Shown here: positions 1-64,000 of the stretch, piece after piece
Position numbering within the stretch: position 1 is the stretch's first letter
How the letters are laid out: each line of letters begins with the position of its first letter
Assembly: GCA_009103225.1 (NCBI GenBank)
Contig: RHPI01002112.1
Coordinates: 280,150-344,149, forward strand
Length of the DNA stretch: 64,000 nucleotides
Source: Chlorokybus atmophyticus
Taxonomy: Eukaryota; Plantae; Mesostigma and Chlorokybus algae
Reading direction: 5' to 3'
Translations under genes and position numbers: made by a program
The notes under the pieces: model-generated
The model's database searches: none
The model's input: the letters and a program-made list of their open reading frames with translations, nothing else
What the model was told of the DNA's origin: nothing

Positions 1-62
<62 letters not shown>

Positions 63-63
63 N

Positions 64-148
<85 letters not shown>
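1..148. repeat. (TC)n microsatellite, running off the window start
   Basis: Pure TC dinucleotide run with one N. Confidence 0.98.
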
Positions 149-151
<3 letters not shown>

Positions 152-582
152 TTCTGAAACATTGCTGCATGTAGAACTGCTCGGGAGTGCCACCCACACC
201 CCCCAGCGACCCGCGTGGTGCACACCCGTCCTTCGGCAACGCACACACGCCAGCTCAAGATGTGAGTGCTATACATCCTGCACATTACCTCAACCACAAT
301 TGCTGATGCTGCCATGCGTGCAACTTCTTGTGATGGCATCTGCTCTTGCACCTGTTGAATTGTTAATGTGTTGAGCGTGTACACTGGTGTGCAGTCGGCA
401 CCATCCCACGACACCCAAGCTTCACATGGTGCGGAAGGCTTGAACAAAGACGACTCGACACAGCACCCCGACATGCAACCCAACGCCCATGATGTTGGCA
501 ATGAACAGGCAGACACAGGGGTGAGTTAGTAGCATGACACCATTGCTTGCTGTAAAGTGCTGCAGCTGGACATGATTGATGA

Positions 583-1714
583 ATGCATGGGGCGCAGCAG
601 ACTCAAGGCGATCCTGCTGGCAAGAAGCGAAAAGCAACAGCAAAGCGCACCAAAGACGCTGCTGTGAAAGGGAACAAAAGTGGAGGTGAATGCGACAGTG
701 ACGATGGTGTTGAATGGACCACTGAGTTGGTGGTGCACTTGTTTGAGGCATATGGGGAGGCCTGCGCCTTTCTCAAAATCAAGCACAAGGGCACTGCCAC
801 TAACAAGGCTATCTTCAACTTGACCGCGCAGCGCATGGGCATGCCAACAGCAGCCAATAAGGTTGGCAACAAGTTCAAGAACTTGAAGGCCACTTACATG
901 GTAGGCTTCATGTTGCTGGCGCCATCCGTGTGCTTATGTCCTTCTCTAATGCTGTTGGTGTCGTTGTTCTCTTTTGATTTCAACAAATATGTACAGGCAT
1001 ACGAAAAGGTGAGAAAGCAGAGCGGCCAGAACGACCCGCCAGTCGACAAACATGGGCAAGTGGTGAAACAACCACGGTTCTACAACCAATGCCATGGACA
1101 ATGGAAGACAACCAAGTCAACGGACTTGCCGGCCTTCTCCGACTCAATGGAGTTTCAACGCATGGCCATGCTGTACAAAGGCAGCGACGATGACAAGGAA
1201 GATGACACCGTGGGTGCTGAGGAAGACTGGGACACCTACAGCTATCCTGATTCGGAGCAGGACAAGTACGTGAACTACAATGGTGATGGTACTTTTGGTG
1301 ATGTGAAAGACCCTGCAGAACGTGGCAAGGCCAAGCGGCAACACAAGCAGCTGCGCCCACAAAAGGTAACAATTAGTTGTTTACTGATTACTGCCTAGTG
1401 CACAATCTAACAACCCGCCACTTGGGCAGGGTGAGCCGTTGGGTTGGCTCAAAGATTGGTTGTTGGCACAAGCAGAGGAGGAGCGAAAGAGACGTGAGGA
1501 GGAGCGAGACAGAAGTGAGCGCACAATGGAGTTGGAGGCCAGGCGAGCGGCAGATTTTCAGCAAGCGCGCCTTGATAATGAGCGCAGGAGACTTGACCTG
1601 GAAGAGAGGTTGGCAGTACAGGCCGAGCAGCGTGCTGCTCGTGAGCTTGAGCTGCGCAGAGAGGCGCAGCAACGTGATGCATTGTTTATGGCTTACTTGA
1701 GCAGTCAAAAGTAA
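583..1714 (+). CDS. Myb/SANT-like DNA-binding partner protein of a PIF/Harbinger transposon (3 exons: 583-900, 997-1365, 1430-1714)
   Basis: Trihelix-like WTTELVVHLFEAY...KVGNKFKNLKATY followed by an acidic region and a C-terminal coiled coil (EEERKRREEER...). GT-AG introns 901-996 and 1366-1429 are both phase 0 and keep the frame. It is convergent with a Harbinger nuclease. The 5' end is uncertain. Confidence 0.75.
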
Positions 1715-1942
1715 GACTAGTCATGCTCAGATTGCTTGAGACGTCTCTTGTTCTATAGACGACACACTAGATTTTACACAACAGGCACATGGGTTGATGA
1801 CATGTCGCAGTGTATGTTAATCAGCACAACTCGCACACCCAAGCGTTGAAGCAAACAAATGCATGCCAATTATCATTAATGTCATCGCAGCAAATTGTGC
1901 GATAGTCTGTCAATCAATCCACTCGAAAGCCGCACGTTCTGG

Positions 1943-3319
1943 CTATCCTCTTTCGCATAGCAAACCACCTTGATCTCGACCGCGTGGTCTCCCGCGTTGG
2001 GTGGTAGCTGCAGCCGCTATGTCGTTCAATAAGGCCCGATGCCTTTCGTAACGCAGGCGATCCTCCGCACTCATGCGCGCCTCATCATCCCCCTCCTCCT
2101 TGTGAGCCATGCGAAAGTTGTGCAGAATTATGCACGCCTCGCATACCAGGTTGATGACTGCGGGGTCGCGCACGCCAATGCCTGTCATCGTGACAAGCCA
2201 TACATTCTGGACGGCCCCAATGGTGCGCTCGATGTGCATGCGCACACTGCTGAACCAATGGTTGAAGTACGCCTCAGCTGAGCCTTCAGGCTCGGTCTCG
2301 AAAGGCACGATTACAAAGGGTCGTAGGGTGTAGCCTGCATCTGACATTAGCCAAGCGGCAGCCGGCCAGTCTCCCGCTTCGCACATCCTCCCCAATGCGC
2401 TGCACGACCACACTGTCTTGTCGTTGTTGCAGCCGGGCATGCCGCTGAAGTAGTTGGTGATGTACTCTCTGTCGTCACACACAATCATTGCATTGGTGGC
2501 GTAGTACCCTTTATAACACTTGTACTCGTCCGCTTGTTGCGAGGTCGGCGTGACAGGTCGCTGGTGTAAAAAGAGTGTGCCATCGACAATGCCGCATAGG
2601 CCAGCGAACCCGCGAAGATGTGGATTCCACGGTGCGCTCATCATATTGAAGCCTTGTTGAACCTGCTCCATTAAGCGGCCATATATGCCAGCTTCGGGAT
2701 GATGCGGACCGCCTGGCCAACGCACATATAGAGGCCCAACAACACGCTTCACAGCTAAGCAAAAGCGCTTTAACCCCCTGTCTGAAGTCGCCTTGCCAAT
2801 GCCAAAGAGGTGGGAGATGCTCAAGTCACTCTGGTTGTGGGCCAGCTTGTACAGCATGGCCGCCACGCGCCTCTTCAATCCAATGGCTTTGCGTCGGTTG
2901 GTGTCTTGCCGCTCGAGTCGAGGCTGCAACATGTCGCAAAGCAAATCAAAACCCGCACGAGAAATGCGAAAAGCCTCCGCCCATCCAGGTCCAGTCAAAT
3001 ACTGAGCATGACGATCCCACCACATTTCATCACGGAAATACTTCCACACTCGTCCGGTGAGGAGCATCCCAGACTCTGCGAGCAGCTGGCCAAGCATGGC
3101 TAAAAGCTGAGTAGATGGGTATGTTGCCACAGGTCTTTGCGAAAGCGGTGATGGTGCATGAGCCATCTCCAGCAACATGTCCTCTTCATCATGTATCTGA
3201 GCCAGCTGCAACCTGATATCTTCCATTTCCATGTCCATAAAGCCAAGCGAGACCACTTGTTGCTGCACATTCAGCAACCACATGACGATAATGATGCTCA
3301 TTGCGGTGGCGTCATCCAT
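1943..3319 (-). CDS. PIF/Harbinger DDE transposase (HARBI1-like nuclease)
   Basis: Uninterrupted ORF with HTH (LYKLAHNQSDLSISHLFGIGKAT) and motifs GIVDGT, PGCNNDKTVW, SDAGY, RMHIERTIG and ACIILHNF. The catalytic D-D-E is intact. Likely start is the Met at 3319, and upstream exons are possible. Confidence 0.92.
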   Translation of the reverse strand: MDDATAMSIIIVMWLLNVQQQVVSLGFMDMEMEDIRLQLAQIHDEEDMLLEMAHAPSPLSQRPVATYPSTQLLAMLGQLLAESGMLLTGRVWKYFRDEMWWDRHAQYLTGPGWAEAFRISRAGFDLLCDMLQPRLERQDTNRRKAIGLKRRVAAMLYKLAHNQSDLSISHLFGIGKATSDRGLKRFCLAVKRVVGPLYVRWPGGPHHPEAGIYGRLMEQVQQGFNMMSAPWNPHLRGFAGLCGIVDGTLFLHQRPVTPTSQQADEYKCYKGYYATNAMIVCDDREYITNYFSGMPGCNNDKTVWSCSALGRMCEAGDWPAAAWLMSDAGYTLRPFVIVPFETEPEGSAEAYFNHWFSSVRMHIERTIGAVQNVWLVTMTGIGVRDPAVINLVCEACIILHNFRMAHKEEGDDEARMSAEDRLRYERHRALLNDIAAAATTQRGRPRGRDQGGLLCERG

Positions 3320-4236
3320 TGTCTGTGCAATTGGGTCTGCACAGGCATGCACAGCTTGTTGGAATTGCAAACAGCATGTCAACCTCATCACACATACACA
3401 CACGGTTGTGTTAAAATGTGCTTGCATGATGTTTGGCATGCTGCAGGTGATGTCATGCATGTCTACAACTACTGGCAGCATATCCTGTCATCACACAAGC
3501 ATCACTGCTACTTCAACTGCCAGTCATAGAGCAAAGAATACAACTTGTAAAAGGATTTCAAGTACTATGCCTAGCAACACTCAGAGTCAATGCTAACTTA
3601 AGCATCAAGTATAACCCACTTACATGCTAGCCAGCCTGTCCTCACAATCTAATTTGCACGCCTGATGCTGCATCACAATCCATGCTTCACCGCTCTGGTA
3701 CTGGCCGACGCAGACCTGCCACAAGCTGAAGGTCAGATCTTCATTTGTGTGCCGCTCACATGTATGCCGACACACACTCCCATACAGACACCCACCAACG
3801 CAGACGCACTGACTGACTGGCACCCCCCCATCCCNACACACACTGATGCACTGACGAACGCGCTGTCTGACGCGAACACGACTTACTCCAACTACCCCAC
3901 CTCACGCACAGACACACGAGCCACACACGCACACACCAAAGCACCGACTGCCTGACTGACGAGCTGCAGTGCCAGCGCCCCGCCCACCCCCCAACCCCAC
4001 CCCACACATACCCACGCACACAAAAGCTTGCACACCGTACTTAATGATACGCATTCATACGACTCACCCGTATGCCTATTGTGCTGCTGTGCTGCCAGCC
4101 GCCGCCAACCACAACACGCCTGCCGCCGCCGCCCAAGACGCCAACGCCAGCGCCAGCGCCACCGCCACCACCAGAGCGGGCGTCACAATGGCGGCAAATC
4201 ACACCGTCGTCACTCCCGCGGCTCCCGCTGCTAGCA

Positions 4237-4245
4237 AAACCCTAA
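4237..4245 (+). promoter_or_regulatory. Telo-box (AAACCCTAA) in the upstream region of the Harbinger nuclease gene
   Basis: Exact AAACCCTAA at the edge of a GC-rich 5' segment. Telo-boxes are known plant promoter/5'UTR elements. Function here is inferred. Confidence 0.4.
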
Positions 4246-4478
4246 TCCGCTAGTAGTCAGTGTAGACTCGCAATAGGATGTGATAAATGAGCTGTTTTTC
4301 GAACGATTCATGTTCTATCCTATCCGACTGCTATTTGTCCGGTGGGGAGAGCCTTGTCAGACGTTGGACATAGTATCATACAAGGCACTGATATGTGCTA
4401 GCACAGAGCTGATTATTGTCGACAATCGTCATACGAACTAAGGTTATGTTACAATGTGGTGACACTGGTTGCTATGTA

Positions 4479-5197
4479 TGTCGTCTCCAGATAGGGGATG
4501 GCTTGAGAAATGCACACAGCAGTCACACTATGCACTCGTGGTATGTTTTAGCTAAGTGAAATGAGTTTACACGCTGCAAGCTCCAGGCACACATGTACGA
4601 GCAGGCACAGGTGCGACAACAATGGCTGACCGCTGTGCGCGAGCAATGTGGCAGCAATGAGGATGCGGTATGCAGGCAGCAGACGCGGTGACCACAACCA
4701 CAATAACAAACACTTACACCTTTGAAGAGCTTTAGCAAAGTCAAGGCTGAGGAGTGGTCTGCCAAGGCAGGGTGCCCACTAGTAACACACAACCCACAAC
4801 TGGTGCTAAGCAACACAACCTAGTCGCACTACTTCTACGTGGTCAGCTGATCAGTTTCCGGCAGTGTCACCGCCGCTTCGGCTCCAGTCCATTCACTTGC
4901 GACTTCCCGCCGACGCGTCCTGCGGGGAGTCCCTTTTGTGGTTGTCGGCACTGCCTTAGACCCTGGGTCCTGATTGGCGGAGGTCGCTGGCAGTCGACGC
5001 GGCCCGCCGCTATAGATGGCGGCGGCGGATTGGATGAGGCCAGGGTTGGCACGCGGCGCGCTTTGAAGGGTAGTCCGGAGTACTTGGTGATAGCGGCTGC
5101 CTCGAGCGGATCGGTGGATCCGGATGTCGATGAGGCAAACTGCTGCTTGAGGGGCTGTGCGAGGGGGAAGGGCGTGCCGAGGGCTGCTAGTGCGACA
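4479..5197 (-). repeat. 3' LTR (719 bp)
   Basis: 4491-5197 aligns to 16281-16993 with 11 substitutions and two net 3-nt indels by eye. It begins TGTCG and ends CGACA on the + strand. Confidence 0.92.
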
Positions 5198-5659
5198 GCT
5201 GTCGTGCAAGGCAGGCTCGACGGCCGAGTGCGTCTCGCAGTGCGGCAACACCAGAAAACGAGCAAAAGGGCACACTGGAAGTGTTCCGCAGTAATACACA
5301 AGGGTGGGGGGAAGGAGTGGCAAGCAAGCAAGGTAGAGGTGAAGACTACGGGTAGCAGCGCAGTATGGGATAGCCGGCAGGCAGTTGTTACTCACTCAAC
5401 AAGCTCACCCCCNNNNNNNNNNNNNNNNNNNNNNNNNNNNNNNNNNNNNNNNNNNNNNNNNNNNNNNNNNNNNNNNNNNNNNNNNNNNNNNNNNNNNNNN
5501 NNNNNNNNNNNNNNNNNNNNNNNNNNNNNNNNNNNNNNNNNNNNNNNNNNNNNNNNNNNNNNNNNNNNNNNNNNNNNNNNNNNNNNNNNNNNNNNNNNNN
5601 NNNNNNNNNNNNNNNNNNNNNNNNNNNNNNNNNNNCCCCCCCCCCCCCCCCCCCCCCCC

Positions 5660-7069
5660 TGGCCGGTTCATCGGCGTCCTCGCGATGAGCCTGGCACCTG
5701 TGACAACGCCATGGGCTGGCGCTGGAGGAAGTGGATGGTGCGTCCGAGGACAAAGGCGAGACACCAAGGTTACAGGCGGCGTGCCAGTACTCCCAGCAGG
5801 TGTCGCATTCTTTCGGAGGTGCGTCCGGGGAGGAGCACCCCGTGCAATGGGCAATGCGGAAGCGTGGGCGCGGTTTGCCCAGCCCCTCCACGTACGGCAG
5901 ATGACAGGGGAAGCAGTTCTCCACGTGGTCTGTCAAGGTGCGGCCAGTGGGGCTTCGCAAAGTGAGAGTGCCGAGTGCGCGTACCTGCGTCACGCGCCAA
6001 ACGGTGCCGTAATTGGCAGGATCCAAGGTGTTAGTGGTCTGCTGCTTGCGGTAGATGAAGTCGCCGACACGAAAGCGGCGCTCCTGTGGCTTGTAGGCTC
6101 CGCTGCGCACGTGTTCGTAGCGACGCGTGTCCCGTTGCTGCGCAATCTTCAAGTTGGCAAAAGCGATGGGGATACTGTCGTGCAAAATGGCTGCGCGAGT
6201 CTGCAGTACTTGCAGCATGCGTGTAGGGTTGTCGGCAATGTCCTCCACAGCTTGGGTGTCGTGACGGACGCGGAACGGCAGCAATGGCTCCCTCCCGAAC
6301 ATGAGGAAGTATGGGCTGAAGGAGCGCAGAGCAGCTTGGCGCGTGCAGCGGTAACCTAAGGACAGCCAGGGCAGGTAGTCGTCCCACTCAGCCTGGTTGT
6401 GAGTAAGGCAGTAGCGTCGCAGTGCGTTCTTCACAGTCTGTACCATTCGTTCAGCCAGGCCGTCAGCCTGGGGATGGTCACGGCTGGTGTGGCGGTGGTC
6501 GATGAGGGCGCGATGAAGCAGCTCATCCAGCTCGCCCTGGAACTCCGTGCCGTTGTCAGTGAGGAGTTCGGCGCAGGCGCCAACCCGGCTGAGGATGTGG
6601 TCCAGGAACACTCGTGCCACTTGAGCAGAGGACTTGTCAGGCAAGGGTACCAATTCAACCCACTTGCTGAAGTGCTCGATGGCGACCAGTATGTAGGTGT
6701 TGCCACGACGTGTGCGAGGCAGCTCGCCTGCAAGGTCCATGCTCCAGGGGTAGCCGAGGCCCATAATGGGGAGTGGGTGCAGCTGTGGGTGACGATGGGA
6801 GAAGCTAGCACGAATGCGATCGCAAGACTTACATTGCCGGAGTACATCAGCAACGTTGCGCGCCAGGCTGTCCCACCAGTAGTCGTTACGCACCATGTTG
6901 GTGGTTCGCTTCATGCTGAAGTGTCTAAGCTGGTGGTGAAGGTTGGCGATGATGGCAGCGCGACGGTTAGGGGCGGGACCTCCTTGCGCTGATTGGCAGC
7001 GAGCAGTCTCCACAGGATGCCGTTTTCCCAGCTGTAGTTCTTGGCGCAATGTTGAGCACGATCGATCTC
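5660..7069 (-). pseudogene. Integrase (HHCC zinc domain, DDE core, GPY/F-like region) with C-terminal PHD finger
   Basis: LHHQLRHF...CKSC, WSMDLAG, LLTDNGTEF, GLAERMVQTVK. Separated from RNase H by TAG at 7070-7072 and a 1-nt frameshift near 6973. The frame runs into a G-run and N gap with no visible stop. Confidence 0.92.
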
Positions 7070-8860
7070 CTAATGGGTGAGGCCTGAAGGTAACGCGCCT
7101 CCGCGTACCAGCTGAAGAGTGGGGGCGTTCTTCCAGATGTCCCCTTCGGCAACAGGGGGCAAAGTTGCACGCAGTACTGGGTTGCGTGCTTCTGCGCGGA
7201 TACCAGCGGCAACAACAAGCATAGCGTGATGCCGGGGGTGGTCGCTGTCATAGCGAGCTCCTGTGGCATCGACCGTGTCTGGGTTGGGGTTGCGACTCAG
7301 TCCGTCAGCGTCGGTGTTTGAGGCGCCAGGCTTGTGGGTGATAATGAAGTTGTATTCCTGCAACAGTAAAGCCCAGCGGGCATGTTTGCCGGTGAGTTTG
7401 CTGCTAGTGAGAAGCCATTGTAGAGGCTGGTGGTCTGTGACCAGCTCGAATTGGTGGCCAAAGAGGAATGGGCGGAAGTACTGGATTGCCCAGACCGCCG
7501 CGAGTTGTTCGCCTTCATAGCTGCTGTAGTTGGATTCTGCCGCGTTGTTGCTACGACTGGCATTGGCAATGACCTGTTCCTTCCCCTTAATGCCTTTCTG
7601 GCACAGCACCGCACCGAGCCCAAGCCTGCTCCAGTCGGTGTGGAGGATGAAGGGTTGGTTGTAGTCGGGACGAGCCAGGATGGGGGCAGACTGTAGGTGA
7701 CTCTTGAGGGACTCAAAAGCCTGCTGTTCTGCTTCCCCCCGGTTCCATGTTGTAGCTTTCTTCAGCAGGTCGTTGAGAGGCTTGGCAATTCTGGAGAAGT
7801 TGAGCACGAACCGCCGGTAGTGGTTGGCCAGTCCTAGGAGGGCCCGTAGCCGGGAGAGGTCGGTGGGAGGAGGAACCTTCAGCAAAGCATCCACCTTGGC
7901 CTGCTGCACCATGACCCCGTTGGGGACGATGAGGTGTCCGAGGTAGGGGATCTTGTCAGCGAAGAAGGTACACTTCTCTGGATGGGCCGTAAGCCCATAC
8001 TCCTTGAGTCTCTGTAGTACTTCCTTGATGTGCTGGAGGTGTGCCTCCGCGGTGTGGCTGAAGATGAGGATGTCATCTATGTAACACCTGGAGTTGTCCA
8101 GGCCGCGAAGCAACCTGTCCATTACGCGTTGGAAGACTGCAGGGGCGTTCTTTAGTCCGAATGACATGACCTTCCACTGGTACAGGGTCCGGTTGCCCCA
8201 CAAGGAGGTCTTACACTTGTCTTCTGGCTGGATGCCGATCTGGTGGAATCCTGAACGCATGTCCAGCACAGAGAAGTATGTGCACGTACCCACACTGTCG
8301 AAGATTTCGTCTGGAGTGTACATGCGGTAACGGTCGAGTACGGTGTGGGTGTTGAGGTCCCGATAGTCCCCACACATGCGGCGTTGAGTCCACTGTCCTT
8401 GCTCGTCCTTCTTCAGGGGCATGACGGTGGCGGCCGCATATTGTGTGCTGGGTGAGGCCTCCTCGATGAGTCCTGCGTCCAGCAGCTTGTTGCAGTTGGC
8501 TTCTATTAGTCCGGTCTCTACCTTGGACAAGGGATGCTGCTTCTTGAAGATAGGATTGGGGGTGTCCAGTTCTATGGAGAACTGGTGGAAGTTGCACTTG
8601 CCTAAGTCCTTGAGGGAGTAAGCGAACTGCTGCCTGTGGTTATCCAACAAGGTCTTCAAGTGCGTCTGTGTGTCTCCTGAAGCCATACATCCAATATGCC
8701 AGCCATTGGGTTCAAGCTCGTCAGTGTGCGGGATGTCCAAGGCCTCCTCCAGTTCCTGGAGGCTGGTGCCGTGCACGGCCATGGCGGCGATTGATGGGTC
8801 CCTGATGTTGGCAGTACCCCCCCCCCCCCAGCGGATGGCCCAGGCTCTAAGTGTGGCCAG
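7070..8860 (-). CDS. Reverse transcriptase and RNase H of the Gypsy element
   Basis: RRMCGDYRDLN, DMRSGFHQI, MSFGLKNAPAVFQR, YIDD (8072-8083), YLGH; RNase H LHTDWSRLGLGAVL, SYEGEQLAAVWA, VTDHQPL, NTDADGLSR. Confidence 0.96.
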   Translation of the reverse strand: MATLRAWAIRWGGGGTANIRDPSIAAMAVHGTSLQELEEALDIPHTDELEPNGWHIGCMASGDTQTHLKTLLDNHRQQFAYSLKDLGKCNFHQFSIELDTPNPIFKKQHPLSKVETGLIEANCNKLLDAGLIEEASPSTQYAAATVMPLKKDEQGQWTQRRMCGDYRDLNTHTVLDRYRMYTPDEIFDSVGTCTYFSVLDMRSGFHQIGIQPEDKCKTSLWGNRTLYQWKVMSFGLKNAPAVFQRVMDRLLRGLDNSRCYIDDILIFSHTAEAHLQHIKEVLQRLKEYGLTAHPEKCTFFADKIPYLGHLIVPNGVMVQQAKVDALLKVPPPTDLSRLRALLGLANHYRRFVLNFSRIAKPLNDLLKKATTWNRGEAEQQAFESLKSHLQSAPILARPDYNQPFILHTDWSRLGLGAVLCQKGIKGKEQVIANASRSNNAAESNYSSYEGEQLAAVWAIQYFRPFLFGHQFELVTDHQPLQWLLTSSKLTGKHARWALLLQEYNFIITHKPGASNTDADGLSRNPNPDTVDATGARYDSDHPRHHAMLVVAAGIRAEARNPVLRATLPPVAEGDIWKNAPTLQLVRGGALPSGLTH

Positions 8861-8869
8861 TAGCTGTTG

Positions 8870-9850
8870 CAGCGCTAGGCAGTGCTCCAGCAACCAGACC
8901 ATACTGTTCTGGTCCATGGCGCGTCCAAGCAGCGCGCGACAGTGGCGTTTAGAGAGCCGTGGCGCCGAGGTGACCGCGCCAGGCCAAAAGCCCATGGCGA
9001 GTTCGCGTTCAGTGGCGAGGGGCTCGCGTAAGCACTGGAGGTTGGTGTCCCAGACCATCCCCGTATTGCCGTTGCGGAAGGAATGAGATGCAGGGTATGC
9101 CACCAGCGTGGGCAGCGCGGCCATGGGGTGACCTACGCGGTTGCACTGATAGAATGCCTTGTAGGTGGCGTGGGTGACAGGCTGCGGAAGTGCTCCGTCA
9201 ACTAGGATGTCCTTAACCATTAGGTTGGGTGGGCGAATGGACAATGACTAGGCAGCGGCCAGGTCGGATGTGCGGGCCAAGTTGGTTCATTTGCTGCGCA
9301 GGCGGTGTGCACGGGAACCATGTGCTGCTGCATCAATGACTATGGGGTCGCCGAGGACGGCGCAAACCTGCGCATAGTCGTCCCGGACGTTGCGCCTGGC
9401 GTCGTCGCGAGCGGAGACGTTTTCGATGATGTAGGCGGGAGGCCGGTCTGGCTGTTGCTATTGGAGGGTGCGGATGATACGCACTAGCTCCCAGAAGAGC
9501 TGAGATCGGGGGTCTTGTAGACCAAGACCTTTACCGGCTCGGGAAGGACCCTGGCATTCCCAGCCTGCAATGACGAGGTCTATGCAGCCGAGGGATTGCA
9601 TGTGCTGGCTGTTGATAAGGCGAACGTCCTGTGGTAGAGCGTGGAGGCTACCGGCGGATGCCTGAGGATCCAGCAACGGATACCGACTGCGCATCTGTGC
9701 CAGGTGGTGAGACACAGTGTCTGAGCCTGCAGGTCGGGGTCGCAGTATAAGTACTTGCGTACTGGTACACCAACGTTGAGGGTGGCGGCGAGGCCACTGC
9801 CGATGCCGCCAAACAGCTCCAGGACCGTGATGCCATCCTTGTAGCGCTGG
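8870..9850 (-). pseudogene. DNMT3-like C5 cytosine DNA methyltransferase domain inside the pol polyprotein (disrupted)
   Basis: Motif I VLELFGGIGSG, motif IV DLVIAGWECQ (catalytic Cys), LFWELVRII, motif VI IIENV, motif VIII RAHRLRSK*TN, motifs IX/X ERELAMGF...RALLGRAM. One frameshift near 9716 and stops at 9458-9460, near 9287 and near 9249. Confidence 0.9.
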
Positions 9851-10904
9851 GTGGCAAAGTGGACAGTGGAGAGGTTCAACTGTCGCAAGCGGCTACTGGG
9901 ATCGGGCGGAGAGATCATCGGGGTGGTGGCCACGCGCTCAGCGACCTTCCGGGCCAGGCGTTGCCGATAAACAGGAGGTTGTTTGGCAACTTCCGAGGGT
10001 TGCCTGGGTGAAGAAGTTGTTTCGCAACGCTTTTCAGGGCGTGCACTGCCTGGATGATGAGCAGGGGCAGTTCCTGCTAAAGCTGTCGATGACGGCCCCA
10101 TCGGGGCGTAATGCAAATGTGCCATCTCGGCACCAGACTGAGAGCGAATGTGTCCCCTCCCCCCCCCATCCCAAACCCCGACAGATTGAGCCACAGAAAC
10201 CCACAAGCGCGAATGACNNNNNNNNNNNNNNNNNNNNNNNNNNNNNNNNNNNNNNNNNNNNNNNNNNNNNNNNNNNNNNNNNNNNNNNNNNNNNNNNNNN
10301 NNNNNNNNNNNNNNNNNNNNNNNNNNNNNNNNNNNNNNNNNNNNNNNNNNNNNNNNNNNNNNNNNNNNNNNNNNNNNNNNNNNNNNNNNNNNNNNNNNNN
10401 NNNNNNNNNNNNNNNNNNNNNNNNNNNNNNNNNNNNNNNNNNNNNNNNNNNNNNNNNNNNNNNNNNNNNNNNNNNNNNNNNNNNNNNNNNNNNNNNNNNN
10501 NNNNNNNNNNNNNNNNNNNNNNNNNNNNNNNNNNNNNNNNNNNNNNNNNNNNNNNNNNNNNNNNNNNNNNNNNNNNNNNNNNNNNNNNNNNNNNNNNNNN
10601 NNNNNNNNNNNNNNNNNNNNNNNNNNNNNNNNNNNNNNNNNNNNNNNNNNNNNNNNNNNNNNNNNNNNNNNNNNNNNNNNNNNNNNNNNNNNNNNNNNNN
10701 NNNNNNNNNNNNNNNNNNNNNNNNNNNNNNNNNNNNNNNNNNNNNNNNNNNNNNNNNNNNNNNNNNNNNNNNNNNNNNNNNNNNNNNNNNNNNNNNNNNN
10801 NNNNNNNNNNNNNNNNCCCGCCCTTTTCTTAGCCTACACTTACAGATGACAGAAGCGTGATACCGAAGGCAGCTTGACCCTGTCAGGAAGTATGGGTGTG
10901 TAGC

Positions 10905-11480
10905 CTAAGGTACGACTCCCTTGTGTTCGGAGAGGTGGAGGCCGTAACGCAGGGTGGAGTTGGTGCTTCTGATGGGGACGGTAGAAAAGGTGTACTGGGA
11001 GGAGTTGGAAAGGCGCAGTGGGATGGCTGCCGGAGTGCCATCGCCTTGGTACCAGCGCGGGCGAAAAAGGGCTTGCTCTGTCCAGGTGTTGATGGTGGTG
11101 CCGATGGGAAACAGTGCCTCCATGCCAATGAGTACGTCAAACATTTCGCCGTCGGTTACCAGGCAGAAGACGCCAAGGACGGTGGTTTGTTCGCGCTGTA
11201 GTCCAGTAAAGCGCAGGTTGACGCGCTGGCGGGTTTCCCCTCTGGTGCTCTGCACGACCCCTTGAGCGGTGCGAATCTCATGGGTCGCAGGGTTCAGGTC
11301 CTGAGTGCGGATGCCTAAGCGTTCTGCGGCGCGTCTGCCCATGATGACAGGGTGTGCCCCGGTGTCGAACAGCACATGTCGTGGGGTCCAGGCGTGGTTG
11401 GCAAAGGTGACATGGCCGAGGCGGTTGTTGACCATGCCTATGTTAGGTCGACAACGTCGACGGTCCAACATGCGTGGTGG
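10905..11480 (-). CDS. Retropepsin-like aspartic protease of the Gypsy element
   Basis: HVLFDTGAHPVIMG (DTG at 11358-11366) and FDVLIGM flap-side motif. Confidence 0.88.
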   Translation of the reverse strand, partial: PPRMLDRRRCRPNIGMVNNRLGHVTFANHAWTPRHVLFDTGAHPVIMGRRAAERLGIRTQDLNPATHEIRTAQGVVQSTRGETRQRVNLRFTGLQREQTTVLGVFCLVTDGEMFDVLIGMEALFPIGTTINTWTEQALFRPRWYQGDGTPAAIPLRLSNSSQYTFSTVPIRSTNSTLRYGLHLSEHKGVVP

Positions 11481-11491
11481 CCCGTAAAGGT

Positions 11492-14400
11492 TCACGGGGG
11501 ACTGTCCCGTGGGGGCGATGGGCAAAATGTCGGCGAAGGCACCGAAGTTAGGGCAACCGACACGATGCGTGACCCACCCTGCTCGTTTGAGGGTGGTGGT
11601 GATCGTGGTGCAGAGCTGGGCTGACCTGGGTCGTTCTCTAGTAGTGGACGGTATCTTGATGCCACGTCCATTGCCAGGCGAAGAGCTTCCGCAGTGATAG
11701 CGCGCTGCCAATTATGAGCCCGGTGGTCCCCGTAGGTGGCCACTGGCAGAATAGGGAGCAGCCGTACGTGCGCTGCTACCAAGTCCAGCTCTGCATCGGT
11801 GAGAGGGAGGACATAATGGCTGTCCTGCAGGACTTGGTCGGGTATGCCGGTGCCTGCGAGAAGCTCTGTCTCCACCTGTAGGCGGAGGTCCCTGGTATCT
11901 GCATCGTCCAGGTGAAGCTGAGAGGAGTTCCGTATCTGCTCCTCGTCGCGCCGGTTCTCCCAGTGAAAGAGCCTGTGCACGTCAGTAAGGTGTCGTGTAG
12001 TAGCAGAGCTCCGCTCGTAGGCTGGCATAGTGGGTGGCAATGAGTCCCAGTAGTTCAGCGCCCGTTCCAGCAACTGGGGTAGCCTGACGGTAGCCAGATC
12101 CTCGCACCATGCTTTTGGGTTGACGAACAGCCGGGGGTCCAAAGAGTGGTTTCGTGTGGCCAACCATTGTAGGAGAATATCTAACTCGGGCTCCGCAATG
12201 CCGCGACCCAACGCCACCACATCACCCAAAGGCCCTTCATGACGTGCCAGGTGGTATCGGAGCCGCTCCAGGCGTCTGCGAGTTTCCAACTGACGCTGGC
12301 CGGTGTGCTCGGCGTGATGCTCCAGTACTGCGCCTGAGCCGAGGATGGCAAAAGCGACGAAGATGCCTCCCCTGCGCCAAGGCGAGTCACCCGAAGTTGG
12401 ACTGGTCTGACCCTCCCCCCCCCCCAACACGGGGTGCGAGGGAGAGGCGCAGGGCATGCTGCGCGTCGCGCTCTGTGGAGTCGCGTGCAGGGGCGCCCTG
12501 TAGCAGCTGGCGCTGGCGAAGCAGCCACAGGAAACATCGGATGCGGATTGCATGTGTGGCCCAGTCTTCGGCCGCCACAGCAGGGTCCAGGCTAGCAGAA
12601 TACTGTCGATGGTGAGTTGCGCGTGTAGGGCACAGCAGGGCTTCATGGAGGATCTTCCTTCTGTGGTGTGACGGGGGCCACCAAAGGGGATGGCAGGTAA
12701 ACCATGGAGGACTGCCGGGTGCGCGCAGCGTCCTCGACAGGTGCGGGCGTGGGTTGAAGCGGCGTCGTCTGTGCGTGCGGTAACTCGAAGCCAGGCTCAG
12801 GCGCAACGAGCCAGGAACTTTCACCTGGAAAGCGCTCCGAAGCGTTGCCTAAGGGTGAGCGAAGCTGGCTGAGGTGGTGCAGCCGTATGCATGCTCGGGC
12901 CCGAGCGCGTTCGCGTACGTAGCGCATGGGAGGCTGCGTACCATCGTGAACGTCCTGCCAGATGGCTGTCAACTGATGCATTTGCATGCGGTAGTACTCG
13001 AGCTCCGGGGCGTTGCTGGGCAGGTTGCCCATGATTTGTTGCAAGCGTAGCGTCGGCAGGTGGCAGGATAGGGGGTATATCAGCCTCGCGGGGAGACGAT
13101 GGCGGCAACAGGGCCTTTGGGTGCTGTGCAGCGGCGCGAGCCTGTGCGCTAGGGCGAGGATCTTCCTCAAGTGGGGGCAAGGCGAAGGCTGCGGGTAACT
13201 GAGTTGTGGGTGCATCGAGGATGAACTCGTCTAGTGTGTCTCGTGTGGCCAGAGCGATCAGCCACCGCCGAGCAAGAAGGTGAAGACGTCCAGGAGGTTC
13301 GAAGGCGTTGTCCTGACGAACAAGCATGCCTTCAAGGACGTCGCGAACGACGCGGTGTTCCTGGTCGCTCAGCGCGGCAAGACGTCGTCGCTGTCGGGCA
13401 GACAAATGGGCATTAACGGGAACCAAGTGCACCTGTTGTCCCAACTCACGCACGAGGGTGGTGGTGAGCTGAGTGAGGCCAGCATGGTCGTCATCCGGCA
13501 GAACTGAGTCAGGGGGTGCGGCCAGCAATGGGTCCCCTTGCGTGTCGTCCAAAGCTTGCAAGGCCCAGCGTTCCACATTGTCTGGGGAGGCCCAAACCAA
13601 CGGCCAGGGTGCTTCCTGTAGGCGGTAATTGAGCCTTCGCACGAACTCCTGACGCCGAGCGTGTGCAGTGGGGGCAGCTGCGCCGGCTCCTAGCAGCTGG
13701 CGTTCCAGAAGGAGAGTGGCCCAGGTGTCCTCGTAGCATGCCACCATGCGGCCCCAGCGATGTAGTGCACCGCCCTCGGTGTGAGTACGAGGGAAGACAC
13801 GTAAGTGGATGGGACGAAGGGGTTGCAGAAATGCATTGTTGGGGAGCCAGGTGACGGACAGTTGAGCAAAAGATATGCGAAGCCGGCCCAGCTGTCGTGA
13901 CCAGTTGGACTCCGCCAAGGTGCGTCGTCCCGCAGTGGTGTTGTCTGTCAACGACAACATCCAATAAAAGGCGCTGGCTAGTGTGGAAGGCGGAAGGTGA
14001 TTTGGAAGCTGCCGCAACAGGTCACGCAGAGGCGGATGGTCCTGGTCGTCCTCAGGGCGTGCGGCTTCGGTGAGCACATCGTCCACCAGTGCCGCAAGGT
14101 GTGTCCGAATCCATTCCCGCAGGGCTTCTGCCTCTAGAGGTGTTGAGGCGGCATTGAAGTAGGCGGCGGCAAGCTGGTGCACAAAGGCGGTGGTGTGGGA
14201 CACCAGCTCTCCGACATGCCGTGGCAGCTCCTGAGGTTGCGGTGGCATGTTGCCAAGCGGCAGTGGAAGGCGTCTTGCGAGTGTTTGCCAGCGAGCTTGC
14301 AGCTGTGCCCAGCGTCGAGCGTTGCCGGCCAGACCTCGCTCCAAGTCAGAGAGAGTGGGTGCCCGAGACGTGGTTACTTGTGAAGTGGAGCCGACACGTT

Positions 14401-14500
14401 GCCGTTGCGCGGGAGGCGAGGGTGACCGATTGGGTGGAGGAGTGGACCGGCGACCTGAACGGGTAGCGGTGCCAACGATCCTGTGAGATCGGGCTGAACA
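11492..14500 (-). pseudogene. Large unrecognised coding block between nucleocapsid and protease, split across several frames
   Basis: Long overlapping minus-strand ORFs (12821-16003, 12643-13215, 12387-12824, 11492-12646) with protein-like, helical composition. No family recognised. Confidence 0.5.
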
Positions 14501-16176
14501 CGCGGCGAGGTAGTCGCAGTTGAGGAGATCTTCCAGTTCATCGCGGCGGCTGCGAAGGTCCTCGATCTGAGCCTGGAGGTTGTTCTTTTCCCCCTGTAGG
14601 TCAGGTGCGCGAATGGCAGAGGCGACTTTGGCAGCGGTCTTGGCTCCTAGCTTGCCGTGGACGGGTGGGTTGGTCCTACCCTTGCCTTTGCCCCTGCTAT
14701 CGGTGTTGCCGCCAAGGGGTGAGATGAAAGGTGCAGGCCTCAAGGCGGACTTCAGCTCGGGGTGAAGGGTGTAGCAGACGGATTCGACGTGACCGTCTAT
14801 GTCGCAGTGGGTGCAGCGGACATTGGTGCGCTGTACAGGGCACTCCCGCATGATGTGGCCTTCTTTGCTGCATCGGTGGCAGACCACAGAGGTGCTCTCA
14901 CCAGGACGGGTTACTGCGTGAGCAACGCGGAGGTGCCTGGCCGTGACGGTGGTAGGTGACGGCGTGGGCACGCTGCTGCGGCGCGAGAGGCCGCTGATCT
15001 CCAAGGCTGCCTGGACCTGTACGATCTCCTCCTGCCAGTGCACAGCGCGCATGTAGGCCTGGTACAAGGTAAAGCGGGAGGTGCCACGAAGATCGGTCTT
15101 GATGTGTTCTTGAAGAGTGGAGTCAAGGTTCTCCACGTAAATGATGGCCAGGTGCTTGGGGTTTACCAGGGTTTGGCCGTCGATAGTGGTCTCGTCCACC
15201 AGCTTGACAACACGTTCGTACATCTGAACAGGGGTCTCCTTGGGTTTCCTCCTAAGGCGAACCAGTTCCTGTGCCTTCTCAGCAGTGTAAGAAGGGAAGC
15301 GCTGGTTGAGGTGTTGAACCAAGTCTGCCCACGGTGACAATCGTGGAAGGGACGTACGGTCATCTTCTCCAGCAGGTGGGTGACGTACCGAAGGGGTAGT
15401 GGCAGCTGACATGGATGCCACCAGGGCGGTGGCGAAAGCGGTGGCTGCTTCAGTGCAACGTCGAGCGTAGTCCTCGTTAGACTCCTGCTCCAGCGCCGCG
15501 GGTGCCACGAAGGTGGTGTTGGTAGTGGTGCCGGAAGCACTACTGCTGGTGTCGCCCACCTCGCCTTGAACTGCCATTCCTGCTTGCGCCACGCGTAGCG
15601 GGATGCGTGAGCCCAGAGGTGACGCTCGAGGAGCGCCAAGGCTTTCAGCGGCGGAGATGAATGGCCCAAGCCCGGGGCTGGACCGAAGAAGACGCTCATC
15701 CTCGAGGAGGTCATGAGCGGTGGCAACTTCTTGCCAGACAGCTGCGGCGACGTCGTCAAGGTATTCTGCAGCCAGGATGAACTTCTGGTCATCGTCCCAG
15801 TTGAGGCCTGCACGAAGCTTGACTGGGAGGACGATGGCGCGGAAGCGATTAACCCATTCCCGCAGGGAGAGGGAGTTGGGAGCACTGGTGAAGCCAGCTT
15901 CCTGGTGTTGCTGCCGTTGGCGACAGGGTTGATGCGGTTGACAGATGTAGTTGCCATGTCTCCTTCGCTGTCGGAACTGAAGTCGCTGTAGGAAGGGAGA
16001 CAATTGTCTGAGGAAGGAGGCGCCGCGCCGTCGATGGTGCTCGTCTCCTCAGATGGTTCAGGGGAAGATTCCGGGGCTGTGTACGTCACAGGAGTGATGG
16101 GGTCAGCCCGCCTCGACCCTCTGAACGTCCTAGCTCGTCGCGCTCCCCAGCCAAGTCCTTGACTCCTTAGACGCAT
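14500..16176 (-). pseudogene. Gag (capsid-like core plus two CCHC zinc knuckles), with a frameshift near 15900
   Basis: Starts MRLRSQG. Core EWVNRF...LDDVAAAVW...LNQRFP...RRKPKETPVQMYER. Knuckles CHRCSKEGHIMREC (14840-14881) and CTHCDIDGHVESVC (14774-14815). Confidence 0.85.
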
Positions 16177-16253
16177 GCACCTACACGCGAGAAAAGCACG
16201 AACGAGGCAAAACCCAGCGAGAGCACACTCTGGGCGGTGACTAGATGTTGTGG

Positions 16254-16267
16254 GGGAAGTCGCAAGT
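16254..16267 (-). promoter_or_regulatory. Candidate primer-binding site complementary to the element's own LTR (self-priming type)
   Basis: ACTTGCGACTTCCC on the minus strand, 1 nt inside the inferred LTR border. It is a perfect 14-nt complement of LTR positions 16688-16701. No TGG-initiated tRNA-type PBS is seen at this position. Confidence 0.55.
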
Positions 16268-16268
16268 C

Positions 16269-16993
16269 AACAAGCTCCACATAGGGGATGGCTTGAGAAA
16301 TGCACACAGCAGTCACACTATGCACTCGTGGTATGTTTTAGCTAAGTGAAATGAGTTTACACGCTGCAAGCTCCAGGCACACATGTACGAGCAGGCACAG
16401 TTGCGACAACATTGGCTGACCGCTGTGCGCGAGCAATGTGGCAGCAATGGAGGAGATGCGGTATGCAGGCAGCAGACGCGGTGACCACAACCACAATAAC
16501 AAACACCTACACCTTTGAAGAGCTTTAGCAAAGTCAAGTCTGAGCAGTGGTCTGCCAAGGCAGGGTGCCCACTAGTAACACACAACCCACAACTGGTGCT
16601 AAGCAACACAACCTAGTCGCACTACTTCTACGTGGTCAGCTGGTCAGTTTCCGGCAGTGTCACCGCCGCTTCGGCTCCAGTCCATTCACTTGCGACTTCC
16701 CGCCGACGCGTCCTGCGGGGAGTCCCTTTTGTAGTTGTCGGCACTGCCATAGACCCTGGGTCTTGATTGGCGGAGGTCGCCGCTGGCAGTCGACGCGGCC
16801 CGCCGCTATAGATGGCGGCGGCGGATTAGATGAGGCCAGGGTTGGCACGCGGCGCGCTTTGAAGGGTAGTCCGGAGTACTTGGTGATAGCGGCTGCCTCG
16901 AGTGGATCGGTGGATCCGGATGTCGATGAGGCAAACTGCTGCTTGAGGGGCTGTGCGAGGGGGAAGGGCGTGCCGAGGGCTGCTAGTGCGACA
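16269..16993 (-). repeat. 5' LTR
   Basis: Direct repeat of 4479-5197. The 12 nt at the inner border (16269-16280) match the other LTR only partially. Confidence 0.9.
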
Positions 16994-19373
16994 TGTATGG
17001 TGATCATGGGGCAACTGTGAGCTGTTCATGGCACTTTATGTCAGTGTAACAACTGGTTATCTATTGAATGTGTGCCATTGTATGTCTGCTACAGACAGCA
17101 GTAAGCTGTTGATGGCAACCTGTATTGTCATGTGTTGAACACTCCCAACAGTTTTAAATTAATATTTGGTTAAACTTGTTTGCCTATGAATATGACCTTG
17201 TGTCCATGTTGATGCCTCCGAGGTAATAGGCCTTGGTTAGATACTCCCGAGGTGGAGTTCAATGATCCCTATGTCGGAAAGTGGCATGTCACAGATCAGC
17301 GCACATTGACAAGGCCTTGTTGGCCTTGAACACCGTGTGCCAGGTCCGGGAGCGACATGTGGTATAAAGCTAAGTTGCAACCTTATGTGGGGATCAATGC
17401 ATCACTGTGTGTGTCTTGACCTTGCGAGAGGGCCACTTGTGCGTGGGGTGCCTGGCTAGTAGCTGTTGAAGGGGCTCTCATCCCTTGTGGGGTGTGCTAG
17501 CGTATGTGTGTGTGCGCGCCACTTTAGGTGCATGCGTGTGTGTGTGCCTGCGGCTAAAGCTGAGTGGAGGGGCGTGTGGTTATCCTTCTTTCGTGTGAGT
17601 ACTTGGCGTGGAAAGGTGTTTCGAATGTGGGTGTCCTCTCCTTCCAGTGGTGCAATAACCCTCATGTAAGGTGGTGCGCCGATGGTGGCTAGTGGGTCTT
17701 CCATCCATAATGTGTCCCAAGTCCTTATGCTTGTGCATATGTTGCCAAGCCAACCAGCAAGTAAGTAGGTGTGGAAACGTCACAAATGCACACTTACCGA
17801 TGACTTGTCAACCTTGCCGTCTACGCCCTTTCCATGTTGTTACATTAATGTCATGATAGGCTGTCATTGCATGTTGTGCAAGCCATACGCAACGATCGCA
17901 TCCATCACATACTCACATGACATGAGTATGTGACGGGATTGTGGCAGCGCTAAAGCATAAATGTGGAGATTAAGTAGATTTTGGCCCCAGAGCAGGCGTA
18001 CACCCTGCTCTGTTTGGCCAATGTTTGATCGAAGTGATTCCTGACAGTTGCATACACATCATATTGGCTCACGCATACGTACATACACCAATAGCCGTTA
18101 AGTTATTAAGCATAAACAATAAGCTTATTCAGATGCCTGAGAGGCGCAATTGAAATTGCTTTGAGTTGAGTTGAGTCGAGTCGAGTTTGGAGAATGACAA
18201 TGAAGTATGTGCGAGGTGGAAGAGGCGCTTAAAACTTGGCCTATGGCTCATTGAGCGAGCTAGGGATTAAAGGGTATCACGCTTGCTGTTAAGGGGAAAG
18301 GCCGCGCGCACGCTGAGCTGCCTCTCCCAAGCCGATCAAGCGTGAGAGAGGCAGTGTTAAGGGAGAGAAAGATGCTGCATTGAAATTTAAATGAGTTCAA
18401 GAGACAAAGGCAGCATTGGAGCTGAAGCTCGATTTGTTGATGAATAAACGATCTCTACTCGTAATCAGAGACTTGCGAGTTAGCAAGATCGCTCTCACAG
18501 ATATGCGATATTGGTAAACCTACTTCCGTTGTCGTACCATATATCTCAGTACTCGTGTTGGCAAAGCACGCTAAGTGAGGTGATCCAACTTGACCACATC
18601 GTCCCTTACCAAAAGCCCTACCCTCAGCCTTTCTTGCCACCGGCGCCACAATCACAATTTTCAAGGTTGATAAGGCAGTGAAGAAAAACAAGTGACAAAA
18701 ACATTGTCACTTAATGTCTTTCAAGAGCGTACGTGCTACTTGTAGATTGAATATCTTTAATACAGATTTTTCAGATATATGGAATAAGCGGATTTTTGGC
18801 GTACAGTGCGAACACTTGCGTGTTATTGTTGTTCAAATTGCACACTCAACGCAAATTTGTGCATCTGCCTATCCCTACTCTTGACCACTATAACGTTAAC
18901 AATTGTAGGCATTACGAAGCATAATAGCACAATTCTTTCACCTCCCATGCAGAGGGAAGGACATTAAGTCGCAACGAAGCGGTGCCCGTGAGAGGGCTAG
19001 GCACAGCTTCAAAAGAATTGGGACACATCACGATAAAGCCCAATATGCGCTATACAACCACCACCTCGTGCTCTTGCTTCTAGCACTGCCATAGGGTCTA
19101 GGCGCCACCCGCTGTCGCACGTGAGCGCACATATTGAAGCAACCAAGACCAGCTCTCTTTGGTGTCAATACCTACGTATATGCTTTACTAGATTACTTAC
19201 ACACCATCAATGCTTTGTCTATCTAAAGCAAGCTGGCAAACCAAAAGATTTTCTACAGGCTGGCAGGGTAGATGCAGCCAACCCACTACAAACCCCGATA
19301 TCTGCTCGAGACTGTTCGGTGTAGTACTTGACGCACACCGTCTCAGAGTGAGGTATGCCAATTATCTTCTCTT

Positions 19374-22300
19374 CTACGTTTCCGCGCATAGTACGATCTC
19401 TACTGACCCATGGGTCTCATTGCCAAGGTGCTTGCGCACGTCAACCGCATCCTCCCGCACAAAGCTACCACCCCCGCCGCCTCCTTTGCCACCACCACCG
19501 CCACTATAACCTCCGCCGCCGCCACCGCCCTTCAACCCGCGGCCACCACCACCACCAAACCCTCCGCATTCACCTCCGGCAGCACCACCAGCCATAAAGG
19601 ACCGCGCGCCGCTACCCTCCCCTGTTACAGCAACCAACAACTGTGTCAACTGCCTGTTGGCTACTCCTTATTGTCTCGCATTTGTGAACACGTTGCTGTG
19701 ATTGGGTAGTACAGCACAGCGTGTCACAACAGAGCAAAACATGTGTGCAGCGGGTGCTATGCACACATGAAAGAGTTGGCAAGGTCACCTGAATCATGGT
19801 TGCTATGGAAGTAGCCGCCGCCACCACCACCGCCACCGAAACTGTGTGCAGTGCTTCCAGCACCCCCTCTCCTGCCGCCTTCGCCATGGGTGCCGGAGTC
19901 TACGCATGTCCCATTTTCATCCAGCGAGGCATCTGTGCCATCTGGAAGGGGGCAAAGCTATCAGACAGAACAACACATGTACCAGCCAAGAGGTTCATCA
20001 CTTGAACTAATATACTACTGCTGCTGTAACACTTGATCACAATACCTGGATCATTCGGTTGACCTCGTGTCCCACCACCTCCTCCGGCAACTATCAACGG
20101 GTTCTGCTTGCCATTGATAGAAACAAACGTGCCACCACCTCCTCCAGAGTCCCCACCCTTGCTCTTGGTGGACATACCACCACTGCCATGAGCACGCAGT
20201 CAGCCTTGAGCTACTATTGTAACCATGCAATAAAGACACGTGCATGCAACCAACAGTCACCTGAGTATTTCCAGACGGTCCCCTTTTTTCAGCCTGAAGC
20301 AACCAGAGATAATGGCCCCTCTTCCACCTCTCCTGTGCTCCCCATCCGCCGCCTTCGCCCCCCTCGCTGTAATCCTGTACAACCCGTTGTAGGGTACAGT
20401 GAACTCTTCAATGTGCCCGCAGTGCTCAAACATTTGTCTAACGCTGTCCGCGCCTCGCGGGATGAACCTCCTGCCGGTTGCTTCTACTGTGGCCGGATTG
20501 GCTAAGTACATGAACACTTCCAGGAGATGCTCGTTGAATGCTGGGCACTTTGTCGCGACGGGGTGGCGAGCGATGGCTGCCAAATCTGCTGCGTCTATCA
20601 CCGGCCACCGTATGAGGCGAAATATGTCCTCAAGATGGATCTCTCTACCTGCATCTGCCTCTACCCAACACATCACAGCCTGCATGTGGAAGTAGTCAGC
20701 AAAGTAAGCCAGCATTCATCTGCACACAGTTTGAATAACCAACACGCTGCCTTACCTGGAACGCATCCAACTCTAGTTCTACGTTCAAATCATCTCGCGA
20801 CAAGATGTGCTTTACATGCTCCACTCCAAGCCGCAAGAAGCCTTCGCTGGCTGCCACAGTGTCAAAAGAGCTCACAATGTGCAAAAGACACTCCTGCTCT
20901 AGGTCCTTCATGCCATAGTACGTGGCCTTTATAAGAAGGTCGCAGCAAGTTTTGTCATTGACAGCGCTCGCCAAATAGCTGTCGCAGAACGCCACCAATC
21001 TGTCAACCTGCAGATCATGATTATTCAAGGTTAATGTCCAATCCGTGTGCAGCTGGTTGAGGAAGTTGTGACGATGCATGGCGACACCGAGGTCTGGAAC
21101 GCATAATCACTCAGCACCAGCAGCAAATCTTGGTGTCAGTGATGGGTTGCAAGCTCTGGCGCTGATATGTAACTCACCACGGCCAGAGCTAGTATAGACC
21201 ATTTTTGGCTGTTTATCATGTCGTACCTGAAGTCGGTCAGCAATCACTCGCACATCTACAGCACTCTCAGCTGGCACGGCTAACTGTCCACTGTACATAA
21301 ACTGCAGAACGGCAACAAACGCAGCAGCGTCCATGTCTTTTAGTTCAACTTCTCCAACTTCTGCTTCTCTCATACCACTGCGACATGCCTAATATGAGGT
21401 TGTTGCCATGTGCAGTAATGATCTTTGGCAGTGACACCTAACAGGCGCACTTTGAACAAGGGAATATTTACCTTTGGAACATGCAGCGGAAGACATCACT
21501 GTGCATCATCAGAATGGCTTTGTGTGCTTGGAACCGCTCTCCGTCAACTATAATAGTTGTGTCACTGCACAAAGGATCCTGTACTGCACAGCGTTAGTAC
21601 CAGTACGGGCACAATCTACCAATACCGCAGGGGGAGGGGGGGGGGAGCACCCCAAATTATGGCACATTACTCGGCCACCATGACACTACGGAGCTGTGAC
21701 AACGATGGAGCTGTGAGCTTGACCACACAAAACGGGTCTAGTTAGAATAGACCGATGCACAACAGCCACAAACTTCAGCCTTGTTGATGAATGAGTAGTT
21801 CAAAGATGGGCAGGTGGCAATGTGCAATGCAAAACAGTGCCATCAAGCTGTGATTCAACAACAAGGGTCAAAGTGGAGCAAATTGATGTACAGTTGACAG
21901 CTACTCAGTTTTGACTGATCACTGAATTGAAGCACGGATGGGCGAGAGCCCGTGCAAGCCAAGCTGCTCTGGCCAGCGCACTGTGTGCAATCCGGGTAAG
22001 TCTGCACTTGTTGCACAGAGCGCATACACAACGCAGCAGACAGATTGGCAGCTGTCAGTCCCAGCAATGGACATCAAGCGATCGCCTGCGCAGCCTACTG
22101 CAATGGCGAAGTGTTCAATCCTGCTATGCAAACACTCCTTGCTATGTGACTGTGGTGGCAGCTGAACTGTTCTCATACAACTTCAGGTAACCAGCTAACT
22201 GATAACTGCTCTACACGCTTTTGACAGCGCACTGCCGCACGAGAGCAAACACTGTCATAGTCGTTCGACATCAGGCTGAAATGCTCATTCACAGCACTGT

Positions 22301-22479
22301 CGCACACATGCCTTGAAGCACATAATGCCCTTCTTAACTGCATACCTCAAGCAGCTTGCTCAACCTAGAGAGGACATAATCAGGGTCGTAGAGCGAAGCC
22401 GTGTGAGGAGACCCGCCCATCTCCCTCATGGAATGCGAGAGACTCTTGCGCAGGTTCGCAGAGGCTCCCCAAGCCGCCA
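19374..22479 (-). CDS. Multi-exon BTB/POZ-BACK protein with C-terminal ALK/LTK-like glycine-rich domain
   Basis: BTB: DTTIIVDGERFQAHKAILMMHSDVFRCMF, GMREAEVGEVELKDMDAAAFVAVLQFMYSG. BACK: FLRLGVEHVKHILSRDDLNVELELDAFQAVMCWV. Gly-rich: FTVPYNGLYRITARGA...GAIISGCFRLKKGDRLEIL, GGGGGTFV, PLIVAGGGGG, GGFGGGG, GYSGG, GGGGSF. GT-AG introns. The start at 22479 is inferred. Confidence 0.82.
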
Positions 22480-22623
22480 TTGCGACTCAACTTTGCCACA
22501 CCGACGCCTTGTGGCAAGTCACGCTAGCCCCGCTCCATTCACCCAACCGCCAGCTGTCGTTAGCATTGCCGAACGCCATCAATCAGCAGGCAGCTTCGCC
22601 GCCGCCCCATTGTGGACGCGGAT

Positions 22624-22632
22624 TTAGGGTTT
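22624..22632 (-). promoter_or_regulatory. Telo-box upstream of the BTB gene
   Basis: TTAGGGTTT on the + strand, about 150 bp upstream of the inferred ATG. Confidence 0.4.
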
Positions 22633-24503
22633 CAACCCACGCCTGACAATGCCCTTCACACCCAAGCACAAACTTGCCCGTGATTACCCCTCCCCCACCC
22701 CCCCGCCCCCCACCCCCTTCTCCTCCAGCACCTCCTGCTTTACCTCCTTCTCCTCCTACAGCCCCCACCTCGCCGCCCCCACCTCGCCGCCGCCTAAGCC
22801 AATGCTGATTTTGATAATGCTCATGTGTCCGACACAGTTTCCGCTTACAGGCAGGTTTTTCCTGTTGTCTCGTTGCAGCACCGCACGTGGACGTGACGCG
22901 GCGGAGTGTGTGACGAGGCGGTGTGGCGCCGGCGGGAAGCGACGGCCACAATGCGTGTCGTGACGTGACGGTCGAGACAGCGATGATTGTGATGGCAGCA
23001 TTATCGTACCTATCGTACCTAATACCGCTACAGGCCGCATGGGTAGGGTTGATTGTTTTGCAAATGTCACGCGCAGCACGATGCGTGACTTTGTGCCAAG
23101 ATCAGCCCTAGCCATGTACACTCATGCGCGAGGAACATTTGACTGAAGGGCCTTGATAATATTTTAGTGTCCATGCGACCTTACATAAACTAGGGTAGAT
23201 TGCCATAACTTCGTGTGGCTCAGGTTATGACGGCTGATAGGTAAAGATGCTTCACAATTTATATAAACTTTCAATGTGTTCAAATAGATTCGAAAGCTAC
23301 ATAGTGTTCCTATGCGACACAACCATTCACGGTAACCTCAAATGATTGTGAGCACAATTGCGGCCAGGCCGAGACACGATGCAGCTTGCATTGTTATAGC
23401 ATAGCAACAGCACAGTAAAGCACAGCTCGCAAGCCATGCAAGAGGCACTTAACAACAACTTGGGTGGGGCTACACTAGACCAGTATCCTGGGCTAAAACC
23501 GCTGTAAAGATAGGAGAGAGCGGGGGAGTAGGGGACGAAGAAGAGGTAGATAGCTAAGGCAAATGTAGAGCATCACATGTTACTGCGCAGAGCTGTCAAC
23601 GAAGCGTTCCCCGCCACTGTGGAGCATGCACAATTCAACTGATATTGTGTTACAATTGTTGCATGAATCCACATTATCCTCAACCTTCAGCGCCTTTTCA
23701 ATATGCAACACAGGTCACGGTGACCTGGTGGAACACCCACATTTTGTAACATACTACTCTTAAAAGCCTCTGAGTTTCGCCGTCCGTTATGCCTCTATAG
23801 TCCACTGTAACTTTAACTTTACAGCGGCTGCATTGTTGGTGTGCAGCTAAGCGGCTGTATACGTATTGTTAGCGTGAGGGTGCGCAATGTAAATCAGCAG
23901 CACAGCAAGGCATCACATCACATATCCGCAAGCAGTCATGTATGATCGAAACAGTGTGAGCTTATATACATGCAGGCATAATGTTTATGCTCTCCGCACC
24001 AACTCATTGGTGACTCAATTTGCACTCACATGTTTGATATACTTTGTGGTTTTTCTGAGCTCCAACTCCTGCACGAACATCTCATCCAACTGCTTGTATG
24101 TAGTACCACACGTCAGCCCTTGCATGTTGCGGAGTCAGCTTTCAGCCTCCGCATCAGCTGTTTTAATCTATGGCCATCTCTGCACATAGGTTATAACAGC
24201 CAGGCTTTGTTGGGAGTGTTGTGCAAGTGGATGGGGAGACATCAAGGCATCATCTGTGGTGCCACATACAAGTTTTTGCATCATCTGATACATAAAATGT
24301 TCCAGCAGCACCGACAGCAGCTCGGGTGAGGTAAGTGATAGGTGAGTGGATGCGGGGAGCAGGGTTCCTGGCCGCAAGTTGGTCCTAAGGGACTGTGATT
24401 GTGTCATTGCTGTGTCATTGCCTATTGATGGCGTTGTGTGTGTCAATGTCTGTGCATGCTGTTGACATTGCTGCCCTGCCACCAAGACTAACGGCTCCTA
24501 ACA

Positions 24504-24758
24504 GGCAGATAGCAGTGTATTGGCTTGTCGTTTTGGGTTGTGTAGTGCAAGGTACAAGAAGCGATGGCGGCTCAGTGGCTGCGGGGCCCAATCAGTCGTT
24601 ATTGTCGTCAAGTCCAGGTCTTTGGTGCTGCTGCGGACAAGCCTGACATCCACGCATTTGTTGTGCAGATTGTTCCTGCTCTGCTTGCTCGCTGTGCTTG
24701 CTATCAACCCTGCCTTGCCCTGGCTGTGGGTGGTAGTATAGACTAGCCTATGCTGTCT
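24504..24758 (+). repeat. 255-bp direct repeat, copy 1
   Basis: Identical by eye to 30606-30860. Confidence 0.93.
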
Positions 24759-25089
24759 AGCGCTGGTCTGGGCCCCCCCTAATCTTGTTGTTGCAATTGC
24801 TTGCTGCGTGTGCTTTACATACCTTCTAGCAACTGCACTATGTCAGCTAGCAAGCGTGATATGCATACGGTATCATAGTACATAACACACAAGAGTTGCA
24901 TGTTGCAAACTCCGCGGTATATCACAGGTAACCGTGCACAAGCAAAGCAAGCACACAAAATTAAGTGGGGGCAAACACATAGTTATACGTACTCACAAAG
25001 TAACAACTTCACCGCAACTAGACCTAGAGACCTTCACATTCAGAAGCAGATAGGGCACATGCAAAGTAGCAAGTAAAACGAATCAAGTT

Positions 25090-25430
25090 TCCGCAATGTG
25101 GCCGGGGGGTGCAGTTGACAAGCGCTTAGCCCAACTCAACCTACCAAACCCACCTCTATTTATGTGCAAATGCGCAGGAATTAGACGCACTGAGACACCA
25201 CCACTTCCTGTTTGGTTGTCTGAAATGTACGACATACACAGCGTAATGCTACATCTGATCCTCCGCAATGTGGCGGGGGGGTGCAGTTGGCAAGCGCTCA
25301 GCCCAACTCAACCTACCTAACCCACCTCTATTTATGTGCAAATGCGCAGGAAATAGACGCACTGGGACACCACCACTTCCTGTTTTGTTGTCTGAAATGT
25401 ACGACAAACACAGCGTAATGCTACATCTGA
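25090..25430. repeat. Tandem duplication, 172-bp period, two copies
   Basis: CCGCAATGTGG...GCTACATCTGA at 25091 and 25263, with about ten substitutions. Confidence 0.9.
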
Positions 25431-25911
25431 CGACATAGTGAGAATGTTTGACAAGCACAATGTTCATTGCGCCGTAATGCTTTGTTCGTTTGCTTTTATT
25501 GGATATAATGTCGGCATTTAATTTGACGCAGTCCGCCGTTCCATCATCAGAGCGTGATGGAGTAAACACAAATAGCATGCCACCAACTAGTAAGATGTCA
25601 TAAGATGCTGACAAGCACCGCACATGTAAGCCTCCTTTTCCAAGAGTTGCTAGCCCAACCTCCAGTGATGAGCCAGCGTCCGAGCGCATCTGAACAACCC
25701 GTACATCACTAACTTCACTACACATGGTCAGTTCACACTGACCATGTGTAGAAAGCATGCCTGTTAAGCGTACCACACCTTTGCAATTGGACACATGGCG
25801 GGCAGACGCGCAGCGCCATGCAAACAGTAGACACAGTAGCATGCGCAACACAGCATGTGCCACACTGGCAGCTGCCAATGAATCTTATTTTTACAAACTC
25901 TCGAAGTTCAA

Positions 25912-28900
25912 CTACGCACAAACAGCAGCTCGTGTTCCAAAGATCGAGTCGAACAGCCTTTCATGAGGAAGGCTCAAGTGCAAGGCTTTCAACAGGAAGG
26001 CTTGCTCAAAGGCAACCTCCCTCAAACGATCAAACCTGAAGAAACAGAGACTGTCAACAAGATGACCTGACAGTGGTGAGGGGGAGTTGCTAGGGACTGG
26101 CTGTTTCAAACAGCATCCGCATGGTAAATTAAGCTGAAGCTCTTACCGTCCAGACTTGGAGAAGTGTCCAGCACCCATGTCACACTTCACCAAACACAGG
26201 TTGTCATCTTGCTTGTGCTCGCGGAGCTTTGCGGCAAATTTCAGTGGCTCCCAGTAACCAACACGCGGGTCGTGCAGACCTGTCAAATCATCATAATGTT
26301 GAAGTGCACATGCAGCGGAATCCATGCGCACCGACAAGGCATTATAACAAAATGGATGTCAGCCGTAAGTACTGACAAGAGTACTTATGGCTGACATCCT
26401 GCTGCCAAGACTACCGCCTTCTATGTTTGAGTACCTGCAGTGATAAGCAAATGAGGGTACGCCTGCCGCTGCACATTGTCCAAGGGAGAGTAGCTCTTGA
26501 TGTAGTCGTAGTACACCTTCTCTGCAGGATTGCCCCACTCTTCCCATTCGATCGTGGTCAGAGGGATGGAGGGGTCCGACACCGTGGTTAGCACGTCCAC
26601 AAATGGCACTGCTGCAATTGCAGCCGCAAACAGATCCTGTATAGAGGGTTTAAGCGAATCAGCAACCTGCTGCGGTGCATATCAGTTGCAAGAATTGATG
26701 TGATCACATGCTCTTCTTACCGGCCGCATGTTGAGGACTGCTCCCATAAGCAGGCCGCCTGCGCTGCGACCCTGCATGCACAAGCTGGAAGGGCTTGTCC
26801 ATCTGCGCAAAGGGAGAATCAGTCGCTGATACAATCAGTCATGCAGAGCGCGGTTGATAAGGCCTTGATCTGATTCAGTGTTAATTTAGGCAGCATTAAC
26901 TGCGGCCACTATCGTGTGAGAGCGACCAATGCGTTCAGGCGACAGCCAAGCCGTATGCATCTGTTGGGTGGCAGTACACGTGTCGCAAAGTTAGACCAAG
27001 CAAAGCAAGTTGCAAGGATCATACGCTTGCCTAGCATGACTCCCGGCAACAGCATTGAGTTAGCAATGCAAAATGATGCACGCGGCTGACATGTGCTGCT
27101 GCATTGCAGCCAATGGTATATACTGAACATGACTGGCCAATGGACACACAAACACGTGCAACAATCTGTGCGAATGCAACACATTCAATGTCAGCGCACT
27201 GTGAAGAATGCACAGTGCGCTGACACGCCGACCAGTGGCAGCTGCCATGTTGCAAAGTGCAGTACCTGTTGTTGATGAGGTACTCGGCGCATGCTATAAA
27301 ATCAGTGAACGTGTTCTTCTTGTGCAGGAGCTTGCCATCCTCATACCACGCACGTCCCATCTCTCCACCGCCTCGAATGTGCGCAATTGCGAAGATGAAG
27401 CCTCGGTCCAGAAGTGAAACGCGCGTGCTCGAGAAGTATGGGTCCGAGCATGCCTGGTGCAGCGAATAGCTTCAGTCCACGCTTCAGTCAGCCAGTTTTG
27501 CTCTTATTTCTACGTTTATAACGTCGGTCAAGGCAACCTGCAAACCAAAGCCTTATAGGGACGCCTTACCTCATATGATCCGTAACCGTCCAACAGCAGG
27601 GGGTCAGAGCCATCAAGCCGCACAACATCCTCCCTGTCAATTCAGCGATTACTATGTGAATATACTTGTTATGTGTGGGGACTAGATTGAAGGAGCAGGT
27701 ACACGGCAGGTACCACACCTGAACACAATGGAGATGGGGACGCGCACACCATCCTCCGCTGTAGCCCACCGCCTGACAGTCTTGTACAAGCTGGCATCAA
27801 AGTCTCCAAGCACCTGTTTTGCAGAAAACATCAACAGGGGGGTACCCAACACCAAAGATGCTCGTGTCAAATTCTACGCCAACCTACCGCTTGCGTCTTC
27901 AACACAGCACGTTCATGCGTGTTCATGTCGTACTCAACAACCTGTCATAAAGGCAAGTTTAGCTTGAAAATCATGAGCGGTGAAAGTATTGTAGCCCAGA
28001 GGCAGCCAATGCGGCGCACCGTAGCAGGAGTTTTGAGAGAGTTGAACTCAAAGCGGAGCAGAGACGATTTGAAGCAGCTTTCTTCAGAGCTGAGAGAGTA
28101 CGCTTCCTCAGGGAAAGATATGCGCGTTCCCTGACAGACATCAGGATGTTCAACTTGACTGTTGTTTCACAGGAGTCAATGCGCAAATTCAAAGCACTGG
28201 ATACCTTCTCCAGTGGTGAGTCGTTGTTCAAAAGATCATCAAGCCTGTAGACTGAAATGTGCTGCAAGCCGCCCTCGCGTTCTGACACTGCAACATGCTG
28301 CGCAAACGTCTGGACATCTTCAAGCTTGACACTGTCAAAGACAATGTCAGTAACAATGTTCACGCATCTGGCTTACCACCATGTCATGGCAAGCAGCAAC
28401 ACTTACTGTGTCCGATGTGGAAGAATGGTGCGCAAATTGGAAGGCTCAGCAACCTGCCAGGTGCAGGCAATATCAGTACACGCCAGCTGCAGTGTCCCAA
28501 CAGGCTGTTCTGCAACATTCTAATTGCTTAGTTGACTGTACCGGAGCAACGCAAAGCACGGAGTTCACACTGTCGTCCGTGCGCAGTGTGATAAAGAAGT
28601 GATCAGCCGTGTGGGAGACCTGCGGCAGACCGTTGCATCAAGGCATGCAACTGAAACACCTACTGCAACCTGACAAACTGCATATCTGTGCTGGAGGCAC
28701 CGTTAGACACAAGTAACATGGCTATACCGAGTAGTCTGTGCCGTGTACACGAGGCAGAATGACTTGCCAGGCGTCTTGCGGCCGGTCTGCACTGATAAAC
28801 CAGGCTTCTGAAGTTATCTGCAGCGCATGTCGAGTGAGAAACAGCAGTTGAGTAATCAGTGCCTGCCAGCATCTATGCAGCATTTGTTCAATGTGCTAAC

Positions 28901-31358
28901 CGTGGAGTTGCTGGACACAAAAAGGTACTTCTCGCTCTCAGACTTGCCTATGGATACATGATACTGCTCATCATCCTGGACAAGGTCAAGAGCATCTTGT
29001 CAGATAGCACACATGGCAGGCTTTTGTCGCATATGAGCTTGATAGCAAACAAACCTCATGATAAACGCACACATCCTCCGTACTGGAAGTGCCAACTGTG
29101 TGCCTCCACAACTGCAGGCAAGCAGTGAGCAATAAGGCTTTTGGCACATAGGTGCAAGCCACATATTGACAACTCAGAACATACTTTGTGCGGCCGGTCA
29201 ATGTCATCCAGCGTGAGGTAGAACAAGCTGCGGTTGTCATTTGCCCACATCACATCACCGGCACAGTTCTCTACCCTTGTTGAGAGAAACTCGCCTGTGG
29301 CAAGATCCTGAAGTACACAACGTTTACAGCTTCAGCGCTTGCGCTGGAAACCCTTCACATTCCAAGCAGTGACAGGGTACATGCACTGCCCAGCATACCT
29401 TTACCCTCAAGGTGTACTTCTCGCCACCAGCAGTGTCTTCCATGATGGCCAACACTTGGTGATCAGGACTGACCTGTACACAACAGATAACAGCTTACGC
29501 CAGGCTACTTAGGCCCCCACCGTCGTCACCAATGCTATCAGTGTAGCAAGCTTACCGCAGCATCGCCGCACACGTAGTACTCATGCGCAGCAGCGCGCTC
29601 ATTCTCGTCAAGCAGTATTTCTTCCTGCACGCCAGAAACCAAGGCATAAGTAGGCGTACTCACAATGGCTCCAACAGTAACCAGAACCACGCTCACCGGT
29701 TCAGTGGTGACATCGTAAAGCGCTTCACCCAACCTGAGTGCCGGTGCACCTTCTGGGATGCGCCGCCTGACAGGCGGCAGCATTGCAACATGAGCGTCTT
29801 GTTCACCACCCCAAGAACAGACAGTTCAGATATTCTTAACTCACCTGCAGTGCACCCTGTACTGCTTCCCCTCCTCCATGCGGTCGTAGTAGTAGAACGG
29901 GCCATCCCTCTGCCATGGTTGAAGGAAACTGACAAGTCAGCACACAACATGCTGTAATGTGCAAAACACTGCTACAGCAGTAAGCTGAGCAACGCAAAGC
30001 CCTTACCAGTGCAACAGATTGCTCAGCCTCCTTGATGCGACTACGCATTTCTTTGTAAAGCTCTTCCTGCAACTCTGCAGTATCGGACAGTACCCTTTCT
30101 GTGTGTGTGTTCTCTGCAACAATGTAATCCAACACCTGGCATCACTTTAATCAGAATGCAAACAACAACAACCATAGCAGTCTGTACAATAAGCAAACAC
30201 ACGGACACAAGAGCTTCTGACTGCTTATGACAGCATCCTGACCTCCGGATCTTGACGTGCATCATCGCGCATCCAGTAGTAATTATCCACCCTTTTATCG
30301 CCACAAGCGGATGTGAGCACTGTCTTGACCTTCTTTGCCACTGGAGGGCTGGAAACACCTACAGTCGTCTTTGTGATGGTGATCCCAACTTCCTCATCGG
30401 ATGTGGCTGCAGCAGTCACACTGATAGACAGAACAGAATCAGCAGCAGCCTCACAAACAGTGTCCTACAACTCACAGTTACGGTTTGCTTTGCTTTCACC
30501 AAGGCATGCCTTCATTGTGCTTGCAGACAACAATAACAACTACAGGCAGGTAGCTGTGCGTGTGTGCTTGTCATACTGCCAATTGTGTGCTCGTGGGTCG
30601 GAGGGGGCAGATAGCAGTGTATTGGCTTGTCGTTTTGGGTTGTGTAGTGCAAGGTACAAGAAGCGATGGCGGCTCAGTGGCTGCGGGGCCCAATCAGTCG
30701 TTATTGTCGTCAAGTCCAGGTCTTTGGTGCTGCTGCGGACAAGCCTGACATCCACGCATTTGTTGTGCAGATTGTTCCTGCTCTGCTTGCTCGCTGTGCT
30801 TGCTATCAACCCTGCCTTGCCCTGGCTGTGGGTGGTAGTATAGACTAGCCTATGCTGTCTNGTTATATGCTACGGTAGCCTCAGCACCCTGACGACAACA
30901 TTGTGCATGATGTGCACTGTGAATCTGAGCCAGCGAAGCAGGCATTGCTCTTGCTGTTCCGTTCGCAAGTCCGAACCTCATGTTCCTATGACAAATATGA
31001 GTCAACTTGGATCAGCTCACCTTGACGCAGCGGTGACGAGTAGCTGCCGTCGGGTGAGCTCGCCTCCTGCATGTGCGCTCGCAGAGCTGCTGCCACCGCC
31101 AGCAGCATGTCCACCATTGGATCTGCTGCTTGTAGAGGAAGGGCCCATGCTACCCTTACGTGCCGACTGGGGGCGCAACGGGGATGAAACAGCAGATGCA
31201 ACGACCGCCGCAGCTGCCGCAGCCTGGTGCTGCTGCTGACCTGGCCTTGCTGACTGCCTGCCGGCTAGCCTCACGAGTGACGCCCCGCTCCCGGAAGCCG
31301 ACGCCCCACTCTTTGACACCGCTCCTCCCGTTGTCGCCAAGCAGGAAGCAGACGGCAT
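25912..31358 (-). CDS. opdB: Oligopeptidase B (protease II, S9A) with N-terminal organelle-targeting extension; many exons
   Basis: PPVAKKV...[67 protein letters not shown]. Catalytic triad GRSAG (about 26760), [12 protein letters not shown]. Exon 1 (31358-31021) splices in phase 2 to the exon ending at 30420. Confidence 0.92.
30606..30860 (+). repeat. 255-bp direct repeat, copy 2, within intron 1 of the oligopeptidase B gene
   Basis: Identical to 24504-24758 and ends exactly at a single N (30861). Confidence 0.9.
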
Positions 31359-31976
31359 CCGCGCCGCCGCCCCACCCGACCACGGACCACTGCCGACGCC
31401 TACACCACACACATGCACTGCAGCATGGTGTCTGCTTTGCTCTCAACTCTAGGCCGCCCACAACTTCCATCCAGCCTGCCGTTGTCTTTCAATTATGCTT
31501 CCCTGTGGTTAAACCCTTAACCGCGAGAAGCCTATAACTCGGTCGGCTTGCCGCCCGCATCGCGGTTACGTGGTGTTGTCAACGTACGCTTCAAGGTTAA
31601 GGGTAACGGTCGCGGGAAGTCGGGCTGGCCTTCCGGCACGAGACGGCCGTTCCGTGTCGTCGATGTGGCCGCAGGGCATCCCCTAACCGTCGGATTCGCC
31701 ATGTGCGCGCGGCCTCGTGGGCAATGGCACGGTCCTCACCGACCAGCAAAAGGTCCGAACTTTCACACAGCCAATCAACTCGACTGCTGTCCACTGGCAA
31801 CGCCCACGTGTCGGTAGCTACCGGCAAACGTGGAGCTTCCGATGCTGGAAGGTCGATTGAGCAATCTGCTTTCTTCCAACTCACAGCTTCCTTCCGTATT
31901 TGAAAACTGAACGGATGCGGCATACATTCATACAGAAAACGGTGTGCTGTGCGGGGCGGCGGCGAGGTTGTGGACA

Positions 31977-32436
31977 TGGGCGGTATGCGCGAGAGCGTTG
32001 GTGAGCCGGAAAACGTTCCGGCGTCAGAGAAAGAGAACAAGCAGGATGAGGTGCCACAGAAGCAGCAGCAGCAGGCGTTGGAGCGATCGGCCCTCAGAGT
32101 GACCGAAAAGGTGGATCCCAAGGAGGCTCGCAGGAGATGCGCCATGAGGAGGAGGAAGAAGGAGAAAGACATGATAGAGAACTTGAGGAGGGACTTGAAC
32201 CTGACTTCAGATTGGAAACCAAAGAACGTGTTGTGGATGGCGCTGACGTCTGGCAGGACCTGGTGGCCCGAACCGGATGGGGAGTCACTGATCATGTGTG
32301 AGGTAAGTGATGCTGAAGGATGGGAAGAGTGAGTGTCATCTTGACGCAAGACTGAAAATTGTAGCTGCTTGAAATCTTGCCTTCTTGTTGTCTGCAGGGT
32401 TGGCATCCCAACTCCCCGCGTGGCCCAGATTGGATG
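31977..32436 (+). CDS. Spliced gene of unknown function (charged, basic NLS-like stretch); 3' end unresolved
   Basis: ORF with coding-like composition (KEARRRCAMRRRKKEKDMIENLRRDL). GTAAGT donor at 32303, acceptor at 32397, second donor at about 32436. Confidence 0.4.
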
Positions 32437-33045
32437 TAAGTAGCAGCCTCATGCACTGCAATTTCACCTCATTTCAAGGATGTTGCTGATGCTTATGCTT
32501 GCCTGTGCGTACACTGACCCGTGCTTGACTGCAGCTCGGCCCCGCGATATTCAGCAAGCTGACACCGCGCTTTACTGCCAGCTGTGTACATACTCCATTG
32601 CGGGGATCAACATACAGCAACACCTTGTGCGTCCATTCCCAACTATTACTTGCGTGGTGCATGAGTTGTGCCGACAAACTTACCTTTGCAACAGGCCAGC
32701 CTACTGCTGGATTAGCAGATAACTAGGGCATGTGTCACTCACTTTGCCTGCCTTACAATACACCTCTGCATCTATCCATGGTTGCAATGCATTCCCTCCT
32801 GATGCAAATGCAGATTACCCAGCCAGTAAACCTATCAGGAAAGCTCACTGCTGAACCCGAGAAGTGTCACATGCATAAATCTTGCGGCGACTGAACATGC
32901 GCTGAATGAGTTTACAGTCAGGCACAACTGGGTGTCGATGCTGCAACGTGTGACATGCTCGCGATGTGGGCTGCATTGTGTGTGACTGTCGCAGTTTCAA
33001 GAATACCTGCAGCCAACAACAAGGAATTGTATAGCATGGTGAATG

Positions 33046-35200
33046 TCACCGTTCAGACTGAAGCTGTTTTCTGACACGCTGAAATACATCCCCAACCCTC
33101 ACAAGTATCTCCGCCGTGTCTTCAGGATGAACATTACGGCCCTGCCACTTATCAGGATGCCATCTGCGCAGCAGTTCCTTCAATGCACGCCGGCGATCAT
33201 CCGCAGTCGCTGATGCTGGAAGCATACCCTCCGTCATGTCCGAGCCCTGTAGCACACACATACCATCGCTTCAATCTGCATTATAGGAGCAACTCACCCA
33301 ACAAGCTTCAAGATGGACTGAAGAGAATCTTGCAGTCGCAACAAGACACACGCAACAACTCCAGGCCTTAGCGCACCTTAGGAGGCCAAGGCACATTGGC
33401 GAGCCGGATGACTGTGGGTGGTGTCTCCTCAAACACACCCCATGCCTGGTTGTGTTGGCGCCACTCTTGTCGGCCAGTAGCACAATGCCGCTGTTTTGGC
33501 AACACACGCATGAGTGACGTTTGTGCTTGAGCAGTTGGCTGGAATGATAATGAAGCTATCAAACAGAACAAACCTGTTTGTACGAGCGTGGCGAGGGTGT
33601 CTCTGGCATCGCTGTTGACTCTTTGGCGCTGCCAGGCGGCCTGCCGCTCATGCTGGTGCGCAGCCTTCTGCTTTTCAGGTCCCCGTATTCGTAGCAGTCT
33701 TCCCACATCAGCCCTGCCAGCAGTCAGCAATCAGCAAGACCGCAAACTACTCTTGTGTAGTGCCTTGTATGCCTTGAACTTGAACTGAAAGTAGGCCGCA
33801 AATGCATGCGCTAGCCCTCACACAGAGGTAGTCACGATTGAGCAATGCACAACCATTGAAGGGAGAGACGGTGGAGGGGAAGTGAAGGTGGATGTTTCGA
33901 ATGCGTGCTGTGCAACAATCGGTGCTCACCATTAGCTTCGGTAAAAACTCCTGCACCATGTCTGCAGTCTCTATCCCATAGACCCTCATACTTGTCGCCA
34001 TTGATGTAGCGATACGTCCCTCTTCCATGGTAACCACCTCCCTCCCACTGAACGGACAACATTAGCAACAAGTGCTTGGTGGCATTCATCGCGAACAGGC
34101 GCCACAAGAAAGTTACAGTTACTTGCATACCTGCCCTATGAAGATGTTGCCACCAGCAAAGTGGCACTGACCCCAACCGTGAGGTTGCCCTCCCACCCAT
34201 TCGCCCTGCCAACACATGGCGCAACTGTTGGTTGACAGAGCAAGATGCATCTTGTAATTCGCTGGAACTAACCTCATAAACATCACCATTAGCATAGCGG
34301 CACACTCCATACCACTCTGGAACCCCGCCTCGCAGGAAGCCTGCGATGATACGTGTAATGTTGGTGCTTGCAACTACCACGATATGGCGTACTGCGCAGA
34401 CACACACCTTCATAGCAGTCGCTATCATCTGAAACCACCCCGTGGGTCACAGAAAAACGATGACAAACGTGTGCCCTTATTTTTGTCACGCGCAGCTCTG
34501 CAGCAGCCTTATCGCGTTCTGCCTCAACAGCTCGTGCCTGGATTATGCATGTCAATGGGATTCGCATGGGTGTCCTGGTGTGCAACAACCACCCGGCAAT
34601 CTAACCTCAGCTGTACGAAGTCTCCGCGCCAACTCAAGCAGCATCTGCTCCGCCTGCATTACAAGTGCTGTTGAAGTCACAATACTGCTAGTGGCACACA
34701 GAGCGCTTGACAGATGGCCAGTAACCAGCATGTATTGTACCTGCTCTGCGCGTGATTGTGCATCAGCCAACACTTGATCCCGCTCTCTGTCTGGTACCGC
34801 AGTCAACCCAGTAGCACTGGCTGACCCAATAGATCGACTTCTTGCTATGCCCCTGGTGTTGCGAGGAAGTTGACAGTGATCAGGTAACGCAACAACTGGT
34901 TGGAGTGACTGTGTGCCTGAGAAGTCAGTGCTGCAGTGTAAACGGATATGCATACATACAGATGGCCATGCTTCACATATACAGTTTCTCATGCCATCGC
35001 AGTTGTATGGTGCATGCACGTCTCTCCAAATGTTGCAAACTTACCCTGGGCGGCTCTTGGGCTCTGGAGGTGTTGGTGGCTTCTTGGTAGGCTGCGACCA
35101 GACATTACTGGCCTGCAACGCCTCCACTTGGCAGGTGGCAGTGGTCGGCCGGGCGAGAGGCGCATTGCTGCGGTATCTAGCACTCATCGCTTCACGTTTT
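33046..35200 (-). CDS. MORN-repeat protein with coiled coil and C-terminal VPWP...RRWHPDK (NFKBIL1-like / J-domain-like) module; 5' end uncertain
   Basis: MORN exons WYGVCRYANGDVYE, GEWVGGQPHGWGQCHFAGGNIFIG, WEGGGYHGRGTYRYINGDKYEGLWDRDCRHGAGVFT. C-terminus RLANVPWPP...RRALKELLRRWHPDKW. Confidence 0.62.
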
Positions 35201-36726
35201 CACATTGGCTGTTAGGTAAGGGCAACCTGTCGTTGCGCTTCCATTATCATTCCGCGAAGCTGGATGTGGCAGCCTGCATATTGACATAGGGAGTGTTGTG
35301 AATATTGACAAAGCGAACACTGTGTACCTCATCGAGTGTTGATTAACCATTGAGAACGGAAGCATTTGTGTGCGAGTTTTAAGTAACTTCTCAACCGCTA
35401 CGTACAGTACAGCCATCAACCTTGATATAAGCAAAACAGGGGGTAATCTTGTGACTGCTTACAAGTGATGATGACCGATCTGAAGGTCATATGTAGCTGC
35501 TGCGTTCGTTCAAGGACACTTGAGTAGAATCTGTGCTTACAAAAACACTGAGTGCCCTCATCAAACCACGCCAGCGTAAGATGATGGGTTGCTACGTACA
35601 CAGGGTATTGTGCATACACCGGGCCAGCATTGGTGACAGGCAGGAGATTGCTGTTGCTTGCCACCAATCTACTGCTGCACAGACACAAACAGCACAAGCA
35701 GACGTTTGTAATTTTCACGCACTCACTGGTAATCAATTAGTCCGCACACAAGACTGCACTGGTTACCTGCAGCACTGCATCATCAATCAAAGGTTCCCTG
35801 CATTTCCGGCAACTCTCGCCTGCTTCTGTCCGGGTCACATGGTTCCGGAAACGGCAGAGCGACCTTGCCAAACACCATATTCACTAACTTCTACATGACA
35901 CAAACAAAGCACAGAACCACCGCAAAAACGAGTGTCGCGCCCTTCCTGCCGCCGCCCAGCACCCTGTGCACACAAGCACCAGCGCTCAGCTCTCACAGCA
36001 GAGTTCCGATTTGGCTTCTGAGCGTGTCTGGACACGGCTAGGATGTCGACGCAAGTCGATCGTAAGTCAGAGTGTGCGGCGTGTCCAAACGTGTCCCGAA
36101 GCCCTACATTGCCACGTCAGCTGACGGCCTCGGCGGGGGCGGGGGCGGTGCCGGGAGGAGGAGGCGTGTGCGTGGCGTCCTTTACTTGGGCATGGTTGGA
36201 TTGATATGATGGCTTCTTGGGCGCAAGGCGTGGTGCCCGCGGTGCAGAGCTGCACGGCTGGCTTCGGGGTCTGGCCTCCGGCAGCTGAATGCAGGAAACA
36301 GAGATCTGTCTCTGCAAGATGCACGCCGCAGCTCAAAGCTCAAGCTGCAGCCACACAGCGATTTGCAATTTGCAGATGGGTATGTGCATACCGTCGTCGC
36401 AGATTTAGTTGAGATCTGGAGGTTGTCGGGTGGTTGGTGACACCGGTCACGGGGTTAAGACCGCACGGCACTTATCAGCATGCACAGTGAAACCGGAATG
36501 CGTTGCATTAACAGTGGAATGCATTGACAGCTTTTGCCATGGCTGTCTCATTTTCCTTTCAAGATGTGACAGTGTCAAGCAATAGTTGACCATTGCTGAG
36601 ACGGCTTGCAACCGCACTCTCTAAGTTTTGGTCATGCTGTTGCTTTTGTCATTCGAAGCCCCTGTGAAGTGGCATCAGGCTGTCGACATATACATACAGT
36701 AATCATCCACTGCATGCAGCTTACGA

Positions 36727-38945
36727 ATGCTGCAATTATTTCAGGGACAGAATGGTTCGCAAGTAGCGTCAAGACCTAAAGCTCGGCCATCCACAATGCG
36801 TAACAGACGGCGGCATCGTGAGCAGTGTTCTGCCATGCTGCTGGAGGGCTACTCTGCATCGGACTTTGAGTTATTGCAGCGTATTGGCCAGATGACGCTG
36901 CTTCAGGTAGGTAGGCAACGTTGTTTTACATGCTGCTCACCACAACTACGCTTGTGAAAAGACCCTTTTATACTAACCAGCAGCCATGTGTCAGGCTCAA
37001 TCTCGCATTCTCAGCTCGTCACTGTGGCATGCTTTCGTTTGCCTTCTCCACCTGGTCAACTCTACTGTTGTCTCACTGCGGACCTGCCTCGCAGAAAGAA
37101 GTTGCGGACAGTAACAGCCCTTTGCAGCCTCTCAATGTGTCGCAAACCGCGCTCACGGAGCAGGTCGTCAATTTATATGCAGCAAAGTTTGCGATTGGGT
37201 ATGCATTGGCAGAGACATCGCAACAAGAATGCTTGTGTACCACATTTGTGCATGTGCAAACATGCTCATAATGCTTGTTGGTAACGAACATGTGTGCATA
37301 TTCAGCATGGCTTCAGGATTTCCTGGTTCTTTGACGCCACTTTACATGGTCTCATGGTCTTTTGTTCGCAGGGTGCCTATGGCCTATGACCAGTCAACCG
37401 TCATACTCAAAGAATACACGCCTGCAGCACAGAAGCTTGGGTTCAATGAATTACGAATGTACGCAACTTGCCTGGCATTTTCACAACAAATCTTGTACAG
37501 CCCACTGACCCACTTCACAGCATACATCACGCCATGGTTTTTGCAGATATCAGCGACTAATGGCACCCGTCCTAGGTCAAAATGCGGAAGTGATTGGGGT
37601 TGTCAGAGACCCGCCCGTTGCTCCATTGTTAGGGTGCGAGCCATCATTTGCATGGCATTACACAGCTGTGAAAGTCCATTTTGTCTGTTTTGGAATGCCA
37701 GCTGTGCTTGCAGTCAGTGTTCACACTTTTCTGCTGTCAAACAGGCACTTCATGTCGCTTTGTGTAGATCGGCAGAATCAACCTTGCAACACAGAGGGTG
37801 CAGAATTTGCTGATGCCAGCTTATGGCTGGTAAGTAGCAACCTATCAGGGCTGTGCTTGAGTTACTCCGTTATTATGATTGCAAGGGGGAGGCGTTGTTG
37901 TCTTGTTTATGCATGCCAAGCCAAGCACTCCGCGCAGATCATGCCGCGGTCTATACTGCAAACTCTGGTCAGTTATCCAAGCGCTCCTCAGCCAGCTCTA
38001 CTCTTTGATAGGTTCAATCCTGATGCAGCTGCAGAACGGCGAATGGACTACATTCGGGTGAGTAAACTCTTGTCACCCGTGCCGTGATTCACCTGTCTGC
38101 CATTGTGAATCAATGCTCAAATTGCTTGTGATCCTGCAGGCTGTGTTCCGCGGAGCTTTACAAGCATTGAGTTTCTGTCATGGTCGGGGCATCGCGCACA
38201 GGTCCATCAGTGCAGCTTCCCTCATTGTGAACACTCTCGACGACCGAGAAACTGGTGTGGGCAACTGTTGCATGCAGTGGATACAGTGCAAGTGCTTGCA
38301 GGGTGTGTGGCCAGCAGCGGCTGACTAAGGTTGTTGCACCCAGGTTCACTGGAAGTGAAGCTCGCAAATTTTGGCAATAGCATAGACGTGTTGGAGGTGG
38401 GTGACGGGTTAAGGTTGTGTCGTCTGTACAGTGCAGTTGCTGTGTGCTTACTGACAGCGTGCGTGTGGCAGGGCATCGCATCCATAGACGAATCCACACT
38501 GGTAGAGTGTCGGGCAGCGGGTGCTCGTTCAGTTGATGAGGTTATTGAGTTGTGCAGGTGGGTGTTGCAGACAGTGAGTCGTCTGGTTGCTATCGGTGTT
38601 CATGGTTCAAGAAACTTTTTGACCCGTTTCTCTGCATCTGACAGGATGCAAGATCTTCATTCGTTGGGACTCACCATGGCGGAGTTGGTGTTCTCTGCGT
38701 TGGCGGAGAGCGGGCCGTCGGAGCGCACCAGCCAGCTGGCGTTGCACCGCCTACTGGAGGGGGTGTTTAAGGGTGACATGCAACAAGCGAGGGATTTTTG
38801 CGAGCAGGAAGACGACTGGTCCAGAGCTGTTCAGTTTTTGGACCAGTGTGACCGCGCCGGCTGGCAGTTGTTGGGACAGTTGATCAGAAGAGAGGTACGA
38901 GCTCAGGAAGCTCTAGCATCGCCGTTGTTGGAACCACAAGTATAA
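36727..38945 (+). CDS. Protein kinase-like protein, STN7/STN8-related plant family, probably catalytically inactive
   Basis: VILKEY, ALQALSFCHGRGIAHRSISAASLIV (HRD replaced by HRS), VKLANFG (DFG replaced by NFG), DLHSLGLTMAELVF, AVQFLDQCDRAGWQLL. GT-AG introns. The 5' end is uncertain. Confidence 0.72.
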
Positions 38946-40626
38946 CATGTGCCTTCACACGCGGTGCATTGCTGGCTGCATGCCGTATGAATAGGCTTTC
39001 CAATCACAAAGGTGCAAACGCACAAGCACGCAACCAAGCACACCAGCAGTAGCACAGGAAACAAAAGCACTTCTAGTACTTGGGCCAGGGCCTACTCAAA
39101 CTGTGTGCTGTAGTTCAGTGCGGATGATGTGGGCGGGGGCGGGGTCAGCAGCAGCAGCAGGGCAGGGGATGGGCAAGAAGTGCACGCAAGCAGACTTGTG
39201 CGCGCAGTTGCTAGGGTCAGGCCTTGTGTGTCGCCACGTTCAACAGCAACAGCAGCAGCAAGGGGGCGGAGGTGTGGCGGAGAGGAGTGCTGTATTGTGC
39301 CATGCGAATGAAGGGGCTATGGCGGGCGGCCGTGCTATTGGAGTGCTTATGTGCAGGGCGTGGTAAAACCGCCAGGGCTGTTGTGAGTCTTGTGTGGCAT
39401 GGCTGCAGGCCATTATGGCTCACATTGCCCAACAGGGTAGCCAGTGACAGCAAGGCATGTAGGAGCTAAGTTAGCAGGAGCAAACCCAGTCAGTAACAGC
39501 AGCTGAGTTAGTGGTCGGTCATGTCCACGCACTGTAGCTGACAGAAATCATGTGCGGGCAAACACCCTACTCCCCACACACTGCATAACCACTCACTTAC
39601 CTCACTCACCTGTGTTGTTTACTGTTGGCCAACATGTAGAGCCTTTGGTAGGACACATTGTAGGCCATCCTTTCCATCCAATACATCTTTACCTGCAACT
39701 TTCCCAGGAGTCCATGCATGTGATAGCCATAGGACTGCATGTCCCTGAGTTGCTGCACCATCTCACACAGAAGTGCTCTCGCAAAGTGCATATGCGATTG
39801 AATCTCTCAAACTGTGACACTACCACTCCCAACTTTGCGGACTTGGATCTGTGGATGTCCGGGTGTGATGCCCTTTGGCGTGGTAAGTACCTGTGCTGTC
39901 CGTGATGGTTGTTGCAGCATGCCTGCATGCAGCATCATCAGGATGTCATTATGTGTTCGGACGTTGGAAGCAGTGCATTCATTCATGCAGAGTGCGTGTG
40001 TGCATCCACTGGCAACAGCGTGGTACACTCATGCAACACATATACAAGAGCTGACAAAGACACGCACAACGCCCACTGACCACATGTGTCAATTTACACG
40101 TTAACAACATGTTGATGTATATGGGGTTGGGTGTTCCCAACGCGAATAATGTGAAGTGTACATGAGTGCGATGTCGCAAGGCATGCCCAGTGCACACTGT
40201 GTCGCATCATAGTACAAAAGAAAGCAAGTAACGTGCGTAATTATGAACTAAGCATCATCACACATTGGTATAAGCAAATGGGTTGCCCCAAGTCCCTAGC
40301 AAAGCAAGCGCAATACCAACATTCCCATAGCTGGGCGAGCTGCAGCACGAAGCCTGAGGCCCCAAGTAGTATACAAGACAAATCATGTGAAGGTGTACAG
40401 GATAATCGCGGTGCTGTTGTGTCTGAATTTCACATGAGTTGCGGAATACAAATGCACACGCACACTACATAGAATCACACAGCAACCAATATTATCAGTA
40501 TTTCATATTGACCACTAGGCTACACTTCGCTACTTTGCATTGATGCCAGCACTGTGCGAGATATGCTCGCTAGTGTGGCGCAATAGCCAATACAACAAAT
40601 GCAGTTTTACAGTTGACCCCATCTGA

Positions 40627-41093
40627 CAGCTGCTTGCCAAGAGCACGTTAATAGATGGTTGAGTGTGCAGACACTCTGCCGGTTGCTCACACTTTCACCA
40701 GTGTGCATGCTCAAACACAATCCCTGCATTCGATATGTTGTACACACACACACACACACATGTCAGTCACTACCTGAGGCACATGGAGGTGCCCTCAGGT
40801 AGTGTGAATGCTGTTCAAGGCTGTAAAGTGACAACACAGGGTAGTTCAGATGATCACACCGTCAGCTAATGTAGCTGTAAACTCGACTGCATTTGCCAGC
40901 TGCTTGCCAAGAGCACGTCAAATACTGGTTGAGTGTGCAGACCATCACTGCCGGTTGCTCACACTCTTACCGATGTGCATGCCCAAGCACTTTGGTTATG
41001 TGGAGATGCCCTCGGGTGGTGGAAATGTTGTAAGAGGTTGCAAAGTGACATCACAGGGTGCTTGAGGTGCTCTGATGTACACACCAGCTAATG
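40627..41093. repeat. Diverged tandem duplication (about 270-bp offset)
   Basis: CAGCTGCTTGCCAAGAGCACGT at 40627 and 40897. Colinear blocks GGTTGAGTGTGCAGAC, GCCGGTTGCTCACACT, AAAGTGACA-CACAGGGT and CAGCTAATG follow. Confidence 0.85.
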
Positions 41094-41450
41094 CTAAGCA
41101 CAGCATGCATCACTTGCATCTGCTGTACACATGCAACCCAGACGCAGCGCTGGAGAGCTTGGATTACAAACAATTGCTAGATATTGCTGACTGGCATCCA
41201 GCTGAGCAACTGTGACACATCCAAAACAGGCTGCTAACTCCTTGCAATAGAGGTCACAAGTGGTGGTCACTGCCAGATCGCACGGGGCACGTAGATCCTG
41301 AGTTGCAACAAACACTGTCAGTACTGCTGAGGACAGCAAGGCTTGACAGCACAGAATCATTACCGCTGCAGCATCACAATGCACCATATACAGCGTACAT
41401 ATAGGGCTATGCAGAGGTCATAAGCGGTTGCTATCTGCACCATCACCCTG

Positions 41451-43823
41451 CTAGTCTGCTAGGGTGCCAAAATGTGCGCCGTGCGGAACATACCAGTCTT
41501 GAGGGTTGAGGCCTTCGCAGAGCGGCACAATCATTGGTAAGCTCCCCTTTCGCGAAACCGCTTCCAACCTAAACAGCAATGTCGGATAGTGTCAACAGCT
41601 GTGAGGCTCGCAAAGAGCCTCCCATGTGATGTAGCGAACGTGACAAGTAGGCGGAAAGCAATAGTGCTCTCACCTCAGGCCATAATTGGAACAGGCGTCC
41701 TGTGGTAGCGGCCATGGCCACCCCACGACGGACCAAGTAATGGTCTTGCCCAGCTCAATGCCGGCTTCCATTGCCGTTTTGACTGCAGCCGCAAACACCG
41801 CAGCTCCAGTTTCCGCATTGTCCACTGCACGCAGAATCAGGGTTCAGGCATGCTAGGCTTAAGGCAGGCAATCGGATAACCTCAAAGTACAAACCTTGAC
41901 AAAGCAGGATGCGCAATGTGCCGCTTTCGATGTCATGCATCCACACCTGTAGTCACAGTGTAAATAAGAAGCAGGTTTTGGAGTACACTGCATTCTAAAG
42001 CTGGTCATGCATGCACCGTACCGCACAGCTGCCACCCAAGACTGCCCCCGAGTACTGCATATGTGGAAACGACATCAAGTCTTCATAACTAGCCTGTCGC
42101 TCTATCAGCCAGTCCACCTGGTGGCAGATGAGAAGACAGTCAATCACATAGCCACCCAACAAGTTGAGCTGCCACGAGTTGCATCAGCTGCATGTAGAAT
42201 ACAATCCACCTGTAACGGATCGGCTTTGATAATAAGACTGGTTGCTTCAGACTCCCGCGCTGCCTACAACAACGAGCATATCAGCCAAACGTGGGCTGCA
42301 TGCACAGTAGCCTGATTGCGAATGCACAGAGAACACTCTTACAGCTGCATTGATCTCCTCAATGTAAGGCCGGACATCTTCTCTTCTCAGCCACTGCACA
42401 CCAGAGCAGGCGTCGCGAACTTGAGAGACTGCATTTGCGTCATCTTTGAGGGTGGCAACGTAGTCCATTGGTTGCGCGACAGGAGCTGAAAAGCTGCCAG
42501 CTTGTTCGTACATACTTGCACCAACATCCGAATACAGCACCTGCAGCAAATCCACATGCATCAATGCCCAAGCCAGCGGTGCATTTACCTGCTATTGGCA
42601 TGCCATACGCAGCAGTAACAAGCAGTGATAGCAATAGACGATAAGCTAGTTCACACGTTGTTAATAATAATCTAGGTCTGGTCCACACTGTCAACGTGAG
42701 CCCGTTGACAAGCTGTGCTTTGTTCACTATCTTTGTAATGGTCGTGCCATTGAAAACCTGCAACGCACCAAGGCGAGTGCATCGCTGTCCATGCGCCGCA
42801 CTTTGTCAACGAGCAGCCTGATCAATTCACCGGCGTAACCCTTTTCTGTCAGTTGCAACAATTCCGTCATTCCCATGCAAGCAGAAGCCAAGTACAGCGG
42901 ATTGGCTGCATTGTTTTTGTGTGCATGAAGTAGAACAGCTTATCTGGCGAACTTACTGCGACAATCAGGCGATGTAAACACGGAAGCAATGCCGTAAACC
43001 GTTCCAGTCCGGCCTTTCCATGTGCACTCCTGAGAAACCCTACATGTGCTTGTGAGCCCTCAGCATACGTCACGAACGAACATTAACTGCAGTTGACAAC
43101 AATTACAACAACTGCATTGTCCAGCACACTATGCATAAGGCTGAGGTGTTGCTGACCTCGCAATAAGTTTCACATGAGCTCAACACAGCTTCAGGCGTGA
43201 TTGGACCAGCAGAATGCTCACACTCTGCATGGACAGAGCTTACACTCAGCAACAACATAGGTCTTGAGTTTCCTCTCAATGTAGAGACCAAGCAGGTGCA
43301 GCAGCTTACTTGTAAGAACCCAGCTGATCAACGCACGGCGCGACCACGGGTGTGTGTCCAGGCGCTCCTCTCGCACAAGGTACTGCACATATCAATCCAT
43401 GAACAGGCAGTGCTTGCTGCGTTGTGTAGATATGCTTGTCACCAAAGCATAATCTTTAACCACTAAGTGATGACATATGCGGCGCTCAAGTGCCGTGGGC
43501 CGAGTGCTGTCAGCAAACGGGTGAGGTAACACGACTGAAGCGACCGCAGCGAATGGCATGCTGGAGAGCATGCGTCCGCACTTGCTATAGCACACTGACC
43601 TTTTCCGTCCGCATACCAACATCTTGGGCAGCGTGGGGCCAATGCGTGCCTTATTGGCTTGCATGCATGCTTACAAGCATTGCACGGCTGAAGTATGCTC
43701 CAAGCTCTATTTGTCCTAGCTTGCCTGATCAATGGTCAGCCGCTTGCCCCATTCCGCCTGGTGAAGCCGCCTCCGGCCAGCCAGCACCTCGCCGTCACCC
43801 TCGCCCAACGCCCGCACCTCCAT
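41451..43823 (-). CDS. GNAT-family N-acetyltransferase (LYC1-like), multi-exon
   Basis: LHQAEWGKRLTIDQ|YLVREERLDTHPWSRRALISWVL, SSCETY, motif A RKGYAGELIRLL, VLYSDVGASMYEQAG, last exon GSLPMIVPL...QDW. First intron appears to be GC-AG. Confidence 0.62.
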
Positions 43824-44683
43824 CCCTACCGCGTCCGCCGCCGCCGCCGCCACTGCCGTAACAAACCGGCCTATCAGTAACGTGTCCGGCCGAAAGCTGT
43901 CAGTTTCATTCCAACGGCCTATAAGACCGATCCTCAATTGAGCTGTTCCGGCAATTGAGATTTGGCCTGCGAAATAAATCAGGCACGCGAGTTCACGCCG
44001 GTTGAGGACTATCCGATGACCGAAGACTTTCCGGCGGACAGGACAAGCTTTGACAGCCGAGCTCTGATCAACATGGCGGTCAGTGAACTAGTGAACAGGC
44101 ACCTTGAACCTTACAATGGGCCACAAAGCCGCCTGCTTTATGATCACCCACACTTGCCGGTGATCAGTAAGGCAGGGATCACAGTATCAGCGACTGTCAG
44201 TGATCACCAATCCCTGCGCATCGACGAAACAAACAAACAAAACAAAACAAAATCGCGTGCTTGCCGTGTGAGGATTCCGCTGCACGGCTTTGAGACGCTC
44301 GGCCAGCAGGCCTAGCTAAGATTAAAAGCTTTCCGCTCCTAACCTCTGCCATCTGCAGCATGCCATACATGGCGCTGGCGTGCACGACGACAAGGGCAAC
44401 AAGGGCTTGGGGGAGGCTGAGCTAACGCAGGTGGAGAAGGGGGCATTTGTACAGGTTGCTTGCTGCTAGTGCGCTTTTCTGGCTGAGCTGACAGGACAAG
44501 TGCTGTCGCTTTGTTGAACGGCTGTTGCCAGCCTTTGTAGTGGCAGTCTGCCTGTTGCACATGCTTCCGTAGCAACGCGCAGCCTGCTGGTGGTGGAGCA
44601 AGCAGCGCTTTGGTGGACTGGGGAAACTAGTTTTGTCGAGTCGCTGTCACTTCTTGTGTGCGGGGCGTCCAAGCATGCACAAC

Positions 44684-47380
44684 ATGAAGCATGCTTGTTG
44701 CAAGCTTGCTGCCGCCTTCTGTCTAGTCAGCTTGCTGCTAGCTGGCACCGGCGCAGCACAGGTTGGTCCATGCTGTGTGAGTTGCGTACTCACTTGTCTC
44801 TGCATGCTGGCTGGCATGAGGTCAACTTGCTCGCTCCGTTGGCAGGATGTACAGCTCCTGGTCAGACAGATCTCTGGCTTCCCGCTGTTTGCGATGGCGC
44901 CTCCGGGAGCTGACGGCATGATATATGTCGTGTCGCAAACGGGACTCATTAACGTGTACAGCACCAGCACAGGCCAGCAGCTATCCAAGTTTCTCGACAT
45001 CACTGATCAGGTAGGAGGAAGAAAGCCGTGAATCATGCTTGACAGGTCTAGTACATGCAGTCAGCTTTCGTCCTGCACGACCTGACAGTATTAAGTACGC
45101 ATAGCTGTTGTACAACACTGGCCAGCACACAACACCTTGTTCCCTTGTGGTATGCAAGCTGATTGTCACACAGCAGCTGATTGAAGCAGGTTTATGGGGC
45201 TCTTGTGCTGAGCATGCGGTCACTTGCGCATAGGTCTCACGATTGACCCGCCATTGCAGCTGTTGTTGATGTTATCGTTGTGGCGTGTTCCAGTCATGGG
45301 TAGGTTAGAGGCATACTGCATTGGGCCTGCCGTCAAGTAGTACTGGTAAAACGGACACAGCACAGTTCTCTGGCTGATTGCATGTTATGTGCAGCGCCTG
45401 CAGTTGTTGTGGCAAACTGTCTAAGTCTTTGAGCGTTGCTGTGCACAAATGCAGCTGCTGGTACTGACTGGAGAGCTGGCAGATCAAAATCAACGGGGAA
45501 GCGGGGTTGCTGGGGCTTGCATTTCACCCTCGCTACCTGGAGAATGGACTGTTTTACGTGAATTATGTTGATGGAAGCCTTGTCACTAACATCGCTGAGT
45601 TCAGGTACGGGTTGCAGGTTTTTGTCAGTTGTGGCCCGCACGCGTGTTTTTAACCAGGTGTGTCTCAGGGGGAATCCAGATCCCGCAGTCTTGACAGCGG
45701 ACCCTTCAACAAAACGGGTGTTGTTGACTGTGCAGCAGCCTTTCAGCAACCACAATGGCGGTATGCTTCAATTTGGACCAGACGGACTTCTGTGGGTAAG
45801 CCCAACTCATAACCAATATCAGTCTGTGTTAGTGGCACTTCACTTACCTATAACAACCTGTTGTACTACACCTTACCCATTGCATAAGCATGCAGGCTCG
45901 CAAACTATGCAGCTTGCGCGAGTGTGTGCAATGCACGCGCCTCCAATTGCCCCGTCCGCATGCTCACAATGCGCACATCCACAAGCATGTGCGCACGTCT
46001 GCACTTTTTGACATATGCACATGTGTGCACATGCGCTTTGCATGCACACATTGAACGGTTTAATATGACGAGTCTGAAACAAACATTGTTCTCAAAGGTC
46101 GGACTTGGCGATGGTGGCAGCGAGGGTGATCCGCTTAAACATGGTCAGGATCCGTCCACGGTGTTTGGGTCCATCTTCAGGCTTCAAGTGGATACGTCCA
46201 TTGTCTCCAAGTCTACTAATGGCGCCGTCACAAAGGAGGGTGTTCCGCTCGCAGACGTATGGGCAAAAGGCCTGCGCAACCCCTGGAGGTAGAGTCTCTT
46301 ATATGGGCTCTATGCTACCATCACTAGGTAGGTTGTATGGTTGAACACAATCCTCTGCAGGTGGAGTTTTGATGGCTCGCTGCTGTACATTGCTGATGTT
46401 GGTCAGCAGCTTTACGAAGAGGTTGACGTACAAGACTCTAACTACAATGTTGTTAACGGAAGCAATGTGAACTTCGGCTGGAGTATTCTAGAAGGCAACC
46501 ATTGCGTGAACTCAGCAAGTTGCAACACCGATGGTGGGCAGCCTGTATGTATCACCGGCAGTGAGTTGCTTGTGTTGTTGCCAAGTTAGGTAGCCTTTGT
46601 TAAGTGTTATGCCACCTCAGGTTTGACACCGCCTGTGCTGGAGTACACCCATAGCGTGCCGAACGGCTGCTGTGTTATCGGTGGCTTTGTGTACCGTGGT
46701 CAAGCTATCCCTCAGTTTGTAGGGCGCTATTTCTATGGTGACTTCTGCAGCGGCAAAGTAAGTCTGTCACGACAAGTGTAACAAGTGTACTGTCAGCATT
46801 TGTACATGCGTGCAGACTCCTAATGTTCCGGTGTAATGTCCACACTGTGAGCACCTCCCATGCACTGGGAAGTGTGCACTTGCGGACGTACAAATAGCAT
46901 TGTTGAACAACAGCGACCATGCATCAAGCCTTGCTATGCGTTTTGACATGGCCTGTTGGCAATGAAAACGTGGTCTCATGCTACGCGTTTGTCCAGGTCT
47001 CGAGCTTCTTGTACGTTCCAGGGCAAGGGGTGACGGACCAGCAGGTGCATGGTTTCCGCAACATTGCGAGCATCTCGTCCTTTGGCATGGACTCTGCTTA
47101 CGAATTGTACATTACGGCTTTCGACGAGGAGGGCTCATTGTGGAAGGTCGTGCCGGGCGGGGGCTCAATTGCAGCGCCTACAGCCAGCACCCCGGCGCCA
47201 AGCCCCGGGAGTAGTTCAGCTCCCTCTCCTTCTCCTCCATCTCCAGCAGGCACCCCTGTTACAGTGCCGGCAGCCCCTGCGCCAAGTCCAGGCACAAATG
47301 ATGGGGTAACTCTTTGTTGTAACCTGCCCTGGGCCTTGCTGCTGTGTGCAGCCCTCGCAAGCGTGGTGATGACGTGGTAG
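44684..47380 (+). CDS. HIPL1-like glucose/sorbosone dehydrogenase (beta-propeller) family protein with signal peptide and GPI-anchor signal
   Basis: Signal peptide [26 protein letters not shown]; [69 protein letters not shown]. Pro/Ser stalk and hydrophobic C-terminus. Confidence 0.9.
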
Positions 47381-47658
47381 TTTTTCATTCTTGTGCATAG
47401 TCTGTAAGTGACAACTACATCAGTGTAGCAGTCTGTTGGTCCAGTGGTACAGTGCAAGTGTGGTCTGTGTGCATCAGTGAATCCCGATCAGCCGTGATTG
47501 GTACCATTCAGGATTGAGTCGGTGTTGAATAGGGACAGGAAGCTGTGTAGTGTAAGGTGGCGATGTTTAGAGGGCAAGTCAAGGGCAGTGTTTTGAACAC
47601 TATTGGAACCCCACTTATATACACGTATTGAGCGAGTCACGTTTGCATCTGCTGTCAG

Positions 47659-48029
47659 GGCTCACCGGTGTCGCCTGCAGCCAGCCCCCCGGCACTGAGC
47701 CCCAGTGGGAATGTTGCCTCTCTCTCCCCCCCTCCCCCTTCCCCTCCTTCTCCCTCTCCCTTTCTCCCTCCCCCTCCCGCTCCCGCTCCCCCTNNNNNNN
47801 NNNNNNNNNNNNNNNNNCACGACAACCACACCCTCCCTCTCCCTCTCCCTCTCCCTCTCCCTCTCCCTCTCCTTCTCCTTCGCCAGCAGGCATCCTTGTT
47901 ACAATACCAGCAGCCCCCGCGCCTGCGCCAAGTCCTCAAGGCACAAATGCTGGGGTGGCTCTGTCTTGTAATCTGCACTGGGCCTTACTGCTGTGTGCAG
48001 CACTCGCAAGTGCTGCATTGATGTGCTAG
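47659..48029 (+). CDS. Duplicated terminal exon: longer Ser-Pro stalk plus second GPI signal (alternative last exon or orphan duplicate)
   Basis: GSPVSPAASPP...[48 protein letters not shown] is paralogous to 47162-47380. Preceded by TGCTGTCAG acceptor at 47650-47658 and contains a 24-N gap. Confidence 0.6.
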
Positions 48030-49770
48030 TGTTAGCCTCTCATGCATGTGCATAGTGTGTCAATGACAACTAGGTTTGTGTGGCCGTCTCTTGTTAGCTT
48101 GTTCAGTGATCCCTTGTAGATTTGAAACTGTGGGCATTTTAAATGAACGAAGTGAGGATAGTTTGGATTGGTACAATGAGTTGGTGTCGGAGTATGTGCA
48201 TCGAGATGTATTGTGGTTGGTGTGGTGTTATGTTGCGATGTGTAGGAGTGGCGATCAAAGGTAGTATATTTTTGCAGTGACAATACTGTGCGCCTGGTAC
48301 TTGGCTAGTGCTAACATGTTGCTGCACTATCAGAGTGAAGTTGGCCCCGGGTGTAGTGAAGATGTCCTAGCCCGTCTGCTCTGCCCACTGCTGTCAATGC
48401 TGAGTGTTGCATAAACTGCGCTTTTTGTGCTACACACGACAAATTCCATCGTACACCACATGGTACATGCAATGTAACATGTTATTTAGAGTGCAAAGGT
48501 GTGCAATGCAAAGCCAACAACCTCAGAGATTGTTTACAACCTCAACACCAAGCACAAGGCACAAGTTACACAAATAAAGGGGGGGCCCAGAGCAGCGCTA
48601 GCTACAGCTAGACAATGACAACATTTAGACGACAACAGGCAGAGCAGGGCAGGGCAGGGCAAGGGCAAGTGGTCACCATATGCGCAGCAGAGGTGTATGA
48701 AGGCGCATGCAACGAACATGCAAGAACTGTGATTGACACACAGCATGCAGGCAGTCATTGTCAGCAAGTAGTTCACCACCGGGCTGACCTACTCTACCTT
48801 CACTACCGCTACTACTGATACCACCACCCTATTAGACATGCAAGCATGCATATAACCTGCAATCACCTGCACAATGTGCAGCTAGTTGGTGGTTAGCAGC
48901 ATTAGGCAGTTGGCAGCATTAACAGTAGACGGACTCCCTCCTCCCGCCAACATTACCCTCGCCCCTCCTCGCCATTTGCTGCTGTGTTTGGCAGTCGTTT
49001 GTAACCCTCAATCATGCACTGCTGACGTCAGCAGTGCACGCTTGCAGCGGTGGCGCGTGGCATGATGGTTCGGTGCAGTCGGTCTACATTGTTGTTGGAT
49101 TATTGCCGAATATAGCCGACCCTGTCACTTGGTCTGCAGGGCTTCATCCGCATCTGCCGTTAGCGCGTGGCATGCGCCTTGCAGCGGGCGGTGGCGATGG
49201 CGATATTGGAGCGAGGAGCTGCGGCGGTGGCCGCGGTGCCGGGATGGGGTCCTGTGGCTCAAGGCCCTTCTGAACTGAACTACTGAGGCAGACGCGGCGC
49301 TTGCTTAGCAAGACAGTGTGTGTAGGGCTGTGTACGGTGGGGCATGGTGGCAGCACGGTCTGGTGGCAGCACTTACATCGAAAGCTTGTATGTCAATCGT
49401 AACAGGGGTATTCAGCTTCGGGGTAATCGCGCAGCTGGGTTTTACAATGGAATTGCATTGCAAGAGCAATCTGCGCAATTACCTTCGATTGACAGGCGCA
49501 ATAACTGATGTGCTAGCTGTTGCAGTGGTTACCTTTAGTACGACTGGATGTGAAGGTGGCATCAATCTCTCTCATTACATGGGCATGCATGATGTCAGCA
49601 TTGTCAGCGGCAATCATTAACATTAGTGAACTATAATTTATAGCATTACTCTACAAATTCATACAGATTAGTACTATCATGCATACGTATGAAATTCAAC
49701 AAACCCGCACAATATCAATAAAGAAACACCTTGACATCGCACCTGCGACCATTGTCATCAATGTCGTCAT

Positions 49771-50020
49771 CATCATCGTTGTCGTTACCGTTATTGCCGT
49801 TACTGTGGTGGTGGCTCTGGATATACATATATATCAATATCATCGTTGTCGTCACCGTTATCGCCGTTGCTGTGGTGGTGGGTCTGATATACATATATAT
49901 CAATATCATCGTTGTCGTCACCGTTATCGCCGTTACTGTGGTGGTGGCTCTGATATACATATATATTAATATTATCATTATCGTCACCGTTATCGCCGTT
50001 ACTGTGGTGGTGGATTTTAT
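49771..50020. repeat. Minisatellite, about 66-bp unit, four copies, in an AT-rich island
   Basis: Unit CATCGTTGTCGTCACCGTTATCGCCGTTACTGTGGTGGTGGCTCTGATATACATATATATCAATAT starting near 49774, 49841, 49907 and 49973. Confidence 0.92.
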
Positions 50021-51150
50021 AAATAAATATACATATATATATATAAACATATATATATACAGTCTACTCTCCTTGTAAGTATACACTTGGTCCTTTAAAA
50101 ACATACTTATAGAGCAGATATGTTTACCTCCATTTAAGTATATATATGTATACTAGTATATGATACTTACAATCAGTTTAAGTGCATAATATATATTATA
50201 ATATATCGCATCTTTCTTAGTAAGCATAGGTATACTTATATAGTGAACCACGCGGCGTCACGCAACAGCGTCACACAATGACTTTGTGACAATGCTGCGT
50301 TTAGTGACCCTCCTTGTAAGTATAATCTCTGCTAAAGCGGAATTTCCTTGAAAATCGGTTATGTTTACATGTATATAAGTATTCATAATAACCAACAGTA
50401 TTTGCTACGGAAACTATTAGCTCCTTGTCATTTTATGTGTATAGAGCATTTATATCTACAAAGACGATACTTATAGCCCGAGTAGACTGTATATATATAT
50501 GCCTCAAAGACTCACACCTGCAGCTCTGCTGCAGGTGGTCCTACTTGCGCTACTATCTTCACCCTGCCGCTTTGCGCTAATGCCTGCCCGCCGACTGTGC
50601 TTGGTTGTTCCATGATGATTGTCAATTGCATCTCTTTGCTTCATATACTACTATCACTCGGATGTCGTCAGCGTGTTGCTGTACACAAGTTTGTGCACGC
50701 CTGTAGGTGGATTGCATGCACCACGCACAGGACCAATCCTAGGGAGACCAATGGACCCAATCATGCATGCACTATCTGCTATAGACGATAATCCACATCT
50801 GCTGCAAGACGCTCAGCATTGCACAACAATGCCCCCAAGTAGGGCGGCCTTATCCACCAGGTTGATCCTGTGCAGGTCTCGCGTTCACCATTGTACCAAA
50901 GGGGTGTGCTACTATGCCGGCATGCATTGTGTGCCGAGACATGCTGTGTGTCGCAGACGCTTATGATGGCTGCATTTGATTGTGATGATCTGTGTGGCAT
51001 TCTGTTTGCGACACAGGTGTGTCTTAAATTAGGCAGGCTGCAACGCATGTGCATAGAACTGGTTGGTCACAAGGTACAGTATTCTTATTCACAAGGAAAC
51101 AATAACACCTGCAACTACTAATGGCTCAAGCTGCAGTTATACTACAGCAC

Positions 51151-54100
51151 CTACAACACGTTCTTTGTGACCAGCAGCCCAGGCCTTTGGTTGTTTGCTG
51201 CAGCGGCAGCATCCGCAGATGCCACGGCAACAATGTTAGCCTGCTCGCCGCGCACAACCTCAAGGGCATCTGCAAACTTGTGGAAATCTTCTTGTGTGGT
51301 CGACAGGATCTGCTCCCTCCTTTGTTGCCTCTCCTCGTCTGTCACTCCAAGCACGTACCGCATGAAGCTGCACAGAAGAGAAAAGGATGAAACAAGTCAG
51401 TGAAGCCAGTAGTGCCACCATGTCAACTTGCACCATAGCAAGAAACACTACACTACCACCACCACGCCTATATTTGGGGTGCTCATATGTGGTGCTTGTA
51501 TATGGTGATGGTTGTCGGTGTGAGGGCATAAGACACAAGGTTGCAAGGAAACTTGCATGTGGATGTGGACCCTGAAGAACAAGAGCAGGCGCAAAGTACC
51601 TGGTATAGCCCTTGGCGTCAGGGAGCTGGTATGAATCAACGTCCCCGATGCAGCCAATGATGGCCTTAGTAAGGGCGTCCTTGGACAGCTCGAGCCCACG
51701 CAGGAACTCGGGGGTGCCATCATAGTTGTCGAGGGTCTTGAGCAGGTTGGGATCGCGGTACGATAGGTAGCTGAAGACGCCACTGTTAGAGTCAAAATCG
51801 CAGAAGCCGCCATATGCGCCGCCGCTCACTCGCACGCGGTCCCACAACCACGTGGCACCCACGTGCTTGCTGATCACATACGCACTGCCGTCCAGCTCGT
51901 ATCCCGCATTGTACAAGTTGGCGGCCTTCCCAACATAATTCACCTGTGGAACGCGAGGACGACATGAGTGCAGGCAGGCACACACAAGCGCGCACTTGTG
52001 CACGCACACGTATGCAAGTGGCAAAGCTGCAAAACTGATGCAAGCACACGTGCATGCACACCATGCGCAACATAAGTGTCATCTTCACCTGCGTGGGGAC
52101 GATGAGCGCCTCATTTCTCCTAGAGAGGATGTCTTCCCATGGCGCGGGCTCCACGTGTGTGTCGGGCAGGGACTCCATGAACGCCGCAACATCCCCATCA
52201 ACAGCAGTGAGGGTCTTCTCGTCCGCGGTGAGGTTGACCAGCAGGCCCTTGCGCGACAGCAGACATGTGCGGATCTCCTCAAGCCCGGCCTGGACGGAGT
52301 CCCAGTCCGAATCGATCTTGTTGGCCAGCTCCTTGATGTAGTCGAACGAGCTCAGACCGCCCATCAACTCAGACACGTAGCCTGCGCGGCTGTCCATTGC
52401 GTCGAGCCGTGTTGCAGCTACGCTGTGGCCGCTACCAAGCATGCGGCCCTGAGACACATGACAACGTGTTGATAAGTGCATTCCAGGACTGATGCAATGC
52501 ATGCAGGCATAACCAACGATGCAGATGTAACGCCCCATAGTAATGCGTTGTTACCCAACATGAACTCACGAGCTGAGTAACATGCGAATTGAGTAACACA
52601 CAAAGCGTGCCCTGAACGCAGCTTGAACGCGTGATGTCATGTGGGTACCGCGCGGTGCAAGCCACAACCAAAGTGTGTAACATACCTCCTTTGAGGCTTT
52701 GCTTTCAAGGACCATCTGCTTGAACCGCTCCTTGTCATCCAGTCGTGCATTAAGCATGATCTCGCGCATGAGGTCGAACATGCTGGCGGCCTGGCCGGCC
52801 ATGGCCTTGCCCCTGAGCATCATGTAGAGCGCGGGCTCCTCGGGCCTCTTGCGCACGGGCGACGCGAACGGCGACGCGGAGATGCCGCCCGTCTTCTGAC
52901 CGATCTTCTGCGTCAGCTCGATGAACGAGAGCTTGTCCGTGCCCATCTCGATCAAGCAGCGGCTGCAAAGCACGCGTGTTAACATGTGTTCAAAGAGTGT
53001 ATATGCAAAATAACACGCCTGCCCAAGGGTTACATTTGTGCTTACCAGAAGAGAGGCACCAGCGGCATGAGGCGCTTTGGCACCGGGCGCATGTCAAATG
53101 CCACATCAACGTACAACACATCATTGGTAAAGAGATCATGCGAGATGACATGTGCTCCAGCCTTGTCCCTCACCTGCACCAATACCAACGCCATGAGCAA
53201 AACAACCAAACACAGTCAAAGACAACGAAAACACGTTCCACATGTACGCATACATCAATCGGAATTGTCTTCGCCTCCTTAGGGATGTCCTCCAACACGA
53301 GGGCGGGTACAGTGGCGAGCGCTTCAGGTGGGTCGGGAGTCTCCTGCTTCTCCTTCAGCAACCGCGTGGCCTCGATGACGGAATGGATGTCATCCTCCTT
53401 CAGGCCACTGCGCACGCTCTCCAGCCGCTCCTTCTCTTCGTTCTCAATCTCCGCACCAAGCTTTGTATCCGGCTGCAACAGAGAAGCGCGTGTGTAAGCA
53501 TCGCTGGCATTGAACTGTTTGTGCATGCATTTGAGGGTACGTACTGTTTTTGTGCATGCACACACTCGCATGCACGTGTGGATGCCTGCTTCTACTTATG
53601 CTCACGCACGTGTATGTGTGTGCACGTGCATGCATCTTTGTGCGTGTGCATGTATGTGAGGAGGTGCATGCGTGATGTGTGTTACTTTATGAGATATGTG
53701 CACCCTTGGTACCTGCAGCTCCAGTGTAACGCGATGGGTGTTGTCCAGCAAATACTGATTGATGAGCGGAGAGAACACTGCCTTCGCTCCCTCTGATGCA
53801 ATCCTGCCCTTTAGGTGCTTGAGGGGCTCCTCAAACTTGAGCGCATCGAACGGGCTGCCACCATACAGCCATTGGCCCTACAACACACAGAGAGAGAAAA
53901 GTGTCAAATGAGCCATCCCCAACAACCCTTCTCTCATGTATCAGTGTACAATACAGTAGCACAACAAGGTCGGCGCACCATAGAGGACAACATCAAAGCG
54001 AGGCCTCGTGGGAACCGCCCGGTATTGTTCTCGCGCAGATAGAACTCGATGGTGTTGATGCTGGCCTCCACGGCTTCGTCAGAGAAGCTCTCTTCTGCCA

Positions 54101-54698
54101 GCTCCTTCAGCTTGTCCATCACCAACGCCTCCAACTTAGCGACATCTTCAGGCGCAACGCCCTGCGAGAAGACCATCATCAACCAACCACTACAACAGCT
54201 GTCACCTTCTGCAAGCACAACTCAGGCCTCACAGCCATTAAGGCTGCCGTTTAGAACTTGGAAAACCCATTGCTTGCATGACACTTGCAAAGCAATCTTA
54301 CAGCTCTCAACACCCCATGTGCTTGCGCCACATTCAAGTGTGCTCCCTTAGAGACAACGCAACGAGTGTATACATACGACACATATACCGCATCCCGACA
54401 CGCACCTTCATGCCAATAGAGAATGTCGGCTGCGCCAGCTCGGTTTCCAGGCCACCTCCGACGACGGCCTCTCCGAGGCCCGAGTCCATCAGTGCCTTGT
54501 GCAGCGGGGATGCGCTGGTCCCCAGCATGAGGTGGTTCAGGAACGACAGCGCCAGGTCCGTCTCGAGGTCCAGCCGGCCCTCGGACAGGACCCAGTTGAC
54601 CGTGAGGTACGTCTTCTTGTCCACATCGGCCTCCTCACCAACACCATATTTCTGGAAGTAAAGATTGCTAACTGTGTTGCTGTACGCTTGAGAGCAAG

Positions 54699-54738
<40 letters not shown>

Positions 54739-57082
54739 GCATTTATATGTGTGCGTGTGTGACATGGTCACGCATGCGCACACCATGCGCGTGCGCACGC
54801 GTTTGCAGCCACACATGCATGTGCGCGTGCATATGTGAGTGTGCGTGTGTTGGTTTGGAGCTAGTTTTCCCACACACCTCAACATAGCGCTTTGGTTCCT
54901 TGAAAAGGGGCTGAGAGCCCACAATCGACTCCTGGCGAGCCTTCTCGTTGGCCTCGAACTCGGACAGATACCCGTCGAGGATGCGGAGGCGCTCGGTGGC
55001 ATCATCGTCGCCGTAGACCCAGATGCGCGCGTTGCTAGGGTGGTAGAACTTGGCGTGGAAATCCTTGAACTGCTCAAAGGTGAGGTTGGGGATCACCTGC
55101 ACGCACAGCAGTTTGCGAAAACATCAGCCTAAGCCACCAACACTGACAAACTGAGAGGGTGACGATGTGCCCTCAAACAGAAAACATAAAACCCTGATAT
55201 GCAGCGCATGAGGTATAGTACAGTACAAGGAGCTAGCTAATAACTAGGTCCACTGTGGATTTCAAGCGACATCCACCTTATGGAAAGCTGAAGACCAGCA
55301 TCTGATCTACAGTTAACCCATTACTTTGGGACATAACCATACATAGGAGCTCGAGCACTTTGCATTTGAACCATAGACGCAATCATCATGGGCTTTCACA
55401 TGAGCAGTTCTGCTCTATAAGTGGTTGGTGCAACCGCGACTCTACTCACCCTCGGGTCACCTCCGCTGTCAACGCCATACGTGTTATCGGGGAACAGCTT
55501 CTGCTGGATCTCGCGGCCCAACACACTGTCCGGCTGAGAGTAGACACCCTTCATCTCATTGAAGACCACACCTGCGCCCCACATAAACCAACTGGGCAAC
55601 CAGCTCGTACATGTGCACATCTATGTGGTTGCACTAACACTAACAACCCATGCAACAAGCGCCGCATGTTGTGATGTGATGATAGATTGTGTTTAAATGT
55701 GTTTTCTCACCCTTGAAGGTGAGTGGCTCTTTGGGGTCTTCAAGCTCATAATGCCAGCCTTCCTGCTGGAACACCAGCTCATCTGATATGCATCTCGGGT
55801 GGAACACCGCGTCCAGATATACATCAATAAGGTTGTAGAAGTCCTGCCCAATACATACATGAGTTAGCCAGATTTGCGGATGCTTGCACACATACACACA
55901 CACTCACATAAATTTCACCATGCATATTGCTGTCAGTGTTTCAACATCACCGCAAACAACAATATGCATACTTGCAGGTTTGTAGAGGCAACGGGGTAGC
56001 AGGTGCGGTCGGGATAGGTGAATGCGTTGAGAAAAGTGTTTAGGGAACCCTTGATGAGCTCCACAAACGGCTCCTTGATCGGGTATTTGCGCGAACCGCA
56101 AAGCACGCTGTGCTCCAGTATGTGCGGGATGCCCGTGCTATCAGACCTGAGTTGGGCCAATATTGTTGAGGGCTCTGCCAAACAAACACGAGGACAAAAC
56201 GACAAGTAGCCAAATTACATCTGTGTGCGCACTTGCGAACGCACACACGCATGCAACACACGAGTGCACATGCATGTGCCCGTGCGCAGAGACAACAAGT
56301 GCAGAAGCATATCTACATGTGCGCATGCACGCGCATGTAAGTATGTATAAATGCTTACGGGGGAGTGCGAAAGACAATGCCAAAGACTTTGTTCTCATCA
56401 TCGGTCTTGACGGACATCAGCTCCGCGCCTGTCTTCTTGTGGCGGTACAGAGTGCAGTCGGCATTGTACTCGGTGATAAACTGCGTCTCAACCTCTTCAA
56501 ACCCATGAAGCTCGCGCGCTACTGGCGTTGTCTCTGCTTAGAAAGACAGTTAAGCTGGACACACACGCATGCACATACGTACAGTTCGCCAAAACCTCCA
56601 TAACATGTGATACAGAACCTTAATTTGGCAATGCTACTGCAAAACAGAAAGCCGAGCAAGCAAACGCCAGCTGCTATGGACATGCATGCACGTCAATAGC
56701 TGTAGCGTTCTGCTACTGACACATGCACACAGTTACAGACAACGAGAATGGCGTGCCAACACACATGCAGCGGACATGCACCTGCAGGCGAAGTGGCAAC
56801 AGCTTGCGTGACAAGCTTGCGGGCAGTGTTGGCGTTGAATTGGGAGGGAGAGGCAGCGGCAGCGGAGCGCAGGAGGCGTCCGGAGAGCAGCAGCGGTGCA
56901 GCCGCAGGGGAGCCTGCAAGAAGGGGTGCCCTGCTGGCAGACCTCAACCCAGCGTAGCGAGGCAGCGGACCAGCCGCAGCACTCCTCGCAACGCCGCCCG
57001 CCGCCGAAACATGCAAACCCCGCCCCGACACTGTCGCCGCCCGCACGCCGGTGCACGCTGACGCCGTCGCCAACGCCGCCAT
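51151..57082 (-). CDS. PreP: Presequence protease (M16C, pitrilysin family) with organelle transit peptide; many exons
   Basis: Inverted zinc motif HILEH (56110-56124) in TGIPHILEHSVLCGSRKYPIKEPFVELIKGSLNTFLNAFTYPDRTCYP; GVVFNEMKG, YHPSNAR, LWDRVRVSGGAYGG, LSYRDPNL, QLPDAKG. Ala/Arg-rich N-terminus ending TQAVATSPA. Confidence 0.97.
54700..54731. repeat. (TA)n microsatellite in a PreP intron
   Basis: Pure TA run. Confidence 0.9.
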
Positions 57083-57573
57083 CGCTGCCTCCGTCAGCCT
57101 CACCAGCACCCTGGCTCTCGCCACCGTGGCTACTTGCCGGCTCCTCCCGCCGAGGCAGACGGCAACACCGCCACCGACACCGACACTGTGGCTGACACCG
57201 GTTGCGAGAGAAGCCGTTGCTGCATCGGCTGCTCAACGCACAGCTAGACAGCAAGAGCAAAGACTAGCGAGATTATCTTTTGTGCGCGATGGTTGAGATG
57301 TCGCTTCGGAGCGTCAGGCAGGCATTCCTCAGTAGCGAGCACCTGTTTCGGCTTCTATCTTATGACGTGGACGCATGAGGCTTGGCCAAGCTGACGCGAG
57401 CTGATCTGAACACGGCTTACCGTAACTGCGAACACGGAGGTTATTGTACTGGTATCGCAATTGCAAAGGGACATTTAAGTTTACGTTTAGACATGCATTC
57501 AGATGTCTTAACTAGTTAAGGTATGCTTGAGATGGCGATGTGCTGAGCACCAGGCCAAGTGGTCGCGGCGAGC

Positions 57574-59530
57574 ATGGTGCTGATCCAGTACATGCCGCAG
57601 CTGGCCAAGAAGAGGATAGTGCTCGCATCCGCGTCCCCACGTCGACAGGAGATCCTGCGAGGCCTGGTACGTCAGTGGATGCTCTCCCTGTCGCTGCATT
57701 GAGTGCTAACTTCCAAGCAGCATGTTGTCTCGTTGTCTCGTTGACGTCAAGTAGTCAACAAATTGATGCTGACAAACAACTTGTACCATCAACACGCACA
57801 GGGTCTGCCTATTGAAGTCATCAAATCCACGTTCGAGGAGACTCTAGCCAAAAGTGCATACAAAAACGGAGGCGGTGAGCACACACTTTTGTAGGGTGTT
57901 TTCTATTAGGTGCAGCTGATTCAACTTTAGTGCGTTGTAATGCGCTAGTGCGCCACTGTTGGTGAACCAGGTTTTTGCTTGCATGCAGCATGCATGAACT
58001 TGAACGCTGGTGAAAGTGTTCAGACATTGTCGTGAGCTACTGTAGCTACATGTTGTCATGTCATGTGATTGCAAGATGCATCACTAACTTGCACACAACA
58101 TATGTCTTTCATCACCGTCATTGTGCTATTTGCGCTCCAGTCCTGTGAAACGTGACTGATGTCTCACTTTCTTTGCATTGTTTCCAAACCTGACAGATTA
58201 TGCTGTTGAGACAGCCACGCACAAGGCCATCGATGTGGCCTCCAGAACACTTGCGGTAAGCAGCAAAATATGCAGGTTGCTACTATTGTTATTGTTGTGG
58301 TTGTGCTGGTGCAATTCGACTTGGCTTAAACATATGAAGCAGAGCTCTCGGGACCGGCCGCCGGACCTCATAATCGCTGCTGACACGGTGGTGGAGTACG
58401 AGGTAAAGTCATGTCATAAGTTTGCATTAGGTTTTCCAAACCTATTGTGACAATCAGCGGTGGTCTGTCCTGAGATGTTTGTTGACTGTTCATTGACTTG
58501 GTTGTTGTTAAAGATAGGGTCTGTACCTGGAGAAGCCTGCTGATGAGGTTGAAGCCGTTCAGATGTTGACCCGTCTGAGTGGTGCGTGCTTACCAGAGTG
58601 TGTTGTGTGCCATCTTTACTTGCGGTGTTTCATGCTGCTATCTCATCATAGAGGAGAGAAAAAATTATGCGTGCGAGGTGATCGACTGGTTGTGCAGGCA
58701 GTCGGCATGTGGTCCATACGGGTGTTGCGCTCATGCTGCCAGCTGCTGCAGGTAATAGATGCATGCCTGTGCATTTGTGTGCATGCGCACGCGTGTCTTT
58801 ACATGGTCGCATGCGCGTGCATGTGTGCATGCAGGCTATGCGCGCAAGTGTGTTCACTCAGTCGTTGAGCAGCATACTGAGCGACTCTCTGACTACGGAC
58901 GTTGCATTTGAATGCAGATCCAAAGGTGGGCAAGCCTCCGCTGCTGCAAACCTTCTATGAGAGCACTGAGGTACACACGCAGGCGCATGCGCACACACGC
59001 ACGCACGCACATGGCTCTTATGGCATGAGCAGCAAACACCAGTATGTTCTCCTGCTCAATGCTCTTCTCACAACAAGACACACTGTTTCCTCCCAAAGGT
59101 GCAATTTGCGCCGCTTGACGCGGCCACAATAAGGGCGTATGTGGCCTCGAAGGAGCCAATGGACAAGGCCGGGTGTTACGGGATCCAGGGCGTTGGAGGC
59201 TCTTTTGTCAAGTCGATAAACGGGTGTTACTTTAATGTTGTCGGCTTCCCCACTCACAGGTGCGAGTGGACACCGCACGCACACCATGCACGCACACACC
59301 CATGTACCCAAGCACACACCCACGCTCATACGCCACCGACCCACCCCACCTGTCTGCATGCACAACACACACATATATGTGCGTGTTATACGCAAACGGC
59401 GTGAGAGGGCACTGCCACTGACTCGTTTCTGGATGACTAATGTTTGCTTGCAACTAGATTTTGCGTGGAGTTGGAGAAGCTCATCAAGGCAGGGCATCTG
59501 TCTCTTTCAGAGCCTGCACCATTGCAGTGA
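57574..59530 (+). CDS. maf: Maf-family nucleoside triphosphate pyrophosphatase (dTTP/UTP type), multi-exon
   Basis: [64 protein letters not shown]. Confidence 0.93.
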
Positions 59531-60349
59531 CTTGTATAATAATAAGAGGTTAAGTGTGCCTCAGACATGTGCTGCCCGCTTATTATCATAAAGCCGTTAT
59601 CACATAATTCACCTGCTATGCTGTCACCCTTGGCATCCCAGGGGACACATTGTCAAAAGAACGGCGAGGGCATTGACTGTGTGCAGCGCATGCCACACAT
59701 CCCTGCTCTTACATATTGTACACCACATACACGACACACGCGTCGCAATGTCAAGTGCAGACGGCAGGTCTGCAGTCTGTCACACAATACACAGCACGCA
59801 ACCGCATGCATACGTGCAAGTACATGGGGAGCAGCGAAGTCTGCCCATGTGGGCAGCGAGGACTACACACGATAAGAGACCACCGCCTGCGAAGGCGACG
59901 TCATGCATGTCGTGCTGACGTCGTACATGCATGCTGTAAGATACGCCAAACCTGATCGGCCTAGCGGCAGCGCTGGCGCTGCAGTGTACAGAATATGCAT
60001 GTGATGTATGTGTCGGGCGGGGAGTGAGTGGTGGCGGAGTTGTAGAGGAGGGCGGGGGGAGTCTTTTATTAGTCTGATGTGGCTGTCGCTGATGCCGTCG
60101 AGACTGGTTGCCAACCACAGCCGCGGTGCAGGTAATGGCACAAGTATGCATGCCTGCTAATCTAATAAGGGTTGAGCTAGTAGTGGGGTAAGGTAGGTAG
60201 CCTGAGGTAGGTGGTAGGTTGACAGCCCGGTGGGGAATGCAAGTGTTGTTGTGCGTTCGACACTAGCCCAGTGGGTCATGTTGACTGCCAGTTGCACACC
60301 ATGCATGCCTGCACAGCAGCATGCCCCTTTTGTACAATGTGGGGAGAGC

Positions 60350-60525
60350 TGATTGTTGACAACAGCATGCCCAGTGCTCTCATTGCATACACGTCTAAGA
60401 TGAGTTTGTATGCGCATTGGCATGCTGCGAGAGAGGGGCGGGAAAGGATCATTAACAACGGCACGTCCAGCACTCTCACTGCGTGCACCGCTTCTTTGAG
60501 TCTGTATGCGCATTGGCATGCTTGA
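60350..60525. repeat. Short diverged tandem duplication (about 95-bp unit)
   Basis: TGAGT[T/C]TGTATGCGCATTGGCATGC at about 60401 and 60498, with colinear upstream similarity. Confidence 0.7.
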
Positions 60526-60658
60526 TGCATTTGACCTTTACACTGGTGCTATGTTCACACAAGCCAACATCACCAACATCGTGTTTTAAAACTGTAAGGG
60601 GAACAAGCTGCATCCGCTGCACCCTGAGAAACTGTACAAAAGCCGCTTACTTCTGCAC

Positions 60659-63600
60659 TCAGTAAGCCGCCACTCCTGTAGCAAGCGTGTCTGGAGACGC
60701 TTTGCGGTCGAGATAGAAAAGTGGAAAAGTCTCAAGCGGAGCCTTGACAACAACAAATTTCCCACCTCGGTACGTCTCATTGGTGTAGTGATGAACCCAA
60801 CGCGCGCCCCCGACAACAGGTTCAACATTACCGATGCGCGGGAGGTACACTTGGCGTTCTCTCGCGCCGTGCTCGAGAACAGGTGCTGCCATGTAGTCAG
60901 GTCCCAGCATGAACTGGTCCTCGACAACCCACGCGGCGGGGTCGTTCGGGAAGTCGAACCACAGCGGACGCATGGGCGGCACACCCTTTGACGACGCCAG
61001 ACGCATCTGCTGCATGATGTACGGACGTAGCCGCTCGCGAAGAAACAACAGCTCCTTGATGATGCCGTACGCAGTATCCCCGAAAGACCACACCTGTATT
61101 TGAGAACATGTTAGCTTAGTCATTGCTTAATTGTGGTACTAACCCAAGTATGCCACGCGGCATGTACCGACATAAGATTTTGTAGTGCGACATACCCACA
61201 GCATAGTGCGCGCGCACGTGTGCCTAAGAGCCAGTATGCGCATGTGTGTGCGCGTGTGTGCGTGTGCATGATATCCATACAGGTTTAACGTCAACTGAGA
61301 AGTTGTGTTTACCTCATTTGGACCGCCGCTGAACCCGCACGTTTGGCTATAGTCGTCCCCGGGGGCGCGGTCGCCGTGGAGGCGGAAGAGCGGGCAGAAG
61401 GCGCCGTACTGGAACCACCGCACAACCAACTCCTGGAACATGGGGTCCCTCACATCGCCGCCGTAAAAGCCACCAATGTCCGTCGTCCACCTGAGGACGA
61501 TGATGAATCGGTGTTGTTATTAGTATTTGCTGTTGTTGCACTTGACACTGCCACACGCACTGAATGTGATACATTCGATATCAATAAGACTCACCATGGG
61601 ATACTGCACTGAATTCGATACATACAATATGAATGAGACTCACCATGGGATACCGCTCATCATGATGTTGAGACCAGCTTTGACCTGCCAGGGCGGGTAG
61701 AGGAGGCTGTAAGTAACATTGCACACACCAACATACACGCAGTCATCAGTGTACCAAAGGTCCAACAATGGGCTACCTGGCGCTGCAGGGATGCGAAAGA
61801 GCTTTCGATGTCGCCGCTCCAAACAGCCGCACCATACCTACAAGCAGCATAACAGCCAAGCTTATACGGGCATAACGCTCCTGACTCGACATGTATTGTG
61901 GTCTCAATTATAACGTGCCAAGCCTCTTGTGGTTCTTCAAACACACCGTTGGCTTCCAGCGTAAGCACTTCTCGATAATGATAGTATGTCGGTGTCATTC
62001 TCTGCTAGCATGCCTTCATAAAAGGCCCTGGCATGCTCCCTCGCGTATACCAGCCCCACCTCCTTCCATGACCCTGCGCAGTAGTACAAGTGGGGAGGTG
62101 GAATGAGTGACTGTGTGAGAGCGCATGCACAGCGCAGCGTACGCATGTGTGCATGCGTGCGTGCGCGTGTGCGTATTTGAGAGGATGGCATAAATTGGGG
62201 TCTTTCTGGCCCGATGCTTAGAGCTTCAGGAGTCAAATGGGATCTTCGTAAAGTTGATAATTACGAGTGCTATGATGAACTAGATTGGTCTATACAATGG
62301 CAATCTGATGGCGATTGTTTAGCTCGATACCAAGTACGAATTGGTGAAATGAGAGAATCTATTAAAATAATTCAACAGGCATTAAAAGCTATTCCAGGTG
62401 GTCCCTACGAAAATCTTGAGGCACGCAGACTAAGTAAAGGACGAAAATCCGAGTGGAATAATTTTGAATATCAATTTATTGGAAAAAAACCTTCGCCAAC
62501 TTTTAAAATACCTAAGCAAGAACACTACGTACGAGTGGAAGCTCCTAAAGGTGAGCTAGGTGTATTTTTAATTGGTGATGATAATGTTTTTCCATGGCGC
62601 TGGAAGATTCGTGCACCAGGTTTTATAAATTTACAAATTCTTCCACAGTNGTACAAGGGCTGAAGTTAGCGTATCAGCAGCCCAACACGCTCAGCCAGTA
62701 CCTGTGCTGTACTGCCAGTTCTGGTTGTCCAGCTGCAGTGCTATGGTTTCAGGCTCATCAGCATCCAGCCACCACGCCTGCAAAGAGCGAAAGTGTATTG
62801 AAGTTGTTCACCGGCACAAATCGCACTGCACTCGCTTCACAAAACAACAACCTTGAGACGTTAATGCTATCTATGTGTGCGATGGGACAAGGTTCACTTA
62901 GCCCAGTTTGCTTAATGCATCTGACTGTATGACAGTAGCTGGAAGCCTGGCAATGCGAATTTTGCAGTTCTCCACACATGTTTGGCAGCCACATGTCCAA
63001 GCATGCAATGTCTCAAGTACATGCAGCGAGCGCAAGCACCTTGATGCCGCTGTCGTAGTAGTTGCGCTTCACTTGCTGCCAAATGAACTGTCTGGCCTCA
63101 GGCAGCGTCGGATCCAGCAGATACGTGTCTTCACCCCACACGCTCGCAAAGCCGTTGCCCGTCTCAATAAACACTCCTGCGTCACGCGCGGCCTCCCAGT
63201 TTTCACTCCTCATCGAGACTTTGGGCCACACAGACACCATCACCTGTACGGCACGCACGATTTCAAGCACACATGTTGCGTAGATGTGTCGGTGTGATGA
63301 AACCAACATAAACATACAACGCTTACTTTCACTCCTTGTTTTTCGAACTTGGCTGTCATGGCTTTTGGGTCTGGCCAACAGTTGGGACTGAGCTTCCAGT
63401 CGCCAAACTGTGGCCAATGGAAAAAGTCCACCACAATCACTGACAGCGGCAGGCCTCTGCGCTTGTACTCGCCCACCACAGACTCCAACTGTTCCTGCGA
63501 GCGATACCTGAGGGGTGTACAACAGTACTGAGTTTGCATGTTGCTTGTAAGAGTCAATATGTGTCAAACCTGATAGCCGTGCAAACACACGTGTGCATGG

Positions 63601-64000
63601 TCTACCTTAGCTTGCACTGCCAGAAGCCGCTTGCATACTCGGGAAGCACGGGTGCATGTCCCGTCGCATCTGCAAGAAAACCACCATTTACGCACACGCA
63701 CACGTGTGCGTAAATGGTGTACGCATGCATATGTGCGTATGTGTACTTGTTCTGTGTTGTCGCACACAGAACAAAAGGGGCAGCATTCTGTCCTGTGTGT
63801 TACCACACAACCTTACCGACATACAGCCTCTCTGGCACTGATGAACCCACCTACATAGTGCTCCATGATGGAAGCGGGCCAGCTGGTGGCATTCGCAGAG
63901 CTCGTTGTGACCCAATAATCCACTTGATGGCCGACTTCGGCCCGCCACCGCGTGCGATCCTGTCCTAATGACACGTACCCAAAGGCGGGGAGATTCCACA
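60659..64000 (-). CDS. Glycoside hydrolase family 31, alpha-xylosidase-like; 5' end beyond the window
   Basis: [15 protein letters not shown], nucleophile exon AWWLDADEP (62701-62778), [19 protein letters not shown] (acid/base), [47 protein letters not shown]. Confidence 0.93.
62181..62674 (+). pseudogene. ndhH: Plastid ndhH fragment (NUPT) inside a GH31 intron
   Basis: AT-rich segment translating to [23 protein letters not shown]...GDCLARY...EAPKGELG...[18 protein letters not shown]. It has no start codon or transit peptide and lies in the minus-strand intron about 62073-62700. Confidence 0.9.

Follow-up and report, generated by a model that had tools for sequence, protein, structure and literature searches.

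The closest described system to the locus reported here is KnitGypsy-Dnmt3 of Klebsormidium nitens, presented in the main text of its description as a Gypsy element whose Pol includes a non-rearranged DNMT3 and whose repeats are DIRS-like (de Mendoza et al. 2018, PMC5890265). The initial annotation of our locus had named this 2018 work as a precedent for the capture of DNA methyltransferases (DNMTs) by retrotransposons, and KnitGypsy-Dnmt3 is indeed such a case. In the main text of the same paper, the domains of SymbioDIRS-Dnmt3 gave de novo CG methylation in yeast, and the KnitGypsy-Dnmt3 domain gave no methylation, a result its authors call inconclusive. A 2026 preprint, as far as its main text goes, places Gypsy-DNMT3 in streptophytes and describes EpiLTRs/DAM-LTRs, in which a DNMT sister to DNMT4 occurs with DAM and a chromodomain (bioRxiv 10.64898/2026.05.21.726589). 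Gypsy-7a_cRei of Chlamydomonas reinhardtii is described with a PHD finger and with a left LTR in which the last 8 bp of the right one are missing (PMC9940879). A full-text search for Gypsy-DNMT3 elements returned only PMC5890265 and the 2026 preprint, and these report them, supplements aside, from streptophytes only.

Chlorokybus atmophyticus is an early-branching streptophyte alga. We analyzed a window of 64,000 nucleotides from its genome (contig RHPI01002112.1, positions 280,150 to 344,149). The minus strand of the window carries a Ty3/Gypsy element of 12.5 kb, which runs from 16993 to 4479 and is flanked by the 4-bp target duplication TGTA. The coding order is gag with a zinc knuckle, an insert, protease, an N gap, DNMT, reverse transcriptase (RT), RNase H, integrase and a PHD-like finger. 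In our main reading, the DNMT region is the broken DNMT3-type domain of a Ty3/Gypsy element that belongs with KnitGypsy-Dnmt3; its counterparts in intact relatives would probably methylate cytosines of the element's own new cDNA before integration. We give this reading a probability of about 0.6. The features of the element are as follows.

16268–16993 (−): 5′ repeat A1; starts TGTCG and is without the terminal ACGACA of the 3′ end
16688–16701 (−): predicted self-primer within A1; its 14 nt can pair with the primer-binding position
16254–16267 (−): putative primer-binding site of the self-priming type, from its complementarity to the A1 site
14560–16048 (−): gag, with a CCHC zinc knuckle, at the start of an open frame of 1075 codons; profile match
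11495–14560 (−): insert of ~900 codons in three open frames, between gag and protease
11067–11426 (−): aspartic protease; PF13650, E 1e-10
8870–9834 (−): DNMT3-type C5 cytosine methyltransferase, non-permuted; one frameshift and three stops
7922–8575 (−): reverse transcriptase; PF00078, E 2e-33; shares its frame with the C-terminal half of the DNMT
7319–7663 (−): RNase H; PF17917, E 4e-34
6240–6977 (−): DDE integrase, H2C2 and core; rve and H2C2 matches; frame change near 6970
5694–5846 (−): PHD-like C4HC3 finger; local PHD profile, E 8e-5; the ORF ends in an N gap
5200–5412 (−): poly-G tract (at the N-gap edge), then repeat B1 ending CACGACA; layout common to relatives
5190–5207 (no strand): B1-A2 junction CGACA-GC-TGTCG; predicted integrase attachment site
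4485–5197 (−): 3′ repeat A2, from repeat comparison
4479–4484 (−): terminal ACGACA, read as B2 reduced to its attachment end
4475–4478 (+): target-site duplication TGTA; second copy at 16994–16997

The insertion is fairly young, since A1 and A2 differ by 13 substitutions in 707 aligned columns. The gag region at 15412–14564 is homologous to the gag of related loci. The spacer between gag and protease, which holds the insert, is far longer than in relatives. The insert (11495–14560) had no Pfam match, no meaningful PHROG match and no match among the fetched proteins, and its part at 11495–12796 had no usable Atlas match; it neither defines nor excludes a separate family. In the ORFs of the element, where rve and H2C2 were found, Pfam showed no tyrosine recombinase and no DAM domain. 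A chromodomain after the integrase, as in the chromoviruses Chlamyvir and Tcn1, was not seen up to the N gap in which that ORF ends. The initial annotation had placed a PHD finger after the integrase; the local PHD profile agrees weakly, and Pfam gave no match at this position. In sequencing runs X1 and X2, the matches listed were contigs with short pieces of near-identical copies outside the DNMT breaks. One X1 contig differs from the window by one base at 6969.

We compared the DNMT region with known methyltransferases. The motifs follow one another on the minus strand in canonical order within 9834–8870, as the initial annotation had claimed.

9819–9799 (−): motif I, ELFGGIG
9565–9551 (−): motif IV, GWECQ
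9424–9416 (−): motif VI, ENV
9304–9296 (−): motif VIII, RxR
9010–8987 (−): motif IX, ERELAMGF
8938–8915 (−): motif X, RALLGRAM

The position between protease and RT was likewise confirmed. A DNA_methylase profile, which had been proposed as a check, matched the motif IV–VI piece (PF00145, 36.1 bits against a cut-off of 22, E 6e-9). When the region was translated with X at the stops (read-through P0121) and compared with PDB sequences, human DNMT3A was best (E 1.8e-7, tail included). HaeIII and HhaI (1e-3 to 3e-3) and DRM (0.5 to 1.7) were weaker. Identity with plant DRM is out, since the motifs of the window run from I to X and are not circularly permuted.

This copy is broken. Motif I lies in a different frame from the rest of the domain, with the shift near 9735–9715; the profile positions continue across the frame change. 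Stops occur at 9460, 9289 and 9250, and each is one C-to-T-type change from a sense codon. The frame is open only from 9247 downward, through RT and RNase H (a 725-aa ORF). The claimed continuity of the C-terminal part with RT thus holds from 9247 down, but not for motif I or across the three stops. The frame relation between protease and DNMT cannot be read in this copy because a 599-base N gap (10218–10816) separates them. Four of the five pol lesions fall inside the DNMT (binomial p about 0.01, for a segment picked post hoc). A model of this read-through, predicted from 11 sequences, had a poor pLDDT of 64 and was discarded. The window copy yields no active enzyme, and the locus adds one more decayed copy to a kind of element already described.

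We ran a profile search over 1.84 billion representatives; 462 clusters at 50% identity matched the DNMT profile at E≤1e-30. Among the best 150 of these, the catalytic residues are nearly invariant: the motif IV Cys is present in 147/147, the Glu of ENV in 149/149 and the two Arg of motif VIII in 147/149 and 147/148. The residue before the catalytic Cys is Glu in 92/147 and Pro in 45/147. GWECQ had been singled out as a peculiar variant; in the same set it is the commonest single form of motif IV (65/147). Among the metagenome loci plus the window, GWEC occurs in 36/78 and GWPC in 21/78. These counts rule out decay as the origin of GWECQ; Glu before Cys is a family trait.

The proposed affinity with DNMT3, tail included, became clearer with the relatives. 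A profile of 67 relatives matched DNMT3A in the PDB with E 7e-24, ahead of DRM (8e-12) and HhaI (3e-9). A model of the intact natural domain of locus L013, built from 67 sequences, reached pLDDT 95.8. The top Foldseek match of this model was DNMT3A (E 6e-20, TM 0.71/0.83). DNMT3A and DNMT3B led both the Foldseek and the VIA-align rankings; in VIA-align the two had Z 28.8 and 27.3, the value of 28.8 being that of DNMT3B, with an rmsd of 2.6 Å over 273 residues. M.MpeI (25.6), HhaI (23.3), DNMT2 (21–22) and DNMT1 (19.2) scored lower. The domain resembles the catalytic domain of human DNMT3A/DNMT3B in fold, motif order and C-terminal tail. It differs in having only 20–25% identity, no PWWP/ADD, GW[EP]CQ for GSPCN and a longer target-recognition region. 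For the stop-free pair L013/L014, dN/dS was 0.13 in the DNMT and 0.08 in RT; pairs of decayed copies gave 0.3–0.5. The comparison points to purifying selection on the DNMT in this one clean pair of relatives, the window copy itself being broken.

The same residues bear on the reading of the DNMT as a nucleic-acid-binding or RNA-methylating module of the particle, with little or no DNA methylation. The negative yeast result for the Klebsormidium domain, as given in the main text of PMC5890265, and the Glu for Pro before Cys in most members would suit it. Against this, the Cys, the Glu and both Arg are near-invariant, and the fold is nearer to DNMT3 (Z 28.8) than to DNMT2. We consider such a module rather improbable.

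We also searched longer proteins with the RT-containing ORF, which gave 265 matches, 120 of them listed. Of those 120, the top 33 include 28 in which the local profile found a DNMT, and the lower 87 include 2. The DNMT stands before RT in 5 of these proteins, all from Closterium, and after RT in 25. Among the best 150 of the 462 clusters, the domain lies between RNase H and integrase in 91, between protease and RT in 13, and alone in 46. Named eukaryotes among 30 clusters looked up were Closterium, Hariotina, Scenedesmus, Pleodorina and Cymbomonas. Metagenome contigs yielded 282 confirmed stretches. We retained the best 80, a set that is skewed toward the subclade of the window and includes duplicates. 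In these 80 the DNMT precedes RT in 65, and 15 have no RT match; the domain is free of stops in 6, and in a single locus one open frame covers both DNMT and RT. A copy with the DNMT in frame with pol had been named as a further check, and the whole domain is in frame with Pol in P0004, P0368, P0443 and L027. In P0368 and P0443, protease, DNMT, RT, RNase H and integrase form a single ORF with GWECQ. PHD follows integrase in most long relatives. Among 31 candidates from viral contigs, 12 were confirmed, all as short matches around motifs IV–VI (residues 13–116 at most), and no full-length viral relative was among them. The Cymbomonas protein P0376 has a DNMT with GTECQ ahead of the integrase and no RT match; it was omitted from the RT tree. 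In the Pleodorina protein P0025, the DNMT, which lies between RNase H and integrase, is degenerate. Together with the lesions of the window, this indicates from sequence that the DNMT can be lost from these elements.

We built trees of RT and of the DNMT. The tree of RT and RNase H has 60 rows and comes from a quick search, with support by SH-aLRT only and a root at the midpoint. It unites the DNMT-bearing elements in a single group (99), within which two subgroups correspond to the position of the DNMT (95 and 100); the window falls in the protease-DNMT-RT subgroup. A tree of RT only (38 rows) gave the same grouping (97; subgroups 91 and 98), with Hariotina, Scenedesmus and Pleodorina in the subgroup other than that of the window. 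The DNMT tree has the same main split (95). Outgroups were other matches of the RT-ORF protein search, not named reference clades. In these trees a single RT clade, with members from streptophytes as well as chlorophytes, carries this DNMT at either of two positions in Pol. A single capture of the DNMT would be the simplest reading, and the elements may also have moved by horizontal transfer. This range is unreported in the main-text literature that we found, the supplements of which may cover chlorophyte members.

The broken window copy and the N gap beside it might suggest a chance capture of a host DNMT3 in one element, or an assembly chimera, without any role. This is very improbable. It is contradicted by the RT grouping of DNMT-bearing elements and by the 462 matching clusters, and Closterium proteins show this order too, as do 65 of the best 80 of 282 metagenome loci. 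In the window, moreover, the DNMT is continuous with RT inside an element with matching repeats and a target duplication.

By testable features that were found in full or nearly so, the window element belongs to the KnitGypsy-Dnmt3 kind, compared with K. nitens by description and not by sequence. No K. nitens name appeared among the 120 and 10 matches listed, nor among the 30 clusters looked up. Like KnitGypsy-Dnmt3 as described, the element has Gypsy domains with RT and RNase H before a DDE integrase, an intronless, non-rearranged DNMT3-related domain in the Pol ORF and a streptophyte alga as host. Its DIRS-like split repeats are full in relatives and reduced in the window. Unlike KnitGypsy-Dnmt3, it comes from a host in another class, is broken, and has a B2 of 6 nt and the 900-codon insert; self-priming and the internal junction are absent from the 2018 description, figures and supplement aside. 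The initial annotation had suggested that a DNMT combined with PHD, among other features, may define an undescribed family. For DNMT plus PHD this is not supported: the same order occurs in many relatives, and the repeats, in the window in reduced form, appear to match the description of KnitGypsy-Dnmt3.

The other described systems share some features with the Chlorokybus element. Like Gypsy-7a_cRei, it is a green-algal Gypsy with PHD whose left repeat is short (by 6 nt against 8 bp); the domain list in the description of Gypsy-7a_cRei names no DNMT. SymbioDIRS-Dnmt3, by the main text of PMC5890265, also has a DNMT3-type domain in Pol at two alternative positions and the A-coding-B-A-B arrangement, but it uses a tyrosine recombinase, in contrast to the DDE integrase of the Chlorokybus element and its 4-bp duplication of the target. 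EpiLTRs/DAM-LTRs, as far as the preprint's main text describes them, are likewise green-algal LTR elements that bear methyltransferases. The Chlorokybus element differs from EpiLTRs in having no DAM match and a DNMT that matches DNMT3, not a DNMT4-related enzyme.

Next to the 5′ repeat, on its inner side, 14 bases are perfectly complementary to a site within A1, whereas among 248 internal 40-mers taken as controls the best reached 11. This supports the self-priming suggested in the initial annotation. A match at the same place is 15 nt long in 7 of 20 related loci and 6–13 nt in the rest. The 64-kb window contains no tRNA gene. Self-priming is known in other LTR groups and, in the part of the source used here, is predicted for 12% of plant LTR elements (PMC6317226).

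With the repeats of L027 as probes, 36 related loci showed repeat matches. Upstream, A stands alone in 21 loci and B never occurs. Downstream, 11 loci have B-A-B, one (L038) has B-A with B2 cut to 27 nt, and 12 have B alone. The window has A...B-A plus 6 nt of B. In the window and its relatives, B1 begins directly after the poly-G tract. The B1-A2 junction has a 2-nt spacer in 12/12 loci and reads GACA-NN-TGTC in 9/12; L075 was excluded from this comparison, its long repeat belonging to another element. The A2-B2 joint varies from flush to near-total loss of B, with the terminal CA end retained. Both ends are present in 9 related loci, and 6 of them show a perfect 4-bp target duplication. A symmetric closed two-LTR circle predicts the mirror form A-B-A-coding-B; none of the 21 loci that have an upstream repeat shows it. 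Such a circle is therefore disfavoured, and the result argues for an asymmetric joint, e.g. an end-to-end jump of RT.

The split A-coding-B-A-B repeats and the conserved GACA-NN-TGTC junction suggest that the integrase cuts inside end-joined cDNA. The element RNA would prime itself, and plus-strand synthesis from the poly-G tract would give a B-A...B-A cDNA. The A end would then be joined to the B start, and cutting by integrase at the internal GACA-NN-TGTC site would yield A-coding-B-A-B with a 4-bp duplication. For a DDE integrase, the substrate predicted by this repeat anatomy would be an unusual one. Full-text search found nothing on such an internal attachment site, and self-priming and the split-repeat junction of Gypsy-DNMT3 elements are unreported in the main-text literature found; the supplements may cover the repeat mechanism.

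Two observations on the repeats can be added. An 11-nt word occurs both at the A1 end (16267–16277) and at the B1 start (5397–5407); as a microhomology, it may help to join the two ends of the cDNA. The 12 of 36 loci in which the element ends after one B are L086, L078, L046, L049, L075, L023 and duplicates, and L086 retains its 4-bp target duplication. These single-B elements could be products of B1-B2 recombination or single-LTR intermediates.

As to what the DNMT does, intact elements probably use it, because its catalytic residues are near-invariant, dN/dS is 0.13 in the one pair and it has long been inherited together with RT. Judged from sequence, methylation of cDNA, as proposed in 2018, would be its likeliest use. 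The DNMT would be translated with Gag-Pol, enter the particle and act on extrachromosomal double-stranded cDNA, so that the insertion would arrive pre-marked. Several results speak against this: the silent Klebsormidium domain, the lesions clustered in the DNMT of the window, and the absence of extra CG loss in the element (CG observed/expected 0.81, against 0.71–0.72 in the flanks). The Glu for Pro in motif IV of 92/147 relatives, the degenerate Pleodorina domain, the dN/dS of 0.3–0.5 in decayed pairs and the missing mirror form also weigh against the main reading.

An active DNMT might instead act in trans on integrated copies or host chromatin, guided by PHD, for self-silencing that would limit copy number or to silence competitors, and not on cDNA. 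The PHD after integrase in most long relatives fits this, and slower transposition is among the options in the main text of the 2018 paper (PMC5890265). A stop at the same position between DNMT and RT, in two subfamilies and 15 loci, points the same way, as the DNMT may reach Gag-like levels. However, protease processing would part the DNMT from PHD, and the DNMT has remained part of Pol in both of its positions, as one would expect of a protein that works in the particle. We regard action in trans as unlikely and continue to prefer methylation of the element's own cDNA.

The linker stop was found in L013 (at 5083), L014, L015 and related loci. CAR comes next after the stop in L013, L014 and 13 loci of one GWPC subfamily; in L013 and L014 the sequence reads TAG CAG TTA, which we take to be a leaky-stop context. 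The window and the L027 subfamily lack the stop. Programmed read-through, with the DNMT made together with Gag-PR, is possible.

More tentatively, these elements may form an ancient Gypsy lineage with an active DNMT3 that predates the chlorophyte/streptophyte split and moved within Pol. Their self-primed, end-joined cDNA would be self-methylated, and the DDE integrase would cut a palindromic site internal to the LTR, a convergence on the split repeats and methyltransferase of DIRS elements. We would not yet bet on this wider view.

The value of the locus is comparative. It extends Gypsy-DNMT3 to a streptophyte lineage that is among the earliest to branch, and it connects the Chlorokybus element with chlorophyte ones of Hariotina, Scenedesmus and Pleodorina. 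What it adds is the host, the chlorophyte range, the two positions of the DNMT and the anatomy of the junction. Intact natural domains with Pro-Cys (L013) and with Glu-Cys (P0368, P0004), and a chlorophyte one (P0319), make the 2018 question of the activity and substrate of Gypsy DNMTs testable.

The window has other features outside the element. At 583–3487 lies a PIF/Harbinger-like pair, with a DDE_Tnp_4 transposase at 1946–3487 (−; E 3e-25) and a facing ORF at 583–1395 (+). Identical 255-nt direct repeats at 24504–24758 and 30606–30860, 6.1 kb apart, flank part of an oligopeptidase-like gene. At 50018–50501, 44-nt inverted repeats 366 nt apart adjoin a 66-nt tandem array, possibly a miniature DNA transposon. 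An exon of the host at 51263–52078 shows 100% identity to a EukProt protein with the label jgi/Chlat1, which we take to denote Chlorokybus; the matches that follow reach at most 87%. A 160-codon stretch at 62181–62660 (+), which we take to resemble plastid ndhH, is probably a nuclear copy of plastid DNA.
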